In this document: piece after piece, positions 1 to 64,000 of the stretch
Position numbering within the stretch: the first letter of the stretch is position 1
Layout: each line of letters begins with the position of its first letter
DNA from: Iphione sp. A-MEVVRFRX5
Lineage: Eukaryota
Direction: 5' to 3'
Length of the DNA stretch: 64,000 bases
NCBI GenBank assembly: GCA_976226885.1
Contig: OZ320315.1
Span: forward strand, 35,774,001-35,838,000
The notes under the pieces: model-generated
The model's database searches: none
Told to the model about the DNA's origin: nothing
What the model saw: the letters and a program-made list of their open reading frames with translations, nothing else
Translations under genes and position numbers: made by a program

Positions 1-2
1 AG

Positions 3-3000
3 GCAAGCCCTCTCCACTATGCTGCGGAGAACGGCCATGCTGCTGTGTGCCGGCTTCTGCTCGATGCTTTTCCGATAGGCCTTCTTAAGATACGGGACCA
101 GAACAACCAAACGGCTCTCTGTCGTGCTCTCATCAGGAAACGATATGATGTTCTGACAGAGTTACTAGCAAATGCGCACAGCTCACTTATATCTGATTCA
201 GTGGGGATTCTGGAAACCTACGCTGATCAAGATATCCTGTGCATTGCACGTCAGAATGGCACAGATCTTTTGTTTAGCTCACCAGAGAGGGCACTCCACC
301 TGTTTCATATTGCGCTTGTCAGTGGAGACGTCAGTTTGATGGTGACATCTGTCAAGCTATTAGAGAGAAGCTCACCTAAGTACATCAATGCACGTGATGA
401 ACTGGGCTGGACATTATTGCACCATGCCATTACTCACGGGGCCACGAAAATAGTAACAATGCTCTGTGAGGAGGGAGCAAATACCTTGCTCCGAGACCAC
501 CAAGGCCTCACGCCCTTGGCTCTGGCCTGCCAACAGGGGCTTATAGAGGTGGTATCAGTTTTGCCATTGGAGAAGGAGAATAACAAGGCCATATGCAAGG
601 CCATCCGTAGGGCTATTTTTTATGGGAAAATCGATATTGTTGAGCATCTACTCTCGCGGGTTGCACAAGAATTCACCCTGGATGAGCAGACATGGCAAAT
701 GATTTCTTGTGCCCTACAGAAGAACTTCCAGTCGTCAAAGAAGCTACTTGTCGTCTGCCCGGCACAGGATCCCAAAGGTGTCGTCCTGAACCGGTTCCTT
801 CTTGAAGCTGCACGTGATGGTGATGAGGAGACTGTCAAAGTGCTGCTCAGCAAAGTGGCTGTAGACATCAACTTCTGTGATTACCTCGGCCAGTCCGCTC
901 TCCACGAGGCAGCTGCTGCAGGACACGTACCGATAGTAAGGATGCTGGCCCGACATTCCGAAGCAGACGTGAACATGCAGAACTGGCGGGGCGAGACCGC
1001 TCTCCACTATGCCAGCAAGCATGGCCACGGTGAAGCGGTTAGCGAGCTTCTACAGGTGGACGCTGTAGATGTACTCCTCGTCGATGAATCTGGCCAGACG
1101 GCAGCGTTGAAGGCTCTCTACTGTGGCCACGCACGACTCACCGGGTGCTTCATGCAAGAAGAACGTCACCTGCGTAGCTTGTTTGTGCAGGACAACTTCC
1201 AAATGAACGTTCTGCATTATGCTTCCGATATTGACGCGGACACATTCCAGGAGTTGATCAGTACGGCAGATATAAGCGAACCTGTGTCACTGCTGAAAGA
1301 TAGCGAGAAGTGGTCGTCAGTGGAGCCCCAGGCTCAAATGGATGACATATATCGGAGTTCTTTGTTTGATGGGGAAGTCCTCCCTCGTAAAGTGCCTGCC
1401 AGACTGGCTGCAATTTTTGAGCGAAGAACAGCAAAAGAACCGTGTGAGAGATGCGAGAAATCTCTCTGTGTCTCTAGATTTTGTTTAAATTCTGTTCAGT
1501 GGCACTATGGAGAAGCCTGTTGGCATGAACAGCAATTACGGAGGTTCAACCAGCCAAAAGATGCAAACAAGGAAAGATCCAAACCCCCTAAAGCTTGTAA
1601 GAAAGGAACCCCATTTGAGTGTCACGGGCTGTTACATTCAAGGAAGGAAGGAACATGTGATCATCCTCTGCATGTCGCTGTGAAGCGGAATAGACCAGAC
1701 CTTTTGCCCTCACTGGCTAGAAACACCGATGACCTGCATGCGCAAGACTCACAGCATCGATGCCCCCTGGAACTGTCCGTTAACTTACTGTCTTTAGATT
1801 GCACGGGTGCCCTAGTGGAGATTCACAAGAGACAAAGCTGCAAGGATCTGTATGAGCTTATACCAAAGCTCATTATCAGGTGCCTGGAGGCAAAACCATT
1901 TGGAAGATCTGATGCAGATGAGAGAGAACGAGTGCTGCAAAAGCTCCTTGCCTGCTATGAACGAGATGACCAACTGATTGATGTCACCAGTGATGGCATC
2001 TCGAGGCCCTGCCCTCTAGTTCATGCCTGTTCGCTAGGGTTGACTGGGTGTGTCTCCATTCTCCTCCGCTGCGAGCCCAACGGGAAGTACTTCACAGCGT
2101 TGCTAGCTGCTGTGAAGGCGGGGCACGTGGACGTTGTGGACTGCATTATGACTGCGTTGGAGAACCACCCAGACGGCCAAGGTCTCCTCCATCACTTAGG
2201 TAGCATACGAGATGCCGATGGCTACAGCCTGCTAGCAGTTGCAGTGCAGGCCAAGGGGCTGCACGGTCCTCGGGTTGTAAGAAGGATCATAGAGCGATGT
2301 CCTCTCATTGTGGATTTCCCCATGATGCACGAGACGCGCTCCACCTCACAGACATTCCTGTGCTCTGGTGGTGTCGATACGGCAACGCTGACCAGCTGGC
2401 GTGGCAACACTTTGCTGGAGAAGCTCATGGAGCAGCACTACAGTGGTCTGGTCGAGCGCGATGCATGGGAAGCAGCCGGCTGCTTCCTCATAGAACATGG
2501 CATTGCGGACGGGATCGTGCAGGGTCCTCAAAACCGCATAGTGCATGCCAGCTGTGCAGCCCTCCTTTCTGCTGTCCAGCATGGCTTCTGGCAGATTGCC
2601 GAGGCGTTGGTGGCATGCGGTGCCGCAGAGCAAGCCTGGCGCTGTACTTTTGGCGAGCCCACCGGCTCCAGCTGCAAACAGCGACTGGGACTCATGCTGG
2701 ATGGGATTGTCTTTCGCCTTCTCCAGCCCGACACACCCGACGGGCTGCTGCTGAAGTTTTTGCGGGCCGGCCTCAAGCTGCAGGCGTCTGGGGCGATATC
2801 AATGGGAGAATTGGAGGCTGAGCAGACGCGAATGCTTTGGGAGGCGAAAACCAGTCACCGACGTATTTTCGAGGAAACCAGTACCTCGCTGATTTTGAAG
2901 GTGCCCTTCTCCTTCAAGGCGTTTACACCCGTTGAGCACGTGGTCATGCAGGCCATACAGCCCATAATAGGCTGGAAACAACCCGTCACGAGGCGCTTTT

Positions 3001-4017
3001 CTACGTGGAATCCGTTCACTCTGAAAGCACCGAAGAAAAGGAAGGATAGGAAACTGCGAATGGGCACAAAACAAACGCCGCCCAACGTCCGGCAGGCGGA
3101 CGCTGCGACGCCGATGTCACCCATGGCCGGTACAGCAGCGGTTCCTGGACAGTTGGTATCCCCAGCCCAGCCCTCCCAAAACACACCACGCATGGCGTTC
3201 ACCTCCACAAACCGGCAGCTGTTTACCTTGTCACCGCGGTCCTGCCGCCTGGCGGCCAGGGTGAGGCGGCGCTGGAAGAACAAGATGGAGAGAACCGTTC
3301 CCAGCGTCTTCTACTTGCCGAGCCCCGCCGAGCAGTCGCCCAAGTTTCAACGTCTGGGGAGCCCCGTGTCACCCGTTGTGCTCAGTCCAACTGAGTCCCT
3401 GGAGACTTACATCGTCACCTACGCCGTGCCTGGAGGTGGGGAGGGAGCAGCCAACAGCTCGTCGTCCGTCAAGGCCGTGCACACGCCGGTTTACATATCG
3501 GACTACACACCGCACACTCCCAGCAAGCTCAACAAATTCTTCATTCGCCGCCCGTTGAACGGCCGAATGATGCAGTCGCTGGCCACCATCCTTCAACTGC
3601 TCCCCGGGCTCGGTCACACCATCACTGCCTGCTTCAAGGATGCCAAAATCGATCCGATCCTGGGCGTTGTGCCTCGTCGCATACTGAACAACGGGGCCCT
3701 GGCTCGCAAGTTCCGCATCGACAAAGCGACCCTCCAGCTCGCCTTCCGAGGCGGGATCCACGAGCCCCCGGTCTTCCTCCAGGCCTGCCGGCAGGGTCAC
3801 ATGGAGGTGCTCCAGACCATCGTGAAGACCGCCGGCGCGGACGCCGTCGCCGGTATACGATTCAGGGCGTCCGTTGACCCGAGGAAGCGAAACGCGGAGA
3901 GAGTCTACCTGACGGGGATAGGAGCCGCCGCCTCCCGAGGTCACCTCCCGGCGGTCGAATGGCTGCTGGACCAAGGTCTTCAACCGACGTGGGCCGATAT
4001 CAGAGCTTTCCTGACGG
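3..4017 (+). CDS. E3 ligase exon: ankyrin-repeat array plus Pro/Ser/basic linker
   Basis: Repeated ankyrin motifs (GWTLLHHAITHG, GLTPLALACQQG, GQSALHEAAAAGH, GETALHYASKHGH, LTGIGAAASRGH). Donor GTACGT at 4018, so the last 26 codons of the ORF-track entry are intron. Confidence 0.9.
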
Positions 4018-7000
4018 GTACGTATCTGTTGATGACCCAACATTTTTTTAGAAAGGCAGTTCACTTTATCGAAGGTTTTAGGCTGATTACAGATTAGAGC
4101 CTTGCAGATGATGTTAGCGTAATTGATGACATCACGGTCATTCTTATACCATACCAAGCACCAATATAATAGCGAGCTTGAATGGCAATCAGCATCTGCC
4201 ATGATGTAGGGAATTTGTTGAGATGATTGATAGAACATGTACACCCTTACGTAGCTTTATCAGGATTCATTTTATGATTAATTTCATAATTGAGATTTTT
4301 ATTGACATTTCCTTTCATTAAATCGCCTTTGTTTTCATATTTCTGTTAGCATCAGACTCCGTCCCTTGGGCTCTCCTTGAAAGGCTTCTCAGCAGGTGAG
4401 CGATCTCGATTATAGAATAATATTTACTCCAAAATTGTATTTTCAAAAATAACTCATGTTCTGCTCTTAGTACCAATAAGATCAAAGTATGTCCGTAGAT
4501 ATGAAAAACTGACAGTAGACTTACTTTATTGACAGCACGTTAACTGAGGAAAGAGGACCGTCTTGTAGAAAAGAAATAATGAGAACTCCAGAAAATGGAA
4601 TATTTCTTCAGTAGAATAGCCTTGTTGAGTGGACTGTACTGTTATTTGAACTGACACCTGATAGGAATTATCCTCGTTTACCCTTCCATAGCGTGGTCGC
4701 CCTCAATGGTGACTTGCCTCATCAGACGTCAGTACTCTGTGCAGCCTCTAGCCATGGCATGACTTGTGCAGTTAGGTGGATTCTTGCTAGATATCCACAC
4801 CTACAGGAGCACGCGGTCTTGACGTAAGTTTTTTTAAAGCCATGTCTCAAGTGATGTGTTGACCTAACCAGTAGACAAGAGACTCGCTTCTAGAGCAACC
4901 CACTCAAGGAAGAGATACATGTATACTTGTACTTACCCTTAACATAATATTTTATATTTAGACCTTAGAATATAGCAAATCTACCAGTTCGACACTCCCG
5001 AATTATTCACTCTGATATCTTCGGTAGCCCTACATCCCACTAATCCATCCCCTGAAAGTCTTCAGCCATGCCAACACACATGGCATTTGTACTAATATAA
5101 ATGGACAGATCACTCGTCTCAGATACAAAAGGAAGAAGGGCACTACAATCATACCACGGATTTTGATGCCCTTTGCTCCAAGTAGAGTACTTTTCTTTTT
5201 TTTTTTTTTTTTTTACTTTTTTGTTTACTAAAGTGGCTACATGAACTAAACCTTGTCCAGTAATTAAACAGAGTTTTAATTAAATTTAATAAAAACACCA
5301 AAAGTATAGGCCTGATGAGCTCTGATGAGCGAAACCCTGTTAATAAATATTTTTAAATCTTTTGATTGAACAAAATATTATTATAATAAGACCTCCAAAT
5401 ACCTGATTCCCCCATGGACTATATGCCATGATGGAGGGATCAAAGAGAGACAAGGCAGATTCATGGGCAGGAGGCATGGCAACTGCATTCCATTTGCCAC
5501 AACAGGGTACCTTTGGTGAGGTAACAACTCCATCTCTCGTTTCCAGTTAGAGTACCTTTCTTTCTGTGCCTGGCAGCATGAGTGATCACACTTTTGTAAA
5601 GTTTACAATTTACATATCAAGTCAATCAGGCCTTTCAGATGAAGGGACCAAAACATCTAATACCGGGCTTAGTTGCATATTCTGAGTTCCATTGTTCTTT
5701 GGACATAACTTTCTTTGAATTCCCCCTAGAATTTTCGCATGGAGGGCCACATCTCTAGCATGACAGCCTCCGTATGATTATACATGCAGTTTACAAAAAT
5801 AACTCGGTCGACTTTGTTGCACAGATTTCTGCATATTGGATAATAATATGAAAAATTTATATTCTGAATTAAGGGTACCTTCTTTGATACTGTCAGACAT
5901 TCAGAGAGGCATTACTTTTGAACGATTTGAACCACAGGCCTCCATTGGAGTCCTAAACTGATCTAAATTCCAAATGTTCCGCTGCCTTTCATCTGTCAGC
6001 TTGACCAGGAATAATTATGGATATAATTTTGTCGTTAATATTGGCATACTTCAGCCTTTGATCGATTCATGTCTTTCTTCATCCTGAATTCTAAGCTTGT
6101 AAACATGTTTTATGATCCAAACCTCGCTGCTATATGGTAGAAATCAGAATTCTGGTCGACTACAAAGTGGAAAAGGCCTGAAGTACAGAGAGTAAATGGC
6201 AGTGCAGAAAAATGTTTCCGTTATAAATTTGTGATCACTGTGCAGACATGACCTGTGTTCTTGTAGTTGTAATCAAAGTGCAGCTATGAGCTGTATACCG
6301 GATACTTCTAGTGACAATGTCTGCCCAGAATGTGACTTTCTGCTGTATGTTGCTGGGTTGTCACTCTATGTGATTTAAGGTTGATGTCAGCAATGATGTC
6401 TATCCTTTCAGGAATGCCTTCTCAGCTGCCATCAGCCACGGTCATAGTGAAGCATCAGAGGTGCTTTTCGATTTCCTCCGAGATACTGACGGTGAGATCA
6501 GTCTGATGCCATCAATGTTAGTACTGGCCTGCCAGAATAACCTGTGGCATTTAGCAAGCATGCTGCTCGATCATATCTCCTTAGAACATCTCACGGACGT
6601 AGACAAAGATGGCAGGACTGTCCTTCACTATGCTGCACGGGAAGGCAAGGTGGATTTCCTGGAGAGCTTGATCTCTCACCTGGAGCAGCTCACTGAAGCA
6701 AGTCACAAGATCCCCGAGTTCCTCAATCTCCGAGATGTCAGAGACAGGACTGCCTTTTGGTATGCATGCAGGGAGCGGGAGCTCCTTATGGCAGAGGCTT
6801 TAATTCTGTTTGGAGCAAACGTAGCTGATGGAGCAAGATCGCTGCAAATAACCCCGAGTAAATCCGGTTCAAGAGGATGGGAAATGTACGGCAGTTCACA
6901 GATGGCCTCTGCTATGAACCAGGAGCTCGCAGTAGTGACGGAAAGTCTGGATCAACCCATCCATCTGAAGCTCAAAACTTTGATTGGATGTTCCGTACGG

Positions 7001-10000
7001 GCGCATGCAAGAAAAATTCCTCTTCTGCAAATGGCATGTTGTGATGGACTCGAAGAAATTGTCAAGTTGATCATCTCGCGAAGAGCACACATAGTCAGGG
7101 ATTCTGCCCAGATGGTGCAGTGTTTGTGCTATGCCCTCCTCAATGGACACGTTAGGCTTGTTCAGTATCTTCTCCAGCAAGGAGCGCTGGTTGACAAGAC
7201 TGCACTGGTCCGGGCGTGGCTGTTGCGAACAGCCAATGTTGTCAGTGGTTTCGAAGTTCGGTTCCCTGGACAATGCTCCGAGCATCATGTTATCAACACC
7301 AAAGGCCAGAACGACATGGCTCAATCTCTCCCCCATGGACTTCAAGTCACCATCCTCACGAGCATGAAGAAAGAGCTGAAAACTTTATGGCAAGAATGGA
7401 CGCCATTCTGTAGACCCTTCGAGAATGAAACCAAAACTACCTCCTGTACAGATGAATGGCTATTCCTGTTGGACAGTTTTATGTCAAAGGGTGACATTAG
7501 CACCTCACAAGCTACCTCTTATGCCATTCTTCTTGCCGTAATTGGTCAACCAGAGGTCACTGAACGAGTCATCCGTTGCTGGCCACAAGTACTTACAGCT
7601 CCGGCATTGACACCTGAATGGCCCACACTTTGGCGGCGGTACACTGTCCTCGAAGGACCCCTCGAAAACTACAGGCCAACGCTCTTGGATATGATTTTGG
7701 CTTATCAGACCGCTGATAAGGTGCGTGGTTGTGTAGAAGCAATGGGAAGAGTTCTGCCCAGTCTGACTTGGAATTCTGTCCAGGTTCTGATCGCCTGCCA
7801 GAGACAAATGGCTGTCATTCCGATTCAGGTACTACTACTCCCACCCTCCTGCCTGACCCATGGCAATCTTCCATTTACATTCAGAGTACTGTGCAGCCTT
7901 CTCAGTCATGCATCAGATAGCCACTTTGAGGATACCATGAGAGAGCTCAGCTCACAGCAGTCGGTGACAGCAGAAAGTCCAGATGCACACAACCGTCTGC
8001 TGACTCTGCTGCTGCATTTTGCTGTTCGGAGAAGGGACATCAACAAGACTCGTGTCCTTGTAGCACTAGGAGCCAATGGATGCCGACGGCTTGAGAATGA
8101 CGACATCACGCTCATTGGGCTGGGCATAAAACGGTTGAAATGGCTGCCACCCAGTAAGCAGAGCTGGAGTGCCTTACATCAGGCTTGTTCAGTCGGGTGC
8201 TTGGAAAGTTTCAAGCTATGTTTAGCTCAGCTTTCACCCATTGAGAACATTGCTGTCGAGAAGCTGGACAGTCAGTTCTGCTGGGATCTTGGTCAGATTG
8301 CGGCATCATGTGGCCAGCTCCAAGTGCTACAGTGGCTCAGCAGTGAGGGCGTTCTGTCATGGGCACACAGTTCACAGGTTAGTCGAGGAGACAACATTTG
8401 GCCTCACCTTTTGAAGTTTGCCGCGGAGAACGGTCACCTGGCAGTGGTCCAGTGGCTGGTTGATCAACAGCAGTACGAAGGGAAAACTCCCGAAAACCAC
8501 CCAGCAAGGACGAACGTGTACCATCACCTGGCCACAGCTCAAGACGAGCTGCTTGCAGTGGAGATTATCAACACGCTGCTAGCGTCAGACATTCCCGGGA
8601 TCAGCAGACCAGACTCCGCAGGTTTCACTCCCGCCACGTATGCCTATTGCTTTGGGAATGTGAAGACGTTCATGCACTTGATAGAACGAGAGGTCGACCT
8701 CGGCAGCGTGGACGTCTATGTGGGCCAACTGGCCAGATGCTATGGTGCGATGCGGCACAGTCAAGACCCACTCGGCAGAAAATACATGGAACCAGGGCAC
8801 GGAAAGGGCCTCTTTGATGTGGTTAGACCTGCTGACCATGCAGACAATGCAGTCCAGATGAGAGATGTTAAGCCATTTACTACCCTGGTGCAGTGCTTGA
8901 AGAAAGGAGCCGACCAACTTGCAGTGTGGATGATGATGTCTGCTGCACCAGCCCTCAAGAGAAGTCTTCGGGAGAGCGACAACGGTGAGGCTTTCATGGG
9001 GCTAGCAAAAACGGCATGCAAGTATGGATGCTCACAGAGTTTGAATGTTCTCTTGTGTTTCCTCAAGAATGAGACCAAATCTGCAGCACTCCTGGAAACA
9101 GAGCTGGGACAGGCTCTATCAACTGCAGTTGCACGATGTCAAATAGCGTGCGTTGAAGCTTTTGAGCATCATGGTACTCTAGATCTGAACACTTTCGTCA
9201 GCCCAACAACAGGAGAGAACATCATCCATCTTGCCTTGAAAACGATGAACAAGGGTGTAGTGGCAAAGGTAATCAGCATGCTTGGAAATGCTGCCAAGGT
9301 AGCGAAACAGCCTAACACGGATGGTCTGACAGCAGTAGATTATGCTCGGTCTTTGGATGGAATGAATGATGTGCTGGCTGCCTGTCTGGGTTCGCCAGTC
9401 CTCTCCAAACCCCAGGCAGCCAAGCAGTCTCTACCCGAGCGCCTTGTCAGCCCCAGTGCCGCCCAGAAACGATCCCTGATGCGCGATGTCACAAGGTGCA
9501 GTGTCGACAAGACCTTCGAGATCTGCCAGCTCTGTTGGACGGGCCAAGTCACTGGCCCAGCTCTCATCGCAACTGAAGTGCTTCACTACACACTTGCCAA
9601 GGCCGAGCTAGACGAAGTTCGGCAACTCTTCCGTCGTTTTACCGAAGAGGGCCTGCTCCAACAAACGGTAGATACATCGCTGTATGGGTACACTTTGGCA
9701 GAAACTGCATGGGTATTCGGGAAGGTCAAGACTGCCATCTGGCTGACGCAGGAGTTTCCTACCATGGGCCTCTCAACTGAAGGTAACCTGGCATCTCTCT
9801 GGCAGCAATGGAGTCGCTACAAGCACATCGTCTCGAGTCTGGACCAGCCAGCAGCATTGGAGGGACTCCTTGCTGTTTGCCCCGAGGACTATGCAGGCAG
9901 TATGTTATCGCTGGTGCAAAGAGAACAACTTCCAGAGGCCGACGACTTTGTGAACGTCCCAGAGGAGGTCCAGGGGTCCTATGGCTGTAGTCCAGAGCTG

Positions 10001-13000
10001 TCTGCAGTGAAAGAGCGCATTAAACATCGCACCATTCCTTCCCTGAATGACATGGTGAGTGAAGTCATTTCTGTTATTTAGCTAGCAATTTAGCAATATC
10101 AGAACTTCCAAGGTCTCTGGCATTGAACTACATGCAGTCTGTATTTGTTACTACTGCATGAATATGCAATAACTTTCGTGATTTAATCGAGTGTAATGTA
10201 AGAAAATATGTGAAGATGTGGAGGGTTCACAATATCTTTGGAGAGAGTTTAAGTGTTTTCTTCAGTTTTGGAAATATTTTCTACTTTATTTAAACTGTAT
10301 AATTCGTTGCTCTCATTTCTCTTTTAGTTGAAGAAAATCCTGGGCCTAAAGAACATTGATGTGGAAATGGACTGGGATTCATTCGTGCTAGAATCAGGAG
10401 AGGAACCTGCTCTGGAATTACTGGATGTCTTTCACCACTTCGGTGGTGTTGAATTTGCCGGCCTTGGCCCAACCATCCACAGCTGTGGACTTTACCAACG
10501 GACGGCGCAACGATTTGGTAGGATACCAGAGTGTACCGATAACCTACAAACCCTACTGATCCGGTTTGATGGTGTGCAAACGATGAAAGAGCTGGCGAAG
10601 AAGGAGGAAAATGATACAAATCCACACCAGTCTGTGGCCGTTTGGGCTTTCAGCCTTGAAAACGGGCGAGTCTTGTATGACCCAAGCTGCCTGCCCTTCT
10701 GGTGGATGCATCGATGGATGTTCCTGGCAGTTCTTTCGTGGGAGTCGCCACTGAAAAAAGTTCAGAAATCAGCAGCAGCAGCAACCTCCAGTCGTTGTCC
10801 GAAGCGTGTCAGTGTCAGGATCGACTGGGATAGTTTAGTTTCCAGCGTGGTGTTAAGGAAGTCAGAGATAGGAGAACTCATCACAGGACCCATAGCAGAT
10901 GAAATCAACCGTTTCGCACGAATGTTCTGTGCGCGATCGGAGCGTATCGAGGCATCATTCTCACAGTTTGACATTTCTTTCACCAAAGCAGGAGAAGCTT
11001 GCCAGTTCAACATCTGTGATGACACTCTGTATATCCAAGTTTCTGTCCTTGGAGGTGGAGAGGAAAAATTAAGAGTTGAGATACCTGCTGTAGAGGAAAC
11101 GCTCTCCAGAATGATGATGGAGAAAGTCCAGTGTGGTTGGTCTCTGAAAGAACCTATTGAACTGTGTGTAGATGTTCAGACCACTGATCTAAGTCATGGG
11201 AGGATAAGGATAGAACTAAAGGATGCTACGGTCATGCAGTGGATATCAGAGAGAGGACTTCTCGACTTGGAGTCACCAGTGAAGATCGCGACCAAATTGG
11301 TACACAAGGTGAAAAAGGACTTAGGCTTGTGGGCCAAGTCTGCCATATTGCGGAGCTATGCTGCTATCAATGCTGGGGTTTATGTCTGTCCCTCAACTTG
11401 GCCATCACAGAGAATACTAACAGTCGTCAGTGTCGAAGGACGCAAGTACCGCATCATTGATGATGAATTCCTCAGTGCTCTCCAGGATGCGATTCCTCCG
11501 GACGTTAGGTTCTTCTGTCCGCCAGATGACTCTGCTCCAGCTGCTGCTTCTCATGTAGTCTCGACAGCCCTCCCTTCGGCTATCAGCTGTACGAACACCA
11601 TTTACCTGGGTGACCTCAGGGTAGTGACCACTTGGAGCCAGACTCACAGTGGCTGCCATGATATTCCCCACCTCATCCAGGAAGATGTGAATGCACAGGG
11701 GAAGGAAATGATCTTAATTGGTATCGGTAGATATCTGAAATCAATGCTTCCCACCTTAGACGAGTCACACATCGAGCAGATCGTAAATGCACTACGCCAC
11801 CAAATAAGTCACCCAATTGTGAAGAAGGACATTCGCAACATCCACCAACTCATTGAAATGGTTCATAGGGCTTTGGGCTTCCTTAGCAGAACCACAGCCT
11901 CGCATGAATTCGGGAATAGGTCTTCAGAAGAATTACTTTCTGTCCTCCAGTCACTTTTGATGAAATCTTCCAGGAAACCGCTCCATGAGCAGTTCATAAA
12001 CCTAGTGAGGCAGCTGAGCAGCTCGCCAGAGGAGCTCAGTGGCTACCCATGCCCTGCCATGTGCACAATACCAGCACAATACAGGCATGTCATTCATTTC
12101 CCAGTGGCAAGTGAAGCAGGCAACGGAGTTGCTAATGAAGAAGTGATGCTTAAAATCCAACTAAATGACGCCAACGGCCAGAGCATTGAGTCTTGCGAGG
12201 AGACTGACCTCAAAGTTGATCTTAGACTGAATGTAAAGCGTCCAAAGTACCGATGCATAAAATTGACGTCAAAAGCCTCAGTCATTAAGGACACTGATGG
12301 CTTCAGTCTTAATGTAAGTTGGAACAAGGAAGACATTAATACTGCTACCAAGAAGCTGAGCAAACAACACAGCTCCTGCATGGCGGTGATGATCAACGGT
12401 TGTCACATACAAGACAGTCCCTTCCCGGTTTTCTTCCATAGAACTCTTGGCAGAACCGTTGGGCTTGGAGGAGAGGAGTTTTTCAAGACACCAACTGCCA
12501 AGCCATTGCAAGTGCTCCTTATGCGTAACTGCAAATGCAGCCCATCAAGTTTGAAATCTTGGGATAGAAGAAGCAACCAGCAAAGAATTGTGCCAAGCGC
12601 TTCCCGGGCTTTGCCTGCCATTTATAAGTGGCGCCAGCTAGTGGCTGGAGGGTGGAAACAAGTGTGGAGTCTTGGTGGGGTCTGCGGCCTAGCCACCAAG
12701 CCAGTGACCTGCGCAACGACCTCACTGCCCACAGCAGGTCTCCTGTCTTTGGCTGTGACATCCAGGGTGGTAGGGGAATTGCACCTCCAGGCCTACTGCA
12801 TGACCTGCCTACAGCCCCTCCAGTTCCTGGTACCGGACGCCGCACCACGCAGTGAGCTGCTCATCATGGTAACCCCCGGTGAGCCGAGTCCAACCAGCTC
12901 TTATGTGGTGGATAAAAACTTGCAGAGTAAGTGTTTCTTTTCCGAGGTTGCTCTGGATAGTTCAGGATCTATGAATTGTCTTGAATTTCACTTGAAACAC

Positions 13001-16000
13001 TTTCATGTGATTGGTGTCTTTATTGGGCTGTATGTCGTACGATCTACAATAGTTATCAAAATCGTATTCATTTCACTATGTGATTGCTGATGACCAGCTT
13101 TTATGGGGTCTAATCTCTGAAGGGTTTGTCATGACATATATTCCTATGTTTAAACATATCCCATATATTGGAATTATTTGATTTTATCTATATTGTTAAC
13201 TGCCATAGTTTATAATCAAATCAGTCAGTTTTGTATAAGAAAAACACATGGGTTTCAAGACTCTACATATGTATATATGTGTGTTTTTCAGCTATGCCCA
13301 GAAGAGAGGGAGTCACCTGGTGCCGCACTGCAGGCGAATGCTTCACTTGCCTGTTTTGCATCAGAGACCGTGGCATTTGGATGCATGTTGAGGGGGTCTC
13401 TCACCTGCCTGACTTTTCGCTCAATCTTGTGGGAGGCTTTTCCAAAGTGGAACTCGGCTGCTCAGTGGTGAATGCGGCCGATGGTCTGTGGCGGCTCACA
13501 AGCCCACCTCTGACTGCTGCTGGCACGTATGAGCTGTGTATGGGGGAGAGACCTGTCAGGAATGGGGCCCTTGGGTACACTGTCCTCGTACTTGCCGCGG
13601 AGCCAGACCCTGGCTTCTGCTATGCCCATGGCGAGGGACTGTCCACTGTGTACTCAGCAGTGCCTGCCCAATTCAAAATTACCCTCCACGACCGCTACGA
13701 CAATGACATCCAACCCTCTAGGAAGATGATACTTTATCACCAAGATGTCCGTATTGTGCTGGTGTCAGGAACTCCGTGTGAGAGCCTCGATGTAGTACCC
13801 TCACTGAAGATCTCCGACTCGGACATAATTTGTTCTTACAAGGTGCCTTCCGAATTCCGTGGAAGGCTGAAAATTTCAGTGAGTACCATTTGAAATAAGA
13901 TGGAATAACTACCTTCACCACCTAAAAGATTATGAATTATTTCATGCATTTCCGTCGCGTATACAAGTCATGTCTATGTCCTCAATAAGAATGTGGAATA
14001 TAGGTTGTCTTAGTAACCATTTAGTTAGTTGTAACCATTCCATTAAACCAAACAAGGATGACAAAACGTCAAAACTCTCTTTATTGTCCCCCGCCTCATA
14101 GAGGGGGGGACATTAGGAATGCTGCCAGCTGGTGTCCCGACCATCCGTCACACTCTTGTGGGTCTTATAAGTGTTAAACCCTTCACTCAAAAAAACTGAT
14201 TTTAATATATGATATTGGTATATATGGCCCCATGGCACTGGGTAATTTTGGTAGTAATTCAAATAGTTTGAAGGTGAAATTATGGCAATTTTACTCTTTT
14301 CCTAACACACCTACAAACATACATACCTGGTTCAGGGGTTCCTAGGTCTGACAATGCACATACATACACACTCAGTGCTCAGTCATGCAGAACCGAGGGT
14401 TTGTAGCAGTCTGGTGCTCAGTGAGGCAGAACCGAGGTGGCTGTGCCCGGTCAGGCAGAACCGAGAGTTGTAAACCTGAAGGACTTAAACAAGTCTAGCC
14501 AACTACCCCCAAAACAAGCTGCCAATCAAGGTGGTTGTNNNNNNNNNNNNNNNNNNNNNNNNNNNNNNNNNNNNNNNNNNNNNNNNNNNNNNNNNNNNNN
14601 NNNNNNNNNNNNNNNNNNNNNNNNNNNNNNNNNNNNNNNNNNNNNNNNNNNNNNNNNNNNNNNNNNNCTCCCCCCCCCCCATCTTTATGGGCAGTTGATG
14701 GCGGGGGACAATAGACCTCACAGGTCCACACTCTTGTTCATTGTTAAATTAGTGACTTAACCATTGGCTTTTATCCCACTCTTTCTACATTGTACAGTGG
14801 TCCCTCCATAACCAACACTTTTAGTTTCTGTAGATTTCGTCAGGTAAATTGAACTTGTCCGACATTTCCAATTGACTTTTCACATTTGGTTCCCCCTGAG
14901 GTTATCGGATAAGCAATCATGCCGGTTATAAGCCCGTCAGTTAAGGGGGGAGATGACTGTATTCAGATTCACTTTAGATGTTCTTTGTCCTTAGTCTATT
15001 CACTTAAAAAGTTCAGTCCTTAACCTATCAATGGACAAAACATGCATTCCAGAAATGACATTCGGTCTCATTTTTGACTAATAGGGTCTCAAGTAGGGAC
15101 GAATGTTAAATGTTTTGCAGAAAAATATAGAGAGCATAACAGGTTTCTTAAAAATTCATCTACTTAGGTTTTCATCCATGGAGTGCATGCGAGGGGCAGT
15201 CCATACACAGCCCGCTGGACATCCTTGAAGAGCTTCAGTCAGCGACACCGAGAACTGCGCCGGGCACTCCAGACTATGAAGCGAGTCAATGGCCATGTTG
15301 ATCTTTGGGTAGGCCGCGATACCATATTGGAAGACACTTTTTACGTCTTCCAACAGATGGCACAGAAGAAAATTCCCATGCTGCATTATTCGACCATCGT
15401 ACACTTCAATGACGAGAAAGGTGTTGATGCTGGCGGCCTCACACGGTATGTACCAGAACTACTTACTTCTCTTCAACTTTGTATACATGTAATTTTTCAA
15501 AAAATAAAAAAGAATATTCGAGACCGATGATTTATTATTGCCAACGCCTCATAGAGAGGCACCAAGTGCCAATCTAGGTGGTTGTAGGGAGAGAGACCCC
15601 CCACCTCCTCCAGCCCTGCAAGCAATCAACCATGAAATGGGTCATTGAGGTGGGGCACACTAGACCTCAAAGGTCCAAGCTCTTGTTTGTGTACAGATTC
15701 ATATCTTATTGCAGCTTGGTCATATTACTCACTCACTTGAGATACTTTAGACAAAAATTATTTTAGATAACACATATGTAGAAAATGGTTAGCATCAAAG
15801 TACAGAAGAGATTTCCATGAAGTAATATGTATCTTTTCTCCTAGGGAGTGGTATCAGCTGCTGTCTCGGGCAATGTTCAATCCAAACTATGTGCTCTTCG
15901 AGGAAGTTGACGGTCGATGCTACAGGCCAAACACCAAATCTTGGGTCCAAGAGAACCACCTTGATCACTTTTACTACTGTGGACAGGTCTTCGCAAAGGC

Positions 16001-17765
16001 TATTGTTGATGGTAACGAAGTCTGTTTTTTGTATATGAAAGGGGGATGAATTCGAATGTGAGTCTGAGCCTGGAGTGTCGGAGTGTGAGTGTAAATATGA
16101 GTCTGAGTGAATTTGGAGTGTTCTGAGTCTGGAGTGTGTGTGTTTAAGTGTGAGTGCGTGCCACAAGGGTAGGTCTCGTGGCAACTTGCAGCATACTTAT
16201 GACTACTTTGACTTAATCTATAATATAATCCTCTTAAGTGCTGATTTTTTCATCAAAAACTATGTCACAGTAGAGCAGACAAATTTTGAAAAATAGAGTA
16301 GACAAATACATGTACAAATCTGTTATCTCCATGTTAGGTATTACCTGTATTCTCAGTCAAATTATAGATTGTGAAGTGCACCCAGTTTTCTGTTATGGTA
16401 GCAATACATTGAACTTTATCAAGAGGTTACGGCCACACCAAGTATTATCAATCAGCTTAGTTAAACACATATCGTCCATGAAATTTATATTGGTTCAGTC
16501 TAGTGGTCAATATTTAGTGCCTTAACATTCAAATGCATCTATATTTCTCATTCATGTTTGTATCTGTAATTCCTATCCTTTGAGTAAGTAGGGGATGCTT
16601 TACAAATCATTCTTAATTTCGTTATTGAGCATAATTACTCAAAGTGGATCTTATTGAGTCCTTCGTTGTTACAAATGGAATAACAACCTTTTTTTGACTT
16701 GTAGGGGATAGTATGGATGTGCATCTTGCCCACTCCGTATATAAAAGTCTGCTGGAACGACCTTTAACGCTGTCGGACTTGGGAAAGGAGGACGCTGTTC
16801 TTCACAAGTAAGTTGATCCCAAACCTGTGTGTGCCTTGTTTCGATCTCACTCGATCGTGAGTCGATCGCCTCGCCAGCAGTCGTAAAAGACCGGTAATAC
16901 TGATGCATTTTTGATCGTTTGTGATGTCATCGTGGGAATTGCCCAATCAAATTGCTTAAAATTGAGATGATGTCACAATTTGGTAAAAATGACATCCGTA
17001 CTACCCGATTATTCAACCTTTGGCGATCGGCTAATTGCCATGAAGGCTTTCTGCCACAGATGTCCTAGTTGAATGCCTCCTTAGCCCAGGGTGTTATATA
17101 CAAACATTGATGTTTTTTGTCTCGTAGGATTATCCGGTTCGACTTCAGTTCGATTTTCCCCGTCTTTTTTTTGTTTAGAAACCTGACCATGCTTAAGGAT
17201 ATGACCACAGAGGATGAGGTGGAAGCCATGTGCCTAACGTTTGCCATTGATGAACCAGCATTTGGAGAGAACCTCTCCGTTCCACTTAAACCTGGAGGTG
17301 CTGATATTGAAGTCACATTAGAAAATCGCTCGGAATATATTCATCTGTACACGACATACGTTCTCAGGGGTAAGCTATTGATCACATAGTTCAGTTCTTG
17401 GAAGGGATAAGGTACTTTTGACATTTGATGTTTGTGACCTTCACAATGGCGGTTGATGGATAGATGCACAAAAAAACAGTACATAGATGACAATGCAACA
17501 GGCACGCACACACACACACACGAATCATGCACACACGCATATACAGAGGAAAAAAGCAAGTGGAGAGAGGCAGGTCTGGCTCACCTGAATGTCAGGGGGG
17601 CGGCAGGGACTCATTGTTTCATTGATCCGTCAGCTTCAGGCAATATACAGGTATAGATGGCGACGCGAGTGACGCCGCATGGTAACGAGATGTATATTTT
17701 GGAACGCTAGGGGCGACAGTGATCATTCAACTTTAAAATTTCCATACATTCATGTAAAAAAAATT

Positions 17766-17805
<40 letters not shown>

Positions 17806-19280
17806 ATATATTGTGAAACGAGGCTAGTCCTCCAAAAGTGGTATCCAAAAAATATGTATGTATATATATACATATATATATATGCGCATCATATCCGTGC
17901 ACATTAAACCATCAATGGAGTGCTTTGTTCCATCGATTATGTTCTTTTACAGAGCGGATAAAGAAGCAGCTCGAGCATCTACACGACGGCTTTGTGTCGG
18001 TCTTACCACAGAAGCTCATATCGGAGTTTAGCCCCACTGAGCTGGAGTTCCTCATATGCGGCCACAGCAGTCTCGATTTGGAGCTGCTCAGGAACCACAC
18101 GACCTACGGTGGGAACTACTCGCCGAAGTCCCGACAGGTCCTCTGGCTGTGGCAGCTCCTGTCATCGTGGAAGCAGGTATGACCGACAGGCGGGAATTCA
18201 TACATGCCGGCAGACAGACAGACAGACAGACATACAGACAGAGGTAGTGGGGACGGAGGGCTGTCAGGGAGGAGACGGGCAAAATTGCATGTCGTCAAGC
18301 TTTCTTTCCGAGACTCAGACAGCGTTAATTATTCCATGACTGTTTTGATTATGTACGTTGAGGACTGTATATACTGGCTGCGCTTTCAGAAAAGATGGGG
18401 AATATATAATAGGCACAGATTGGGTACGTTTATGCAAAAAAATATCTACGACGTGTAAACTATGTGTTTCTAAACACATTTGTCTAAGCTATGTCCACTG
18501 TGTTTCGTGTTAAAATACAATCAACCCAGCTGTAGTATTTTCTTAAAATACCTGCTTAACTAAAAAAAAATAACTCCGTCACAATAACATGGGCAAAAAA
18601 AAAAAAACAAATTAGTGACATTGCTCGGTAGACGAACAAGTACACAGGGCCATTTTTGTACACAGACGTTTCGGAATTGTGAATAATAATATCTTTACAA
18701 AAGACATCTTTTGAATTATCATTTCTACAGGAGAAAAAGGAAAAGTTTCTTCAGTTTGTGACTGGAAACACTCGAATGCCAGCTTGCACACAGGACTGGC
18801 GTCTAACCATAGAATCGGTACCCAGCAAAGGTGAGATTTCTGTCACTTCTTGCTAAAAGAGCCATTAGACGGTTTCTTTTTGAAAAAAGTGTTACATGAC
18901 CACCATGTTCATTAGAAATATCGAACTCGCATATTTTGAAATAACTTCCCGCTTTTGCCCATATGTAAACAAGACAGTTTTATTCACGGATATAAATTAA
19001 AGGGAAAGACAGTATTTTCTCCCGCGTGTGATATCTCGTTTGAAATATAATCGTTGTTAAATATGCTTCAGTTATTATTTATGAAACGGCGATGGTACTG
19101 CGGACTGGGGAAAAACGATAATTATTACCATTCCATCTTTTTTCCTCCTTAGACCAACTTCCCACGGCGAGCACCTGTTTCAACATACTGAAGTTGCCAA
19201 CGTACTCCAGTAAGGCGCTACTCAGGAAGCAAATGACCACTGCGATAGTCATGGGATCACAAGGATTCGGCCAGTTTTAA
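3..19280 (+). CDS. Giant ankyrin-repeat / filamin-repeat / HECT E3 ubiquitin ligase, 5' end outside window (>=4,070 aa)
   Basis: Exons 3-4017, 4350-4395, 4692-4823, 6412-10054, 10328-12926, 13292-13878, 15168-15445, 15845-16011, 16705-16807, 17179-17369, 17953-18176, 18731-18830, 19153-19280. All introns are GT-AG and consecutive phases match (1,2,2,0,1,0,2,1,2,1,0,1), giving one open frame to TAA at 19278-19280. The frame is already open at base 3 (ASPLHYAAENGHAAVC). Confidence 0.9.
4350..4823 (+). CDS. E3 ligase: two small exons (4350-4395, 4692-4823) encoding an ankyrin-like repeat
   Basis: ttctgttag|..agcag|gtgag and ttccatag|..gac|gtaagt. The translation SDSVPWALLERLLS/VVALNGDLPHQTSVLCAASSHGMTCAVRWIL joins the flanking large exons in frame. 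Absent from the ORF track. Confidence 0.8.
5306..5340 (+). ncRNA. Degenerate minimal hammerhead-ribozyme-like motif (Penelope/retrozyme type), probably inactive
   Basis: CTGATGA-GCTC-TGAT-GAGC-GAAAC, with ATAGG/CCTGT able to pair and AATAAA directly after. No convincing stem III or cleavage triplet. Confidence 0.4.
6412..10054 (+). CDS. E3 ligase exon: second ankyrin-repeat array (~1,214 codons)
   Basis: Acceptor tcctttcag at 6411 and donor GTGAGT at 10055. Motifs DGRTVLHYAAREGKVDFL, WSALHQACSVG, LLKFAAENGHLAVVQWLV, GENIIHLAL, DGLTAVDYA. Confidence 0.9.
10328..12926 (+). CDS. E3 ligase exon: unassigned region followed by a degenerate filamin-like repeat
   Basis: Acceptor cttttag at 10327 (phase 0) and donor GTAAGT at 12927. 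Contains MLKIQLNDANGQ...AVMINGCHIQDSPFPV, resembling the start and end strands of a filamin repeat. Confidence 0.8.
13292..15445 (+). CDS. E3 ligase exons 13292-13878 and 15168-15445: filamin/ABP280 repeat and HECT N-terminus
   Basis: EPDPGFCYAHGEGLSTVYSAVPAQFKITLHDRYDN...KIS|VFIHGVHARGSPY is a typical filamin repeat. It is followed by VGRDTILEDTF...HFNDEKGVDAGGLTR, the HECT start. Confidence 0.9.
14084..14738 (+). mobile_element. Non-autonomous Helentron-like element (DINE-1/HINE architecture), copy 1, in E3 ligase intron
   Basis: 5' subTIR TTGTCCCCCGCC with a nearby partial inverted copy, 3' subTIR GGCGGGGGACAA, then hairpin GACCT-CAC-AGGTC and a T-rich end. Near-identical to 19538-19671 + 29762-30221. 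Contains an N gap. Confidence 0.7.
14539..14667. other. Assembly gap
   Basis: Run of N. Confidence 1.
14795..14959. mobile_element. Possible Tc1/mariner-pogo-type MITE
   Basis: TA-CAGTGGTCCCTCC ... GGGGAGATGACTG-TA. The TIRs are imperfect and there are TA dinucleotides on both sides. Confidence 0.35.
15535..15688 (+). mobile_element. Short relative of the HINE-like element
   Basis: Shares cgcctcatagag near the 5' end, ccaatc(t)aggtggttgta internally, and the tagacctca.aggtcca..ctcttgtt hairpin end with copy 1. Confidence 0.55.
15845..19280 (+). CDS. E3 ligase: six exons completing the HECT domain
   Basis: REWYQLLSRAMFNPNYVLF, LKPGGADIEVTLENRSEYI, FSPTELEFLICG, KFLQFVTG, LPTASTCFNILKLP (catalytic Cys TGT at 19176-19178). 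Confidence 0.93.
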
Positions 19281-19721
19281 AGTTGGATGCCTCAATCTGC
19301 GTGTCAAATATCCATGTCACGTTGACCACTTTGTTGACTATGAAGACCATAAACTGACCCATCCGTGGAGGGGGGCTAAAAGACGTCTGCCGCTAGGTAA
19401 TGTACAAAGGTGTCACTGGCACCAGGTATCGCGTGAACATATTTGGCAATGTACCGAGATAGGAAACCACAGACATGGATTTCAACATTGACAGATTGCA
19501 TCATCCTGTGGCCCCTCTCCCATGTGTACATGTATTTTTGTCCCCCGCCTCATAGAGGGGGGGGGACATTAGGAATGCTGCCAGCTGGTGTCCCAACCAT
19601 CCGTCACACTCTTGTGGGTCTTATAAGTCTTAAACCTTTCACTCAAAAAAACTTATTTCAATATATGATATTCACCGATCGCTTCTCGCGAGTTAACCAC
19701 GCCCACCGCGAAACGTCACAG

Positions 19722-19749
19722 ACACGTGCTTCCGGCATAGACAAACAAA
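19722..19749 (+). promoter_or_regulatory. 28-bp subterminal inverted repeat (left), candidate promoter cassette
   Basis: ACACGTGCTTCCGGCATAGACAAACAAA, the exact reverse complement of 29649-29676. Contains an E-box and an ETS-like core, and lies 10 bp before the exonuclease ATG. Confidence 0.55.
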
Positions 19750-19759
19750 CCCATCCAAA

Positions 19760-22700
19760 ATGGCGCTGCATAGGCCGAAGACTGCGTTACTCAGTGATCT
19801 GCCACAGGGTATGAATCCGAAATGGATGCCCCATAAGCCTTCTTCTCGGCAGATAGTCCGCGCGACAGCTTTTGTCACGGGCTGTTTCGTACATGACGTG
19901 TCTCTGACATTTCTGGAGGCAGGAATTGAGGTTTTTGCTCGCTGCTACCGCAGTCAGCGGCGACGGGAGAAGCCCCACGAAGTGCGCCTGGACATAGGTG
20001 ACAGTAAAGTCACATTCTGCCACTGTTCCTGCACAGCTGGGTAAGTGTCACGGTCTTTTATAAATTCTGTGGTATCTATAGATATTGTGCGTTGTATCTG
20101 TAATGTTTTATTCAACTATCACATTCGCATTTTGCGAGCGGAGACTGTACTGTCACCGCCACCATGTGCTGTCAAGCCCACTGCTTCGTAGGTCTGCGCA
20201 CACTTTGCCAAGGTCGAACTGTCACTGTTGCTGATATATACTAGCCATATCTAAGTGTATGAGGCTTCTCTAATAATTTACTGAACTGTCATGTTTGTGT
20301 CACGTTCGTATTTTGCGAGCGGAGGCTGTACTGTCACCGCCGCCATGTGCTGTCAAGCCCACTGCTTCGTAGGTCTGCGCACACTTTGCCAAGGTCGAAC
20401 TGTCACTGTCTCTGATAAATGCTACCCGTATCCAAGTGTATGAGGCTTCTCTAATAAATTTACTGAACTGTCACGTTTGTGTCACGTTCGTATTTTGCGA
20501 GCAGAGGCTGTACTATGGTTAATTATACCGTTTATAGAACCTGTCACCGTCAGTATGTGTTGTTACGTTCATCTGTAGTTATAGAGCCACATGAGATGTA
20601 ACCAGCAGTGTGTCCTCTCCTGTGTTGTCTGCATACCTGTGTTTCACTTTGCCATTTGCTGTCCCTCTTTCATTTAAGGATTGCAGGAAACTGTGCCCAC
20701 ACTCTTGCCGTGGTGCTTGCACTGGCAGAGTGGCAGAAGCTGGGGTTCTCTCAGGCCCCTCAGCCTCTGTCATGCACCTCACTCCCACAGGTTTGGGACA
20801 AACCCCGGTGCAAGAAATCGCTGCCAGAATCTGCAACCGGGGTGTCATTTGCGAAGCCGACCACAAAGGACCGCAAGCGGAAACCACCCACTGCTACTTT
20901 TGTAGACAACAGGTAAGTACAGAACAATGATCCCTTATGTTCAGTGTTAAATTACTTCATTTTCTCATTTCACTGTTTGGAATGTTTCCTTTTCATCTTC
21001 ATGTTATTGTTTTATGGTTCTCATTGACAGTTACTGGTGTTGCAGCTGCGATACAAGGTAAGATATTCTGTGCTATAGAAAAAAATAGAATATTTCTGAT
21101 TATGAAATTCGTATTCTAATTTGATTGCAAAAACAGGAATTCGTCTTTGTACTTTAAGTATTAATTGTTTTCCTTATATTATCCCCAGGACTAAGGCCTC
21201 CAAGCACCTCCGCTTCGATGTCCTGCTGGACATTGAGGGAGGAAGTTCGTACCTCCTCCAGGGGCCTCATGTTGTGGTGGACACCGTTTGTGGTCCTGCT
21301 TACATGGGCAGCATGATGAGCTACCAGGTACGTTTTGGATATGAATAGGTATATGAAATCTGACATAGCATAGGAAATAGTTGTATTTATAAAATGCACT
21401 GTAAGACTCGGATAGAGTTGTTCAGTATTTAATGAAGAAATCTCAGTTTTAATTTTAATGTTACAGTTCCAGGAGTTGACCCCCTCTGTACTTGTCAGGG
21501 ACGCACCTCGGACGTCCTCAAAGTTGAATGTTACAGTTCCAGGAGTTGACCCCCTCTGTACTTGTCAGGGACGCACCTCGGACGTCGTTAATGTTGAATG
21601 TTACGTTTCCAGGAGTTGACCCCCTCTGTACTTGTCACGGACACACCTCGGACGTCCTCAAAGTTGAATGTTACAGTTCCACCAGTTGACACCCTCTGTA
21701 CTTGTCACGGACGCACCTCGGACGTCGTTAATGTTGAATGTTACGTTTCCAGGAGTTGACCCCCTCTGTACTTGTCACGGACACACCTCGGACGTCCTCA
21801 AAGTTGAATGTTACGTTTCCAGGAGTTGACCCCCTCGGTACTTGTCACGGACACACCTCGGACGTCCTCAAAGTTGAATGTTACGTTTCCAGGAGTTGAC
21901 CCCTCTGTACTTGTCACGGATGCACCTCGGACGTCGTTAATGTTGAATGTTACGTTTCCAGGAGTTGACCCCCTCTGTACTTGTCACGGACACACCTCGG
22001 ACGTCCTCAAAGTTGAATGTTACGTTTCCAGGAGTTGACCCCCTCTGTACTTGTCACGGACGCACCTCGGACGTCGTTAATGTTGAATGTTACGTTTCCA
22101 GGAGTTGACCCCCTCTGTACTTGTCACGGACACACCTCGGACGTCCTCAAAGTTGAATGTTACGTTTCCAGGAGTTGACCCCCTCTGTACTTGTCATGGA
22201 CACACCTCGGATGTCCTCAAAGTTGAATGTTACAGTTCCAGGAGTTGACCCCCTCTGTACTTGTCAGGGACGCACCTCGGACGTCCTCAAAGTTGAATGT
22301 TACGTTTCCAGGAGTTGACCCCCTCTGTACTTGTCACGGACACACCTCGGACGTCCTCAAAGTTGAATGTTACGTTTCCAGGAGTTGACCCCCTCTGTAC
22401 TTGTCACGGACACACCTCGGACGTCCTCAAAGTTGAATGTTACGTTTCCAGGAGTTGACCCCCTCTGTACTTGTCACGGACGCACCTCGGACGTCGTTAA
22501 TGTTGAATGTTACGTTTCCAGGAGTTGACCCCCTCTGTACTTGTCACGGACACACCTCGGACGTCCTCAAAGTTGAATGTTACGTTTCCAGGAGTTGACC
22601 CCCTCTGTACTTGTCACGGACACACCTCGGACGTCCTCAAAGTTGAATGTTACAGTTCCAGGAGTTGACCCCCTCTGTACTTGTCACGGACGCACCTCGG

Positions 22701-24843
22701 ATGCACTTGAAACAGGGTCTGGTGGTTCAGGGTCTGGTGGTGTGTCTCTTAGTCTTCCTGGGCTTCCTCACGATCTCTTATCAAGAGTGGCTTGAATGTG
22801 GACAAGTAGGCACAGACAGCCCAGACCTGGTTCACGGTCGCTGTGCCTGACAAGTCCAAGATGTTACTGAGGATTTGCCACTTCTTGATGCGGTTTATGG
22901 CCCTCTCAACATGCACCCGGTGCTTCGCGATGTCCCGTGTCTCGGACACGTCCTGCCCGGTCATCTGAGCACCGGTCCTGGCAAATGGTGGTATGTTGAG
23001 TCGAAGGCCATAATGCCGCAGATCGTCTTCAATGAGGAAGCCCTTATCCACCATCACCCCATCACCCGGCAGGAGATACCCGGACCTCAGCAGCTCCTCT
23101 GCCAGGTCGTAGAAGCCGCTGGCTCTGGTTATTTCCTTGTCGGATATTCCCCCCGTGAACAAGGTGGAGATAAAGATGATAGTACCACGGGGGTCACATC
23201 CGACCAAGGCCTTCCAGGTGTTGCTGGACTTGTAGTCCGAGTATGTCTGGCTCTGCCGGGTCAGGGATGATGGTCGCTGGGTCTTAAACTCGGTCCCGTC
23301 GAGAATCACCATTGTGCGTGGATACTCTGCGCGGAACTTCGGGGGCATGTTGGCAATGATGACGTCGCGGTGGGGGAACAGTGGCAGGCGACTGAAGCGC
23401 TGGTACATATAATTCACCCACCCACCAAACATAAGCGACGCATCCTGTCCTGAGATTCCGTAACGATGCCCCAAGTCCTTGCATTGTAATCCAAGGCGCA
23501 GTCTGCTCAGCACTAGCAGCAGCTGATCCTCAGCAGGTATTGTCACCAGGCATCTCACCTTATGGCTAAAGTGGATGGCGTCATAGACTTTCCCAGTGGG
23601 CACCAGAAACCTGAGCACACTGTTGAAAGTCTGCAACGTCAGTCCAGTGTAGTGGCCAATAAGGTCAGGGATGGGACTCCTGTTGACACTACTTAAGCTC
23701 ATCCTGTGAGCCTGTTGAGATCGAGCCCTGCTGCGCTGTGCTGCTAGCTGGGTTTGCAGACTGGCCTTTGCCCGGGCCATTCTCTCCATTTCAATGGAGA
23801 GTCTGGCAACCTCTGCCTGGGCTGCACGCAGGTCGTCCTTAAGGGCAACATTCTCGACAGTGACCGAGAGAACCTCCAGAGGATCGGCCCCTGTGAAAAG
23901 AGAACAATGTATTAGTCACTGTATGATTATAGTCAGTTATCAAGGGAATAGTCACATGCATCTATAATATAGTGTCAAATTTTCTTTGTAGGCCAAGTAC
24001 ATTGCTGAGTCGCAGGAGAAGACTGGACCCAATGCCCCCCTGGACCCATGTGGAGACATGGTGTTTCCACGGGACTTCGCCCGGGCACCGTGGATTACAC
24101 TACCGCCATGGGATCCAGACATGTGGCTCAGCGTGGCTGTCACCCTTCCACAGGCTGTCCAGCTGGAGCGTGACACCGGTGGGCAGTCTGCGTCTCCGCT
24201 GTGGTGGGAGGAGCGGAGGCGCAGGGTGACAGCCTCACATTTTGCCTCCATTATGAAGAGGAAGGCTGCCGTGTCACCAGCATTCCTACGGAACACATTT
24301 ACCCCCAAGCCCTTCAAGTCGGCGGCCACGCAGTATGGGACCAGCAGTGAAGAGGTGGCCCGGTTGGCTTTCCTGAGGACCCGGGCAGGAAGCCACTACC
24401 ACCATGTGGGGCTGGTGGTGAATCCGGCATTCCCTTTTCTTGCTGCGACTCCTGATGGCCGTCTCTGCACCAATGGCAAGACGGTCATCATGGAGATCAA
24501 GTGCCCATACTCTGCGAGGGACATGACCATCCCAGAGGCTTGCACCACCATCAAGAAGTTCTGCCTGGAACTGAAGGATGGGAAGCCTGTCATGTCCAGG
24601 TCGCATGACTACTGGTTCCAGGTGCAGGGCCAGTTGCTGGTGACAGGTGCAGACTTCTGTACCTTCATAGTGTACACGGCAAGAGACCTCTTCTCAGAGG
24701 ATATAGCCCCCTGCAGCGAGACGATGGCCCAGATGTTGGAAAAGCTGGGTAATTTCTGGCTTACCCATGCAAAGCCATATCTGGGTCAGCTTGCAGCTGA
24801 AGAGGCTGAGGAGGAGGAACTGCAGGGAGGGGAAGAGGTCTAA
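19760..24843 (+). CDS. Transposon SWIM-zinc-finger / YqaJ (lambda-exonuclease-like PD-(D/E)xK) protein, 501 aa
   Basis: Exons 19760-20040, 20679-20912, 21189-21327, 23992-24843 (1,506 nt, phases 2,2,0). SWIM-like CHCSCTAG|IAGNCAH is split by intron 1. YqaJ motifs TGGQSASPLWWEERRRRVTAS, FLAATPDG, MEIKCPY, YWFQVQGQL. Confidence 0.88.
20118..20515. repeat. ~181-bp tandem repeat, ~2.2 copies, in exonuclease intron 1
   Basis: ttttgcgagc recurs at ~20130, 20311 and 20493 with conserved intervening sequence. Confidence 0.9.
21458..22703 (+). repeat. 70-bp minisatellite, ~18 copies
   Basis: Unit ttacgtttccaggagttgaccccctctgtacttgtcacggacacacctcggacgtcctcaaagttgaatg, starting at 21461, 21531, 21601 and so on. 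Two variants alternate irregularly. Confidence 0.97.
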
Positions 24844-27800
24844 TTCTGTCACACTGACACACCTACAACAACCACGGGGGTCAACTGGTGGAACTGTAAC
24901 ATTCAACTCTGAGGACGTCCGAGGTGCGTCCGTGACAATAACAACGGGTGTCAACTGGTGGAACTGTAACATTCAACTTTGAGGACGTCCGAGGTGTGTC
25001 CGTGACAAGTACAGAGGGGGTCAACTCCTGGAAACGTAACATTCAACTTTGAGGACGTCCGAGGTGTGTCCGTGACAAGTACAGAGGGGGTCAACTCCTG
25101 GAAACGTAACATTCAACTGTAAGGACGTCCGAGATCTGTCTCCGACGCAACTGTCTCCTTTATTGTCATTGTGACTATTCCTGGGATTACTTACAATGAC
25201 TTTGTGTCTGGCAGCCCTGACCAATACACTCTGCTACTGCTGGAGGTGCCCCTGCTGCTGCTGAAGGGGCCCTAGCTGCTGCTGCTGAAGGTGCCCCTGC
25301 TGCTGCTGGAGGTGCCCTAGCTGCTGCTGCTGAAGGTGCCCTAGCTGCTGCTGCTGAAGGTGTCCTAGCTGCTGCTGCTGGAGGTGCCCCTGCTGCTGCT
25401 GAAGGTGCCCTAGCTGCTGCTGCTGGAGGTGCCCTTGCTGCTGCTGGAGGTGCCCCTGCTGCTGCTACTGGAGGTGCTGGCCCTTCTACTTGGAAGGTAG
25501 GCTGCCTGTTTCCAATTGATTGTACACATACTAATACTAGTGGGTCTCCACAAGGGTCACTTATGGGAATCATATGGGTTGTCTTGGTTTTTTTTTTATA
25601 AAGACTTAACATCAGTTTAATACCTTATGACATTACTTTTCATCTCAGATGTTACTTTCATTTAGAGAAAAATCAACTGCATATAGGTAGGTAAACTTGA
25701 TAGACTGGCATGGAAAAGAAAAACATTAATTGTCATTAACTTCCAGTAATATTTCTATTCACCTTATGATATTACTTTTCAACCAAAATCTTACTAACAT
25801 TTATATATAAAAACAACAAAGAGGTCTTCTTTCAAATAAAAGCATCTTTTATTCTTGATTAAATATCTTTAATATATATATATAACAAGTGTAAACAGTA
25901 AAAACAAATGTAAAAGAATCAAAATGTCAACAAGTGTAAACAAAAATAACAAGAATAAAAAAAAAAACTGTCTGGGTTAAATAATGTTCAATGTCCTTTT
26001 TAAAAAAATAAAAAATTCTTAGAAGAAGCCCATGAGGGCATCCATTATTGACTTATGCAGGTCATCTGCTGCTGCCGCTACCGCCTCTTCCTGTGGAACT
26101 GCAGGGTGGAGGAGGACCATCAAGTCCTCCTCCAACACCTCCCACACCCCATCTGTATCCTGGTGCAACGTAGGGGTGTGGGAGGCCCCTGGTGTCTCCT
26201 CCTCCTCCTCACTGTCAGAGTCAATCACAATTGGTGGCTCCACTTGCCAGTCTGCCGGTGGCCACTCAATGGCCGGCCACTGCATTTCCACCTGCTGTTG
26301 CTGTTGCTGTTGCTGTGGTAGCTGTGGTGGCTGCTGTTGCTGTTGCTGTGGTAGCTGTGGTGGCTGCTGTTGCTGTTGCTGTTGCTCCTGGAGTGCAGCC
26401 ACCTCCTCCTCCACCAGCACTATTCTCTGCTGAGTGATCCTCAGCTGCTGGTGGAGGAGGGCTAAAAGGGCAGCATCTGCCCCAGCCTCTTGGTGGCGCA
26501 GGAGGATGTATGCTTGCTCTGAAATAGAACAAAGAGTGTGACTGAGTAGTGCATCCCTTATATGTTTCCTGTACATAATCAGATTAGGTCAGGTACTGTT
26601 AGCCTAGGGGTGTCTGTGACATTAACAACAGGGGGGACACCTACTACAAGTGTAACATTCATCAAAAACAACGTGCGGTGTATGTGAGTCATATTTACGA
26701 GAAGGGACACCAGCAACAAGTGTAACATTCCACCTAAAATACGTGGGTGGGGTGTCCGTGACATTAACAACAGGGGGGACACCTACTACAAGTGTAACAT
26801 TCATCAAAAACAACGTGCGGTGTATGTGAGTCATATTTACGAGAAGGGGCACCAGCAACAAGTGTAACATTCCACCTAAAATACATGGGTGGGGTGTCCG
26901 TGACATTAACAACAGGGGGGACACCTACTACAAGTGTAACATTCATCAAAAACAACGTGCGGTGTATGTGAGTCATATTTACGAGAAGGGGCACCAGCAA
27001 CAAGTGTAACATTCCACCTAAAATACGTGGGTGGGGTGTCCGTGACATTAACAACAGGGGGGACACCTACTACAAGTGTAACATTCATCAAAAACAACGT
27101 GCGGTGTATGTGAGTCATATTTACGAGAAGGGGCACCAGCAACAAGTGTAACATTCCACCTAAAATACGTGGGTGGGGTGTCCGTGACATTAACAACAGG
27201 GGGGACACCTACTACAAGTGTAACATTCATCAAAAACAACGTGCGGTGTATGTGAGTCATATTTACGAGAAGGGGCACCAGCAACAAGTGTAACATTCCA
27301 CCTAAAATACGTGGGTGGGGTGTCCGTGACATTAACAACAGGGGGGACACCTACTACAAGTGTAACATTCAGCAAAAACAACGTATGTGTCAGTCACATA
27401 TATCATGAGGGGCATCTAGAATGAGGTTATATTATAAGTCAAACTTACCAGCAGCCTTGCGCCGCGCGCGGCGGAGGCGCTGCTTTGCTGCCTCCAATTG
27501 ATGGTATAATGGCTGCCTCTGCTTGGCAGCCCTCCATTTAGCCGTTCTGACCTTCCCGGGGGTGGGGTTTCCACGAGGCATTTTGCTGTAATGGAAAAGT
27601 CACACAACTGAGAACAGTCTTCAATAGCTGGGTTTTTTTTTTGTTGTTTTTTAAGCTTCTGCACTCACATCTGATGTAGTAGGGTGAGAGGAGTAAGATG
27701 TTCTTTGAATTTTCCAAAACAATACATAAATCAGCCAGTTATGACCAAAAATGTCTCCAACAATTTCATGTCAGTGGCAGTCTAAGCCAAGAAGTGAGCT

Positions 27801-29545
27801 GACCTACATTCAACTTGTTATTTTCATCAAATATTTCAGGATTGAGCTGCTAATGTATGTTAAACTACTGTCCTGTATGTGCTATGTACCTATATGCACA
27901 CTATGACTATGATTCTGGACAGAGAACATCAAAATAGCACAAGATTTTCCCAAAAATTGATGAGTGAAATTAAAAGTTACACTTTCTGCTGAAGGGGCAG
28001 ATCTGGTTCTTTAATCCGGATTCAACCAGCCGTGACCGGAAATCCATTTCCGGTGCAGTTTAAAAAAATGTTCGTAGGTGACAGTGTGGAGCTCAGAAAT
28101 CAGTTACGTATGTCTGAGACGCTTTCCTGTCGCAAAAACCTTCTAAACCGTGACATAAGTAATGATAATATGTTCAGGAATCAACTGTGACAGTTTCACC
28201 AAAAAATGAAAAATCTAAACCCTGGAGCGATTGATTACTTAAGGCTCTCGCACGCTACTGTCAGGGACAGGCTAGGTCAGTCCGCTGGGCAGCTACCCTT
28301 GCCATAGAAAAACACTGCAAACAGACACTTCCAGACATGCAAACGTGACAAAATGTGAGATGAGTACAGAAGACATGTGTAAGAAATGACTGTGACAATT
28401 ACAGGTGGAAAAAAAAATTCTACATGTCTGTGCGAGTAAAAACGTCACGGCCCATACGCAACTGTCAGCATCCACCACCGGGACCGCTGTCACAACCTCC
28501 ACCTCGCCCTCGAAAACCCTCCCGACAAGAGACTTCCAGACATGCAAACGTGACAAAATGTGAGATGAGTACAGAAGACATGTGTAAGAAATGACTGTGA
28601 CAATTACAGGTGGAAAAAAAAATTCTACATGTCTGTGCGAGTAAAAACGTCACGGCCCATACGCAACTGTCCGCACCCACCACCGGGACCGCTGTCACAA
28701 CCTCCACCTCGCCCTCGAAAACCCTCCCGAAAAGAGACTTCCAGACATGCAAACGTGACAAAATGTGAGATGAGTATAGAAGACATGTGTAAGAAATGAC
28801 TGTGACAATTACAGGTGAAAAAAAAAATTCTATATGTCTGTGCGAGTAAAAACGTCACGGCCCATACGCAACTGTCACCGATTCGCTGCAGCTGTGCTCA
28901 AAACGGGACTGATACACACATCTCTACACATGCAGACTTGATGAGACCTGATATAAGTGGAAGAAAAATGGAGAAGATAACTTACTTCGACTTTCTTCTT
29001 CTCTTTGGAGGAGGTGGAGCACTGCGGGGTTTGGGTGCCTTCCTCACCGGCCTCACTCTAGGATTCACTACCCCGGCTGGCAGAGGGTCAGGGTAGTCGT
29101 CTGTTGGGCCATCGCCACCAACAAAATGCTGAAAGAAGACAAACTTTCCATTAAAATTTCATTATCAATTATTATTCTTTTCATTTCAATTATTTTTTCT
29201 ATCACACATATAACTAGCATGACATAGATGACCTTCAAACTGTTAACAATGACAGTACTGACAGCTAGGATATCATGACTCACACAAACTACACAGATAT
29301 CACTTTCATTCAAATTATGTGTTATTAGACTAGACAGACATACTTACCTTGGAACAGACATATCTGTTGGTCTTGATTTTCTTGACGTTGAGTTTCTTGT
29401 GAGGCCGGCCACAGAGCTTGATCCACCTCATGCACTTCTCAAGCTCTGTGCCTGGTTTGGGGAAGGTCACCCAAGATAACCCTGCCATCCTCTCAGGGTA
29501 CCTGCTATCGTTCGTACATCCACCCCACTCGCAGTGTATAACCAT
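22749..29545 (-). CDS. THAP-HTH-DDE transposase (DDE_Tnp_4 / Harbinger-like), 597 aa
   Basis: Exons 29545-29348, 29128-28986, 25505-25195, 23890-22749 (1,794 nt, phases 0,2,1). THAP MVIHCEWGGC...VCSK|HFVGGDGPTDDYPDP, HTH LLLVLSRLRLG...LGHRYGIS, catalytic ILDGTE / VMVDKGF / RVHVERAI. The Ala/Pro exon 3 is inferred from phase compatibility only. Confidence 0.87.
24872..25133 (-). repeat. Same 70-bp minisatellite in inverted orientation, ~3.7 copies
   Basis: attcaac recurs at 24901, 24971, 25041 and 25111. The unit is the reverse complement of the 21458-22703 unit. Confidence 0.95.
25234..25476 (-). repeat. 21-24-bp coding tandem repeat (AAAG/RAP[P/S]) in the putative transposase exon 3
   Basis: Repeated gaaggtgccc(c/t)agctgctgct units that keep the reading frame. 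Confidence 0.85.
26019..27581 (-). CDS. Third transposon gene, unknown 210-aa protein (basic N-terminus, coiled coil, polyQ, acidic SIM-like tail)
   Basis: ATG at 27581. Exon 27581-27449 (donor GTAAGT) plus exon 26518-26019 (acceptor gttctatttcag), both phase 1, 633 nt open. AATAAA downstream near 25850. Confidence 0.65.
26607..27414. repeat. 142-bp tandem repeat, ~5.6 copies, in the intron of the third gene
   Basis: gtccgtgac at 26754, 26896, 27038, 27180 and 27322. The unit is internally a dimer, with GTAACATTC occurring twice. Confidence 0.95.
28325..28878. repeat. ~204-bp tandem repeat, ~2.7 copies, in transposase intron 2
   Basis: acttccagacatgc at 28328, 28532 and 28737. Confidence 0.93.
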
Positions 29546-29648
29546 TTTGGGCTGTGACAAGTACACAAAATTGATAAAAAAGGCGAAAACTGTCTCGGAC
29601 GATGCGTACGCGTGGTGCTGTCAGGACACTGTCACGGACGAGAAGGGC

Positions 29649-29676
29649 TTTGTTTGTCTATGCCGGAAGCACGTGT
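29649..29676 (-). promoter_or_regulatory. 28-bp subterminal inverted repeat (right)
   Basis: TTTGTTTGTCTATGCCGGAAGCACGTGT, about 100 bp upstream of the transposase ATG. Confidence 0.55.
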
Positions 29677-32600
29677 ACCGATTTCGAAACTGGCGCGCCA
29701 AACTAGGTCGCGCGCGCTGATTGGCCGAGACGCCTGTCACTCACGGAAAAGCGATCGGTGAATTGGTATATATGGCCCCATGGCACTGGGTAATTTTGGT
29801 AGTAATTCAAATATTTTGAAGGTGAAATTATACCAATTTTACTCTTTTCCTAACACACCTACAAACATACATACCTGGTTCAGGGGTTCTTAGGTCTGAC
29901 AATGCACATACATATACACTCAGTGCTCAGTCATGCAGAACCGAGGGTTTGTAGCAGTCTGGTGCTCAGTGAGGCAGAACCGAGGGGGCTGTGCCCAGTC
30001 AGGCAGAACCAAGAGTTGTAAACCTGAAGGACTTAAACAAGTCTAGCCAACTACCCTCAAAACAAGCGGCCAATCAAGGTGGTTGTAAGGAGAGAGAGAC
30101 ACTACACACACACACACACTCATTTTCTCTCTCTTTCTCTCCCCCCCCCCCTACATCTTTATGGGCAGTTGATGGCGGGGGGGGGGGGGGACAATAGACC
30201 TCACAGGTCCACACTCTTGTTCACATGGCGACACCCCCTGCTACAAAGAGACAATCTTTGACAGTTGAAGTTAAACCTCAGCGTTGTGAAAGCAGTACAG
30301 TAGACGCCGAGGTCGTGGTCACGCCAGCATACAACACACCTCGCACATACAGCCAGTTGAGCTTGATAAATGCAACTAGCGCCTCCATCCAACGGTCATC
30401 AATGAAAACTTTTTTTATCTACTTTTGTACCACTCAGCAAGAGTTCTTTACCTGTTCCTGGCATCTCACCAAGGCGTGACCCAAGGCGTTGACTCCTGTG
30501 GGCTCAACCAACCCAGGTGCAACTCAAGTCACACATGAGCCTTAAGCCTGCGCTGTACTGTATGAACAACAGTGACCCATCACTGGGAGGCCCGGACATT
30601 GTCCAACGTTTTATTGCATTGTAGCTGCGTTGATTTGGAGGTTAAATATAATGCAGAGGATCGCGTTTATTGCCCACTGATCAATTACATGTATGTCGTT
30701 GATTGCTAGCACTACTATAACCCTAGCACATTTCCCGACTACAAGTCGTAGTCTTTTTATGCTAAGCGATGGGTCAGTCGAGTTCATCTTAATAAGCATC
30801 CAGAGTATGGACCTAGTGTCTGCTTGTTTGCAAGAAATATATGTCGATTATATACCTAACATATGCCTTGACTACTCTTATATAGTCCAAGTATAATATA
30901 GAAGCGAAAATCAGTTTAGAGTAAGTAACTCATCCTGCGGGAAACTCAATTAGGAGAGCAACCGTATATTAAGGACACTTTTTTGGTAGACCCAATACTA
31001 CAAAATATACATGTATAAGTAAACCAACCCTGTGATAAGGGCAAAATTGGATGTTCCCTCCAGTGGTCGCATTAAAGGGTGGCTACTATGATATTCATCA
31101 ATATGTATTACCCTGCACCAATGTGGTGACTTGCGAATCCCGTCAAATAAGCCTGAAACCAAATTTGACTATACTGGTATAACGAGGGGACACTGTACTT
31201 CCCTTACAAATCAGGTAGTTCAGATGTGTCGTTTTGACATATCAGGTAGATATCAAGTCATTCTCTACTAAGTATTTACATGCTTGATGCCTTAAAATAC
31301 GTTACTCAAAAAAAACCCACTAACTGTATTAGCGTCGATCTGCTATTTATACATGTATGATTTCGAGTATAACTATTGTATCTTATCTATGAACTGTTTC
31401 TCTTGCCACTTCCTTGTGATAAAATGTTTGCGGTAACACTCACACTGTGATACACAGACGTTTGCTTACTGTGGTGGTGCTGCATTACCCAGGTAGAGAA
31501 GTACTTAACGGTCTTTTCTGAGTGCTTATTTTTAGCTTGTTAAACATTATCAAAATGACATAAGCTACTATATGGCACTGATACCGCGTAAAGAGTGAAT
31601 GATTCTTGGCTATGAATATTTAACAAAGCTACTGTACTGATTACTAAAGATTGACTTGCCTTTCAGTGTCTGATGTTTGATCGCAAGACTAAACATGAGT
31701 ACACAATATTTTGTTTAATCATTTAACGTGCAATAGTCGGGTCTTCTTTTACTGGCATTATATTGAATATACATGACGCTAATTTAACTGTCATCGATCT
31801 ACAAGTGTGCTTTCATCCTGGTATGGAAATGTACCCTACCACGAAGATTAATCGCGGCAAATGATAACCTGCATGTATTTCAATAAATTATTTCCATATT
31901 CATATTGAGCCTCTTTTATTTCGTTGATGAATCATTATCATTGGAGATCAGCGTACTGGTCTCCAGTATATAAGCAGGGTAAAACGTGCTAGCCACGTCC
32001 CTCTACTGGGTGGTACTCTGGTGGGTTTCCAGTGTAAGGAGGGAGGGGGGGGGCCTCTACTTGGTCTGACCTTAACGTTGCTTTGGAGAGGCCGTGGATG
32101 TGGTTGGTGGGGGTTAAATGACCAGGGCATGCTCTAGGCATAAATAGCAGGAATGTCTGTGTGTGTACTGCCCTGATTTTCACAGTGTAGCTCACAGCTG
32201 CATCTTCCCTTAATACAGAGCTTAAGTATCATCTACAGGGAATTTAATTTTGAAGAAATGTCTACATTGCCATCTCCTTCATACCATGAAAATGTATATC
32301 ATTTCAATCGAATAAGCAATTTTTTCACACGACACTGAAGCAATGCATATTGCTCATATACAAGTCTTGAGGCATCCCAACTTCATCATTTACTTAGTTA
32401 GCTGGTGTGATTACAGCAACATGACGCCTCTTCTACTGTAAAGTTACTGACAATTCTGGTTGCCATACTTTAAGCTTCATAAAAAATAAATTATGGTTGA
32501 GATTCGTATAGAAACAGGGTTACACTCAAGGCTATAAATAAACTTGCCTCTGGCAAAATAGGCTTGTGCTGGCCATGTAAGTGTCTCATTTGTAATGCGA

Positions 32601-33122
32601 CCCCTCCGAACTTATATCAACCCATGGCAATAGATTTTATATGCCAACTTAAAAGTAATATACTTTGAGAAAATGTAATACTTAACGTAGGATAATTTAT
32701 ATAGTTCGAGTTAGAACAGTGACTTTCGACTCCTGAACAAAGCTTGTGCAATGCTCTTTAGCCTTCCTTTTGCTACGCTACTTCAATTTGGACCAAACGA
32801 CGTTATGTGAAGACTCCTTCTGCCCTGATCTCTGAGCACTGCCAGCTGTATACGAAGAAAACCTTCCGTTTCACATCGTCAGATTATATCTGGTGCATCG
32901 TCCCCATTTACCTCAGATAGCAGCAGATTATAAATGAATGCAACAGGCCTAAGTGACAAAGTGCCTGAAAGAATTCCTGAGATCACAGAGACAAAAACAG
33001 TAGCTAAGATCACTATAACACATTTTAATCAAACGACTGGCCAATCTATTCGATACAGCATGTAATAAATGGGAATCAACATATACTTGTCAACAGTATT
33101 TGATAAAACTTTCGTAAACAGC

Positions 33123-34694
33123 TTAACTTGCATTATTAGATTGTTTCTTCTTTTTAAGTTTCTTTTTCTTCTTCAATGGTGCGCTGAATGCTGCTGCCTC
33201 TTTCTTCGTTCCCTCGTCCACGTCACTCTCATCACTGGGGTCGACTACTGGCATCGCTGCGGTCTCCTCTCCTCCTTCCTCTTCAGCAGTCAGGTTCCAA
33301 TGTTTACTGACCACTGGGTTCTTCTTAAGGTTGAGTACCCGGTGTTCACGCTCACCACCCACGGCAATAAGTAAGGGCGAGTCCATGCAGGTGTCCACAC
33401 AGTGCAAGTCACCCATGTTCAGGCTCTTCTTGAGGACGAGGTCAGGTTGTGTCTGTCGAATGTCCCACACTTTCAACGTCTTGTCGGCCGAAACAGTCAC
33501 CACACAGCCGGGCAGATGGTGGTCGATGGCCAGACCAGTGGTGGCCTTAGCATGCGCCTCCCACGTCGCGACGGGTTCCTCTGTCCGCACGTCCATACAG
33601 AACACCTTGCCGTCCTCCGTTGCCGCCAAGAAATGATAAGGGCTGTGACGATTCCATCTCACCTGTTCCACGTCCGCAGACACCGACCAGCTCTTGTTGG
33701 ATTCGCTCGCACTGCGACAGTCAAACACGCGGGCCGTCTTATCAAAGGAACCCGCCAGAAGAGACTGGGGCTCGAAGGGATGCCATTCAATCGACTGAAC
33801 CTTCTCCTCCATGCTAATCGAGGAGGCCATCACCCCCTCCTGTAGGTCCCAAAGTCCGATAGAAGAGTCAGCCGAACCACTGGCCAGTACCTGGCGCTGC
33901 TTTTGGTTCCAGGACAAGGTCAGAACAGCATCACTGTGACCTTTCGCTGAGACTTTCTTCTTTTTCTTACCCTTCTTCTTGGATATCCCGGCCAGGGTGA
34001 AGGCTGGCTCCATCGCTTCAGTGACGTCCATATCCCAGATGTCAATTGATGGTTCCATTGAGCCCATCGCTAGGTAGTTGCCAGGCTTACTTTCACTTGG
34101 GTCGAAATCGAGCCACTCAATGGCGAGAGGAAAAACTGGGAGCAGGACATCGTGATGACAATACATGTTTGATGCCTCCTCCTCGTATACATGGACTTCC
34201 AGAGTGTTGTAGTCCCCGTGGACTTTTGCGACAGCTATCAAACTATCGTCTGGAAGTATTTCTAGCTCTTCTGCTTCACTATCTTCGTCTTCATCATCTA
34301 AATATGGATCATCTTTGCTACTGGGAAATGAAGTTATTCCACCAACAGCTAGCGGAGCTTCTTCGTCACTGTTTTCCTCGTCATAATCATCCAACCCATA
34401 TTTCTTTGCTACATCCTCTTCGGATTCCGACTCACCACTCGTATCACTCTGTTCCTCCGTTTTTTCTTCCACGTGAGACTTCTCTTTTCGTCCCTTCTTT
34501 CTTTTTTGCGCACTGCCTTCCCCGGGAACATTATCGTCGTTGTCAGATGAACGGTCACTATCTTCCAATTCTTCTAGTTTATCACCATGTTCACCTATTA
34601 ACCTTTTCAGGTCATTTGCATCAAGTTTAACACGGTCAGGATTTCGTTTGGCAACACCACGACGTATCCATTTTATACAAGGTACAACATTCAT
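33123..34694 (-). CDS. PWP1: Periodic tryptophan protein 1 homologue (WD40), 523 aa, intronless CDS
   Basis: N-terminus MNVVPCIKWIRRGVAK, acidic region with KYGLDDYD, LEVHVYEEEASNMYCHHDVLLPVFPLAIEWL, WD40 repeats (GHSDAVLTLSW, LASGSADSSIGLWDL), Lys-rich C-terminus. Confidence 0.93.
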   Translation of the reverse strand: MNVVPCIKWIRRGVAKRNPDRVKLDANDLKRLIGEHGDKLEELEDSDRSSDNDDNVPGEGSAQKRKKGRKEKSHVEEKTEEQSDTSGESESEEDVAKKYGLDDYDEENSDEEAPLAVGGITSFPSSKDDPYLDDEDEDSEAEELEILPDDSLIAVAKVHGDYNTLEVHVYEEEASNMYCHHDVLLPVFPLAIEWLDFDPSESKPGNYLAMGSMEPSIDIWDMDVTEAMEPAFTLAGISKKKGKKKKKVSAKGHSDAVLTLSWNQKQRQVLASGSADSSIGLWDLQEGVMASSISMEEKVQSIEWHPFEPQSLLAGSFDKTARVFDCRSASESNKSWSVSADVEQVRWNRHSPYHFLAATEDGKVFCMDVRTEEPVATWEAHAKATTGLAIDHHLPGCVVTVSADKTLKVWDIRQTQPDLVLKKSLNMGDLHCVDTCMDSPLLIAVGGEREHRVLNLKKNPVVSKHWNLTAEEEGGEETAAMPVVDPSDESDVDEGTKKEAAAFSAPLKKKKKLKKKKQSNNAS

Positions 34695-35045
34695 ACTTTA
34701 TACTTGGCTTCGAGAACTTACAGACGAAAGACACTTACAGAACTGCCAGACAACCGTCTCTCTCTAATACACTGAACTGACACATACACCAACACGTGCA
34801 ATTTTACAATTTCAATGGGCATCCGCCCTTTATTTCTGAAGAATCCATACAGTTTGTATTGTGGATGCTTTTTGGGTTTTACATGGTATATATGAACAAG
34901 AGTAAAAACAAGTAACATAACATAAGCAGGCCCTAACTTCGTCTGGTTGTGAAACAATCCTTTCATAGAGGTTAGTGGAGAAGGAAACCTGGTAATAGTA
35001 TACATCCAGTGATATTAGAGTGCCCAACTGAAGGATAAGAAGAAC

Positions 35046-35515
35046 ACTTCTTCGTGGAGAGGATTTCTCAGGGAAGATGACCAGTTAGAAGTGTCCAGGT
35101 TAGAGGACAAGCAGGGCCCCTCTTCCTGGAAAGGATTTCTCAGAGAAGATGACCAGTCATAAGTGCCCAATTTGGAGGACAAGGAGAGCCCTTCTTTCTG
35201 GAAAGGATTTCTCAGAGAAGATGACAATCATAAGCGGCTCATGAGAACGATGTATAGACATTTCTCTTCTCAGAAAGGAATACTCAGAGAAGATGACCAC
35301 TGAGGTGGTCGGTGGACATAAAGTCGTTCACGTACATGATTGACAATAATCATAGACAAATTGCCATGGCTGTGCCAAAGACCGCTTGGGCTGATATAAG
35401 GAAAGCCCTTCTTCCTGGAAAGGATTTCTCAGAGAAGATGACAATCAGAAGCGGCTCATGAGAACAATGTATAGGAATTTCTCTTCTCGGAAAGGAATGC
35501 TCAGAGAAGATGACT
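35046..35515. repeat. Diverged ~72-bp repeat in the LINE 3' UTR
   Basis: tcttcctggaaaggatttctcagagaagatgac-like core, six times. Confidence 0.8.
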
Positions 35516-35544
35516 ACTAGAGTGGTCGGTTAATATAAAATCGT

Positions 35545-37797
35545 TCATGTACATGATTGACAATGATCATAGACAGACTGCCATGCCTGCACCAAGGACC
35601 GCTTGGACTGATGTACTTTATAATAGAGACGCATGGTATAAGCCATGTTACAAACTTCTCTTACCCAGGCTTGGAAAGGGATGGACCCCTGATGATACCT
35701 TTTTCGTTTATAAATGAAGAATTTATTAAAAATGAGAAGATAATTGAGTAACTTGGCATATGGCATAGGGGTTACAACGCCAAACAATATTTCAGTGTCT
35801 GTCAGAGAGGAGATGTTAATGCTAAAACATTGATCCCACCACCTATAAAATGCTATCCAAAAGACCTCTGTATCTGAGCAATGAATAAGATGGTGGGGGA
35901 TATCATCCACCTCCTCTGTACAGTATGAACACGCTCGTGAGGAAGAAATATGGCATTGATAAAGATAGTGATTACAAGTGAAGGTCTTATGTAAGAGGCG
36001 ATACTGAAAACTCTGCAATTTCGTGTCCGGTGTCACAGTAAAGGGTAATTGATAATATATATCCCAACTGAATTCCTGAGTTATCAATGTGGGGTGGTCT
36101 ACTGACCAGCGGTGAATGTTGGGGGTTGAATGAGCATCTGCCTCTAAAACCGTCCAATATATCTGTTGCAATGACCCTCGTGAGACATTCACGACAGAAT
36201 TTAGACCTTCAATATATAAGTCAGAGTGGTCGGAGGAGATGTCAATATCCTCGTATACATTTTTATAATGACTAGCCAACCCCTTTGCACAAGCTTCATA
36301 TATCCAGGGTGGAAACTGGTAACCATGTAGTTTAAACAGCACTGATGGAGACAATAGAACCCCTTTGTTATCAAGGAGCTGTCCGACATACCGTATGCCT
36401 CGGGGAGCTAAGTTTTGACGAACTTGAGTGTAATCTTTGAATGGGATAAAGTCATTATCCCACAAAGGATCAGCACGTACTGATGTGATTTTCGTGGGAA
36501 CTTGTACATAATATGTTAGCCAAATATCACATAAGTCCTTATAAAAGGGAGAAGCTGGCCACAGCAATTTGTTTCTAGCTTTGGATTTGAAAAAGTGATG
36601 GAGATCCGCTGTGTATAACGCCTCTTGAGCAAAAATTTGCCAGTAATTGTGCACCTCGTTGGCCAATTGGCCAATTAACTTAATTCGACCGGCTAAATAT
36701 TTATGCTTTAGAGAGACAAGCTTCAAACCACCTTCCTTAATATTGTTCATTAAAGTCCTCCTAGCAATAACAGCTCGCTTGGGCCATAAAAATTTTCCAA
36801 CCATTTTGTCATACTCTATGAACACTCTTTTAGGTATGGGCACTTGGGAGATTACATACTGCATACACGGATACACTAGAGTATTTAGCACAACAATCTT
36901 GCCTTTAAGAGACAGCGAGTGTGATGCCCAGCTGTTACAGATGGCTTGACATTTACGTAGACCTGGTAAACAATTGAGCTGATATTCATTGCTATTCAAA
37001 TGTGTGTCATATTGGATACCTAGAATTTTAATAACAGAATTCCATGAAATAGTCGAGCGACATGCATCTGTATCGAACCTGCCCAGAGGTAAGGCACAAG
37101 ATTTCTGTTGGTTAAGAGTTACACCGGAGCACGCAGCAAAAGCCCTAAGGCAATGTAGGCTATTAATGAGATCCTGGGGACAGGAGCAGAATAGCGTTAG
37201 ATCATCCGCATATTGGACTGACTTGAATACTGAGTCCATGACAGTAATACCCTGAAAGTTAGTATCTAGGCGTAACCAAGTGCCCAGGATCTCTACAACC
37301 AGGTTGAACAGGAGAGGCGACAGAGGGCATCCTTGTTTAACCCCCCTCTGTAGTGGAAAATATTCACTGGTAAAACCGTTGTTGCGAACACAGGCGGAAG
37401 CATTGGTATATAGTAATCGGACTAGTTGACAAAAGGCCGGAGGAAAATTGAAACATTTTAAGGCATACATCAAAAAAGGCCATTCTACAGAGTCGAAAGC
37501 TTTGTGGAAATCGACCGCGACGATCGCTGCTGGGATATCATGGGATAATACATACCACCGTAGATCCCCAATAATCCTATGGGTATCCGCGATATTACGT
37601 CTTTGCATGAAACCTGTTTGAGAATCATGAATTAACTCTGGCATAACTAAGCGTAAACGATGGGCTAATACAGTAGAGAAAATCTTAATATCGACATTAA
37701 TCAATGAGATCGGACGCCAATTTTCGGTGTAAAGTAGGTCTTTGCCCTTTTTGGGGAGAAGAGTAATCATGGATTTATTTTGACTTGCTAAAAATTC
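35545..37797 (-). CDS. LINE ORF2 fragment: reverse transcriptase plus C-terminal CCHC zinc knuckle
   Basis: NWRPISLINVDIKI, AVDFHKAFDSVEW, GVKQGCPLSPLLF, QYADD, CSYCTEEVDDIPHHLIHC. The endonuclease domain is absent because of the truncation. Confidence 0.92.
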   Translation of the reverse strand, partial: EFLASQNKSMITLLPKKGKDLLYTENWRPISLINVDIKIFSTVLAHRLRLVMPELIHDSQTGFMQRRNIADTHRIIGDLRWYVLSHDIPAAIVAVDFHKAFDSVEWPFLMYALKCFNFPPAFCQLVRLLYTNASACVRNNGFTSEYFPLQRGVKQGCPLSPLLFNLVVEILGTWLRLDTNFQGITVMDSVFKSVQYADDLTLFCSCPQDLINSLHCLRAFAACSGVTLNQQKSCALPLGRFDTDACRSTISWNSVIKILGIQYDTHLNSNEYQLNCLPGLRKCQAICNSWASHSLSLKGKIVVLNTLVYPCMQYVISQVPIPKRVFIEYDKMVGKFLWPKRAVIARRTLMNNIKEGGLKLVSLKHKYLAGRIKLIGQLANEVHNYWQIFAQEALYTADLHHFFKSKARNKLLWPASPFYKDLCDIWLTYYVQVPTKITSVRADPLWDNDFIPFKDYTQVRQNLAPRGIRYVGQLLDNKGVLLSPSVLFKLHGYQFPPWIYEACAKGLASHYKNVYEDIDISSDHSDLYIEGLNSVVNVSRGSLQQIYWTVLEADAHSTPNIHRWSVDHPTLITQEFSWDIYYQLPFTVTPDTKLQSFQYRLLHKTFTCNHYLYQCHISSSRACSYCTEEVDDIPHHLIHCSDTEVFWIAFYRWWDQCFSINISSLTDTEILFGVVTPMPYAKLLNYLLIFNKFFIYKRKRYHQGSIPFQAWVREVCNMAYTMRLYYKVHQSKRSLVQAWQSVYDHCQSCT

Positions 37798-37805
37798 TAC
37801 ACCAA

Positions 37806-37834
37806 CACGTGCACGTGCTTCGGCAACCGGAAGT
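37806..37834. promoter_or_regulatory. Candidate PWP1/cornichon bidirectional promoter core
   Basis: Two adjacent E-boxes CACGTGCACGTG (37806-37817) and ETS site CCGGAAGT (37827-37834). Without the LINE, the two ATGs are ~340 bp apart. Confidence 0.5.
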
Positions 37835-38035
37835 ATTGGTAGTGTCGCAATATGCATTTTTTTAAACAACTGTCCATCCAGCGATTTAGTAAAAAAAATT
37901 GTTTAATCAGAGAGTAAGTTTATATGAACATCTGAGTGTAAAAGATCACATAATGTGGCACTTTTGCGCCGTAGACAGAAAAGTCTACGATGTGACACCG
38001 AAATAGTCTGCACATGCGCGTAAAGACCGGCAAAC

Positions 38036-41000
38036 ATGGCGTTTACATTTGCAGCTTTCTGCTATATACTGGCCCTGATTTTGTCGGCCTTCCTAATATT
38101 TTTCGTCATTTACCATGTAAGTAGTTGCGTGAGATGTTAAGAGAGATCCATTGGGGTCAAACTGATTTCATAAAATTTATCAGATCTAAACTTAACAATA
38201 TTTGCATCAACTTCGCATTCCCAACGGATGAATCATTGACACTGTCACTGACAATCAATGAGTGAATACGGCAATATATACCGGGTAGTCACAACCACAC
38301 CCATCAAGTTTATTCTCTGCCGATGCGTCGATTTCCCTTTTGTTATTATTAGTTTATTCTGGTTTTCACCGTGAATCACATACATGTGCATTGTATATAA
38401 TGTATATTTCATTTTTTCAGATTATCGCCTTTGATGAATTGAAAACAGATTACAAAAATCCTATAGACCAATGTAATAGCTTGAATCCGGTGAGTTGCAA
38501 TACAGGTGTAAACTGTTGTTTCCCCTTAGCATTATGCTACTTTAGCATTTACTATTGCCGTAATCAGCTCCCCCTCCTGTTATCAGATAAGACCCTCATA
38601 ACACAATACACTATGCACTGAGTTTGTAAACAACCACATCTGCTATGTTTTAGCAGTGAAGGCATGATTATCTTGTTGCCTTGTTATAATGTGAATATGT
38701 CCATCTAAAAACTCACAGTCCCTATTTTCAATGTAACGAATTCCTCTTGGAAAATTAAGTTTAATGGTAGCATTGTACTCCCCTTGCCTTATGCTCAACC
38801 ACTGATCGCAGCTCCACCTATGCAAAAAGTATGGCTTCCTGAACGTTTGAGTGTTCCACTAATGTGTTTTGTATCAGCATTATGGCGTTAATGATGGATG
38901 CTCCACATGTGCATCGACCATACCAAGAGTCTGGTCGTAAACTATCCGCTCTGCATATATCAGCTGTCTCAGTCCTGTCCACAAAGTTCAGGTGGATGGT
39001 TGAACAGTCAAACAAGGGTCATGCGATACCATTCTGCCCCCCCCCCCGTCCTTTAGACGAGGATACGCAGTAAAAGGATTTGTCTCAACTTATAACAAAG
39101 TGATATGCTCTTCTTTAGTTGCAAAAAACAAAACGCTACGTGTGAGAGAGAAAGATAGACAGACAAACCGACCAGAGGTGTTCTGTAGTATATATACATG
39201 TAGTTACATCCATTATCTTAATGCCTAGGGTGAAAAAGTCAGAACAGCGCAGCGTCCAATTCAAAAACTTGTAAGGGCTGCAGCTGTTTGTAGCATGATG
39301 GTGGGCTTCATCAGTCGTGTCAGAGAGTTTACTCCTCCTTGCACCATGGATAGTAACAGTCTCTGCGTATTTTGTTAGTTTAAGTTATCAATGGAGGTCA
39401 TATCCTCTATGGTCGGTATTTGTTAGAGGATAGTATGACCTCCATTAATAGAGCCAGGAAAAAAGTTGTGTTGTGGGATGGGCCTATTCTTTGAAGTCTT
39501 AGCCGGCCTGCACCCTCTTAGATCACTGAGGAGATCAAGTCTTCCAATGTGATGTGAAGATATCTCTATGAGAGTTGCAATGGTGAAGGGGGAGGAGTCT
39601 CCACCCGGACGCAGTGTTAGGCTGGAGGGAAGAAGGGAGGAGTGATTGACAAGTGTCCTTAGTCAGGGCCCTCAGTTGAGTGGCAGCTCCTCGCAGCACG
39701 GGGGGAAGGTGGGAGCTCACCTTAGCTGCGAGCAGTCCTTCCCCCTCCTCTAATAACTCCCCCCCCCTCTCTCTGCGAGCCAGTCCTTCCCCCACCTCTG
39801 AGGACACCCCCCCCCCCCCCCATGGCCGCCACAGGCATCCTGAGGCGACATCGTTGATAGAAGAGCGCGGACATCTGGGGACTTCACGTGCAGTCAGGCG
39901 GAACCACTAAAAACAAAGGTGTGAAGTAGCACTGACACATAGAGGGAGGGGAGGGAGNNNNNNNNNNNNNNNNNNNNNNNNNNNNNNNNNNNNNNNNNNN
40001 NNNNNNNNNNNNNNNNNNNNNNNNNNNNNNNNNNNNNNNNNNNNNNNNNNNNNNNNNNNNNNNNNNNNNNNNNNNNNNNNNNNNNNNNNNNNNNNCACAT
40101 AGCATCTATATGTATGCACAATGTTATACATATCTCCAAGCATTCCCATACATACCTACAAATACATGCATGCACACATGGACACACCCACACACTGATA
40201 TATACACACCTACATACTGAAACCTCTACATGTCCACACTGGTACACACACACAGACAACTACACCTATACATAAATATACAGCACGGTTATGGATGATT
40301 GCTTTTGGCAATTAGGAGCTTTGTCTTGGCATGGTTCGAACCCAGGTCGTCAGAATGAGGATGTCCATAGTCACCACCCCTGTCCACTGCTCCACAGAGA
40401 CTCACACTAGAAATCAGTAGAGGTGTCTGTTACTTGAGAGGGAGAGGGAGAGAGAGTGGTGAGAGAGAGAGAGAGAGGCAGAGATAGGGAGAGGGAGAGA
40501 GAGGGAAATGGAGAGAGAGGGGTAGATGGAGAAGACAGAGGGAGAGCAAAAGGGAGAGGGAGGAATAGAGAGAGAGGGAGAGAGGAGAAGAGATAGAGAG
40601 AAAAGGAGAGAGGGGAGAAAGAGGAAGAGAGAAGGGGACAGAGAGAGGGAGGGAGAGAGGGGAGAAGGAGAGAGAGGGAGAGCAGAAAGGGAGAGAGGGA
40701 GAGAAAGAGAAAGGGAGAGAGGGAGAGGGAGGGACAGGAAGAGAGAAAGGGAGAGAGAGGGTGAGAGGGAGAGAGAAGGACAGGAAGAGAGAAAGGGAGA
40801 GAGGGGACAGGAAGAGAGAAAGGGAGAAAGGGGACAGGAAGAGAGAAAGAAAAAGAGAGGGAGAGGAAGAGAGAAAGGGAGAGGTGGGAGAGGAAGAGAG
40901 AGGGAGAGAAAGAGAGAGGAAGAGGAAGAGAAAAAGGGAGAGATAGGGGAGAGAGGCAGAGACAGGGAGAGAGGGGAGAGGAAGAGAGGGATAAGAGAGA

Positions 41001-43939
41001 AAGAGGGAGAAAGAGAAAAAGGGAGAGACAGAGGAAGAGGGGGAGGCAGAGGAGAGAGGGAGAGAGGAAGGGGAGAGACAGAGAGAGGGGCCGTGCTTTA
41101 AGTGAGATACATAATCTTGTGCATGAGAGAGAGTAAGAGAGAGAGAGAAAGAGAGAGAAAGAGGCCGTGCTTTAAGTGAGATACAGAACTTGTGTGTGGC
41201 TGTATGCAATAGATTGCCATGGTTTAGATTGGACACACTCGACTGCGTCTCGTGCGTCCAATCCAAACCATGCCAATATATCGCATACAGCCACACACTC
41301 GTTCTATATCTATCACATATGTACAACCATACACACCCTTATACACATACTCCTATACACTCACTTTCATACACATATCTATACAAACCTTTATACATAT
41401 ATACATTTTATATATATTCAAACACTGAGACATACAACTACACAAATCTGTACACATATCTACTCATGCATACATATATATCTACACCATTACACTTATT
41501 CATACACTTTCACATATTTATGCCTGAATATGCCTGTACACACAGACACTCAGATTCATACAGACAATGGCACACTTCCCTATGTGAATACACACTGACA
41601 TCTCTACATGCACACACTGACTTGTATATGTATTCAAACAACTACACACTCACACATAGGCACATATATAAATTCATACAAACTCCAAGATGCATACACC
41701 AATACACATCTATACACACATCTACACACAACTACACACATATCTACACACCACACAAAGTTGCATACACCAGTACACATCCATACACACATCTGTGCAC
41801 ACAAACATACATATATCTATACACTACACAAAGGTGCATACACTAGTACACATCTATACACATCTATACACACAACTACACACATATCTATACATCACAC
41901 AAAGGTGCATCCACCAATACACATCCATACACACATCTATACACACAAACATACATATATCTATACACCACACAAAAGTGCATACACCAATACACATCCA
42001 TACACACATCTATACACACAAACATACATATATCTATACACCACACAAAGGTACATACACCAATACACATCCATACACACATCTGTACACACAACTACAC
42101 ACATATCAAAGACATGTACACCTATAGACATCCATAGACACATCTATTACACAGAACTATACACATATCTATAGAGAGTTGACAGAGCCTACAGCGGTTG
42201 TAGTCAGTGGTTCCGCTTGACTGCACAGGGCTGTGACGTAGCTCCGCGCTCTTCTATAGCAGTCCTCCCCCACCTCTCAGGACCCCCCCCCCCCCACGGA
42301 GAATATGACCTCCATATGCAGCGTTCGCTGCAGGTATCTTGTATAGATTTGTACCTTTGAAAGAATGTTGCAAATTTGCAGTTATGACTGGAGTATATCA
42401 GCGGACGCTCAGTTAAAATGGTTTATGCCATAGCCTAGTGACTTTTTTAATGTTTATCATCTGGTCACCATCTGTAGGACCTTTTCTGTCTGGATAAGTC
42501 AGTTTGGCAGACCAGACTGTAATGATGATATGTGCAGTAGCTCTCTTGACAGGCCAGTTAGGTTTAGGGCAGTACAGTAGAACCTTGGTGTTGGGCCTCC
42601 CCAGAATGAGGGCCACCTCTTTAATGGGGCACATTTTGCTGGTACCAAGCGTTTTCCATAGTTTATGTATCTTAGAACCTGGGACACCCTGTGAATCGGA
42701 GCATTAACTACGAGCCAAACTAAGTGAAGTCTTGCTCTATTTACAAAACGAGGGTTCCCTATGACAAGGAAGTCATCCTACCCACAGCAGGACAAATTTA
42801 TTTGTACATTATTGCGGAAAACTGTACATCAACTGTCATGTTGCATTTTTTTACTCAGTTACATCTACATCATGTTGCATTTTTTTTTATTCAGTTACTG
42901 TCTTATCCACATGAAAGTTGAAATTTTGTTTTTACTATCAGAGACGGGAGGCCTGGCCACTTTCTCAATATGTAAAATGTTAAAAGAAAAACTGTTCTGA
43001 AGTAACCACAATTTGCCTATTTTTCGATTCAAAAGAATTATTGAAGAGAAACACGGTGAACGTAATTGCTTTATTTGTTCTTGCTTCTTTTTTTCAGCTG
43101 GTGTTGCCAGAATATGGCATACATATGTTCTACAATATCTTGTTCTTATTCGCTGGTCAGTGGGGTACCCTGATTCTCAACATGCCACTTATTGGTTACC
43201 ACATCCATAGGTAAGTTGTGTTTAAGTCGCTATGTCAATTTGGTATTATAGTTGAGATCTTAAAAAGAATTTCCAAATAGTTATATGGTTATATTAATGT
43301 TTTGCTTATAACTATATCCCCTGATGTATCATGCACTGTGTTGAAGAGGAGAAATGCTCATATCACGATCAAATTTCCCTGTGCCCCCACATCCTTCGGT
43401 TTCAAAATACATTTTATTAAACATCTTTGACGGAGGCTATAATTGGGTCCCACACTGTATGCCCCTCGATGATACAGTTGTCTCCCTTGAATTGTCTCAC
43501 TAGATACATGCATCGGCCGGTGATGAGTGGTGCTGGCCTGTACGATCCTACGACGATAATGAACGCCGACCAACTCAGCCGGGCACAAAAGGAGGGCTGG
43601 GTCAAGTTAGCCTTCTACCTCCTGTCCTTCTTCTACTATTTGTACAGGTATGTCACCTAACTTGCACTGTTCTGAATGACTTGTGATTATAAATGAAAAA
43701 ACGTAGTACCTTCTGCTAACGGTAGATTCCTCTCATAGTCCGACTATTTTGAAAGTAAACTCATTTTCACGAACTATGCGAGAATCTGGTTTATAATCAC
43801 ATTTAAATTTGCCTCTCTTTCCTTCGAATCAAGACTGAAATTTGAAAAACGCCCATCACCTGCTAGTTCGCCCAATCATTTTTGTCTCCGACTTGTCTTT
43901 CCACACAGCATGATCTACGTCTTGGTTTCGTCGGCTTAA
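38036..43939 (+). CDS. CNIH1: Protein cornichon homologue (CNIH1-like), 145 aa
   Basis: Exons 38036-38116, 38421-38489, 43098-43210, 43504-43647, 43909-43939. [71 protein letters not shown] at 44619. Confidence 0.96.
39958..40095. other. Assembly gap
   Basis: Run of N. Confidence 1.
40315..40393 (-). mobile_element. Possible tRNA-derived SINE head
   Basis: Minus strand has an A-box-like AGTGGACAGGGGTGG, B-box GGTTCGAACC and pairing GGAGC/GCTCC ends. The cloverleaf is degenerate. Confidence 0.35.
40436..41162. repeat. GA-rich low-complexity tract in cornichon intron 2
   Basis: Almost purine-only sequence with short gagagaaagg/gaggggacag subrepeats. Confidence 0.95.
41300..42172. repeat. CA/TA-rich low-complexity tract with ~60-bp subrepeats
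   Basis: Repeated catacaccaatacacatccatacacacatctatacacacaaac-like units. Confidence 0.9.
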
Positions 43940-45902
43940 GTTCTAGTCTCCATTTGTGAAAGGAAATCACTGCCCAGATCAAAAACGAGCGTCTCGCACT
44001 GTTAAGACAGTCATCATTGATTAACACCATCCAGGACTAGCCAGGAACGTCGAGGATGACCTGTACTTATCACACCTGATGGTATCTTAAGTAAACAAAT
44101 ACTATGTAACATACTTATTACAAGCAGAATCAATGAATGGGATGTGAAGTGTTGATCAACAGGTATGACCGTTGCCATTTCTTGAATTGGGCAGGGAAAT
44201 GTGTATTGATTATATGACATTTTTTTTTTTTTTTAAGCCGCGTTGTACTAATAGAGAACCCTTTGAGGTTACTTTTTCGTCATCCAGAAAGTAATGCCAT
44301 ATTGGAAATGCTAATCCTTATTCGGCGTTGGAACAAAAAGGCCAATCATGAAACAAACTTGCTTGTTTTGACTAGGTCGACGTTAGCAGGTTTCACTCTG
44401 TAAATGTCGTGAAGGGCTAGCTTCAACATAATTGCGTGGAAATGGTTTTCTTCAAGAACAGTGTACAAGAAGTGGCTAATATCGTACGCTTTTTCTACAG
44501 AATAATAAGAGAGTGTGTGATTGAAGCATGTTCAGTGTGAGGTTTGTTTATAGAATTTTATTCATTCTTGTGAATTCTATGAGATTTATCCACTCACGTT
44601 TATATAAGATACATTCAAAATAAAACCATCCTGATAAGCCGTGGCGTCAGTAGCATTGCCTTGAAGTTTGAACCAAGTGAGGTTTTTCTTCTACACAACA
44701 TGAAAGCTCTCCATAAACAGAAAACGTCAACTATATGAGTAATGCTTAGATGCTATGCTACTGGTAGCGTTACTTTAAAGTTTGAGCGGGGGGGGGGGAA
44801 TACGCTTTCTTTTTGTACAACATGAACGTGTGTAAACAATGGAAAAATCGAAATGTACGAGAAATGCTTTGATTTTGATATGCCCTGTGTAACAATAAGC
44901 AAGGATTTTCGCATTTCCTCACCTAAGTGTAGTAGAAGTAAGTGGTAAGGTTTAGTCCCACGAATAGTTGCCAGGAAACTCGCACCACAGCCAATTTGCT
45001 CCTACTGCCCAACTAGTATCATCACCAACTCATCCCTGTAGCAGCACTACCCCAAACATGATGGCTTACTCCCGTCACTCGATAGCTACAAATGGCCGCA
45101 AATGGGATATATTTAACTCACCTAGCCCCACATTGACCCCTACCCCCTCCCCTCTCAGTAATCTATAGCTGCCAAAAATTGGGGAAGCTGGTGAGGGTAC
45201 AAGTTTGTGAGGATACAAGCTGGTTATGGTGTGAATTTTTCTTTCTGAGTTGGTTATGACGGAATGCTTCCTGCCGCCCCCACTTAGTGAATTGATAAAT
45301 ATATGTACGTAATTCAGTCAATTCAGTACATGTATATATCCTGTTTTCTTTTTTTTTTTTGGACTGAATACGTGACGTACATCAGGTACTTTCCTTGTCG
45401 TCAGGTCGAAATGAAAATCATGCTGTTGCTTGTACATGTATTCAGCAGAAGGTTAGCTATTTGTGTCATAATTTAATATCTGCCTTAAGCCCCTCTCTCC
45501 TTTCCATTACCTGCCGTATACGTCAATTTGGACTTGTGTTTTGTTTTTCAGTATACGGTTGTGTTAAACCATGTTTGCCAAATAAACGTATACATACATA
45601 TTTATATCCTGTTTTTCGTTATATTTATTTGCTTATTTCCCTAAATGCATCAAAATACAGTGTTACTATGTCTGTTTTACTTTGTTATCGTAGTTATTAG
45701 TTTAATTTTTTTTTATATATATCCATCTATTGGTGACTACAAAACCCCAAAACATGGTACTGCCATACACGTGCCTGATGCGATAATCTTTTCAAATATA
45801 TTCCACAATATGAGGGGATCTCCCACATTTTCAGTGGAGGTCATGCTGGTTATAGTGGTGCCAGGGCATGACTTCGATTTTCGTCCACCTCAGTTGTGAC
45901 GA

Positions 45903-46625
45903 TCTCCCGAAGCACTCTCCACCCTCCGGCATAGAAGGTGGCTGCCTCAGTCATAGCTCAGTCTCCCTATGCAGTCACCCCCCCCCCCCCGCTCCACTTG
46001 GTCAGTGGGTGCCTGCCTTGGTTGTGGCTTGGTCTCCCCAAACACTCTCCACCCCCTGGCTTAGAAGGTGGCTGCCTCAGTCATGGCTCAGTCTCCCCAA
46101 GCAGTCACCACCCCCCTTCCCCCCAGTTGGTCAGCAGGTGGCCTTTGGGCTGCTTTGGTTGTGGCTTGGTCTCCCCAAGCATGCTCCATCCCCCGACTTA
46201 GAAGATGGCTGCCTCAGTCTCCCCAAGCATTCACCACCACCCCCTTACACACACACACTAAGGCAGTGTTCACATGCATCCATACTTATTCAAAATGGAT
46301 ACACACACATAAACGTTTTTCATCCAGCCTGTGGCAATGTAACTAAAGGGTCCACATGTACAGGTCTGTACAAAATGGACACAGACACGTAGACATTTTC
46401 CTGAACCCGTCTGTGACAGATTTTTTACAGATATGGACCCATATTCCATAGGCTGCAATGGTAGAAAGACATCTGGGATTACATATGAGAAGGCTTAAAT
46501 AAGCACAGCAGGAGGTAAACCCTGGGTACGGACCCGTAAACATTTTTTTTCTATGGATGCATGTGAACACGGCCTTTGTCAGCAGGTGGCCACTGGGCTG
46601 TCTTGGTCGCAGCTTGGTCTCCGTA
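45903..46625. repeat. Diverged ~130-bp tandem repeat, interrupted by a MITE
   Basis: agaaggtggctgcctcagtc and ggtcagcaggtggc recur three times. The third unit resumes after 46575. Confidence 0.75.
46262..46574. mobile_element. PIF/Harbinger-type MITE, 313 bp
   Basis: 21-bp TIRs GGCAGTGTTCACATGCATCCA / TGGATGCATGTGAACACGGCC (1 mismatch). TAA on the left and TTT on the right, so the TSD is imperfect. Confidence 0.7.
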
Positions 46626-47369
46626 ACCACTCCCCACCCCCCCCCCCCTTCGCTTAGTCAGTGGCCACAGTTAGATGATAGCATACTGAAATGATTGTTT
46701 AAAGAAGGAGAAAACTGTCTAACATGTCAGATGATGGGAAATATTTTCCAATTTGCTTAAAAATCTGGTTTGGTTGGAATTTGGAGAGAGAGAGAGAGCC
46801 GACCTCCACATGCGGTGTGCACTGCACTCATTCTTGTTAACTACATATACCCCAATATCCATGACACGACTAAAATGCCCATGTGCTTGCCCTATTCATC
46901 TATGCCTCTACTGGACATCACTCCCTAGTGGTATCTTAAAGAAATCGGACATCCGTGTGCCATCCGGGATGGGAAGCTTATATTCTGCTGCTAATAAAAC
47001 AACTGCCATCTATGAGTCTTCCATTTTAGCACATGCACATGGTGAATAAAGGGTAAGTATATCTAACCACTGATGCATAGCAGTGAGTAATTCACAGCCG
47101 ATCTTAGAGATTGCCCTTCTATAATTTCATTGACTTTTCAGCGAGCTGGAAACCACAGAAGACAGGTATTTAGACACTCCATGCACTCAAAAGCTGACAT
47201 TAAACTACACCAATGTATTTATTGTCAGTGTATGCAGCCGCAAAGCTTGTATTTGCAATTCACACCCATATAAGAGTTGAAGTTTAGGGAGGTTAAGGGG
47301 TTGGTCCCTTCACCAATGGCAGGGGCACTGCAGAAGGTAAGGTTTGTAGAGAAGATGACAAAGAGTAAT

Positions 47370-47900
47370 GATGGAAAGGCTGTGCTACGTAATCAACGCA
47401 AGGGCTAGTGCAAGTTCTGCAACACTGCCACTACCATGGACACCTGTTGATAAGCCTGATGCCATCATGTTAAAGACTGAGAAGCTGGAAAAGCTAGAGA
47501 AGGTGGTTATATTAGACACACTTGTGGTGCAAATGAGTAACCTTATAAAGTCACCGAAATTCTGTCAACAGACGATGGAAGAGTGGAAGAGGGAGAATGA
47601 TGAACTCTGAGAACAGACTCATAGTTGGAAGCACAGTACTAAATTTGAAAGGCTAATTGGACTACAATGTCCTGACTAACCTCCAATGGCAAAGTATGAG
47701 GGATATTTTCACTCAGTCCCAGAGGTAACTACAGGACTTTGAAAATAGAGAAAGTGTCCATCCAGAGAGAACTTTTGTTTTGAGGAGGATATCAAGCTGG
47801 CTAAACGGATTGGAAGGGAAGTGTCAGTAAAGATACAATCACAAGTTCAAACACTGCTAACAGAGGGAGAAAGTGAGAGCAACTGGACTAAAGCTTGTTG
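47370..47900 (+). pseudogene. Decayed LINE ORF1-like fragment
   Basis: Coiled-coil-like stretch followed, after frame disruption, by LTNLQWQSMRDIF, which resembles the RSMRDNL-type ORF1 motif. Contains stops. Confidence 0.35.
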
Positions 47901-50900
47901 GCAATTGCTATAGAATCAGTGAACAGATCAGACATGAATGGCAGGAACCTCCCTCTACTACCACAGTTTAAGCAGGCAAAGAGGGAAACTGTGTGTGGTG
48001 CATTGTAGACAATTCCTGTCTGTACTGTGGTGAGAGTAAGCTAACAATAGATGCTAAAAAACAAAAGGTATGATCTTTAGGAAATCAAAGAGACAATGAA
48101 AAATTAACTGAATTCAGCTTTAACATGGAGGGGGCAACTATTTTGGTGAATGGGTATTTTTAATTCTTGGTGAATCATTATTTGCTTTCCCAAATTCAAA
48201 TTTCAAAAATTACTGGTTAAGCGCCACCAAGGCAGCAATTCTTTGTGGAGTGTTATGTGCTCTTTCTTTAAGTACTATGAGTGCTTTGAATTCTTGGTGA
48301 AGCGTTAGTGGGTACAACCTTTCCCCTGGAAGGGCACCTTCATCCAGGGTAAAAAAAAGCTGTTGCACGATAATGCTTTATAGACTATGTTATCTCTCAT
48401 CCAAACGAAGAAGATGAAACTTACTGACTGAAATAAGGCTGGTTTAATTTGACCATTCTACAACCCTGATTCTGCTATAATGGGTGTGAATTACAACTGG
48501 GATTTGAAAATACATGTAGTGATAATCTTGAAAGGGTACGCTCAATTGGTCTCTTTCTCTATATTTGCATGTCTTTGATTTAAAAAAGGGTATTTTTGGA
48601 GGAGCAGGACAATTGAGGAGAAAAGGGTCTTTTCTCCTGACTTTGTATGTCATCAATTTTAGACAAAAGGGCTGTTTTTGGAGGAACAAGAGGAGGAAGA
48701 GGAGGAGGAGGAGAAGGAGACAGAGGCACACACACAAGTTAGGAGACCGTTAAAGTATGCGAACATGTGATAACGTAAAAGTCCACCTAATTTGCATATT
48801 ACCTTATCTGTATATCAAATTTACTGCAAGTCAGATATTTCATCATCAAATATAAAATGCCCTACCATTCAGACGTTTTATCTATTGATTCACTACTAAT
48901 CGGGTATTTCCTCATCGAATTCGCTGCTAGTTGAACATTTAAAAACATGCCAGCAAGAGGGGGTTAATGTAGAAAACATGCCGGCAAAAGAGAGTGAGGC
49001 AAAATTATGCAAAGTTAACAAAAAGGCATTCATTGCCATTTTTAAACCCAGCATTTTCTTTAAAAAGGAGCATTTGAGGCCACTCCAAAATCAGTGTTTT
49101 GAAAAAAGGGTGCGCCTTTCAGCTAAACCTCGGTGAAAAGGGCATAGTTTGGATGGTGTAGAATAAACATATATCCCTCTTTCATACTAGAGTGTGCAGA
49201 CCAGGGAAAGACCCAAGAGTCTTATAAGAAATTCACATGACATAAATTAAGAATACTATAGGTCAAAGTTTAATGCATCATATGGTATAATTCTTACTTA
49301 AACATAGTCTTATCAGTGCTTGCTTCACTTGCTTTAGTTTTGACCTCAGTTTAGCCGGTATAGATATGGGTACCTAACATGACTCGTTTTGTATGCTAGA
49401 TGCAGACAGATCTACCTCAGTGTTTTATATTTCATATCAGGGCTGTGCATCCATAGTAAATTGTCACATTTTTAAGGTCTCTGTCACACATTTTACACAG
49501 TTACGATATTACAGGGATGGGAATCCAAAGAAGATTGTCACATTTTTTGGTGAAATGCGACAGTTTGCCCAGCCGTGCATATACGTGTACATGTGCATGT
49601 ATTGAAGCACGTCACATTAATTCCCTACTCATTTATTTCGAGCATTTGTTACATTTTTTCTCCATTACAAAATGGATACTTGCATTGTGCTTTGATACTT
49701 ATGACTATGAGAGTAACAAATCCCATAACCCCAAAACCCCTACAGTGTATGCGGTTCATAACCCAAAACCCCTGGGGTCATTTGGTGCAGAGAGGCTACT
49801 GAGTACATAAGTATTGGTAAGCACAAAATCTCAGGCCACAAGCCCAAAACTCCTGCTCCCAGTATTATCTCATGGAAAATTCCACTCCTTTTTTGTACAA
49901 GAATATGACTGCTTGTGTTGAGACAGAAACACCCTGTCTGCCTCATTTAATATTGACCTTGTCGATTGGCTAGGCCACAGTTCCAGAAAGTGTTACTTTG
50001 TTACAAATCCTGTTACTTATAACTGATTGGTCAGAGACCCTCTATAACCAGTTACATTGTATCTTTATGAGATGCTGTAGCCTGATTGCCTGTGTGGATA
50101 TGCTATGATTGGTTAATTGCTGAACTAGGAGGATATAAAAAAGAGTCTTCAACTGAGAAATTAACAGTTTCGAACTGGACTCTGGTGTGTTCACATTTAC
50201 AGCTGTTTAACCAATTTCAAAGGACACCTATGATTTACAACCAATTTATGAGGATTGTTGACACTTCATCGATGTAATTATACACAAGTAATTCAATATT
50301 ATGCAATTATTACAAACACCAACATACTGGCACACAAGGTGTTTACTATAAATTCTACATACATTTTCCTTAAGTGAAGCAGCCAGAACGCCCAAAAGGC
50401 CTTTATGTAGCAGACATCACCTCGGGGAACTACAGACAGAAAGTGTTGGAATCAGTCCACATGTACTTCAGATGCAGGTCAGAAGCACCCGTTTCTTCTT
50501 TGTCTTGTGTCATATTTCCGATGTCTCCCTGTCCTCTGAGTGTCAACGTGGAGTACCCTAGCTCCTCCTACGCTGGACTGGAGCCAGTTAGTTGGTTGAT
50601 AGCCATGTCCCCGAGCAGCCCCGCTCTATATGTTCTCCGCCAACAGAGAAACAGCACGATACATACAGAATGCTATGGATTTGCAACTTATTCATACTCC
50701 GACCATCCCCAGTAGCTAATAAAACTGAAGTGGTTATCAAAGGGAGAGAAAAATCTACAAGCATTTGTTCTTGCCGTTATGCATATTTGAATCACTTTTT
50801 AACATTCTACTACCGTACATGCAGAATGTACAGTGATCATCATCGTCTACAAATGAATACTTTAATGGCTAATATTGTCACCTTAAAAAGTTTGTCACAG

Positions 50901-52539
50901 AACGGTAGACAAAAGCAATCTGTATCCATATTTCGTATTACCTGGACTTGGAATGGAACTGTGGATAGCAAACACAATAACCCAGGTAACAACTAACATT
51001 CTACAAACTTTTCATAAACGTTACAATTTGTTTTCATGAACTTTGGAAAGTATCGTTTCTGAAGCGTTTGGAGGCGAACCTTTTCAAACAGTAGAAAATG
51101 TTACAGTGAAATGTTCCTAACAGCAAATTCAAAGCTTCACTCTACAAATGATTTTAAAAGATAATGGAAAACATTGCTAAATTTCAAATAAATTATTTTA
51201 TTCGCTTCATTACTTCTTCGAAATACCACTGAAATTAAAGCATTATCTTATTATATAGAGATTTGCCTTTCTAGTGTAGGATTTGAACCTACCTTTTAAG
51301 TCCAACACAAGTCCAACACATAACACAATAGGCTATACTAAATTGTTATTAAATAATGTTGAAGTTTAGAAACAATAATTTACCAGATTACAACATTCGT
51401 GGAACCTATCTTTCTAACATTGTTTGAAAATCATGATTGGGCATATATACAGTGTTTCTGAACTAAACCATAGCTTTACTTAAACATCCAATTCTAATGT
51501 TACCTGAACATTATGATATCATGTTTGTACACTATTGCCTGAATGTTCTTCTAGCCAAACCACAATATTCCAGGCATGCTCCATTCTAACATTGATCATT
51601 AATGTTCATATTCGCTGGAAGACCTCACTGTACCCCTACATGATAAGTGAGTAAAATATTTTCGAATTCAAATTCAAACTATGATTTAACTTTTATATAA
51701 AATTCGAAAAAAGCAAATCACAATATTGGCTAAATGTTGAATTCTAATGTTACATGAAAGTTATGACTTAATATTCAAACAAAGCTGTGTGACTGTTTAC
51801 TTGGTAACTTAACCAAACCATAATATTCAATAACTGTTTTTGAATATTATGTATTACCTGGGAATTTCCTATTACCTTATGAGTACAGTCTAGACCCACC
51901 CATCAACCAACTGCTGGGGGAGACAAGTTGCCTCAGGCGACCACTTTTGGGCAGAACTGACTTATTTTCTACATATTATCTATATGCATCCAACTCTCCC
52001 AGCTGCCTACTCACCTGGGACAACCACCTGCCTCAGACAAGCACTATTTTAAGAATAAAAACGGCATGCTCCACTGCCAGGATAGTGGCCACTCCTACCG
52101 AAACAGAACATTTGAAAGATTATTCATTGTCTAAGTTTTGGACAGAGATGATTACTTTGGATAGCATGATTACTTCTCCCTAACACAGCATTTAAAGGGT
52201 AATTCGTTGTCTAAGGTGTGGCATAACCCCTCCTCCCTTACAAAGTGTTTGAAGGGCTCTTCACTGTCTAAAGTGTGTACAGAAATGTTAGCATGACCAC
52301 TCCCTCCCTAACAGAATGTTTGAAGGGTTGTTTTTTGTCTAAGATGTGGGTTAGCGCAACCACTCCTCCCTAAAAGAGAGGGTATTCACAGGCAACCACC
52401 TACATGTCTGAAGGATATTCGGAGGATATACTCATCAAATTCAGCATGTTTTGGACTCTTACTCCTCAAATTCAGCACATTTGGGACGTGCTTTCTTGGT
52501 GGAGAAAGAGGGCAAAATGGATATTATTGCCAGGTTTGA

Positions 52540-52702
52540 NNNNNNNNNNNNNNNNNNNNNNNNNNNNNNNNNNNNNNNNNNNNNNNNNNNNNNNNNNNNN
52601 NNNNNNNNNNNNNNNNNNNNNNNNNNNNNNNNNNNNNNNNNNNNNNNNNNNNNNNNNNNNNNNNNNNNNNNNNNNNNNNNNNNNNNNNNNNNNNNNNNNN
52701 NN
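52540..52702. other. Assembly gap
   Basis: Run of N. Confidence 1.
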
Positions 52703-55700
52703 AACTCGATCAACAGTAGGTCTCATACAGTAGGTCTATCCCATGCAAACGGCGTGTGTACACACGTATATTTTGTGATTGCGGGCGCTGAATCAGCCCT
52801 TCTGTCCAAGTGGAAATAAGTAATATCCAGAAACCATTCAAATGGATTCTGTAAATTATACCATTCAACAGTTAGATATACTATTGCATTGTTTTGGTAT
52901 CAAGCACAAATACTGCAATTGTACAGAGGATTGCAGGTCACTAACATCTATGGTAGAGCTGATCTACTCTGTGGAGTTTCGGACCGACCATCCATTCCCC
53001 CTTCTTCCTAATTAGGCACCTGAAATGATGTTGTCGGTTTGTTTTGGTGCAAAGACAAGCACCTTGTTTACCTCAAATGACACACGCAGTTTGTTAATTG
53101 CTGACAATAAGCCAATTTCTCCATTAGAGCCATTCAGGGAATTAACGGGCTTGTCTACTCTCGTTCATAACTTTTCATTTAGCGGATGACTCGTTGACAG
53201 GTTTACCAGAGCTGCGGCTGTTGCAAGCATAGACCATGTATGAATTAGTTGTCTTTTGAAGTATAAGTCACTTAAAGTACATAAACATTCATAGACACGG
53301 TTGTAAATGTAAAACTACTGTTACCAAAACAACTGGGGGGGGGGGTGAACTCAGAATTAAGGGTATAAATTTTCCCGACCTAATTCTCTAGAATATAGAA
53401 GAAAAACAAAGCTCTAATACAAGTAACTCTCCATTGAGGGCAGAATTAGCAGGTCACCTCCAGCGGTCACATTACAACGTTAACTACTATAATTTCTTCC
53501 CACACACACGTATCTAATCTTCCCGTGCATCTGCTGCGATCGCTTTAGTTGCAGTAAGACCCAATACTATGGACTACCATCGTGAGTGGCTAAATTTACA
53601 TGTATGCGTCCCGCATAAGACACTTACACGACTGAATGGTTTGAAATGGGCGTCCATGTACTTAATTTGACATGGGTAGAGTGTGTTTTGTTTGTTGGGC
53701 ATATAGGGCGCCGCTCTTGCCCATAAACCGTTCTGTTTCAAGCCCACGTTAAGTGGACTCGTCTCAAGTAGATCTTGTGAGCTGCCAAAGAAATCTTGGT
53801 TTGACCACTTCTTCAACATTGCCGTTCAAATTACAGTGTAGTGCATCTTCTTCTTTGATGTACTTCATTCGGTGGACTTTGTGGTTTTTATCACACATTT
53901 ATCGATATAAGTACGTTAAAACGAAAAGCGAACGTGTGCTGCGTTCATGAAATAAATTTAAATAACTGTCATTGGATAGGGTTCTATTTAGGATTTCACG
54001 TCTACTTGTATTACAGAGAACATGTAGGAGCTTTGGTCGGATTTAATCATAGAAGACTTCCTCCTTTAACCATACCCCATCAGTATTGATGTTATATATA
54101 AAGCCATTAGTCACAAAAGGAAGATAGCAATCTGAAATTCTATTGATACCTTATATTTTCCTTTTTTTCAAGCCGTTTGATAAATGCCGAACGATAAAGT
54201 AGATCTATCGTGGAAATTCTAAAACCAGACATCAGAGAACAGGGTTTTGTGGCAATGTTTAATAGAACACAATCAGGTATTTAACAAAATCAGGAAAAAA
54301 CAGGTTAATGCATGTAGTTGCTCTGCCTTTTCTATGTTCCACACGATATTGCCACATATGCATACCTTGCACTCACAAGCCTTACCGAAAGTCAAGAACG
54401 ATTTCAAACATTATCTCCAGATTACCCTACATAACCAAAAGTACACATGTACAGTCAACACCGGTCAACAATACACTGGTCATCTACATACCTTAGTTAA
54501 TTGTATTGATTCCATTGTAACAAAATAGATTGCATGATAAATGATACGTGTATATCAAAACTCTCCTTTTCTAGGCCTGGATGACTTCAACACATTCTCC
54601 ACTATGTCAATCATTATGTACATTTAACCCAAAACAAACAGTTCTAGATCATTTCTATAAACACAGATGTAAACACAATGTCTGTGCTTGTAACTCCATT
54701 TGTATGTAGGTAGCGGAGGACGGTAGAGAGAGGAGAAATTACAGATATTCTCTAGTGTCTGTGATAGCTATAACGTTATATTATAGCCGTTGAGTGCCCG
54801 GGGTGGAAGAAGTCTGTTGTGCAAAACAGTCCAACACAAGAAATTGTTTGTGCCGTAGCTCTTGGTTGAATGGTAGTTGCGCTTGGCCATTAGAAGTCTA
54901 TCGATGCTGAAAGAAAACTGATGCTTTCTCAACCATTTCATTGCAAGTTCATTACTGTATCACCCAAAGGGTAAACTTTCCTTGAAAGTTCGAGATGTTA
55001 CAGACCGGCAACCCTGCCAAACTTATGAAAATAGACATTTGACCAACGTATGCAAAGGTTGCTCCCATAGAGGAGGGTTGTGTACTGAGAGTTGTAGCAA
55101 TCAACATACGTAGCAATCTACGGGTCACTGTCTGCTCACTGTAATTCTGGATAATCTGCACTTTTGCTGCTCACTCTAATATGTGGCCTCCGCAAGCACA
55201 ATGCATATGGGATTCATTTTGTATTGTCTTAAATATAAATGTATGAAAGTATCCATGAACTTCAAATAATCTGTGTCGTCTACCCCCGGCCCAAACAAAA
55301 CAATGCTTACAAGAGGGAAGTAAGGTACACTGGACTGACTTAACCGGGGTCGACTGTACATGTAATCACATGCCAAGAGACAACTTTGGTAACCATAGTA
55401 ACTTGTGCCTCATAAGAAACAGCATAAGCAAGACACCATTCTAAATGGCATAGTTTAAATACGCAACTTTGGTACACGTTGTGACGACTCAATTATAACT
55501 TGGAAAAAATATTTATTCGATCCTGTGATACATTAAATCAACATTTACGAAAAGAGCTACTTCGAGATATACTTTAATGCTGACAATTATTCCTTAAGGA
55601 CCATTAGATTACATTAAAACACTGCAGAAAAACACTGCTGTGAAACGGGCTCCATTATTCAATAGATTTTTGCAGTGCTCTTGAAAAACTGTAAACTTAA

Positions 55701-57439
55701 CATTATTCTACCAACGCAACATCGTCGGATATTGAAACGCCTCCCCCCAGGATTAGGATACTCCAGAAACAAGGTCATCATGCACAACTACTGTGATTTA
55801 TAGTGAACGATGCGTTTCTGTACGTATTTATTATTTGGAGAGAACAGTCCCATTATTATTTTTACCCTATAAAGTGTACAGTACCCTGAGATCCGATTAA
55901 CTAGCGGAAGCCTCATTTCTCATGAGATACATGTATAAGGCTGGTTGTCCATTTATGCATGTAAGTGTGTCTGTCCATGCATGAGCGTGTCAGGGCCTAT
56001 TTTTGCCAATCCAATAATAGCTGCATACACACCGTGGTGTTTTCATTGTGTTTTCATGTTTACATGGCTGTTTTAATCATTCTGCCCAAAAAACAAACCA
56101 CAAACACGGGCCGTGTTGCATGGAAAATGGGACATGATCCATTTTGAAAACATGCTCATGCATGGCCATGCATGCATGGGTACACTCCTCCTCTTAATCG
56201 TAGTTCCAAAAAAATATGCACTGAAACATGCACAGACTGCCACGGAGACATGCATGCATGGAAACCCTCGCTAAGACTCTGGACTAAGTACAATAGAAAA
56301 CCTCTAATCGGGCAACCTTTCAGTTCTCTCCCAAACTTTTCCTAACTGGGATGTGTCCCTATTTGAGACTTCTTTTAATATAGGAAAAGTAGAGCCTGTT
56401 CTTCCAAAAGGTGTCCCTATTAGAGGTATGTCCCTATTGGAGATGTGTCCCTAAGGTGGCCTTCTACTGTAGTGTCCCTAAGGTGGCCTTCTACTGTATA
56501 TGCATTGGAAAGCCCACAATTGAATGCCACACGAAAACAATCAAGTCAGAAGAAGTCTTAACAATTAATATGACAATAAGTTCCAGTAAAAGAAAACTCT
56601 TTACAATAATACTCTCCCCACATCAAATGCGCAATTTAAGCAAAAGGCTTTCCTCGACGAGAAATTAGGCGTACTTATAATACAAACCAACTGAAAACAT
56701 TTGTAAAATGTACAGACCCGATATGAATCGTATCGTGTGCGCAAAGTAGAAGATATTAGTTAAAACTTATAAAGCCTTTCTATACAAAACAGTAGAAATT
56801 CATCGATCATGAAGTTCAACCTCCACGTACAATACATCAGCAAAATCTAAACCATTCATCACCTTGTTTAACAAGTCGTAAATTTACGTATTACTTTACA
56901 CAGAATACTTCGGTAATGTCTTCTTTTCAGTCTTTCGGCGCTTTGAAAATATCAGAGCAACAAAGGTATAAAACAAGCACCAACTGGTACATTGGTAACA
57001 ACATAAGCAACCTATACACGTATATCAGATTCCCACTCAATTGGCACGAGCTTTCTGATGAGGTTAATCAAGAATCTCACCTGGATGCTAATCTATCTTA
57101 CGTTACGACGATAATCGCACAGAACACAGTGGATGTATTTGTCTTCATGGCACTGCTTTCCAAAACCTGCATACATGCATAATTATATGTATACATGTAT
57201 ATGCGCATACTTGTTATATACTGTGTACATGCAATACGAGCATGTATGTACATGTACATGTACATGTGTACTTCTTTGTTCGGTCAAAAGGGACCCCCTT
57301 TTGGAGGGTACAAAGGAGTACAACGTTCACCAATTATTTCTTGCAGGACACAGTGTTCAATGCCATTTTACGTCGGGGTAAGGGGGGGGGGGTTAGAATA
57401 TAAGCGCCAGCAACACGCCTTTGGTGAGATAATGCGGAG

Positions 57440-58426
57440 TTAAGTTGCCGTATGAGCAGGTAAGAGCTGCTCCGTACACTCAGAACCCTGGCTCGTCGTC
57501 TCTCCCTCAACTTTGGATGACGGCTCAGAGGACGAGGATACTGACGACGAGAGTAGTTTCTCGTCCAACGATGCACCCTCTGACTTGCTCCGTTTGCGAG
57601 AGATGATGCTTCGGAATAGGCTCGACGGCTTCTTCGTCTTTTGTGCCGACGACGACGACGTGGTCCTGGCTGCTGGGATTTCGTCTGTCGAACCTGTGGA
57701 GTGGTACCTCACCCGCCGTACGGGGCCGCCGCCCGTGCTGCCGCCGCTTCTCTCGCAGCTGCTGCCGTTGCTGCTCTCCTCCCCTGGGCAGCCGCTCATG
57801 TCGAAGCGGACGTGGCTGCCCCGGCTGCCCCGGCTGGCGTGGCTGCCCATACTGCCCGTCGAGCTGCCGGAGTCGCAGCGCGGTCGGCGACCGCGGGGCG
57901 GGCTGGGCCCGACGTCGAGTCGCGGGTACGACCCGGAACCGGTACTGGTGAACGAGCTGCCGGAGTCTGTCCTCTTCCGGTTCTGGTGAGGCACAAGAAG
58001 CGATTCAAGTACATGTACATCAACTAGCTACCGTTGGATGGATGGATGGACTGGTGGATGGATGGCGGTCCCATGGACGGGAGGACAAGCATAGGGCACT
58101 GCCCAAAGACAGGGTATTGCGGACAGAAATGACAGTTAAACAGAAAAAGAAGAGGACGAAGCGATATTGTATGTATAGAGAGGATGATAGCAAGAGCAGC
58201 GAAGATGAAGGAGAGTTGGGTAGATAGGCTTACAAGCTCCCTCCCTGTATCCACCACAATCAACCTGTACACAGGCATAGCAGGCCGGTGGTGGGGGACG
58301 TATCATAGACGGGTTGCTACCTATACCACTGTCAAGAGCAGAGAGAATGTCGGCAGTTGGGGGATGCAGAATGTTTACCCAGTTCGTATTGTTACCATAC
58401 AGTTTAACACAACCACTCACTACATC

Positions 58427-58472
<46 letters not shown>

Positions 58473-60797
58473 GGAGAGAGAGGAAGAGACAGAGACCATG
58501 GTCTATAGCTGCCCCACTAACATCTGGCTACACACTTGATAGTACATGTATTTGGAACACTGACCCCCACCCTCCAGCGTCCGCAGTGGCCCAGCTGATA
58601 TCCCCCGATGGCCCTCTAGTCTCTTAATCCCTGGTCTCTCTCTGCAAACGCTGCCATATCCCTGCACGAAGGAGTAGGCTTGTCAAAAGGTGTATTAGCC
58701 AGGGAGCAAGTTAGCATGGTACCTGGCAATGACACAAGATGTCCTGAAGGGAACGTTTAGAAAAGATCATTAGGCGACTTACTTGTGACAGAATCGCTCA
58801 AACACAGACATGGATGCGCCAGTGGGTCATATGGTGACTTTTTTTAAAGGTACCCAGGTCATCAGGTCGATCACTTACATAAATACCCGAGATTGCATGC
58901 CATTTCAGGTTACAGGTCATGTATATTAAGGTAGTACCTGTGGCCCAAAACAACCCTTACTCACATGGCATGCCTTTAGCTCCGTCATACATACAGTGAA
59001 GAAAAGACGAAATCATAGAAGTGACCAAACCAGGACAGAGACCAAGGTTTCTAGGACCAAATAATTTATTTCACTCTATAAAGCGTTGTAACGACAGGTA
59101 GTGTGTTGGAGGCCAGGTTAGTCCGATAAATTTAAACCACCAGGGCAGCAGTGCAATCTATTACTGTAGGCAAGCCTTATAGGATAGGGCAGGTTCCTTC
59201 CTCAACCAATGAAGTAAGTCTGTTCAGACCCAATAAACCTACCTGCAGCAAGGAGCTCTGTGAATTCTTATTCCTAAGAGTGGTAGTGTCAAAACACCCT
59301 GTCATTCAAGTCAATCTATAAAGAGAATGTCTACTGCAACGAAACCATGGGAGAGACCAAAACTGGCCAGTCCCAAGTTTAGTCTCCTACGTGGCTCACA
59401 ACTGTAACAAGTAATTCACTCTTGTCTCAACCGATGTACACGTAGTTCAACACGTATCTCCTTACCTTCTGCCGACATATGGTGACTGCGCAGGGCGCAT
59501 GATGGGCCACGTAGCCGGACACGGATCCCATGATGGCCCGGCGTAGCTTGCCGTGGCCGCGCGTCCCCACCAGCACCATGTCCGCGTCCTCCTCCTCCGC
59601 GACGGCCACGATCACCTCCCCGGGTCGGCCACCCCGCGCCACGAACTTACCCGGAATCTACACTCGAGGAGAGTGAAAAAAACACCATATACAAGTATAA
59701 TCATCGTCATTGACGACCAGGACGAGTAAAGTGGAAGAGTAACTATGCCATGGACGCCAGATGGATTATGGGCGTACAAAAAGTTCTGTTTCCGGTAACA
59801 AGCATAAAAACTGCAGGGTCGGAAGGAAGGTGGCTTTTTTGGGTTTTTTTTCAATGTTAATTCATACAGATATCAGCAAATTTATATGGTAGCCTCACTT
59901 TAAATGCTTGGACCTTAGTGAGACAGCTATCATAGGAAAGCTAGAGATCTAAGGAACACTATGGTGTATTGTAAATGTTTCTATCATTATTCATTCCAAA
60001 GATATTCACAAAAGAAGAAAAAAATTATGTTCCATTTGATTGGGACCAAAATATGGGTCGGTCGGGTTACCGGAAACATACTCTTTCTTTAAAAATTAAG
60101 CCTAACCCAATGACAAAATATCATTTCTGGATAGCTTTCGTGGGTCATTTTAAAGCAATGTTCTTTTTCCCCGGAACAACATGTTAAAATACGTGAATGA
60201 ATATTTCGTAGTGCACTGTTATGTTCCAGCGTGAGAGGGTGCAACCACAATAACCTACGGACGGTTACTATAGAAAGTGCTGAAGTGTGTACATAGGCTA
60301 ATATCTCTACTGAATGACTCCGAGAACACGTAGTACTTCATACATAAGTGACCTGGTTTCTGGACGGCTGCTGAAATGTAACCTTAGGAACGCCATTTTC
60401 AAAATAACGTCCTCTTGTTTAAAATTTACTAATGCTACGTGACAACACAGTAGATTTCCTTCTGGTGGGTAATAATTTCATCAAGATGTTATTTCTTTTC
60501 GAGAATAACTGCCGCATGTATCGGACATTTCTATACAAGTTGTTGCTAATACATCATCTCCCGTTTTCCGGACAGCTTTCCTTTCGATTTTTCCTAACAT
60601 CATTGGAGTAAATGATGACGACTGTCACCATTATCCTACTTACGTCAGTTGCCTGTATATATATATACATGCCGAACGTCACAGACTCACCCTACATCTG
60701 TTCATCACACCACGCAGCCTTTTTTTCATATTCGTCGTGTTTTTGGCTTCACGCTTCAACGTAGCTTCCCACATCTCTGGAGCAACATACATCTCCT
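57440..60797 (-). CDS. Universal stress protein (UspA-domain) gene, 3' part, with a Ser/Arg-rich C-terminal extension
   Basis: Exons 60797-60691 (phase 1-0), 59657-59466 (0-0), 57982-57440. The USP signature GEVIVAVAEEEDADMVLVGTRGHGKLRRAIMGSVSGYVAHHAPCAVTIC is present. The N-terminal exon was not found. Confidence 0.82.
58429..58493. repeat. (GA)n microsatellite
   Basis: Direct reading. Confidence 0.95.
59770..60104. mobile_element. MITE-like element in USP intron
   Basis: Ends aaaaagttctgtttccggtaac and gggtcggtcgggttaccggaaacatactcttt are imperfect inverted repeats. Confidence 0.5.
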
Positions 60798-61359
60798 CTA
60801 TAAAAGAAATCCATTACAATATACTGTAGCATTCACTTTGATGCACGTACGTAGTCATTAGTACCCATTACGGGACGGATTGGACAAGGAAGATTATATT
60901 TGTATATATACATCATTACATTTATTATACAAAATGTAATACCCGGTACTAAAGAGGCAAGGAACATCTGTGTGCGGAAATTGTTACTGGTGATAAGATA
61001 GGCTACATAATAGGAACTGATGACAACAATAACCTGTAGCAGCAGGTACGACCAACTGTTAGCATGTGACAGCAGGTAAAAGGAAAACATGTAATTATAT
61101 GTCTTGTTTATAGTCTGTGAAAGCCAATGACAGCGTGTAATAATAGGTAATACATGTACAAATATTACCACAAACGGCATGCAATAAATTTGTTTGCTTA
61201 CTTTATAAGAAATGTGACCGATCTGTAGGTATACATGTGGTGCCAAGATGTAACATTTTACAATTTACACCATAGGGCATAACTAATTACATGCGTTTTA
61301 CTGAGTAGGCAACCCAGGTAAGTTGGAAAGGGAAACAAGCACATGGGTGGACACATATT

Positions 61360-61776
61360 CAAAAGTTCTGGCTTCACGAGTTCTGGATTCATTTACCATC
61401 ATACACTAATCTTTAAAAAAAATTATTGATGAGTTTGAGGATAACGAGCATTTTCTGATAAGGCAAAATATGTTTCAGTAACATGCTGAAAAATTATAGG
61501 GTCGGTAGGCAGTAATTTTTAAATTATTTTTTTCAATGGTAATGGATCACGAAAGCAACAAATACATGTAAATGTAATAATGTCGCTTGTACTTGATAAA
61601 ACTTACATCGAATGAACGTTAATGACATCGCGAACGCATTGGTGTGTTGTATGACTCTCTATATATATTCACTCCAGCGATATTTACAAAACAAAAATAA
61701 AATAAAAAGTTCCATTTACACCACAACGAGGGTCGGTCAGGTTACCAGAAACAGAACTTTTTTTTAACTAGGCCTA
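61360..61776. mobile_element. Second copy of the same MITE family (left end uncertain)
   Basis: Right end gggtcggtcaggttaccagaaacagaacttttttttaactaggccta, plus internal agggtcgg.aggc/aag shared with 59770-60104. Confidence 0.4.
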
Positions 61777-64000
61777 AGTATCTACCCCACCACTACTGAA
61801 GCGCCTTCCACCATATATCTGTCAATCAACCCGCATGTAAACTTCTGCGGGGGATTCACCAGGTGTATACTACTGGGGTCAGAACGATAACCAGGGTTTA
61901 GGAGATAACAAGTGCTTTCTTCAGACATACTGAAGCTCCTTTCTGACTGTTATCCATTATATTCAATAAAACATCTCATCACACCTTAGTTTTTTTTCAC
62001 CCAGGAAAATATCTGTCATAAACCAAATGTATTCAATGAGTATTGTAGATCCTGTGTTTGCCATCCTGCATCAAGGCCCTCTTTTTTATTCACAGGTGTC
62101 ATCGTCCTATACGTTACTAGGATATATAGAGCGTGTCAAATGACGATGCTGTAAACCTGGGTATGGAGAAAATGGTCTGAACCTACACCGCATACTCAGG
62201 GTTGGCGAGGAGTCACCGCCTTTTTGTACCATGGATCTAAAGGTTAACATATAACTGTCTGGGATGTGTTATTGGAAGCATATTTTTTAAACTATCACCT
62301 AGCAAGCATTATCGAATGTAAACACGCGGCACAAGTATCAGTGCACTCTGTCCAGTGAAAAACATAATACCGCTCTCTGCCACTTTAATTCTCTATAAAG
62401 CATGGCTGACACCATATGAAGAATTCAAATATTTGCTATGCCTAAAAACTGTGGTAGCGGTATTGGTGAGATGCCCTTTTTGGTAACTCTCCTATTGTTT
62501 CGCTATAGTTTGGTTGTTCAGGGCCAGACATATATAATGATTAATAAACAATTATATCTAAAATGCATTTTGATAAATCTTTCGGTCAGAACCTGTATCT
62601 ATATATACGTTTATGTATATATATATATATATCAAAAGCCTTGTAGATATGTACTTAATGCTCAGGTTCCTCACCTCTCCTGTTGATGTGAGTGTTTCAC
62701 ACTTAACTAAACTTAACTATTTGAGAAGAAAAGATTTAAGATGCTCCAACAATGTCTCGAGATACATACAAATGTATCACATGTAACACAGTAGTGTTAT
62801 ATTGCGGACATTCGGTTTTGCAGACATTATATTGCGGACATCGAGTTTCACATACATATGAACCATGAGTTTGGCAGACATGCAGACATTGTTTTATGGC
62901 CATTTGGTGGACATTGTATTTTGCATACATTATGAATGTAATTGTGTACATACAATTTTGTATACATTGTGGATATGATTGTGCGTACATGCTATAATGA
63001 ATATGTCCCTAAAACACAGTGGTAAGTGAAAGAAAGAGAGTTCTATTGTACAGTGTATAGATATAAGTCTTTTAACGCGGATCCTCGATTCACAGACAAC
63101 AGGTGCATCATGTCGCTGACATGGCGCCATCGATAGTCTGGGAATCGACATCCCACACACCAGTAGACACTCATAAACCATGTTCAGGTGACAGGTTAGT
63201 CTAAACAAACATTGTGTCGGAATGGGGATTTCGAGGCACTTCCAGGGTGGGTGCTGACAGTTTTCACATCCATCATCGAAGGGTGCTAGGGTGGGACCGA
63301 GGGTTAATGTAATTCCTGACCTGTCCTGACCCAAGAGCACGTGAACAGGTCAGAGGTCCGGAGACCTATGACCTAAGGTTACGATATGTCACGCACTTTG
63401 TACTTGGGTTACGAACTATGACTGGGAAGGTGCTAACCTTTGACATAGGGGTGTGAGCTATCAGTATATAATGACCGGATCCCCTCACCGCTTTTCGGAG
63501 AGCTCTGATCCGCCACCTTGTAGTGTCTACCTGTTGGAATAAAGATCAACTAACTTGGAAACCTGTGTCGTCTTGAGTTGTGTTACACACACGATAGTCT
63601 TTGATGCGCTGATAAGAGTTACTTAGCTGTTGAACTGAGACCTTAGGATGCGCCGCCATTTTTAAATCATAACAAATAGTGAATATCCGTTGCACAAACT
63701 TGTCAACTGCATCAAATCTGTAGAGCAAAGTGATGCTATATCTATATATCCTAGTGAAAAACCGTCTCATGTGATCTCATATTTCGAGGATTACATGAAA
63801 AAAAAAACAATTCGTCTTTTTAAAACTTTACATATATGAGGTCTTATGAATCCCGGACTCGAAGCCTGGGTAAAATGCTGGTTCACGGCAATAGTTATTT
63901 TCCGCTCCGCTTATCTATGTCCCCGCTTTATAAATCATATAACGATATGAATTATGTGGATTTGTTCATTCTGGTTTCTCTGGCACGAATGAAAATTCTG

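What the first reader, a model, noticed from the sequence alone, without database searches (positions are those of the whole stretch)
3..19280. A >4,000-aa ankyrin + filamin + HECT E3 ligase hidden as separate ORFs
Seen: four long ORFs and nine small exons splice with matching phases into one frame. It encodes two large ankyrin arrays, two or three filamin/Ig-like repeats and an intact HECT domain with its catalytic Cys. Known: HACE1 has ankyrin + HECT (~900 aa) and AREL1/KIAA0317 has filamin + HECT. I do not know a characterised protein combining all three at this size. Inference: a lineage-specific receptor-ligase, of the kind that often serves innate immunity or substrate surveillance in invertebrates.
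Basis: partly seen in the sequence, partly recalled or inferred. Interest (0 to 1): 0.7.

Follow-up and report, generated by a model that had tools for sequence, protein, structure and literature searches.

The report
Giant ankyrin-filamin-HECT ubiquitin ligase gene
The four long open reading frames and nine small exons do join into one intact gene for a protein-tagging enzyme (a HECT ubiquitin ligase) of about 4,110 residues; the same gene layout is kept in a few other unnamed animal-like genomes, and its architecture fits no characterised HECT family, but what it targets is unknown.

Summary
On the + strand, 13 exons with canonical GT-AG introns and matching phases give 4,070 codons with one stop at 19278-19280. 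Exon 1 opens 122 bases before the window at an acceptor, so the start exon is still missing.

The product has, in order:
- two long, partly degenerate ankyrin arrays;
- a conserved 570-residue module with no detectable relatives;
- about four filamin-type Ig repeats;
- a complete HECT domain with the catalytic Cys and the -4 Phe.

The assembly gap (14539-14667) lies in a dispersed repeat inside intron 6. That intron splits a filamin repeat whose last strand opens exon 7. A homologous locus has no exon there.

No RNA run was listed. Support for one gene is comparative: four loci from three other assemblies keep the exon order and boundaries, and three of them were checked for intron phases, which also match. 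Two copies about 95% identical give dN/dS 0.27.

The HECT exons show no consistent affinity to AREL1, HACE1, NEDD4 or HUWE1. The genome's closest paralogues are more distant than the foreign homologues. It is therefore an old, sparsely sampled family, not a species oddity. An immune role is untested.

The parts
1..4017 (+). Exon 1 (frame from base 3). It opens at an acceptor 122 bases upstream of the window (phase 1). It holds ankyrin array 1, a conserved Cys4 cluster (1443-1484), and a Pro/Ser-rich basic stretch with KKRK (3033-3044).
   Evidence: Open frame with no stop. Ank_2 E 1e-54, and ankyrin hits in all four quarters. Donor GTACGT at 4018. 37% identical to L003/L009 and 28% to L004.
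4350..4395 (+). Exon 2, 46 bases, phase 1 in and phase 2 out. It encodes an ankyrin-type helix.
   Evidence: Best-scoring AG/GT exon of the required length class in intron space. It is needed to link the phases of exons 1 and 3.
4692..4823 (+). Exon 3, 132 bases. It is one ankyrin repeat bridging the arrays of exons 1 and 4.
   Evidence: Similar small ankyrin exons lie at the same place in L003, L004 and L005.
6412..10054 (+). Exon 4, 3,643 bases. This is ankyrin array 2, mostly degenerate repeats.
   Evidence: Ank_2 E 5e-28. Hits at residues 36-140 and 667-765 of the exon. Phase 2 in, phase 0 out.
10328..12040 (+). Exon 5, first 571 residues: a conserved central module of unknown fold.
   Evidence: No Pfam family, no PDB relative and no Atlas hit. 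Only 3 relatives among 1.84 billion representatives. The AlphaFold model is unusable, pLDDT 34.
12041..12926 (+). Exon 5, last 295 residues: two filamin-type Ig-like domains. The first ends in the filamin end motif from 12392.
   Evidence: Pfam Filamin E 0.015. Model pLDDT 67, all-beta. Foldseek top hits are filamin domain pairs, E 5e-4. By VIA-align the top 12 rows are all filamin-type, Z 6.3-7.2.
13292..13878 (+). Exon 6: further filamin-type repeat(s). The last one is cut by intron 6.
   Evidence: Pfam Filamin E 7e-4 to 3e-3, profile positions 2-73/80 of 93. Phase 1 in, phase 0 out.
14539..14667 (.). Assembly gap, inside intron 6 (13879-15167) and inside a copy of a dispersed repeat.
   Evidence: The gap's flanks match a second copy of the repeat 3' of the gene. 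The homologous intron in L003 is about 295 bases and holds no exon.
15168..15445 (+). Exon 7: the last strand of the filamin repeat (first ~17 codons), then the N-terminal extension of the HECT N-lobe.
   Evidence: It starts with the I/V-x-G-x-H-x-x-GSP-F/Y motif, as does L003 at the same place. 52% identical to L003. No paralogue in the own genome.
15845..16011 (+). Exon 8, HECT profile 1-53.
   Evidence: 67% identical to L003.
16705..16807 (+). Exon 9, HECT profile 57-87.
17179..17369 (+). Exon 10, HECT profile 90-151.
   Evidence: E 3e-14. 69% identical to L003. The best own paralogue is 54% over 50 residues.
17953..18176 (+). Exon 11, HECT profile 155-228.
   Evidence: E 7e-18. The best own paralogue is 43%.
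18731..18830 (+). Exon 12, HECT profile 229-261.
19153..19280 (+). Exon 13, HECT profile 267-304, with the catalytic Cys codon at 19176-19178, Phe at -4 from the end, and the stop TAA at 19278-19280.
   Evidence: By the ranges, the Cys falls on HACE1 residue 876, AREL1 chain position 355 (= C790) and E6AP chain position 326 (= C820).

Best explanation
This is one protein-coding gene of at least 14 exons. Thirteen are defined here and the start exon is not found. It encodes a HECT-type E3 ubiquitin ligase of about 4,110 residues. Shown: the exon chain is open and phase-consistent, the HECT domain is complete with its catalytic Cys and the -4 Phe, and the same exon order and boundaries occur in other genomes, with the same intron phases in the three loci where these were checked and under purifying selection. 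Inferred from how HECT ligases work: the C-terminal HECT domain takes ubiquitin from an E2 onto the Cys as a thioester and passes it to lysines of substrates. The non-catalytic 3,700 residues hold those substrates. These are two ankyrin solenoids, a family-specific 570-residue module and about four filamin-type Ig domains that abut the HECT domain directly. The fast-diverging N-terminal part and the well-kept catalytic part fit a conserved enzyme with an evolving binding platform. Substrates and pathway are unknown.
For: Splice sites and phases. HECT tiling 1-304 of 306 and summed score of about 225 bits. Cys alignment: (C790 of AREL1 confirmed as catalytic in PMC12864862). Ankyrin. Ig/filamin fold. 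Homologous loci L003, L004, L005 and L009 carry colinear exons with the same boundaries; L003, L004 and L005 were checked for intron phases and show the same ones. Introns between the large exons are only 273-365 bases here and hold no AATAAA or ATTAAA. dN/dS between L003 and L009 is 0.27 overall: 0.19 for exon 1, 0.28 for exon 4 and 0.34 for exon 5. The gene is single-copy in the genome.
Against: There is no RNA evidence: no run was listed, so the junctions are predicted and not observed. The 5' end is missing. The one ATG-started ORF upstream (L002 8190-8468) does not fit the phase and has no homologue. Filamin matches are below Pfam's cut-off, and the structural Z of about 7 is in the range the tool itself calls middling. 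Catalytic activity and substrate binding are inferred only.
Confidence: 0.78

Rival explanations
1. Two or more neighbouring genes are read together: an ankyrin-repeat gene (exons 1-4) and a separate filamin-HECT ligase gene starting in exon 5. Alternatively, the usual products are shorter transcripts from internal promoters.
For: No RNA run could be obtained. Each large exon is an ORF that gene callers report on its own. A Met lies 14 residues into exon 5.
Against: Intron 4 is 273 bases here and about 190-510 bases in the homologues, with phase 0 kept in all. It has no poly(A) signal. Exon 4 has no in-frame stop before its donor. The same adjacency and order hold in four loci that share no nucleotide similarity outside a HECT exon.
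Confidence: 0.12
2. It is a divergent, N-terminally extended member of the AREL1/KIAA0317 family. That is the only HECT family in which filamin repeats were reported.
For: The filamin-type repeats lie directly before the HECT domain. PMC3673628 states that filamin repeats occur only in the KIAA0317 family.
Against: Exon by exon against solved HECT domains, AREL1 is never the best hit and is absent from two of four lists. Summed bits are about 132 for HUWE1, 123 for HACE1, 114 for ITCH and at most about 94 for AREL1. No membrane segment like AREL1's was found in the 4,070 residues. AREL1 has a roughly 300-residue linker between filamin and HECT, which is lacking here.
Confidence: 0.08
3. It is an unexpressed relic or an assembly artefact that only looks intact.
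For: An assembly gap lies inside the locus. No expression data exist.
Against: There are 4,070 codons without a stop across 13 exons. The gap is in an intronic repeat. Homologues are intact and under purifying selection.
Confidence: 0.02

Closest known systems
AREL1 (KIAA0317), human HECT ligase of 823 residues
   Same: Filamin-type Ig repeat(s) N-terminal to a C-terminal HECT domain. The catalytic Cys lies in the same motif position.
   Different: This protein is five times longer. It has two ankyrin arrays and a 570-residue unknown module. No N-terminal membrane anchor was seen. The last Ig repeat abuts the HECT domain with no disordered linker. The HECT exons score lower against AREL1 than against HUWE1, HACE1 or the NEDD4 group.
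HACE1, ankyrin + HECT ligase of 909 residues
   Same: Ankyrin repeats as the presumed substrate-binding part, followed by HECT. HACE1 is the best solved match for exon 8 (40 bits).
   Different: HACE1 has a single short ankyrin block and no Ig repeats. HACE1 is a weak match for exon 11 (23 bits), so there is no consistent affinity.
HUWE1 / Tom1, giant HECT ligases of 3,300-4,400 residues
   Same: Similar size class, with a large helical-repeat substrate platform ending in a HECT domain. It has the highest summed exon score (about 132 bits).
   Different: The HUWE1 platform is armadillo-like with UBA, WWE and BH3 modules (established knowledge, not tested here). None of these was found, and ankyrin and Ig repeats take their place.
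HECTD1, ankyrin + SUN + MIB/HERC2 + HECT
   Same: A large HECT ligase with ankyrin repeats.
   Different: No Sad1/UNC or MIB-HERC2 domain was detected in any exon.

Membership tests
HECT E3 ubiquitin ligases (Pfam PF00632) | Complete bilobed HECT domain at the C-terminus | tested here: met
   Six consecutive exons match profile positions 1-53, 57-87, 90-151, 155-228, 229-261 and 267-304 of 306. The stop follows directly.
HECT E3 ubiquitin ligases (Pfam PF00632) | Catalytic cysteine in the C-lobe | tested here: met
   Cys at residue 8 of exon 13 (codon 19176-19178). By the ranges it falls on HACE1 C876, AREL1 C790 and E6AP C820.
HECT E3 ubiquitin ligases (Pfam PF00632) | Phe four residues from the C-terminus | tested here: met
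   The protein ends ...GFGQF. The role of the -4 Phe is established knowledge from E6AP and NEDD4-type ligases.
HECT E3 ubiquitin ligases (Pfam PF00632) | Ubiquitin thioester formation and transfer | not testable with these tools
   Needs an in vitro assay.
Filamin/ABP280 repeat (Pfam PF00630) | Sequence match over the family's cut-off | tested here: not met
   16.5 bits (exon 5) and 19-20.9 bits (exon 6) against a cut-off of 26.9.
Filamin/ABP280 repeat (Pfam PF00630) | Ig-like beta-sandwich of the filamin type, ending in the G-x-H-I-x-G-S-P-F strand | tested here: met
   The model is all-beta. Foldseek and VIA-align top matches are filamin domains. The end motif is present in exon 5 and at the start of exon 7, and is conserved in homologues. 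Z of about 7 is only moderate.
AREL1/KIAA0317 family | HECT domain closest to AREL1 | tested here: not met
   AREL1 scores 33.7 and 28.2 bits in two exons and is absent from the lists of two others. HUWE1, HACE1 and the NEDD4 group score higher. This is exon-level scoring, not a tree.
AREL1/KIAA0317 family | N-terminal membrane anchor | tested here: inconclusive
   No convincing hydrophobic segment in the 4,070 residues, but the first exon(s) are unknown.
HACE1 family | HECT domain closest to HACE1, with a short N-terminal ankyrin block | tested here: not met
   HACE1 is best only for exon 8 and weak for exon 11. The ankyrin part here is about 2,600 residues.
Ankyrin repeat proteins (PF12796, PF00023) | Tandem ankyrin repeats over the cut-off | tested here: met
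   Ank_2 scores 183 bits in exon 1 and 98 bits in exon 4. Hits are spread along both exons.

The most novel reading that the evidence does not exclude
This gene and its few homologues found an undescribed family of giant HECT ligases. In it, a 2,600-residue ankyrin platform and a 570-residue module of new fold act together as a multivalent sensor that marks foreign or damaged proteins, comparable in role to the giant surveillance ligases. The family would have been missed so far because gene callers split it into separate ORFs.
Probability: 0.2. Interest if true: 0.65.

Novelty: new variant of a known kind. Interest (0 to 1): 0.42.

Why it matters
HECT ligases are grouped by their N-terminal architectures, and those architectures decide what gets ubiquitinated. 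This gene adds an architecture not listed in the eukaryote-wide survey (PMC3673628): ankyrin arrays, a new central module and filamin-type repeats joined to one HECT domain at over 4,100 residues. The survey reports filamin repeats in one family only. The gene also shows concretely how giant-exon genes are broken into several 'proteins' by ORF-level gene calling. All retrievable relatives were such fragments. The practical value is a clean gene model and a set of homologous loci for anyone who wants to express the HECT domain or trace the family.

Tried and rejected
- Word-index protein searches were blank in all three cases: exon 5, the exon 5 alignment, and the middle of exon 1. These searches only see proteins of similar length.
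- The JGI metagenome scan gave no relative.
- The ESM Atlas gave no usable hit.
- The AlphaFold model of the central module was unusable at pLDDT 34, so it was not searched. A profile search of that module against PDB sequences gave only chance-level hits.
- For RNA, 'none was listed', so read laying could not be used.
- 5' end: the upstream 10 kb has one ATG-started ORF (L002 8190-8513). Its donors give phase 0, not the phase 1 that exon 1 needs, and it has no Pfam or homologue support. It was rejected as the start exon.
- Synteny and taxon of the homologous loci: 10-14 kb downstream of L003 and L005 shares nothing with the window's downstream genes. No repeats are shared at the nucleotide level.
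- Walking upstream from L009 failed, because the recorded gene call reads through two stops.
- Rfam found nothing in 1-20000.
The joined sequence was used only inside scripts for frame, stop and hydropathy bookkeeping. It was sent to no search, fold or family tool, so there is no joined-domain HECT tree and no whole-protein architecture search.
- The gap was not filled, and its letters were not read from the other repeat copy.
Full report

ORF listing shows four long + strand frames:
- 45-4097, open from the window's first bases;
- 6461-10081;
- 10328-13090;
- 13231-13893.

GC content is 0.45-0.62 over the four large coding exons (1, 4, 5 and 6) and 0.38-0.39 where introns fill the bins (4001-6000); the bins over the small HECT exons (15001-19000) are 0.38-0.43, so composition separates coding from non-coding only for the large exons.

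A direct frame test shows that 10054/10328 is phase 0 and 12926/13292 is phase 1, as required.

The stretch 4350-4823 has stops in every frame, so it cannot be one exon. It resolves into a 46-base exon (4350-4395) and a 132-base exon (4692-4823). Their phases (1 to 2, then 2 to 2) link exon 1 to exon 4.

Downstream, seven small exons carry the HECT domain. Joined inside a script, the 13 exons give 12,210 coding bases. That is 4,070 codons, with the only stop at 19278-19280.

**2. The 5' end.**

The window is G000:C4:35774001-35838000. In the 10 kb upstream, exon 1's frame is open for only 198 bases more and holds no Met. A strong acceptor lies 122 bases before the window, in phase 1. The homologue L009 also starts this exon at an acceptor without a Met.

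At least one upstream coding exon therefore exists and was not found. The protein has about 4,112 residues from exon 1 onward.

**3. The assembly gap.**

The gap (14539-14667) lies in intron 6 (13879-15167), far from both splice sites. Exon 6 ends in phase 0 and exon 7 begins in phase 0.

Three observations argue that nothing coding is missing:
- The intron cuts a filamin repeat. Pfam aligns exon 6 to filamin profile positions 2-73/80 of 93. Exon 7 opens with the repeat's closing strand, V-F-I-H-G-V-H-A-R-G-S-P-Y, which runs straight into the HECT N-lobe.
- The homologue L003 has the same break, the same motif (I-Y-F-N-Y-D-H-L-K-G-S-P-F) and an intron of about 295 bases with no exon.
- The gap's flanks belong to a dispersed repeat with a second copy 3' of the gene.

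I did not read or infer the gap's letters. A small phase-0/0 exon specific to this species cannot be formally excluded.

**4. Domains.**

- *Ankyrin.* Ank_2 scores 183 bits in exon 1 and 98 bits in exon 4. Hits lie in all four quarters of exon 1 and in two of four quarters of exon 4. The rest looks like degenerate repeats. Exons 2 and 3 continue the repeat register across the introns.
- *Central module.* The first 571 residues of exon 5 have no Pfam, PDB or Atlas relative. The model was unusable.
- *Filamin-type repeats.* The last 295 residues of exon 5 model as two beta-sandwiches (pLDDT 67). Foldseek's best hits are filamin domain pairs (5dcp, E 5e-4). In the VIA-align second look, the top 12 rows are all filamin-type domains (Z 6.3-7.2, 72-86 aligned residues). 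These Z values are moderate. The argument rests on three things together: sub-threshold Pfam hits, the conserved G-C-H-I-Q-G-S-P-F-P strand and the fold. With exon 6 and the start of exon 7 there are about four Ig-like units.
- *HECT.* Profile positions 1-304 of 306 are tiled colinearly over exons 8-13. Exon 7 supplies the N-terminal extension ending in G-G-L-T joined to R-E-W-Y. By the ranges, the Cys aligns with HACE1 C876, AREL1 C790 (named as catalytic in PMC12864862) and E6AP C820. Phe is present at -4.
- *Membrane segment.* No convincing one was found.

**5. One gene or several?**

No RNA run was listed, so the evidence is comparative.

A full HMMER pass of exon 5 over 1.84 billion representatives found three relatives, all ORF-sized calls. 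Their contigs carry the same series: a large ankyrin ORF, a second ankyrin ORF, the exon-5-like ORF, a roughly 210-230-residue ORF, then HECT pieces. These loci are L003, L004 and L005. L009 is a second copy from the same sample as L003.

tblastn of each window exon shows colinear matches with the same exon boundaries. Exons 7-13 match end to end in L003 and L009.

| Exons | Identity to homologues |
|---|---|
| 1 | 26-37% |
| 4 | 23-29% |
| 5 | 21-27% |
| HECT exons | 50-77% |

In L003, L004 and L005, where I checked them, the intron phases are the same (L009 was not checked): exon 4/5 is phase 0 in all three, exon 5/6 is phase 1 in two, exon 6/7 is phase 0 and exon 7/8 is phase 2.

These loci share no nucleotide similarity with the window apart from one HECT exon, so the shared structure is old.

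L003 and L009 are about 95% identical in exons and introns alike. They give dS 0.07 and dN/dS 0.27 overall, broken down as follows:
- exon 1: 0.19;
- exon 4: 0.28;
- exon 5: 0.34;
- most HECT exons: lower still.

All parts are therefore coding and constrained.

The introns between the large exons are short (273 and 365 bases) and lack poly(A) signals. I put one gene at about 0.8. Shorter alternative transcripts remain possible.

**6. Which HECT family?**

Scores of single exons against solved HECT domains point in different directions:

| Exon | Best solved matches |
|---|---|
| 8 | HACE1, HUWE1 |
| 10 | Rsp5, NEDD4L |
| 11 | NEDD4, HUWE1 |
| 13 | E6AP, HACE1 |

AREL1 is never first and is absent from two of the four lists.

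Within the same genome the gene is single-copy. The best paralogous exons are 43% (exon 11) and 54% over 50 residues (exon 10). The latter lies in a UBE3A-like gene. Exon 7 has no paralogue at all. The foreign homologues score about twice as many bits.

The family is therefore an orthologous lineage of its own within the HECT superfamily. It is not an orthologue of AREL1, HACE1, NEDD4 or HUWE1.

The survey PMC3673628 reports filamin repeats only in the KIAA0317 family and says ankyrin repeats were gained several times. This gene would be a second, independent filamin-HECT combination or a very divergent offshoot.

**7. The organism.**

Earlier notes of this scan disagree: one says 'fish', another 'probably annelid'. 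The genome has no MHC class I exon and only four weak C1-set exons. It is thus probably not a jawed vertebrate. No molluscan haemocyanin domain was found. The taxon is left open, as is the taxon of the homologous contigs.

**8. Function.**

- Shown: an intact, constrained gene for a protein with a complete HECT catalytic domain.
- Inferred: it is an active E3 ligase whose ankyrin, central and Ig parts recruit substrates.
- Not supported by any test: a receptor or innate-immune role.

The N-terminal part diverges fast between distant homologues, but it is under purifying selection between close copies.

**9. Verdict.**

This is a new architectural variant of a known enzyme class. It belongs to a small, previously fragmented family. 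Interest is moderate.

Noticed in passing
window 14081-14740, compared with 19535-19672 and 29762-30223: Intron 6 holds an uninterrupted copy of a dispersed repeat. The second copy, just 3' of the gene, is split by the 10-kb ISL2EU transposon (94-97% identity on the flanks). The intronic copy therefore serves as the 'empty site' for that insertion. The assembly gap falls inside this intronic copy.
   Followed up: partly
window 1443-1484 (exon 1 residues 481-494): A C-x2-C-x5-C-x4-C cluster sits inside the ankyrin array. Its four Cys are conserved in L003 and L004. It may be a small zinc knuckle.
   Followed up: partly
window 3000-3500 (exon 1 residues ~1000-1170): A Pro/Ser-rich, basic stretch of low complexity with a KKRK motif (3033-3044) lies in a region of 62% GC. 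It may be a disordered linker with a nuclear localisation signal. The minus-strand ORF 3369-4244 (291 aa) overlaps this GC-rich region and is probably a by-product of composition.
   Followed up: no
L002 8190-8513 (1.4-1.8 kb upstream of exon 1): An ATG-started 107-residue ORF has two good donors, but both are in phase 0. It has no Pfam family and no homologue. It is not the start exon as it stands, and could be another gene's exon or chance.
   Followed up: partly
L003 and L009 (ENA ERZ25767047, two contigs at 40x): Two copies of the whole gene are about 5% diverged in exons and introns alike, with transposon-sized differences in intron 1-3 space. They are either two haplotypes of a very heterozygous animal or a recent duplication.
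   Followed up: partly
L009 501-4712: The recorded gene call for exon 1 reads through two in-frame stops after the donor. The caller evidently used another genetic code on this eukaryotic contig. This is a caution for ORF-level calls in that collection.
   Followed up: no
G000 as a whole: There is no MHC class I exon, only four weak C1-set exons, and no molluscan haemocyanin domain. Earlier notes of this scan call the same genome 'fish' in one place and 'probably annelid' in another.
   Followed up: partly
G000:C4:67649155-67650670: A HECT domain (profile 2-218) is encoded in one stretch with three in-frame stops, followed by a further piece. It may be a HECT pseudogene or a gene with very short introns, 32 Mb from this locus.
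   Followed up: no

What the first reader, a model, noticed from the sequence alone, without database searches (positions are those of the whole stretch)
21328..25194. Transposase and exonuclease genes are mutually interleaved
The two genes start at opposite ends and run through each other. The catalytic DDE exon (23890-22749, minus) lies inside exonuclease intron 3 (21328-23991). The catalytic YqaJ exon (23992-24843, plus) lies inside transposase intron 3 (25194-23891). Both reconstructions give exact frames (501 and 597 aa). I know of no description of this interlocked layout for ISL2EU elements. It forces antisense overlap of the pre-mRNAs but not of the spliced CDSs, and makes it hard to lose one gene by simple deletion.
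Basis: partly seen in the sequence, partly recalled or inferred. Interest (0 to 1): 0.8.

Follow-up and report, generated by a model that had tools for sequence, protein, structure and literature searches.

The report
Interleaved two-gene ISL2EU transposon, family-wide layout
The two genes of this 10-kb fish "jumping gene" do run through each other, each catalytic exon sitting in the other gene's last intron, but six related elements from other fish, amphioxus, an acorn worm and molluscs share the layout, so it is a family trait and not an oddity of this copy.

Summary
Window 19672-29761 is an intact 10,090-bp ISL2EU DNA transposon. It has 13-bp terminal inverted repeats and an AT target duplication, and I examined 11 further full-length copies.

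- A 501-aa SWIM-like/YqaJ exonuclease on the plus strand.
- A 597-aa THAP-HTH-DDE transposase on the minus strand.

The genes start at opposite ends. The DDE exon lies in exonuclease intron 3 and the YqaJ exon lies in transposase intron 3. Two 3' splice sites sit back to back in a 101-bp spacer.

Support for the models:
- Every GT/AG site is kept in all 12 copies.
- The spliced models align end to end, across every junction, with full-length homologues from other animals.
- Intron positions match those homologues, and intron phase matches at the two junctions I checked.

No RNA run could be listed for this genome, so the junctions are not shown by reads.

The same layout is present in amphioxus, a hemichordate, a bivalve, a gastropod and two other teleosts. 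One sea-anemone element is convergent but not interleaved. So the layout is standard for bilaterian ISL2EU. I found no written description of it. The "hard to delete" argument is weak. This scan had already noted the element, its arrays and a third ORF on this same window.

The parts
19672..29761 (.). Whole ISL2EU-type DNA transposon, 10,090 bp. It is flanked by AT at 19670-19671 and at 29762-29763.
   Evidence: The own-genome search finds many copies at 90-99% identity whose matches start at window ~19670 and end at ~29764. The ends and flanks of 12 copies were aligned: the right flank is AT in 12/12 and the left flank is AT in 11/12.
19672..19684 (+). Left terminal inverted repeat, TCACCGATCGCTT.
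   Evidence: Identical to the reverse complement of 29749-29761.
29749..29761 (-). Right terminal inverted repeat.
19722..19749 (+). 28-nt block ACACGTGCTTCCGGCATAGACAAACAAA, 10 nt upstream of the exonuclease ATG. The same block lies at the other end. Promoter-like (inference).
   Evidence: The alignment of the two ends shows the block is invariant. The reading of its E-box-like CACGTG and ETS-like CTTCCGG motifs is from my own knowledge and was not tested.
29649..29676 (-). The same 28-nt block, about 100 nt upstream of the transposase ATG.
19760..20040 (+). Exonuclease exon 1. It holds the ATG and the first half of a SWIM-like CxC...CxH finger.
   Evidence: tblastn to P0126/P0131 aa 6-98 (E 6e-8 and 1e-7). 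The GT donor is kept in 12/12 copies.
20679..20912 (+). Exonuclease exon 2. It holds the second half of the SWIM-like finger and a conserved PQxWDKPR block.
   Evidence: tblastn E 2e-20 to P0126 aa 100-176. AG/GT are kept in 12/12 copies. Pfam SWIM matches the homologues just below threshold across this junction.
21189..21327 (+). Exonuclease exon 3.
   Evidence: tblastn to P0125 aa 96-149, E 7e-7. The junction GSMMSYQ|AKYI aligns with GSALSYH|GPLI and GSGLSYH|ANLM in homologues.
21328..23991 (+). Exonuclease intron 3. It contains the 70-bp array and the whole DDE exon on the opposite strand.
23992..24843 (+). Exonuclease exon 4: the YqaJ / lambda-exonuclease-type nuclease domain with the motif PDG...EIK.
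   Evidence: Pfam YqaJ E 6.6e-14 and Viral_alk_exo E 3.4e-7. Translation.
29348..29545 (-). Transposase exon 1: the ATG and the first part of the THAP zinc finger, ending ...VCSK.
   Evidence: Pfam THAP E 1.4e-4, covering profile positions 1-56 of 87. tblastn E 1e-17 to 1e-24 to aa 1-67 of 12 homologues.
28986..29128 (-). Transposase exon 2: the end of THAP (HFVGG...) and a basic PPPPKRRRKSK stretch.
   Evidence: tblastn to aa ~61-99 of homologues. AG/GT are kept in 12/12 copies.
25195..25505 (-). Transposase exon 3: a linker with an Ala/Pro-rich tandem-repeat expansion. It ends ...CQTQSH plus the first base of a split Trp codon.
   Evidence: Both ends align with exon 3 of Glandiceps P0001 (QPVTSVT...CQTEGK-W). 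Its length is 242-416 nt in 12 copies and is always 2 mod 3, and the transposase CDS has no internal stop in 10 of the 12. Skipping this exon would break the frame.
23891..25194 (-). Transposase intron 3. It contains the whole YqaJ exon on the opposite strand and the short inverted 70-bp array.
22749..23890 (-). Transposase exon 4: coiled-coil, HTH_Tnp_4 and the DDE_Tnp_4 catalytic domain.
   Evidence: Pfam DDE_Tnp_4 E 5e-42 and HTH_Tnp_4 E 4e-11. Translation. 99.7% identical among copies.
23891..23991 (.). 101-bp spacer holding the two 3' splice sites back to back, each with its polypyrimidine tract.
   Evidence: Amphioxus, Glandiceps and Mercenaria show a short spacer of the same kind, with an acceptor readable on each strand.
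21457..22701 (+). 70-bp tandem array, 17.8 copies, directly behind the transposase stop codon and inside exonuclease intron 3.
24865..25140 (-). The same 70-bp unit in inverted orientation, 3.9 copies, directly behind the exonuclease stop codon and inside transposase intron 3.
   Evidence: reciprocal minus-strand matches. Comparable arrays were not found in the other species' elements.

Best explanation
This is an intact, recently amplified autonomous ISL2EU (PIF/Harbinger-ISL2EU-Spy group) cut-and-paste transposon. It carries the two genes typical of that group: a THAP-HTH-DDE transposase and a SWIM-like/YqaJ exonuclease.

Each gene starts next to one terminus and is read inwards. Each has four exons, and the last and largest exon carries the enzyme domain. 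The two last exons have swapped places relative to a simple convergent arrangement. As a result each pre-mRNA must be transcribed across the other gene's catalytic exon, which it removes as part of its own intron 3. The two acceptor sites lie back to back in a 101-bp spacer.

Shown here:
- The element's boundaries and AT target duplication.
- The exon structure, supported by homology and by splice sites kept in 12 copies.
- The same architecture in six other ISL2EU loci from three phyla.

Inferred:
- Both genes are driven from similar promoter blocks near the two ends.
- The primary transcripts overlap antisense over at least 2.1 kb (22749-24843) while the coding exons do not overlap.
- The nuclease processes DNA ends during or after excision.

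The interleaving is an inherited family architecture. Whether it is selected (for coupled or antisense regulation) or is a frozen accident is not known.
For: - Boundaries, copies and AT duplication.
- Domains: DDE_Tnp_4 E 5e-42, HTH_Tnp_4 E 4e-11, YqaJ E 6.6e-14; THAP E 1.4e-4.
- Collinear tblastn of full-length homologues onto the window: transposase 29545-29348, 29146-29039, 23885-22767; exonuclease 19778-20041, 20683-20913, 21175-21336, 24025-24783.
- Exact 501-aa and 597-aa models.
- All splice dinucleotides are kept in 12/12 copies. The transposase is intact in 10/12, the exonuclease in 6/12 and both in 5/12.
- Alignment across the junctions. The split Trp codon at the transposase exon 3/4 junction has the same position and phase in the Glandiceps element. 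The exonuclease exon 3/4 junction has the same position and phase 0 in Mercenaria.
- Intronless 1.7-kb contigs from other organisms encode the full SWIM-YqaJ protein (L030) and the full THAP-HTH-DDE protein (L031) with no partner gene inside. This is as expected of spliced mRNAs.
- The same interleaving occurs in L013 amphioxus, L014 Mercenaria, L015 Glandiceps, L016 Coilia, L018 Phoxinus and L032 Batillaria.
Against: - There is no transcript evidence from this species: no run could be listed.
- Both core exons also carry internal ATGs (23789 and 24058). NCBI annotators called short, core-only versions of the nested partner in amphioxus (232 aa) and Mercenaria (306 aa). Short isoforms are therefore not excluded.
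- The library type of the two intronless Logan contigs was not verified.
- Exon 3 of the transposase is mostly a tandem repeat whose unit is a multiple of 3. Frame conservation there is partly automatic.
- Higher identity of exons than of non-coding parts (99.4% against 94.8%) is driven by two variable internal segments. Most short introns are about as conserved as the exons, so it says little about selection.
- One cnidarian locus has a convergent layout that is not interleaved.
Confidence: 0.85

Rival explanations
1. The two core exons are independent, divergently transcribed genes. They are driven by a bidirectional promoter in the short spacer and translated from their internal ATGs (346-aa DDE protein, 261-aa YqaJ protein). 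The THAP and SWIM exons near the ends would then be separate small genes or relics.
For: Internal ATGs exist at 23789 and 24058. NCBI gene models in amphioxus and Mercenaria give core-only products for the nested partner.
Against: Both reading frames stay open upstream of those ATGs, right up to strong acceptor sites with polypyrimidine tracts. Homologues carry the N-terminal domains and the cores in one protein, and they align across the junctions. Intronless contigs encode the joined proteins. A transposase without its THAP domain would lack the DNA-binding part described for ISL2EU (PMC4122938). The spacer is made of two polypyrimidine tracts, not obvious promoter sequence.
Confidence: 0.07
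2. The interleaving is a selected regulatory device. Convergent promoters in the termini force sense/antisense pre-mRNA pairs over both catalytic exons. In this family an intronic array is also complementary to a 3'-UTR array. The result would be double-stranded RNA and small-RNA self-limitation, or mutually exclusive transcription of the two genes from one copy.
For: The layout is retained in elements whose proteins are only 37-50% identical and that live in three phyla. A 28-nt block is shared upstream of both ATGs. Inverted 70-bp arrays lie behind both stop codons.
Against: Nothing here measures RNA. Retention can be explained by the rarity of rearrangements that keep both genes working. 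The inverted arrays are not found in the other species' elements. A cnidarian relative manages without interleaving.
Confidence: 0.2
3. The pattern is an artefact of nested insertions or of assembly: one element carrying a transposase was hit by another carrying the nuclease.
For: Nested transposons are common in fish genomes. Another repeat abuts the right end at about 29763.
Against: Twelve copies at different chromosomal sites share the same order, the same ends and the AT duplication. The same order recurs in other phyla. There are no internal TIR pairs around either core exon.
Confidence: 0.01

Closest known systems
ISL2EU superfamily of Repbase (ISL2EU group of the PHIS superfamily; Han et al. 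2014, PMC4122938; Han et al. 2015, PMC4482050; Etchegaray et al. 2022, PMC9179366)
   Same: The transposase has THAP, HTH and DDE (DDE_Tnp_4) domains. There is a second gene with a YqaJ exonuclease domain. The target duplication is 2-bp AT. The host is an animal (teleost).
   Different: This element is 10.1 kb, against a reported mean of about 4.8 kb. Its TIR starts TC, not the usual GG. It has long internal tandem arrays and a third open frame. The papers describe 'two ORFs' and do not mention that they are interleaved. The layout shown here in seven loci is not in their text.
PIF/Harbinger elements
   Same: A related DDE_Tnp_4 transposase plus a second, separately encoded protein needed with it. 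The two genes are often in opposite orientation.
   Different: In Harbinger the second protein is a Myb/SANT DNA-binding protein, not a nuclease. The target duplication is 3 bp (TWA). The transposase has no THAP domain.
KolobokE elements (PMC9587614)
   Same: A DDE transposon associated with a PD-(D/E)xK lambda-exonuclease-like nuclease.
   Different: In KolobokE the nuclease is fused downstream of the transposase in one protein of an unrelated superfamily. It is not a separate interleaved gene.
Lambda Exo / RecE / YqaJ phage recombination nucleases
   Same: The Pfam YqaJ fold family and the PD...ExK catalytic motif (PDG...EIK) are present in exon 4.
   Different: Here the nuclease is fused to a SWIM-like zinc finger, encoded by a spliced eukaryotic gene, and has no annealing-protein partner in the element.
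Interleaved or nested host gene pairs in animal genomes (from my own knowledge, e.g. those catalogued in Drosophila annotation)
   Same: Exons of two opposite-strand genes alternate along the DNA, so each gene has an exon in an intron of the other.
   Different: Those are host genes at fixed loci. Here the pair is the whole coding content of a mobile element and travels with it across phyla.

Membership tests
ISL2EU (PHIS superfamily) | DDE transposase of the IS5/Harbinger type (DDE_Tnp_4) with an HTH | tested here: met
   Pfam DDE_Tnp_4 E 5.2e-42 and HTH_Tnp_4 E 4.3e-11 on 22749-23789(-). The D (ILDGTEF), D (VMVDKGF) and RxxxE (RVHVE) motifs are visible in the translation.
ISL2EU (PHIS superfamily) | THAP zinc finger at the N-terminus of the transposase | tested here: met
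   Pfam THAP E 1.4e-4 on exon 1 alone. This is a partial domain, 23.0 bits against a cut-off of 23.9. tblastn E down to 1e-24 to the THAP parts of 12 homologues. The join to the DDE exon is inferred from splice sites and homology, not from RNA.
ISL2EU (PHIS superfamily) | Second gene encoding a YqaJ-domain exonuclease | tested here: met
   Pfam YqaJ E 6.6e-14. The 501-aa spliced model aligns over 478 aa with P0126, E 4e-114.
ISL2EU (PHIS superfamily) | 2-bp target-site duplication, AT | tested here: met
   AT on the right flank in 12/12 copies and on the left flank in 11/12.
ISL2EU (PHIS superfamily) | TIRs that usually begin with GG | tested here: not met
   The TIR is TCACCGATCGCTT. PMC4482050 says 'usually', so this is a variant and not an exclusion.
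ISL2EU (PHIS superfamily) | Placement of the transposase inside the ISL2EU clade rather than the Harbinger or Spy clades | not tested
   No tree with Repbase reference transposases was built because none were available. Support is indirect: the best relatives are THAP+DDE proteins that lie next to YqaJ genes.
Autonomous (potentially active) element | Both reading frames intact, both ends present, young copies | tested here: met
   The window copy has both spliced frames open. Five of 12 copies do. The core exons of the copies are 99-100% identical. Activity itself is not testable with these tools.

The most novel reading that the evidence does not exclude
Mutual interleaving of the transposase and nuclease genes is an ancient, actively maintained control architecture of ISL2EU elements. 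Promoters in the two termini fire towards each other. Every copy therefore makes complementary pre-mRNAs over both catalytic exons, giving built-in double-stranded-RNA or transcription-interference control of the element's own dosage. No eukaryotic cut-and-paste transposon is known to be organised this way.
Probability: 0.2. Interest if true: 0.75.

Novelty: new member of a known kind. Interest (0 to 1): 0.5.

Why it matters
The element itself is an ordinary, if large and young, ISL2EU transposon. The useful result is the general one. In three animal phyla the two ISL2EU genes are not side-by-side 'ORFs', as the literature draws them. They are a mutually interleaved pair with back-to-back acceptor sites.

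This has a practical consequence. Genome annotators call one full gene and a truncated partner (seen in amphioxus and Mercenaria). Surveys that score 'two intact ORFs' will misjudge which families are potentially active.

It also gives a concrete, testable system for asking whether obligatory antisense transcription regulates a DNA transposon. And it offers a candidate pair of proteins for testing what a lambda-exonuclease-type nuclease does in eukaryotic cut-and-paste transposition, which the field lists as unknown (PMC4482050).

Tried and rejected
- RNA evidence: two run searches (the core of both genes, kind rna; the DDE exon alone, kind any) listed no run. Read laying was therefore never used and the junctions remain unconfirmed by reads.
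- A 27-nt mini-exon at 21031-21057 with good AG/GT sites keeps the frame. It is not needed: homologues align without a gap between exons 2 and 3.
- Purifying selection from exon versus intron identity: exons 99.4%, non-coding 94.8%. The difference comes from two variable internal segments, so I do not use it as evidence of coding.
- Conservation of the inverted 70-bp arrays in other species' elements: not found. They are specific to this fish family and not part of the general architecture.
- Look-up of the eel protein P0112 found no record.
- The beetle YqaJ locus L033 has no transposase nearby and says nothing about layout.
- Literature: five searches and seven papers read for any mention of interleaving, nesting, introns or orientation of the ISL2EU genes found none. 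Figures and Repbase records could not be read, so prior depiction is not excluded.
- Nested-insertion or assembly artefact: rejected because 12 copies and 6 other species share the order.
- No structure or complex prediction was run, because no claim here rests on one.


Full report
**What is in the window.**
ORF listing and Pfam show two large open frames:
- a 346-aa frame on the minus strand (22749-23789) with HTH_Tnp_4 and DDE_Tnp_4 (E 5e-42);
- a 261-aa frame on the plus strand (24058-24843) with YqaJ (E 6.6e-14).

Their starts face each other. Both frames stay open upstream of the first ATG, as far as strong 3' splice sites. These are ttctcttttcacag|GG at 23891/23890 on the minus strand and ttttctttgtag|GCC at 23991/23992 on the plus strand. 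Two acceptors face away from each other across only 101 bp. Any upstream exons must therefore lie beyond the other gene's exon.

**The element.**
A search of the window's own genome with 19500-27500 and 27400-34000 finds many copies at 90-99% identity. Their matches begin at about 19670 and end at about 29764. I fetched and stitched 11 full copies. All 12, counting the window, begin TCACCGATCGCTT and end with its reverse complement. The right flank is AT in 12/12 and the left flank is AT in 11/12.

The element is therefore window 19672-29761 (10,090 bp). Copies range from 9.8 to 11.6 kb because the internal tandem arrays vary. The 2-bp AT duplication, the THAP-HTH-DDE transposase and the YqaJ gene are the published hallmarks of ISL2EU (PMC4482050, PMC4122938, PMC9179366). 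The TIR starts TC rather than the usual GG.

**The upstream exons are real coding exons of the same two genes.**
A word search with the DDE exon found full-length THAP+HTH+DDE proteins of about 500 aa from a hemichordate, bivalves, amphioxus and fishes. tblastn of 12 of them onto the window places them as follows:
- aa 1-67 at 29545-29348;
- aa ~61-99 at 29146-29039, for 10 of the 12;
- aa ~135 to the end at 23885-22767.

Exon 1 alone matches Pfam THAP.

A search with the YqaJ exon found 417-487-aa relatives, some named SWIM-type. They map collinearly to 19778-20041, 20683-20913, 21175-21336 and 24025-24783.

- Exonuclease: 19760-20040, 20679-20912, 21189-21327, 23992-24843, giving 501 aa.
- Transposase: 29545-29348, 29128-28986, 25505-25195, 23890-22749, giving 597 aa.

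Alignment with homologues runs straight across the junctions:
- ...GSMMSYQ|AKYIAES aligns with GSALSYH|GPLIEPI and GSGLSYH|ANLMECV.
- ...CQTQSH-W-ADPLEVL aligns with Glandiceps CQTEGK-W-IEPIDIL.

The split Trp codon has the same phase in the Glandiceps genomic sequence. A CxC...CxH SWIM-like finger is complete only when exonuclease exons 1 and 2 are joined. The homologues match Pfam SWIM across that junction, just below the cut-off.

Transposase exon 3 is the homologue of a short linker exon into which an Ala/Pro-rich tandem repeat has expanded. Without it, exons 2 and 4 are out of frame.

**Copies.**
All eight exons keep their AG and GT dinucleotides in 12/12 copies. Exon 3 of the transposase is 242 to 416 nt long and always 2 mod 3. 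This is partly automatic, because the repeat unit is a multiple of 3. The spliced transposase frame is intact in 10/12 copies, the exonuclease in 6/12 and both in 5/12. Core exons are 99-100% identical among copies. This is a young, probably still active family.

**Is the layout special?**
No. I fetched the genomic loci of annotated relatives and mapped both proteins on them.

| Locus | Organism | First gene (strand, exons) | Second gene (strand, exons) |
|---|---|---|---|
| L013 | Amphioxus | Transposase (+): 10001-10198, 10579-10788, 11170-11274, 12614-13747 | Exonuclease (-): 16211-15933, 15148-14897, 14602-14480, 12589-11765 |
| L014 | Mercenaria | Exonuclease (+): 10001-10282, 10914-11147, 11502-11663, 12968-13765 | Transposase (-): 19461-19246, 14307-14158, 12866-11856 |

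Glandiceps (L015), Coilia (L016), Phoxinus (L018, a decayed copy) and the gastropod Batillaria (L032) show the same order. In amphioxus, Glandiceps and Mercenaria the two acceptors can be read back to back in a short spacer.

NCBI's own gene tables show one gene nested in the other for amphioxus and Mercenaria. They call only a truncated, core-only product for the inner one.

The single exception is a sea-anemone locus (L017). There the exonuclease (9356-11278, +) and the decayed transposase (about 14587-12951, -) converge without crossing.

Two 1.7-kb contigs from other organisms encode the whole SWIM-YqaJ protein and the whole THAP-HTH-DDE protein without interruption and without the partner exon. 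This is what spliced mRNAs would look like. I could not verify the library type.

**Literature.**
The papers held describe ISL2EU as having 'two ORFs' drawn as boxes. They say the role of the second ORF is unknown. I found no text on interleaving, nesting, introns or orientation. Repbase records and figures were not readable, so a prior depiction is possible.

**How it most likely works.**
Shown:
- the structure described above;
- the intact catalytic motifs (DDE; PDG...EIK);
- the AT duplication.

Inferred:
- Each gene is driven from its own end. A 28-nt block, ACACGTGCTTCCGGCATAGACAAACAAA, lies 10 nt upstream of the exonuclease ATG and about 100 nt upstream of the transposase ATG.
- Transcription is convergent.
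- The pre-mRNAs are complementary over at least 22749-24843, while no CDS exons overlap.
- Consensus poly(A) signals appear first at 21459-21433 (minus strand) and at 25835 (plus strand). If the latter is used, the exonuclease 3' UTR would overlap transposase exon 3.
- In this fish family a 70-bp array follows each stop codon in the same sense. Each pre-mRNA therefore carries one array in its last intron and the complementary one in its 3' UTR. The other species lack such arrays.

A deletion inside either intron 3 can remove one catalytic exon alone. A central deletion, however, would take both.

**Verdict.**
The thing is a new member of a known superfamily. The interleaved layout is a conserved feature of bilaterian ISL2EU elements that appears to be undescribed. 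Transcript evidence from this species is the missing piece.

Noticed in passing
window 26019-26576 (-), with a possible first exon at 27432-27581 (-): A 185-aa frame (Gln-rich, acidic tail) lies inside transposase intron 2 on the same strand. It is open as a single uninterrupted match in all 11 other copies, but only 52-66% identical at protein level, while the two enzyme genes are about 99% identical. Its only Pfam matches are below threshold (TFIIA, Androgen_recep) over its Gln-rich stretch.
   Followed up: partly
window 25506-26600 and 27385-28320: These two internal segments are far more divergent among copies (87% and 95%, with many gaps) than the rest of the element (98-100%). This suggests subfamilies or recombination between them.
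   Followed up: partly
window 26607-27384, 28323-28877, 20119-20514: There are further tandem arrays inside introns of the element: 142 bp x 5.5, 205 bp x 2.7 and 181 bp x 2.2. The 142-bp unit shares a GTGTCCGTGAC...GTAACATTCA core with the 70-bp unit. Copy number differs among copies and accounts for the 9.8-11.6 kb size range.
   Followed up: no
window 29763-30220: A different, high-copy repeat (about 460 bp, about 94% identical at many loci) abuts the right end of the element. The transposon seems to have landed in or next to it.
   Followed up: no
L013 (amphioxus) and L014 (Mercenaria) gene tables: Public annotation gives a full-length model for only one of the two interleaved genes and a truncated core-only product (232 aa, 306 aa) for the nested one. 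In L013 the whole element lies inside an intron of a 5523-aa AAA-ATPase gene.
   Followed up: partly
L017 (Actinostola) 9356-14587: This cnidarian ISL2EU-like locus has the two genes convergent and not interleaved, and most of the exonuclease sits in one exon. It may show the layout before the two last exons changed places, but it is a single, decayed example.
   Followed up: partly

What the first reader, a model, noticed from the sequence alone, without database searches (positions are those of the whole stretch)
26019..27581. Third, unrecognised gene inside the transposon: basic helix, zipper, polyQ and SIM-like tail
Seen: a two-exon 210-aa ORF nested in transposase intron 2 on the same strand, with clean splice sites and a downstream AATAAA. 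It reads MPRGNPTPGKVRTAKWRAAKQRQ...KQRLRRARRKAA (basic), LALLHQQLRITQQRIVLVEEEVAALQ (heptad-like), polyQ/P, then PIVIDSDSEEEEE. Known: ISL2EU elements are described with two proteins, and a hydrophobic core followed by Ser/acidic residues is the phospho-SIM pattern of PML/PIAS. Inference: a transposon-encoded DNA- or chromatin-binding regulator, possibly an anti-silencing factor acting on SUMO-dependent repression. Together with the motif-bearing arrays it could form an undescribed three-gene system.
Basis: partly seen in the sequence, partly recalled or inferred. Interest (0 to 1): 0.8.

Follow-up and report, generated by a model that had tools for sequence, protein, structure and literature searches.

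The report
Alternative last exon of a transposase
The supposed third gene of this jumping gene is most likely a second ending of the transposase gene itself. It would give a short protein that keeps the DNA-binding head and loses the cutting enzyme, the kind of product that regulates other transposons, but no RNA data or second copy could confirm it.

Summary
The 210-codon spliced reading frame exists as described: ATG at 27581, donor CTG|GTAAGT at 27449, acceptor at 26518, TAA at 26019 and AATAAA at 25853-25848. It lies inside an intact ISL2EU transposon with AT target duplications at 19670 and 29763.

It is not a separate nested gene. Its "exon 1" is the transposase's own obligatory exon 3 (27585-27449). 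Without it, the THAP/NLS exons are out of frame with the HTH-DDE exon. With it, the transposase is an intact 539 aa. The intron phases 0-2-1 are the same as in the four-exon genes of a hemichordate and a bivalve.

The exon 3 donor can join two acceptors in the same phase. The distal one (23890) gives the transposase. The proximal one (26518) gives a 325-aa protein with THAP, NLS, basic helix, heptad helix, polyQ/P and an acidic SIM-like tail, ending at its own polyA signal.

The 165-codon alternative exon:
- has coding-like codon usage in the proposed frame only;
- is rare in shuffled sequence (about 1% or less);
- has no relatives in any database;
- is absent from six related elements.

The best reading is a P-element- or En/Spm-style non-catalytic DNA-binding isoform. 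Expression is unverified because no runs were listed. The scan noted a sister element (s1-334877) elsewhere in this genome.

The parts
19670..19684 (+). Left end of the ISL2EU element: AT target-site duplication (19670-19671) followed by the terminal inverted repeat. A 28-nt subterminal repeat lies at 19722-19749.
29749..29763 (-). Right end: terminal inverted repeat followed by the AT target-site duplication (29762-29763). The 28-nt subterminal repeat lies at 29649-29676.
29348..29545 (-). Transposase exon 1: THAP zinc finger (66 aa). The donor is AAG|GTAAGT, phase 0.
28986..29128 (-). Transposase exon 2: linker with the conserved YPDPLPA and the PPPKRRRK nuclear localisation signal. The donor is GAA|GTAAGT, phase 2.
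27449..27585 (-). It encodes a basic helix, has the acceptor CCATTACAG|C and a donor of phase 1. It is needed to keep the transposase in frame.
26607..27384 (-). 142-bp x5.5 tandem array (99% identical) between the exon 3 donor and the proximal acceptor. It carries TGTCACGGACAC and GAATGTTACA motifs.
26019..26518 (-). Its phase-1 acceptor is followed by 165 codons and TAA. It encodes a long helix with four heptads, polyQ/P, the acidic PIVIDSDSEEEEE and two weak C-terminal helices.
25848..25853 (-). AATAAA polyadenylation signal 166 nt after the stop codon. An ATTAAA also lies at 25873-25868.
22749..23890 (-). Transposase exon 4: coiled coil, HTH_Tnp_4 and DDE_Tnp_4. This is the distal phase-1 acceptor that competes with 26518.
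24058..24843 (+). Last exon of the YqaJ exonuclease gene. It lies on the opposite strand inside the same transposase intron 3.

Best explanation
The finding is an alternative 3'-terminal exon of the ISL2EU transposase gene, not a third gene.

One transcription unit starts at the THAP exon, and exons 1-3 are common to both products. After exon 3 the donor at 27449 has two choices. It can join the distal acceptor at 23890, which gives the 539-aa THAP-HTH-DDE transposase. Or it can join the proximal acceptor at 26518, after which the transcript ends at the AATAAA at 25853. That gives a 325-aa protein which keeps the THAP DNA-binding domain, the NLS and the basic helix. In place of the HTH/DDE catalytic part it carries a heptad (dimerising) helix, a polyQ/P stretch and an acidic, SIM-like, activation-domain-like tail.

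Such a protein would occupy the same DNA motifs as the transposase, probably the mirror-oriented TGTCACGGACAC/GAATGTTACA arrays and the subterminal sites, without cutting. It would so tune transposition or the element's transcription. Choosing the proximal acceptor and polyA site would by itself lower transposase output.

Shown: exon sharing, frame compatibility of both acceptors, coding-like statistics and lineage restriction. Inferred: that the splice is used, that the protein binds the arrays, and the direction of its effect.
For: - Exons 1+2+4 are out of frame, with a stop after 16 codons. Exons 1+2+3+4 give an intact 539 aa.
- The four-exon structure with intron phases 0-2-1 is identical in the Glandiceps and Dreissena genes. 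Exon 3 sits in the variable linker of the alignment.
- Acceptors 26518 and 23890 are both phase 1 with pyrimidine tracts of 16/20 and 15/20. They are the two longest in-phase frames in the intron.
- Joining exons 1-3 to the alternative exon gives an uninterrupted 325 aa.
- Codon-usage log-likelihood is 0.32-0.44 bit per codon in the proposed frame. That is the best of six frames and above real exons (0.17-0.18); intron controls are negative.
- The frame occurs in 10/1000 and 2/1000 shuffles.
- AATAAA lies 166 nt after the stop.
- AlphaFold gives a helix over residues 2-49 of the exon with pLDDT up to 89. The heptad a/d positions read L,L,L,T,I,V,V,L.
- Motif arrays are enriched and mirror-oriented within the element.
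- Precedent: the P element makes a 66-kDa THAP-bearing repressor by alternative splicing (PMC7776569).
Against: - There is no RNA evidence: no sequencing run was listed.
- Only one copy could be examined, and the element is young, so an intact frame is weak evidence of selection.
- The exon is low-complexity. A 33-nt perfect in-frame duplication and a (GAG)5 run are present, and other frames of the region are also partly open.
- No homologue turned up in Pfam, the word search, 1.84 billion representatives, metagenomes, the Atlas or the PDB.
- Six related elements have no equivalent exon.
- Frame agreement between the two acceptors has a 1 in 3 chance.
Confidence: 0.55

Rival explanations
1. 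Fortuitous frame. The 500-nt stretch is young, GC- and CAG-rich intronic filler between repeat arrays. It happens to be open behind an acceptor-like site and makes no functional protein.
For: The sequence is low-complexity and microsatellite-derived, and several other frames in 26032-26532 are open for 81-133 codons. The protein is an orphan with no relative anywhere. The language-model recognition score is low. The 142-bp array units next to it also give in-phase 83-codon frames. Related elements lack the exon.
Against: Codon usage is coding-like in this frame only, including in the two non-repetitive parts. The frame length is reached in 1% or fewer of shuffles. A strong acceptor in the right phase and a polyA signal at a normal distance are also present. 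A confident long helix is predicted.
Confidence: 0.25
2. Independent third gene. An internal promoter in transposase intron 2 drives a transcript that starts translation at ATG 27581 and yields the 210-aa protein without a THAP domain.
For: The ATG has A at -3, and no upstream ATG lies within about 60 nt. The 210-aa frame is complete.
Against: The ATG sits 4 nt inside an exon that the transposase needs. The sequence just upstream is a splice acceptor. No TATA-like element is seen in 27586-27800. This reading requires an extra promoter, whereas the alternative-exon reading requires none.
Confidence: 0.12
3. Cassette exon. An internal donor ACA|GTGAGG at 26213/26212 would make a 306-nt in-phase exon. 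It would insert the coiled-coil/polyQ segment into a longer transposase.
For: It is the only GTRAG donor inside the exon, and its exon length is a multiple of 3.
Against: The exonic side of the donor is weak. The insertion would fall within the linker before the conserved coiled coil, where no relative has such a segment. It leaves the open acidic tail and the polyA signal unexplained.
Confidence: 0.03
4. Captured host gene fragment (transduplication) carried as passive cargo.
For: The exon is restricted to this element lineage. The element is about twice the size of its relatives.
Against: No protein in 1.84 billion representatives or 5.8 billion clusters resembles it, and no similar DNA occurs elsewhere in the window. 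A host gene specific to this lineage cannot be excluded, because the host genome is not in the collections.
Confidence: 0.05

Closest known systems
Drosophila P element 66-kDa repressor and KP protein (PMC7776569)
   Same: These are truncated products of the transposase gene. [quoted passage not shown] The 66-kDa form arises by an alternative splicing decision at the last intron, and both act as DNA-binding repressors.
   Different: P transposase is a different superfamily (RNase H fold with a GTP-binding insertion), whereas this is a PHIS/ISL2EU DDE_Tnp_4 enzyme. In P the short form arises by intron retention. Here it would arise from a dedicated alternative terminal exon with its own polyA signal, which encodes a 165-aa tail absent from the transposase. 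Repression is not shown here.
En/Spm (CACTA) TnpA and TnpD (own knowledge)
   Same: One transcription unit gives two proteins by alternative splicing. The non-catalytic one binds short motifs that are repeated many times in direct and inverted orientation in the subterminal regions, and it regulates the element's promoter and silencing state.
   Different: There is no sequence relationship. En/Spm is a plant CACTA element, and TnpA shares only a short leader with TnpD rather than a DNA-binding domain. Binding of the arrays is only inferred here.
Canonical ISL2EU elements (PMC4482050, PMC9179366)
   Same: A THAP-HTH-DDE transposase, a YqaJ exonuclease gene, an AT target duplication and short TIRs. 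The transposase and YqaJ genes are interleaved on opposite strands, as in the Dreissena locus.
   Different: Canonical elements are described with two ORFs only. This element is about 10 kb, has a 3.6-kb last transposase intron with an extra coding exon, and carries large motif arrays.
Phospho-SIMs of PIAS, PML and Daxx (own knowledge)
   Same: A short hydrophobic core is followed directly by Ser/Asp/Glu with CK2-type sites (PIVIDSDSEEEEE).
   Different: Only a relaxed pattern matches, and there are three rather than the canonical four core positions. The acidic run derives from a (GAG)5 repeat. SUMO binding is untested.

Membership tests
ISL2EU (PHIS superfamily) DNA transposon | Transposase with DDE_Tnp_4, HTH_Tnp_4 and THAP domains | tested here: met
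   Pfam: DDE_Tnp_4 at 5e-42 and HTH_Tnp_4 at 4e-11. THAP scores 23.0 bits on exon 1 alone against a cut-off of 23.9. The THAP region aligns with relatives whose THAP domain is annotated.
ISL2EU (PHIS superfamily) DNA transposon | Second gene encoding a YqaJ-type exonuclease | tested here: met
   The ORF at 24058-24843 (+) matches YqaJ at 6.6e-14.
ISL2EU (PHIS superfamily) DNA transposon | Short TIRs and a 2-bp AT target-site duplication (target A|AT|T) | tested here: met
   TIRs at 19670-19684 and 29749-29763, with AT on both sides of TCACCG...CGGTGA. The criterion comes from PMC4482050.
Truncated DNA-binding transposase isoform (P-element 66-kDa/KP type regulator; a functional class, not a homology family) | Shares the N-terminal DNA-binding domain with the transposase and lacks the catalytic domain | tested here: met
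   Exons 1-3 plus the alternative exon read through in frame to 325 aa, with THAP and NLS and without HTH/DDE. This holds for the predicted mRNA only.
Truncated DNA-binding transposase isoform (P-element 66-kDa/KP type regulator; a functional class, not a homology family) | Produced from the transposase transcription unit by alternative RNA processing | not testable with these tools
   No sequencing run was listed for this DNA. The splice sites, phases and polyA signal are compatible.
Truncated DNA-binding transposase isoform (P-element 66-kDa/KP type regulator; a functional class, not a homology family) | Dimerisation segment next to the DNA-binding domain | tested here: inconclusive
   Four heptads have L/I/V at 7 of 8 a/d positions, and a helix is predicted. 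No coiled-coil predictor or experiment was available.
Truncated DNA-binding transposase isoform (P-element 66-kDa/KP type regulator; a functional class, not a homology family) | Inhibits transposition | not testable with these tools
   This needs a transposition assay.
Phospho-regulated SUMO-interaction motif | Hydrophobic core (psi-psi-x-psi or psi-x-psi-psi) flanked by acidic or phosphorylatable residues | tested here: inconclusive
   The strict core regex does not hit PIVID. A relaxed ELM-type regex, recalled from memory, hits EPPIVIDSDSEEEEET. The strict phospho-SIM-like form occurs in 1 of 5000 shuffles and in 0 of 120 control proteins.
Phospho-regulated SUMO-interaction motif | Binds SUMO | not testable with these tools
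   This needs a pull-down or NMR experiment.
bZIP transcription factors (considered for 'basic helix + zipper') | Match to the bZIP basic-region/leucine-zipper profile | tested here: not met
   Neither exon product gave a bZIP hit at E up to 1. The junction between the two exons could not be scanned as one piece.

The most novel reading that the evidence does not exclude
An active ISL2EU transposon of an invertebrate has evolved, de novo in its last intron, a dedicated alternative terminal exon. The exon turns its THAP transposase into a dimeric, array-binding transcription-factor-like regulator. The acidic SIM-like tail of that regulator engages the host's SUMO-dependent silencing machinery, in a TnpA-like anti-silencing or self-taming role. 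This would be a third protein from a 'two-gene' superfamily, produced by a new route.
Probability: 0.1. Interest if true: 0.75.

Novelty: new variant of a known kind. Interest (0 to 1): 0.45.

Why it matters
ISL2EU elements are described as two-protein transposons, and nothing is known about how they are regulated. A transposase gene that can end either in its catalytic exon or in a lineage-specific exon would be an independent reinvention of the P-element and En/Spm strategy in another superfamily. The short form would keep the THAP head and add a dimerising, Q-rich, acidic tail. This would also be a case of de novo exon birth inside a transposon. It gives a concrete hypothesis, testable by RT-PCR, for the large motif arrays of the element. 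It also corrects the gene model: a three-exon transposase model would be frameshifted.

Tried and rejected
- RNA evidence: two run searches listed nothing, so read laying could not be used.
- Homologues of the alternative exon product were sought in six places and none was found. These were Pfam, the word-indexed 5.8-billion-cluster search, the ESM Atlas, the exhaustive search of 1.84 billion representatives, a metagenome back-translation scan and PDB sequences.
- Sister copies: no other fragment of the element lies in the window. The 28-nt subterminal repeat has no exact match in metagenome contigs. The closest transposases in the collections are only about 50% identical.
- Origin by duplication of the start of the DDE exon is rejected. 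Protein and DNA alignments score no better than shuffles, which reached the observed score in 1336/2000 and 140/500 trials.
- My own first phase count was wrong. I first took the DDE acceptor as phase 2, and translation corrected this.
Only the exon pieces were searched.
- I ran no further search on identifying the host.

Full report
**Observation**

An ATG at 27581 is followed by 44 codons and the donor CTG|GTAAGT after 27449. A 930-nt intron is almost filled by a 142-bp x5.5 tandem array (26607-27384, 99% identical). The acceptor TTCTATTTCAG|AG lies before 26518 and is followed by 165 codons, TAA at 26021-26019 and AATAAA at 25853-25848. The translation is 210 aa with four parts:
- a very basic N-terminal third (pI 11.7);
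- a heptad-like helix;
- a polyQ/P stretch made by a perfect 33-nt in-frame duplication;
- an acidic C-terminal part (21 D+E in 88 residues) that includes PIVIDSDSEEEEE.

**Setting**

The frame lies inside an intact ISL2EU element.
- Terminal inverted repeats sit at 19670-19684 and 29749-29763, with AT on both sides. A 28-nt subterminal inverted repeat is also present.
- The AT duplication is the target-site signature given for ISL2EU in PMC4482050.
- Pfam finds DDE_Tnp_4 and HTH_Tnp_4 in the ORF at 22749-23789 (-), YqaJ in 24058-24843 (+) and THAP in 29330-29566 (-).
- Both papers that survey the group describe two ORFs only, a transposase and a YqaJ protein.

**The gene model has to be changed**

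Transposase exon 1 (THAP, 29545-29348) and exon 2 (linker and KRRRK signal, 29128-28986) end in phase 2. The HTH-DDE exon (from 23890) begins in phase 1. Joined directly they are out of frame, and a stop follows after 16 codons.

With that exon the transposase is an uninterrupted 539 aa.

The annotated genes of the two closest THAP-bearing relatives are from Glandiceps talaboti and Dreissena polymorpha (49% and 47% identity over the full-length alignment). Both have four exons with intron phases 0, 2, 1, the same as here. In a ten-protein alignment, exon 3 falls in the variable linker between the nuclear localisation signal and the conserved start of the last exon.

**What remains of the finding**

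What remains is the 500-nt exon 26518-26019, which lies in the last transposase intron (27448-23891, 3558 nt). Its acceptor has the same phase as the DDE exon's acceptor, so the exon 3 donor can join either in frame.
- The distal choice (23890) gives the transposase.
- The proximal choice (26518) gives a 325-aa protein made of THAP, NLS, basic helix, heptad helix, polyQ/P and an acidic tail. It ends at its own polyA signal.

These two acceptors head the two longest in-phase frames behind pyrimidine-rich acceptors in the intron.

**Is the exon coding?**

Evidence for:
- A codon-usage log-likelihood was trained on 4088 codons from other genes in the window. In the proposed frame it scores 0.38 bit per codon for the whole exon, 0.44 for the non-repetitive N part and 0.32 for the non-repetitive C part. 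This is the best of the six frames in each case.
- Real exons score 0.17-0.18, and intron controls are negative.
- An in-phase frame of at least 165 codons appears in 10 of 1000 dinucleotide shuffles of the intron and in 2 of 1000 local shuffles.
- Elsewhere in the window, nearly all ORFs of 140 aa or more lie in long ORFs that I take to be genes or other mobile elements, or overlap them.
- AlphaFold, without an alignment, predicts one long helix over residues 2-49 of the exon with pLDDT up to 89. The middle is disordered and two C-terminal helices are weak.
- The helix has four heptads with L,L,L,T,I,V,V,L at the a/d positions.

Evidence against:
- The sequence is partly microsatellite-derived, and other frames there are open for 81-133 codons.
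- The element is young, so intactness says little about selection.

**Relatives**

None was found for the exon product.
- Pfam gave only sub-threshold low-complexity matches.
- The word-indexed search was blank and the ESM Atlas gave no usable hit.
- The exhaustive HMMER search of 1.84 billion representatives gave no hit at E up to 0.001.
- The metagenome scan was blank and nothing in the PDB scored below E 0.27.
- Six related elements were examined, from a hemichordate, four bivalves and a fish. Their transposase genes span 2.3-4.6 kb, against 6.8 kb here. They have no protein-like frame between the THAP and DDE exons and no in-phase alternative exon.

The exon is therefore specific to this lineage. 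It is not a conserved ISL2EU component, and it is not a recognisable captured gene.

The scan's index lists a sister element of about 10.2 kb some 942 kb beyond this window, noted as having "extra spliced genes nested in the transposase's last intron" (s1-334877). I could not read that DNA.

**Mechanism**

*Shown:* exons 1-3 are shared, both endings are in frame, and the short form lacks the HTH and DDE domains.

*Inferred:* the short form is made by choice of the proximal acceptor and polyA site. It then enters the nucleus through the exon 2 signal, binds the same sites as the transposase through THAP, and dimerises through the heptad helix.

The likely targets are the motifs TGTCACGGACAC and GAATGTTACA.
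- With mismatches allowed, each occurs 42 times in the window, against about 5 and 6 expected by chance. About 33 matches of each lie inside the element.
- They form a 70-bp x17.8 array on the plus strand in the left half. In the right half, a 70-bp x3.9 array and the 142-bp x5.5 array are on the minus strand.
- Single copies lie next to both subterminal repeats.

The closest precedents are the P element 66-kDa and KP repressors, which are THAP plus leucine zipper without the catalytic part (PMC7776569). From my own knowledge, En/Spm TnpA is a second precedent: it is an alternatively spliced product that binds subterminal repeat motifs and controls the element's promoter.

The Q-rich and acidic-hydrophobic tail looks like an activation domain, so the direction of the effect (repression, activation or anti-silencing) is open. 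Independently of the protein, use of the proximal site would reduce transposase mRNA.

**The SIM claim**

PIVIDSDSEEEEE matches a relaxed ELM-type SIM pattern that I recalled from memory. A stricter "core plus at least five D/E/S" form occurs in 1 of 5000 shuffles of the protein and in none of 120 control proteins. Two CK2-type sites lie within the motif.

The strict four-position core does not match, and the glutamate run comes from (GAG)5. This is a lead, not a result.

**Verdict**

The best reading is two genes and three proteins, through an alternative last exon of the transposase gene. This is a new variant of a known regulatory principle in a superfamily where it has not been described. 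It rests on one copy and has no expression data.

Noticed in passing
window 21457-22701 (+), 24865-25140 (-), 26607-27384 (-); also 20119-20514 and 28323-28877: Tandem arrays of 70-bp and 142-bp units share the motifs TGTCACGGACAC and GAATGTTACA. The arrays are mirror-oriented, on the plus strand in the left half of the element and on the minus strand in the right half. The TGTCAC core shows the same polarity in the 181-bp and 205-bp repeats. This looks like an expanded set of transposase-binding sites.
   Followed up: partly
window 25187-25612 (-): A 141-aa Ala/Pro-rich ORF is built from 24/45-nt repeats, downstream of the alternative exon's polyA signal. It has no Pfam match and is not in phase with the exon 3 donor behind any good acceptor. 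It is probably a repeat artefact.
   Followed up: partly
window 26212-26213 (-): ACA|GTGAGG is the only GTRAG donor inside the alternative exon. It would make a 306-nt exon that keeps the phase into the DDE exon, so a cassette form that inserts the coiled-coil/polyQ segment into the transposase is formally possible.
   Followed up: no
L002 10001-16307 (Dreissena polymorpha) compared with window 22749-24843: In the Dreissena locus the last YqaJ exon lies on the opposite strand inside the transposase's last intron, and the DDE exon lies inside a YqaJ intron. The window shows the same layout as far as it was examined: its last YqaJ exon lies inside transposase intron 3 (upstream YqaJ exons were not mapped). 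The interleaving therefore appears to be ancestral and not special to this copy.
   Followed up: partly
L001 and L002 compared with window 22749-29545: The intron phases of the transposase gene (0, 2, 1) are conserved between a hemichordate, a bivalve and this element, although exon 3 shows no sequence similarity.
   Followed up: yes
window 26299-26382: A perfect 33-nt x2.5 in-frame duplication creates the QQQQQQPPQLP repeats, which points to very recent expansion inside the alternative exon.
   Followed up: no
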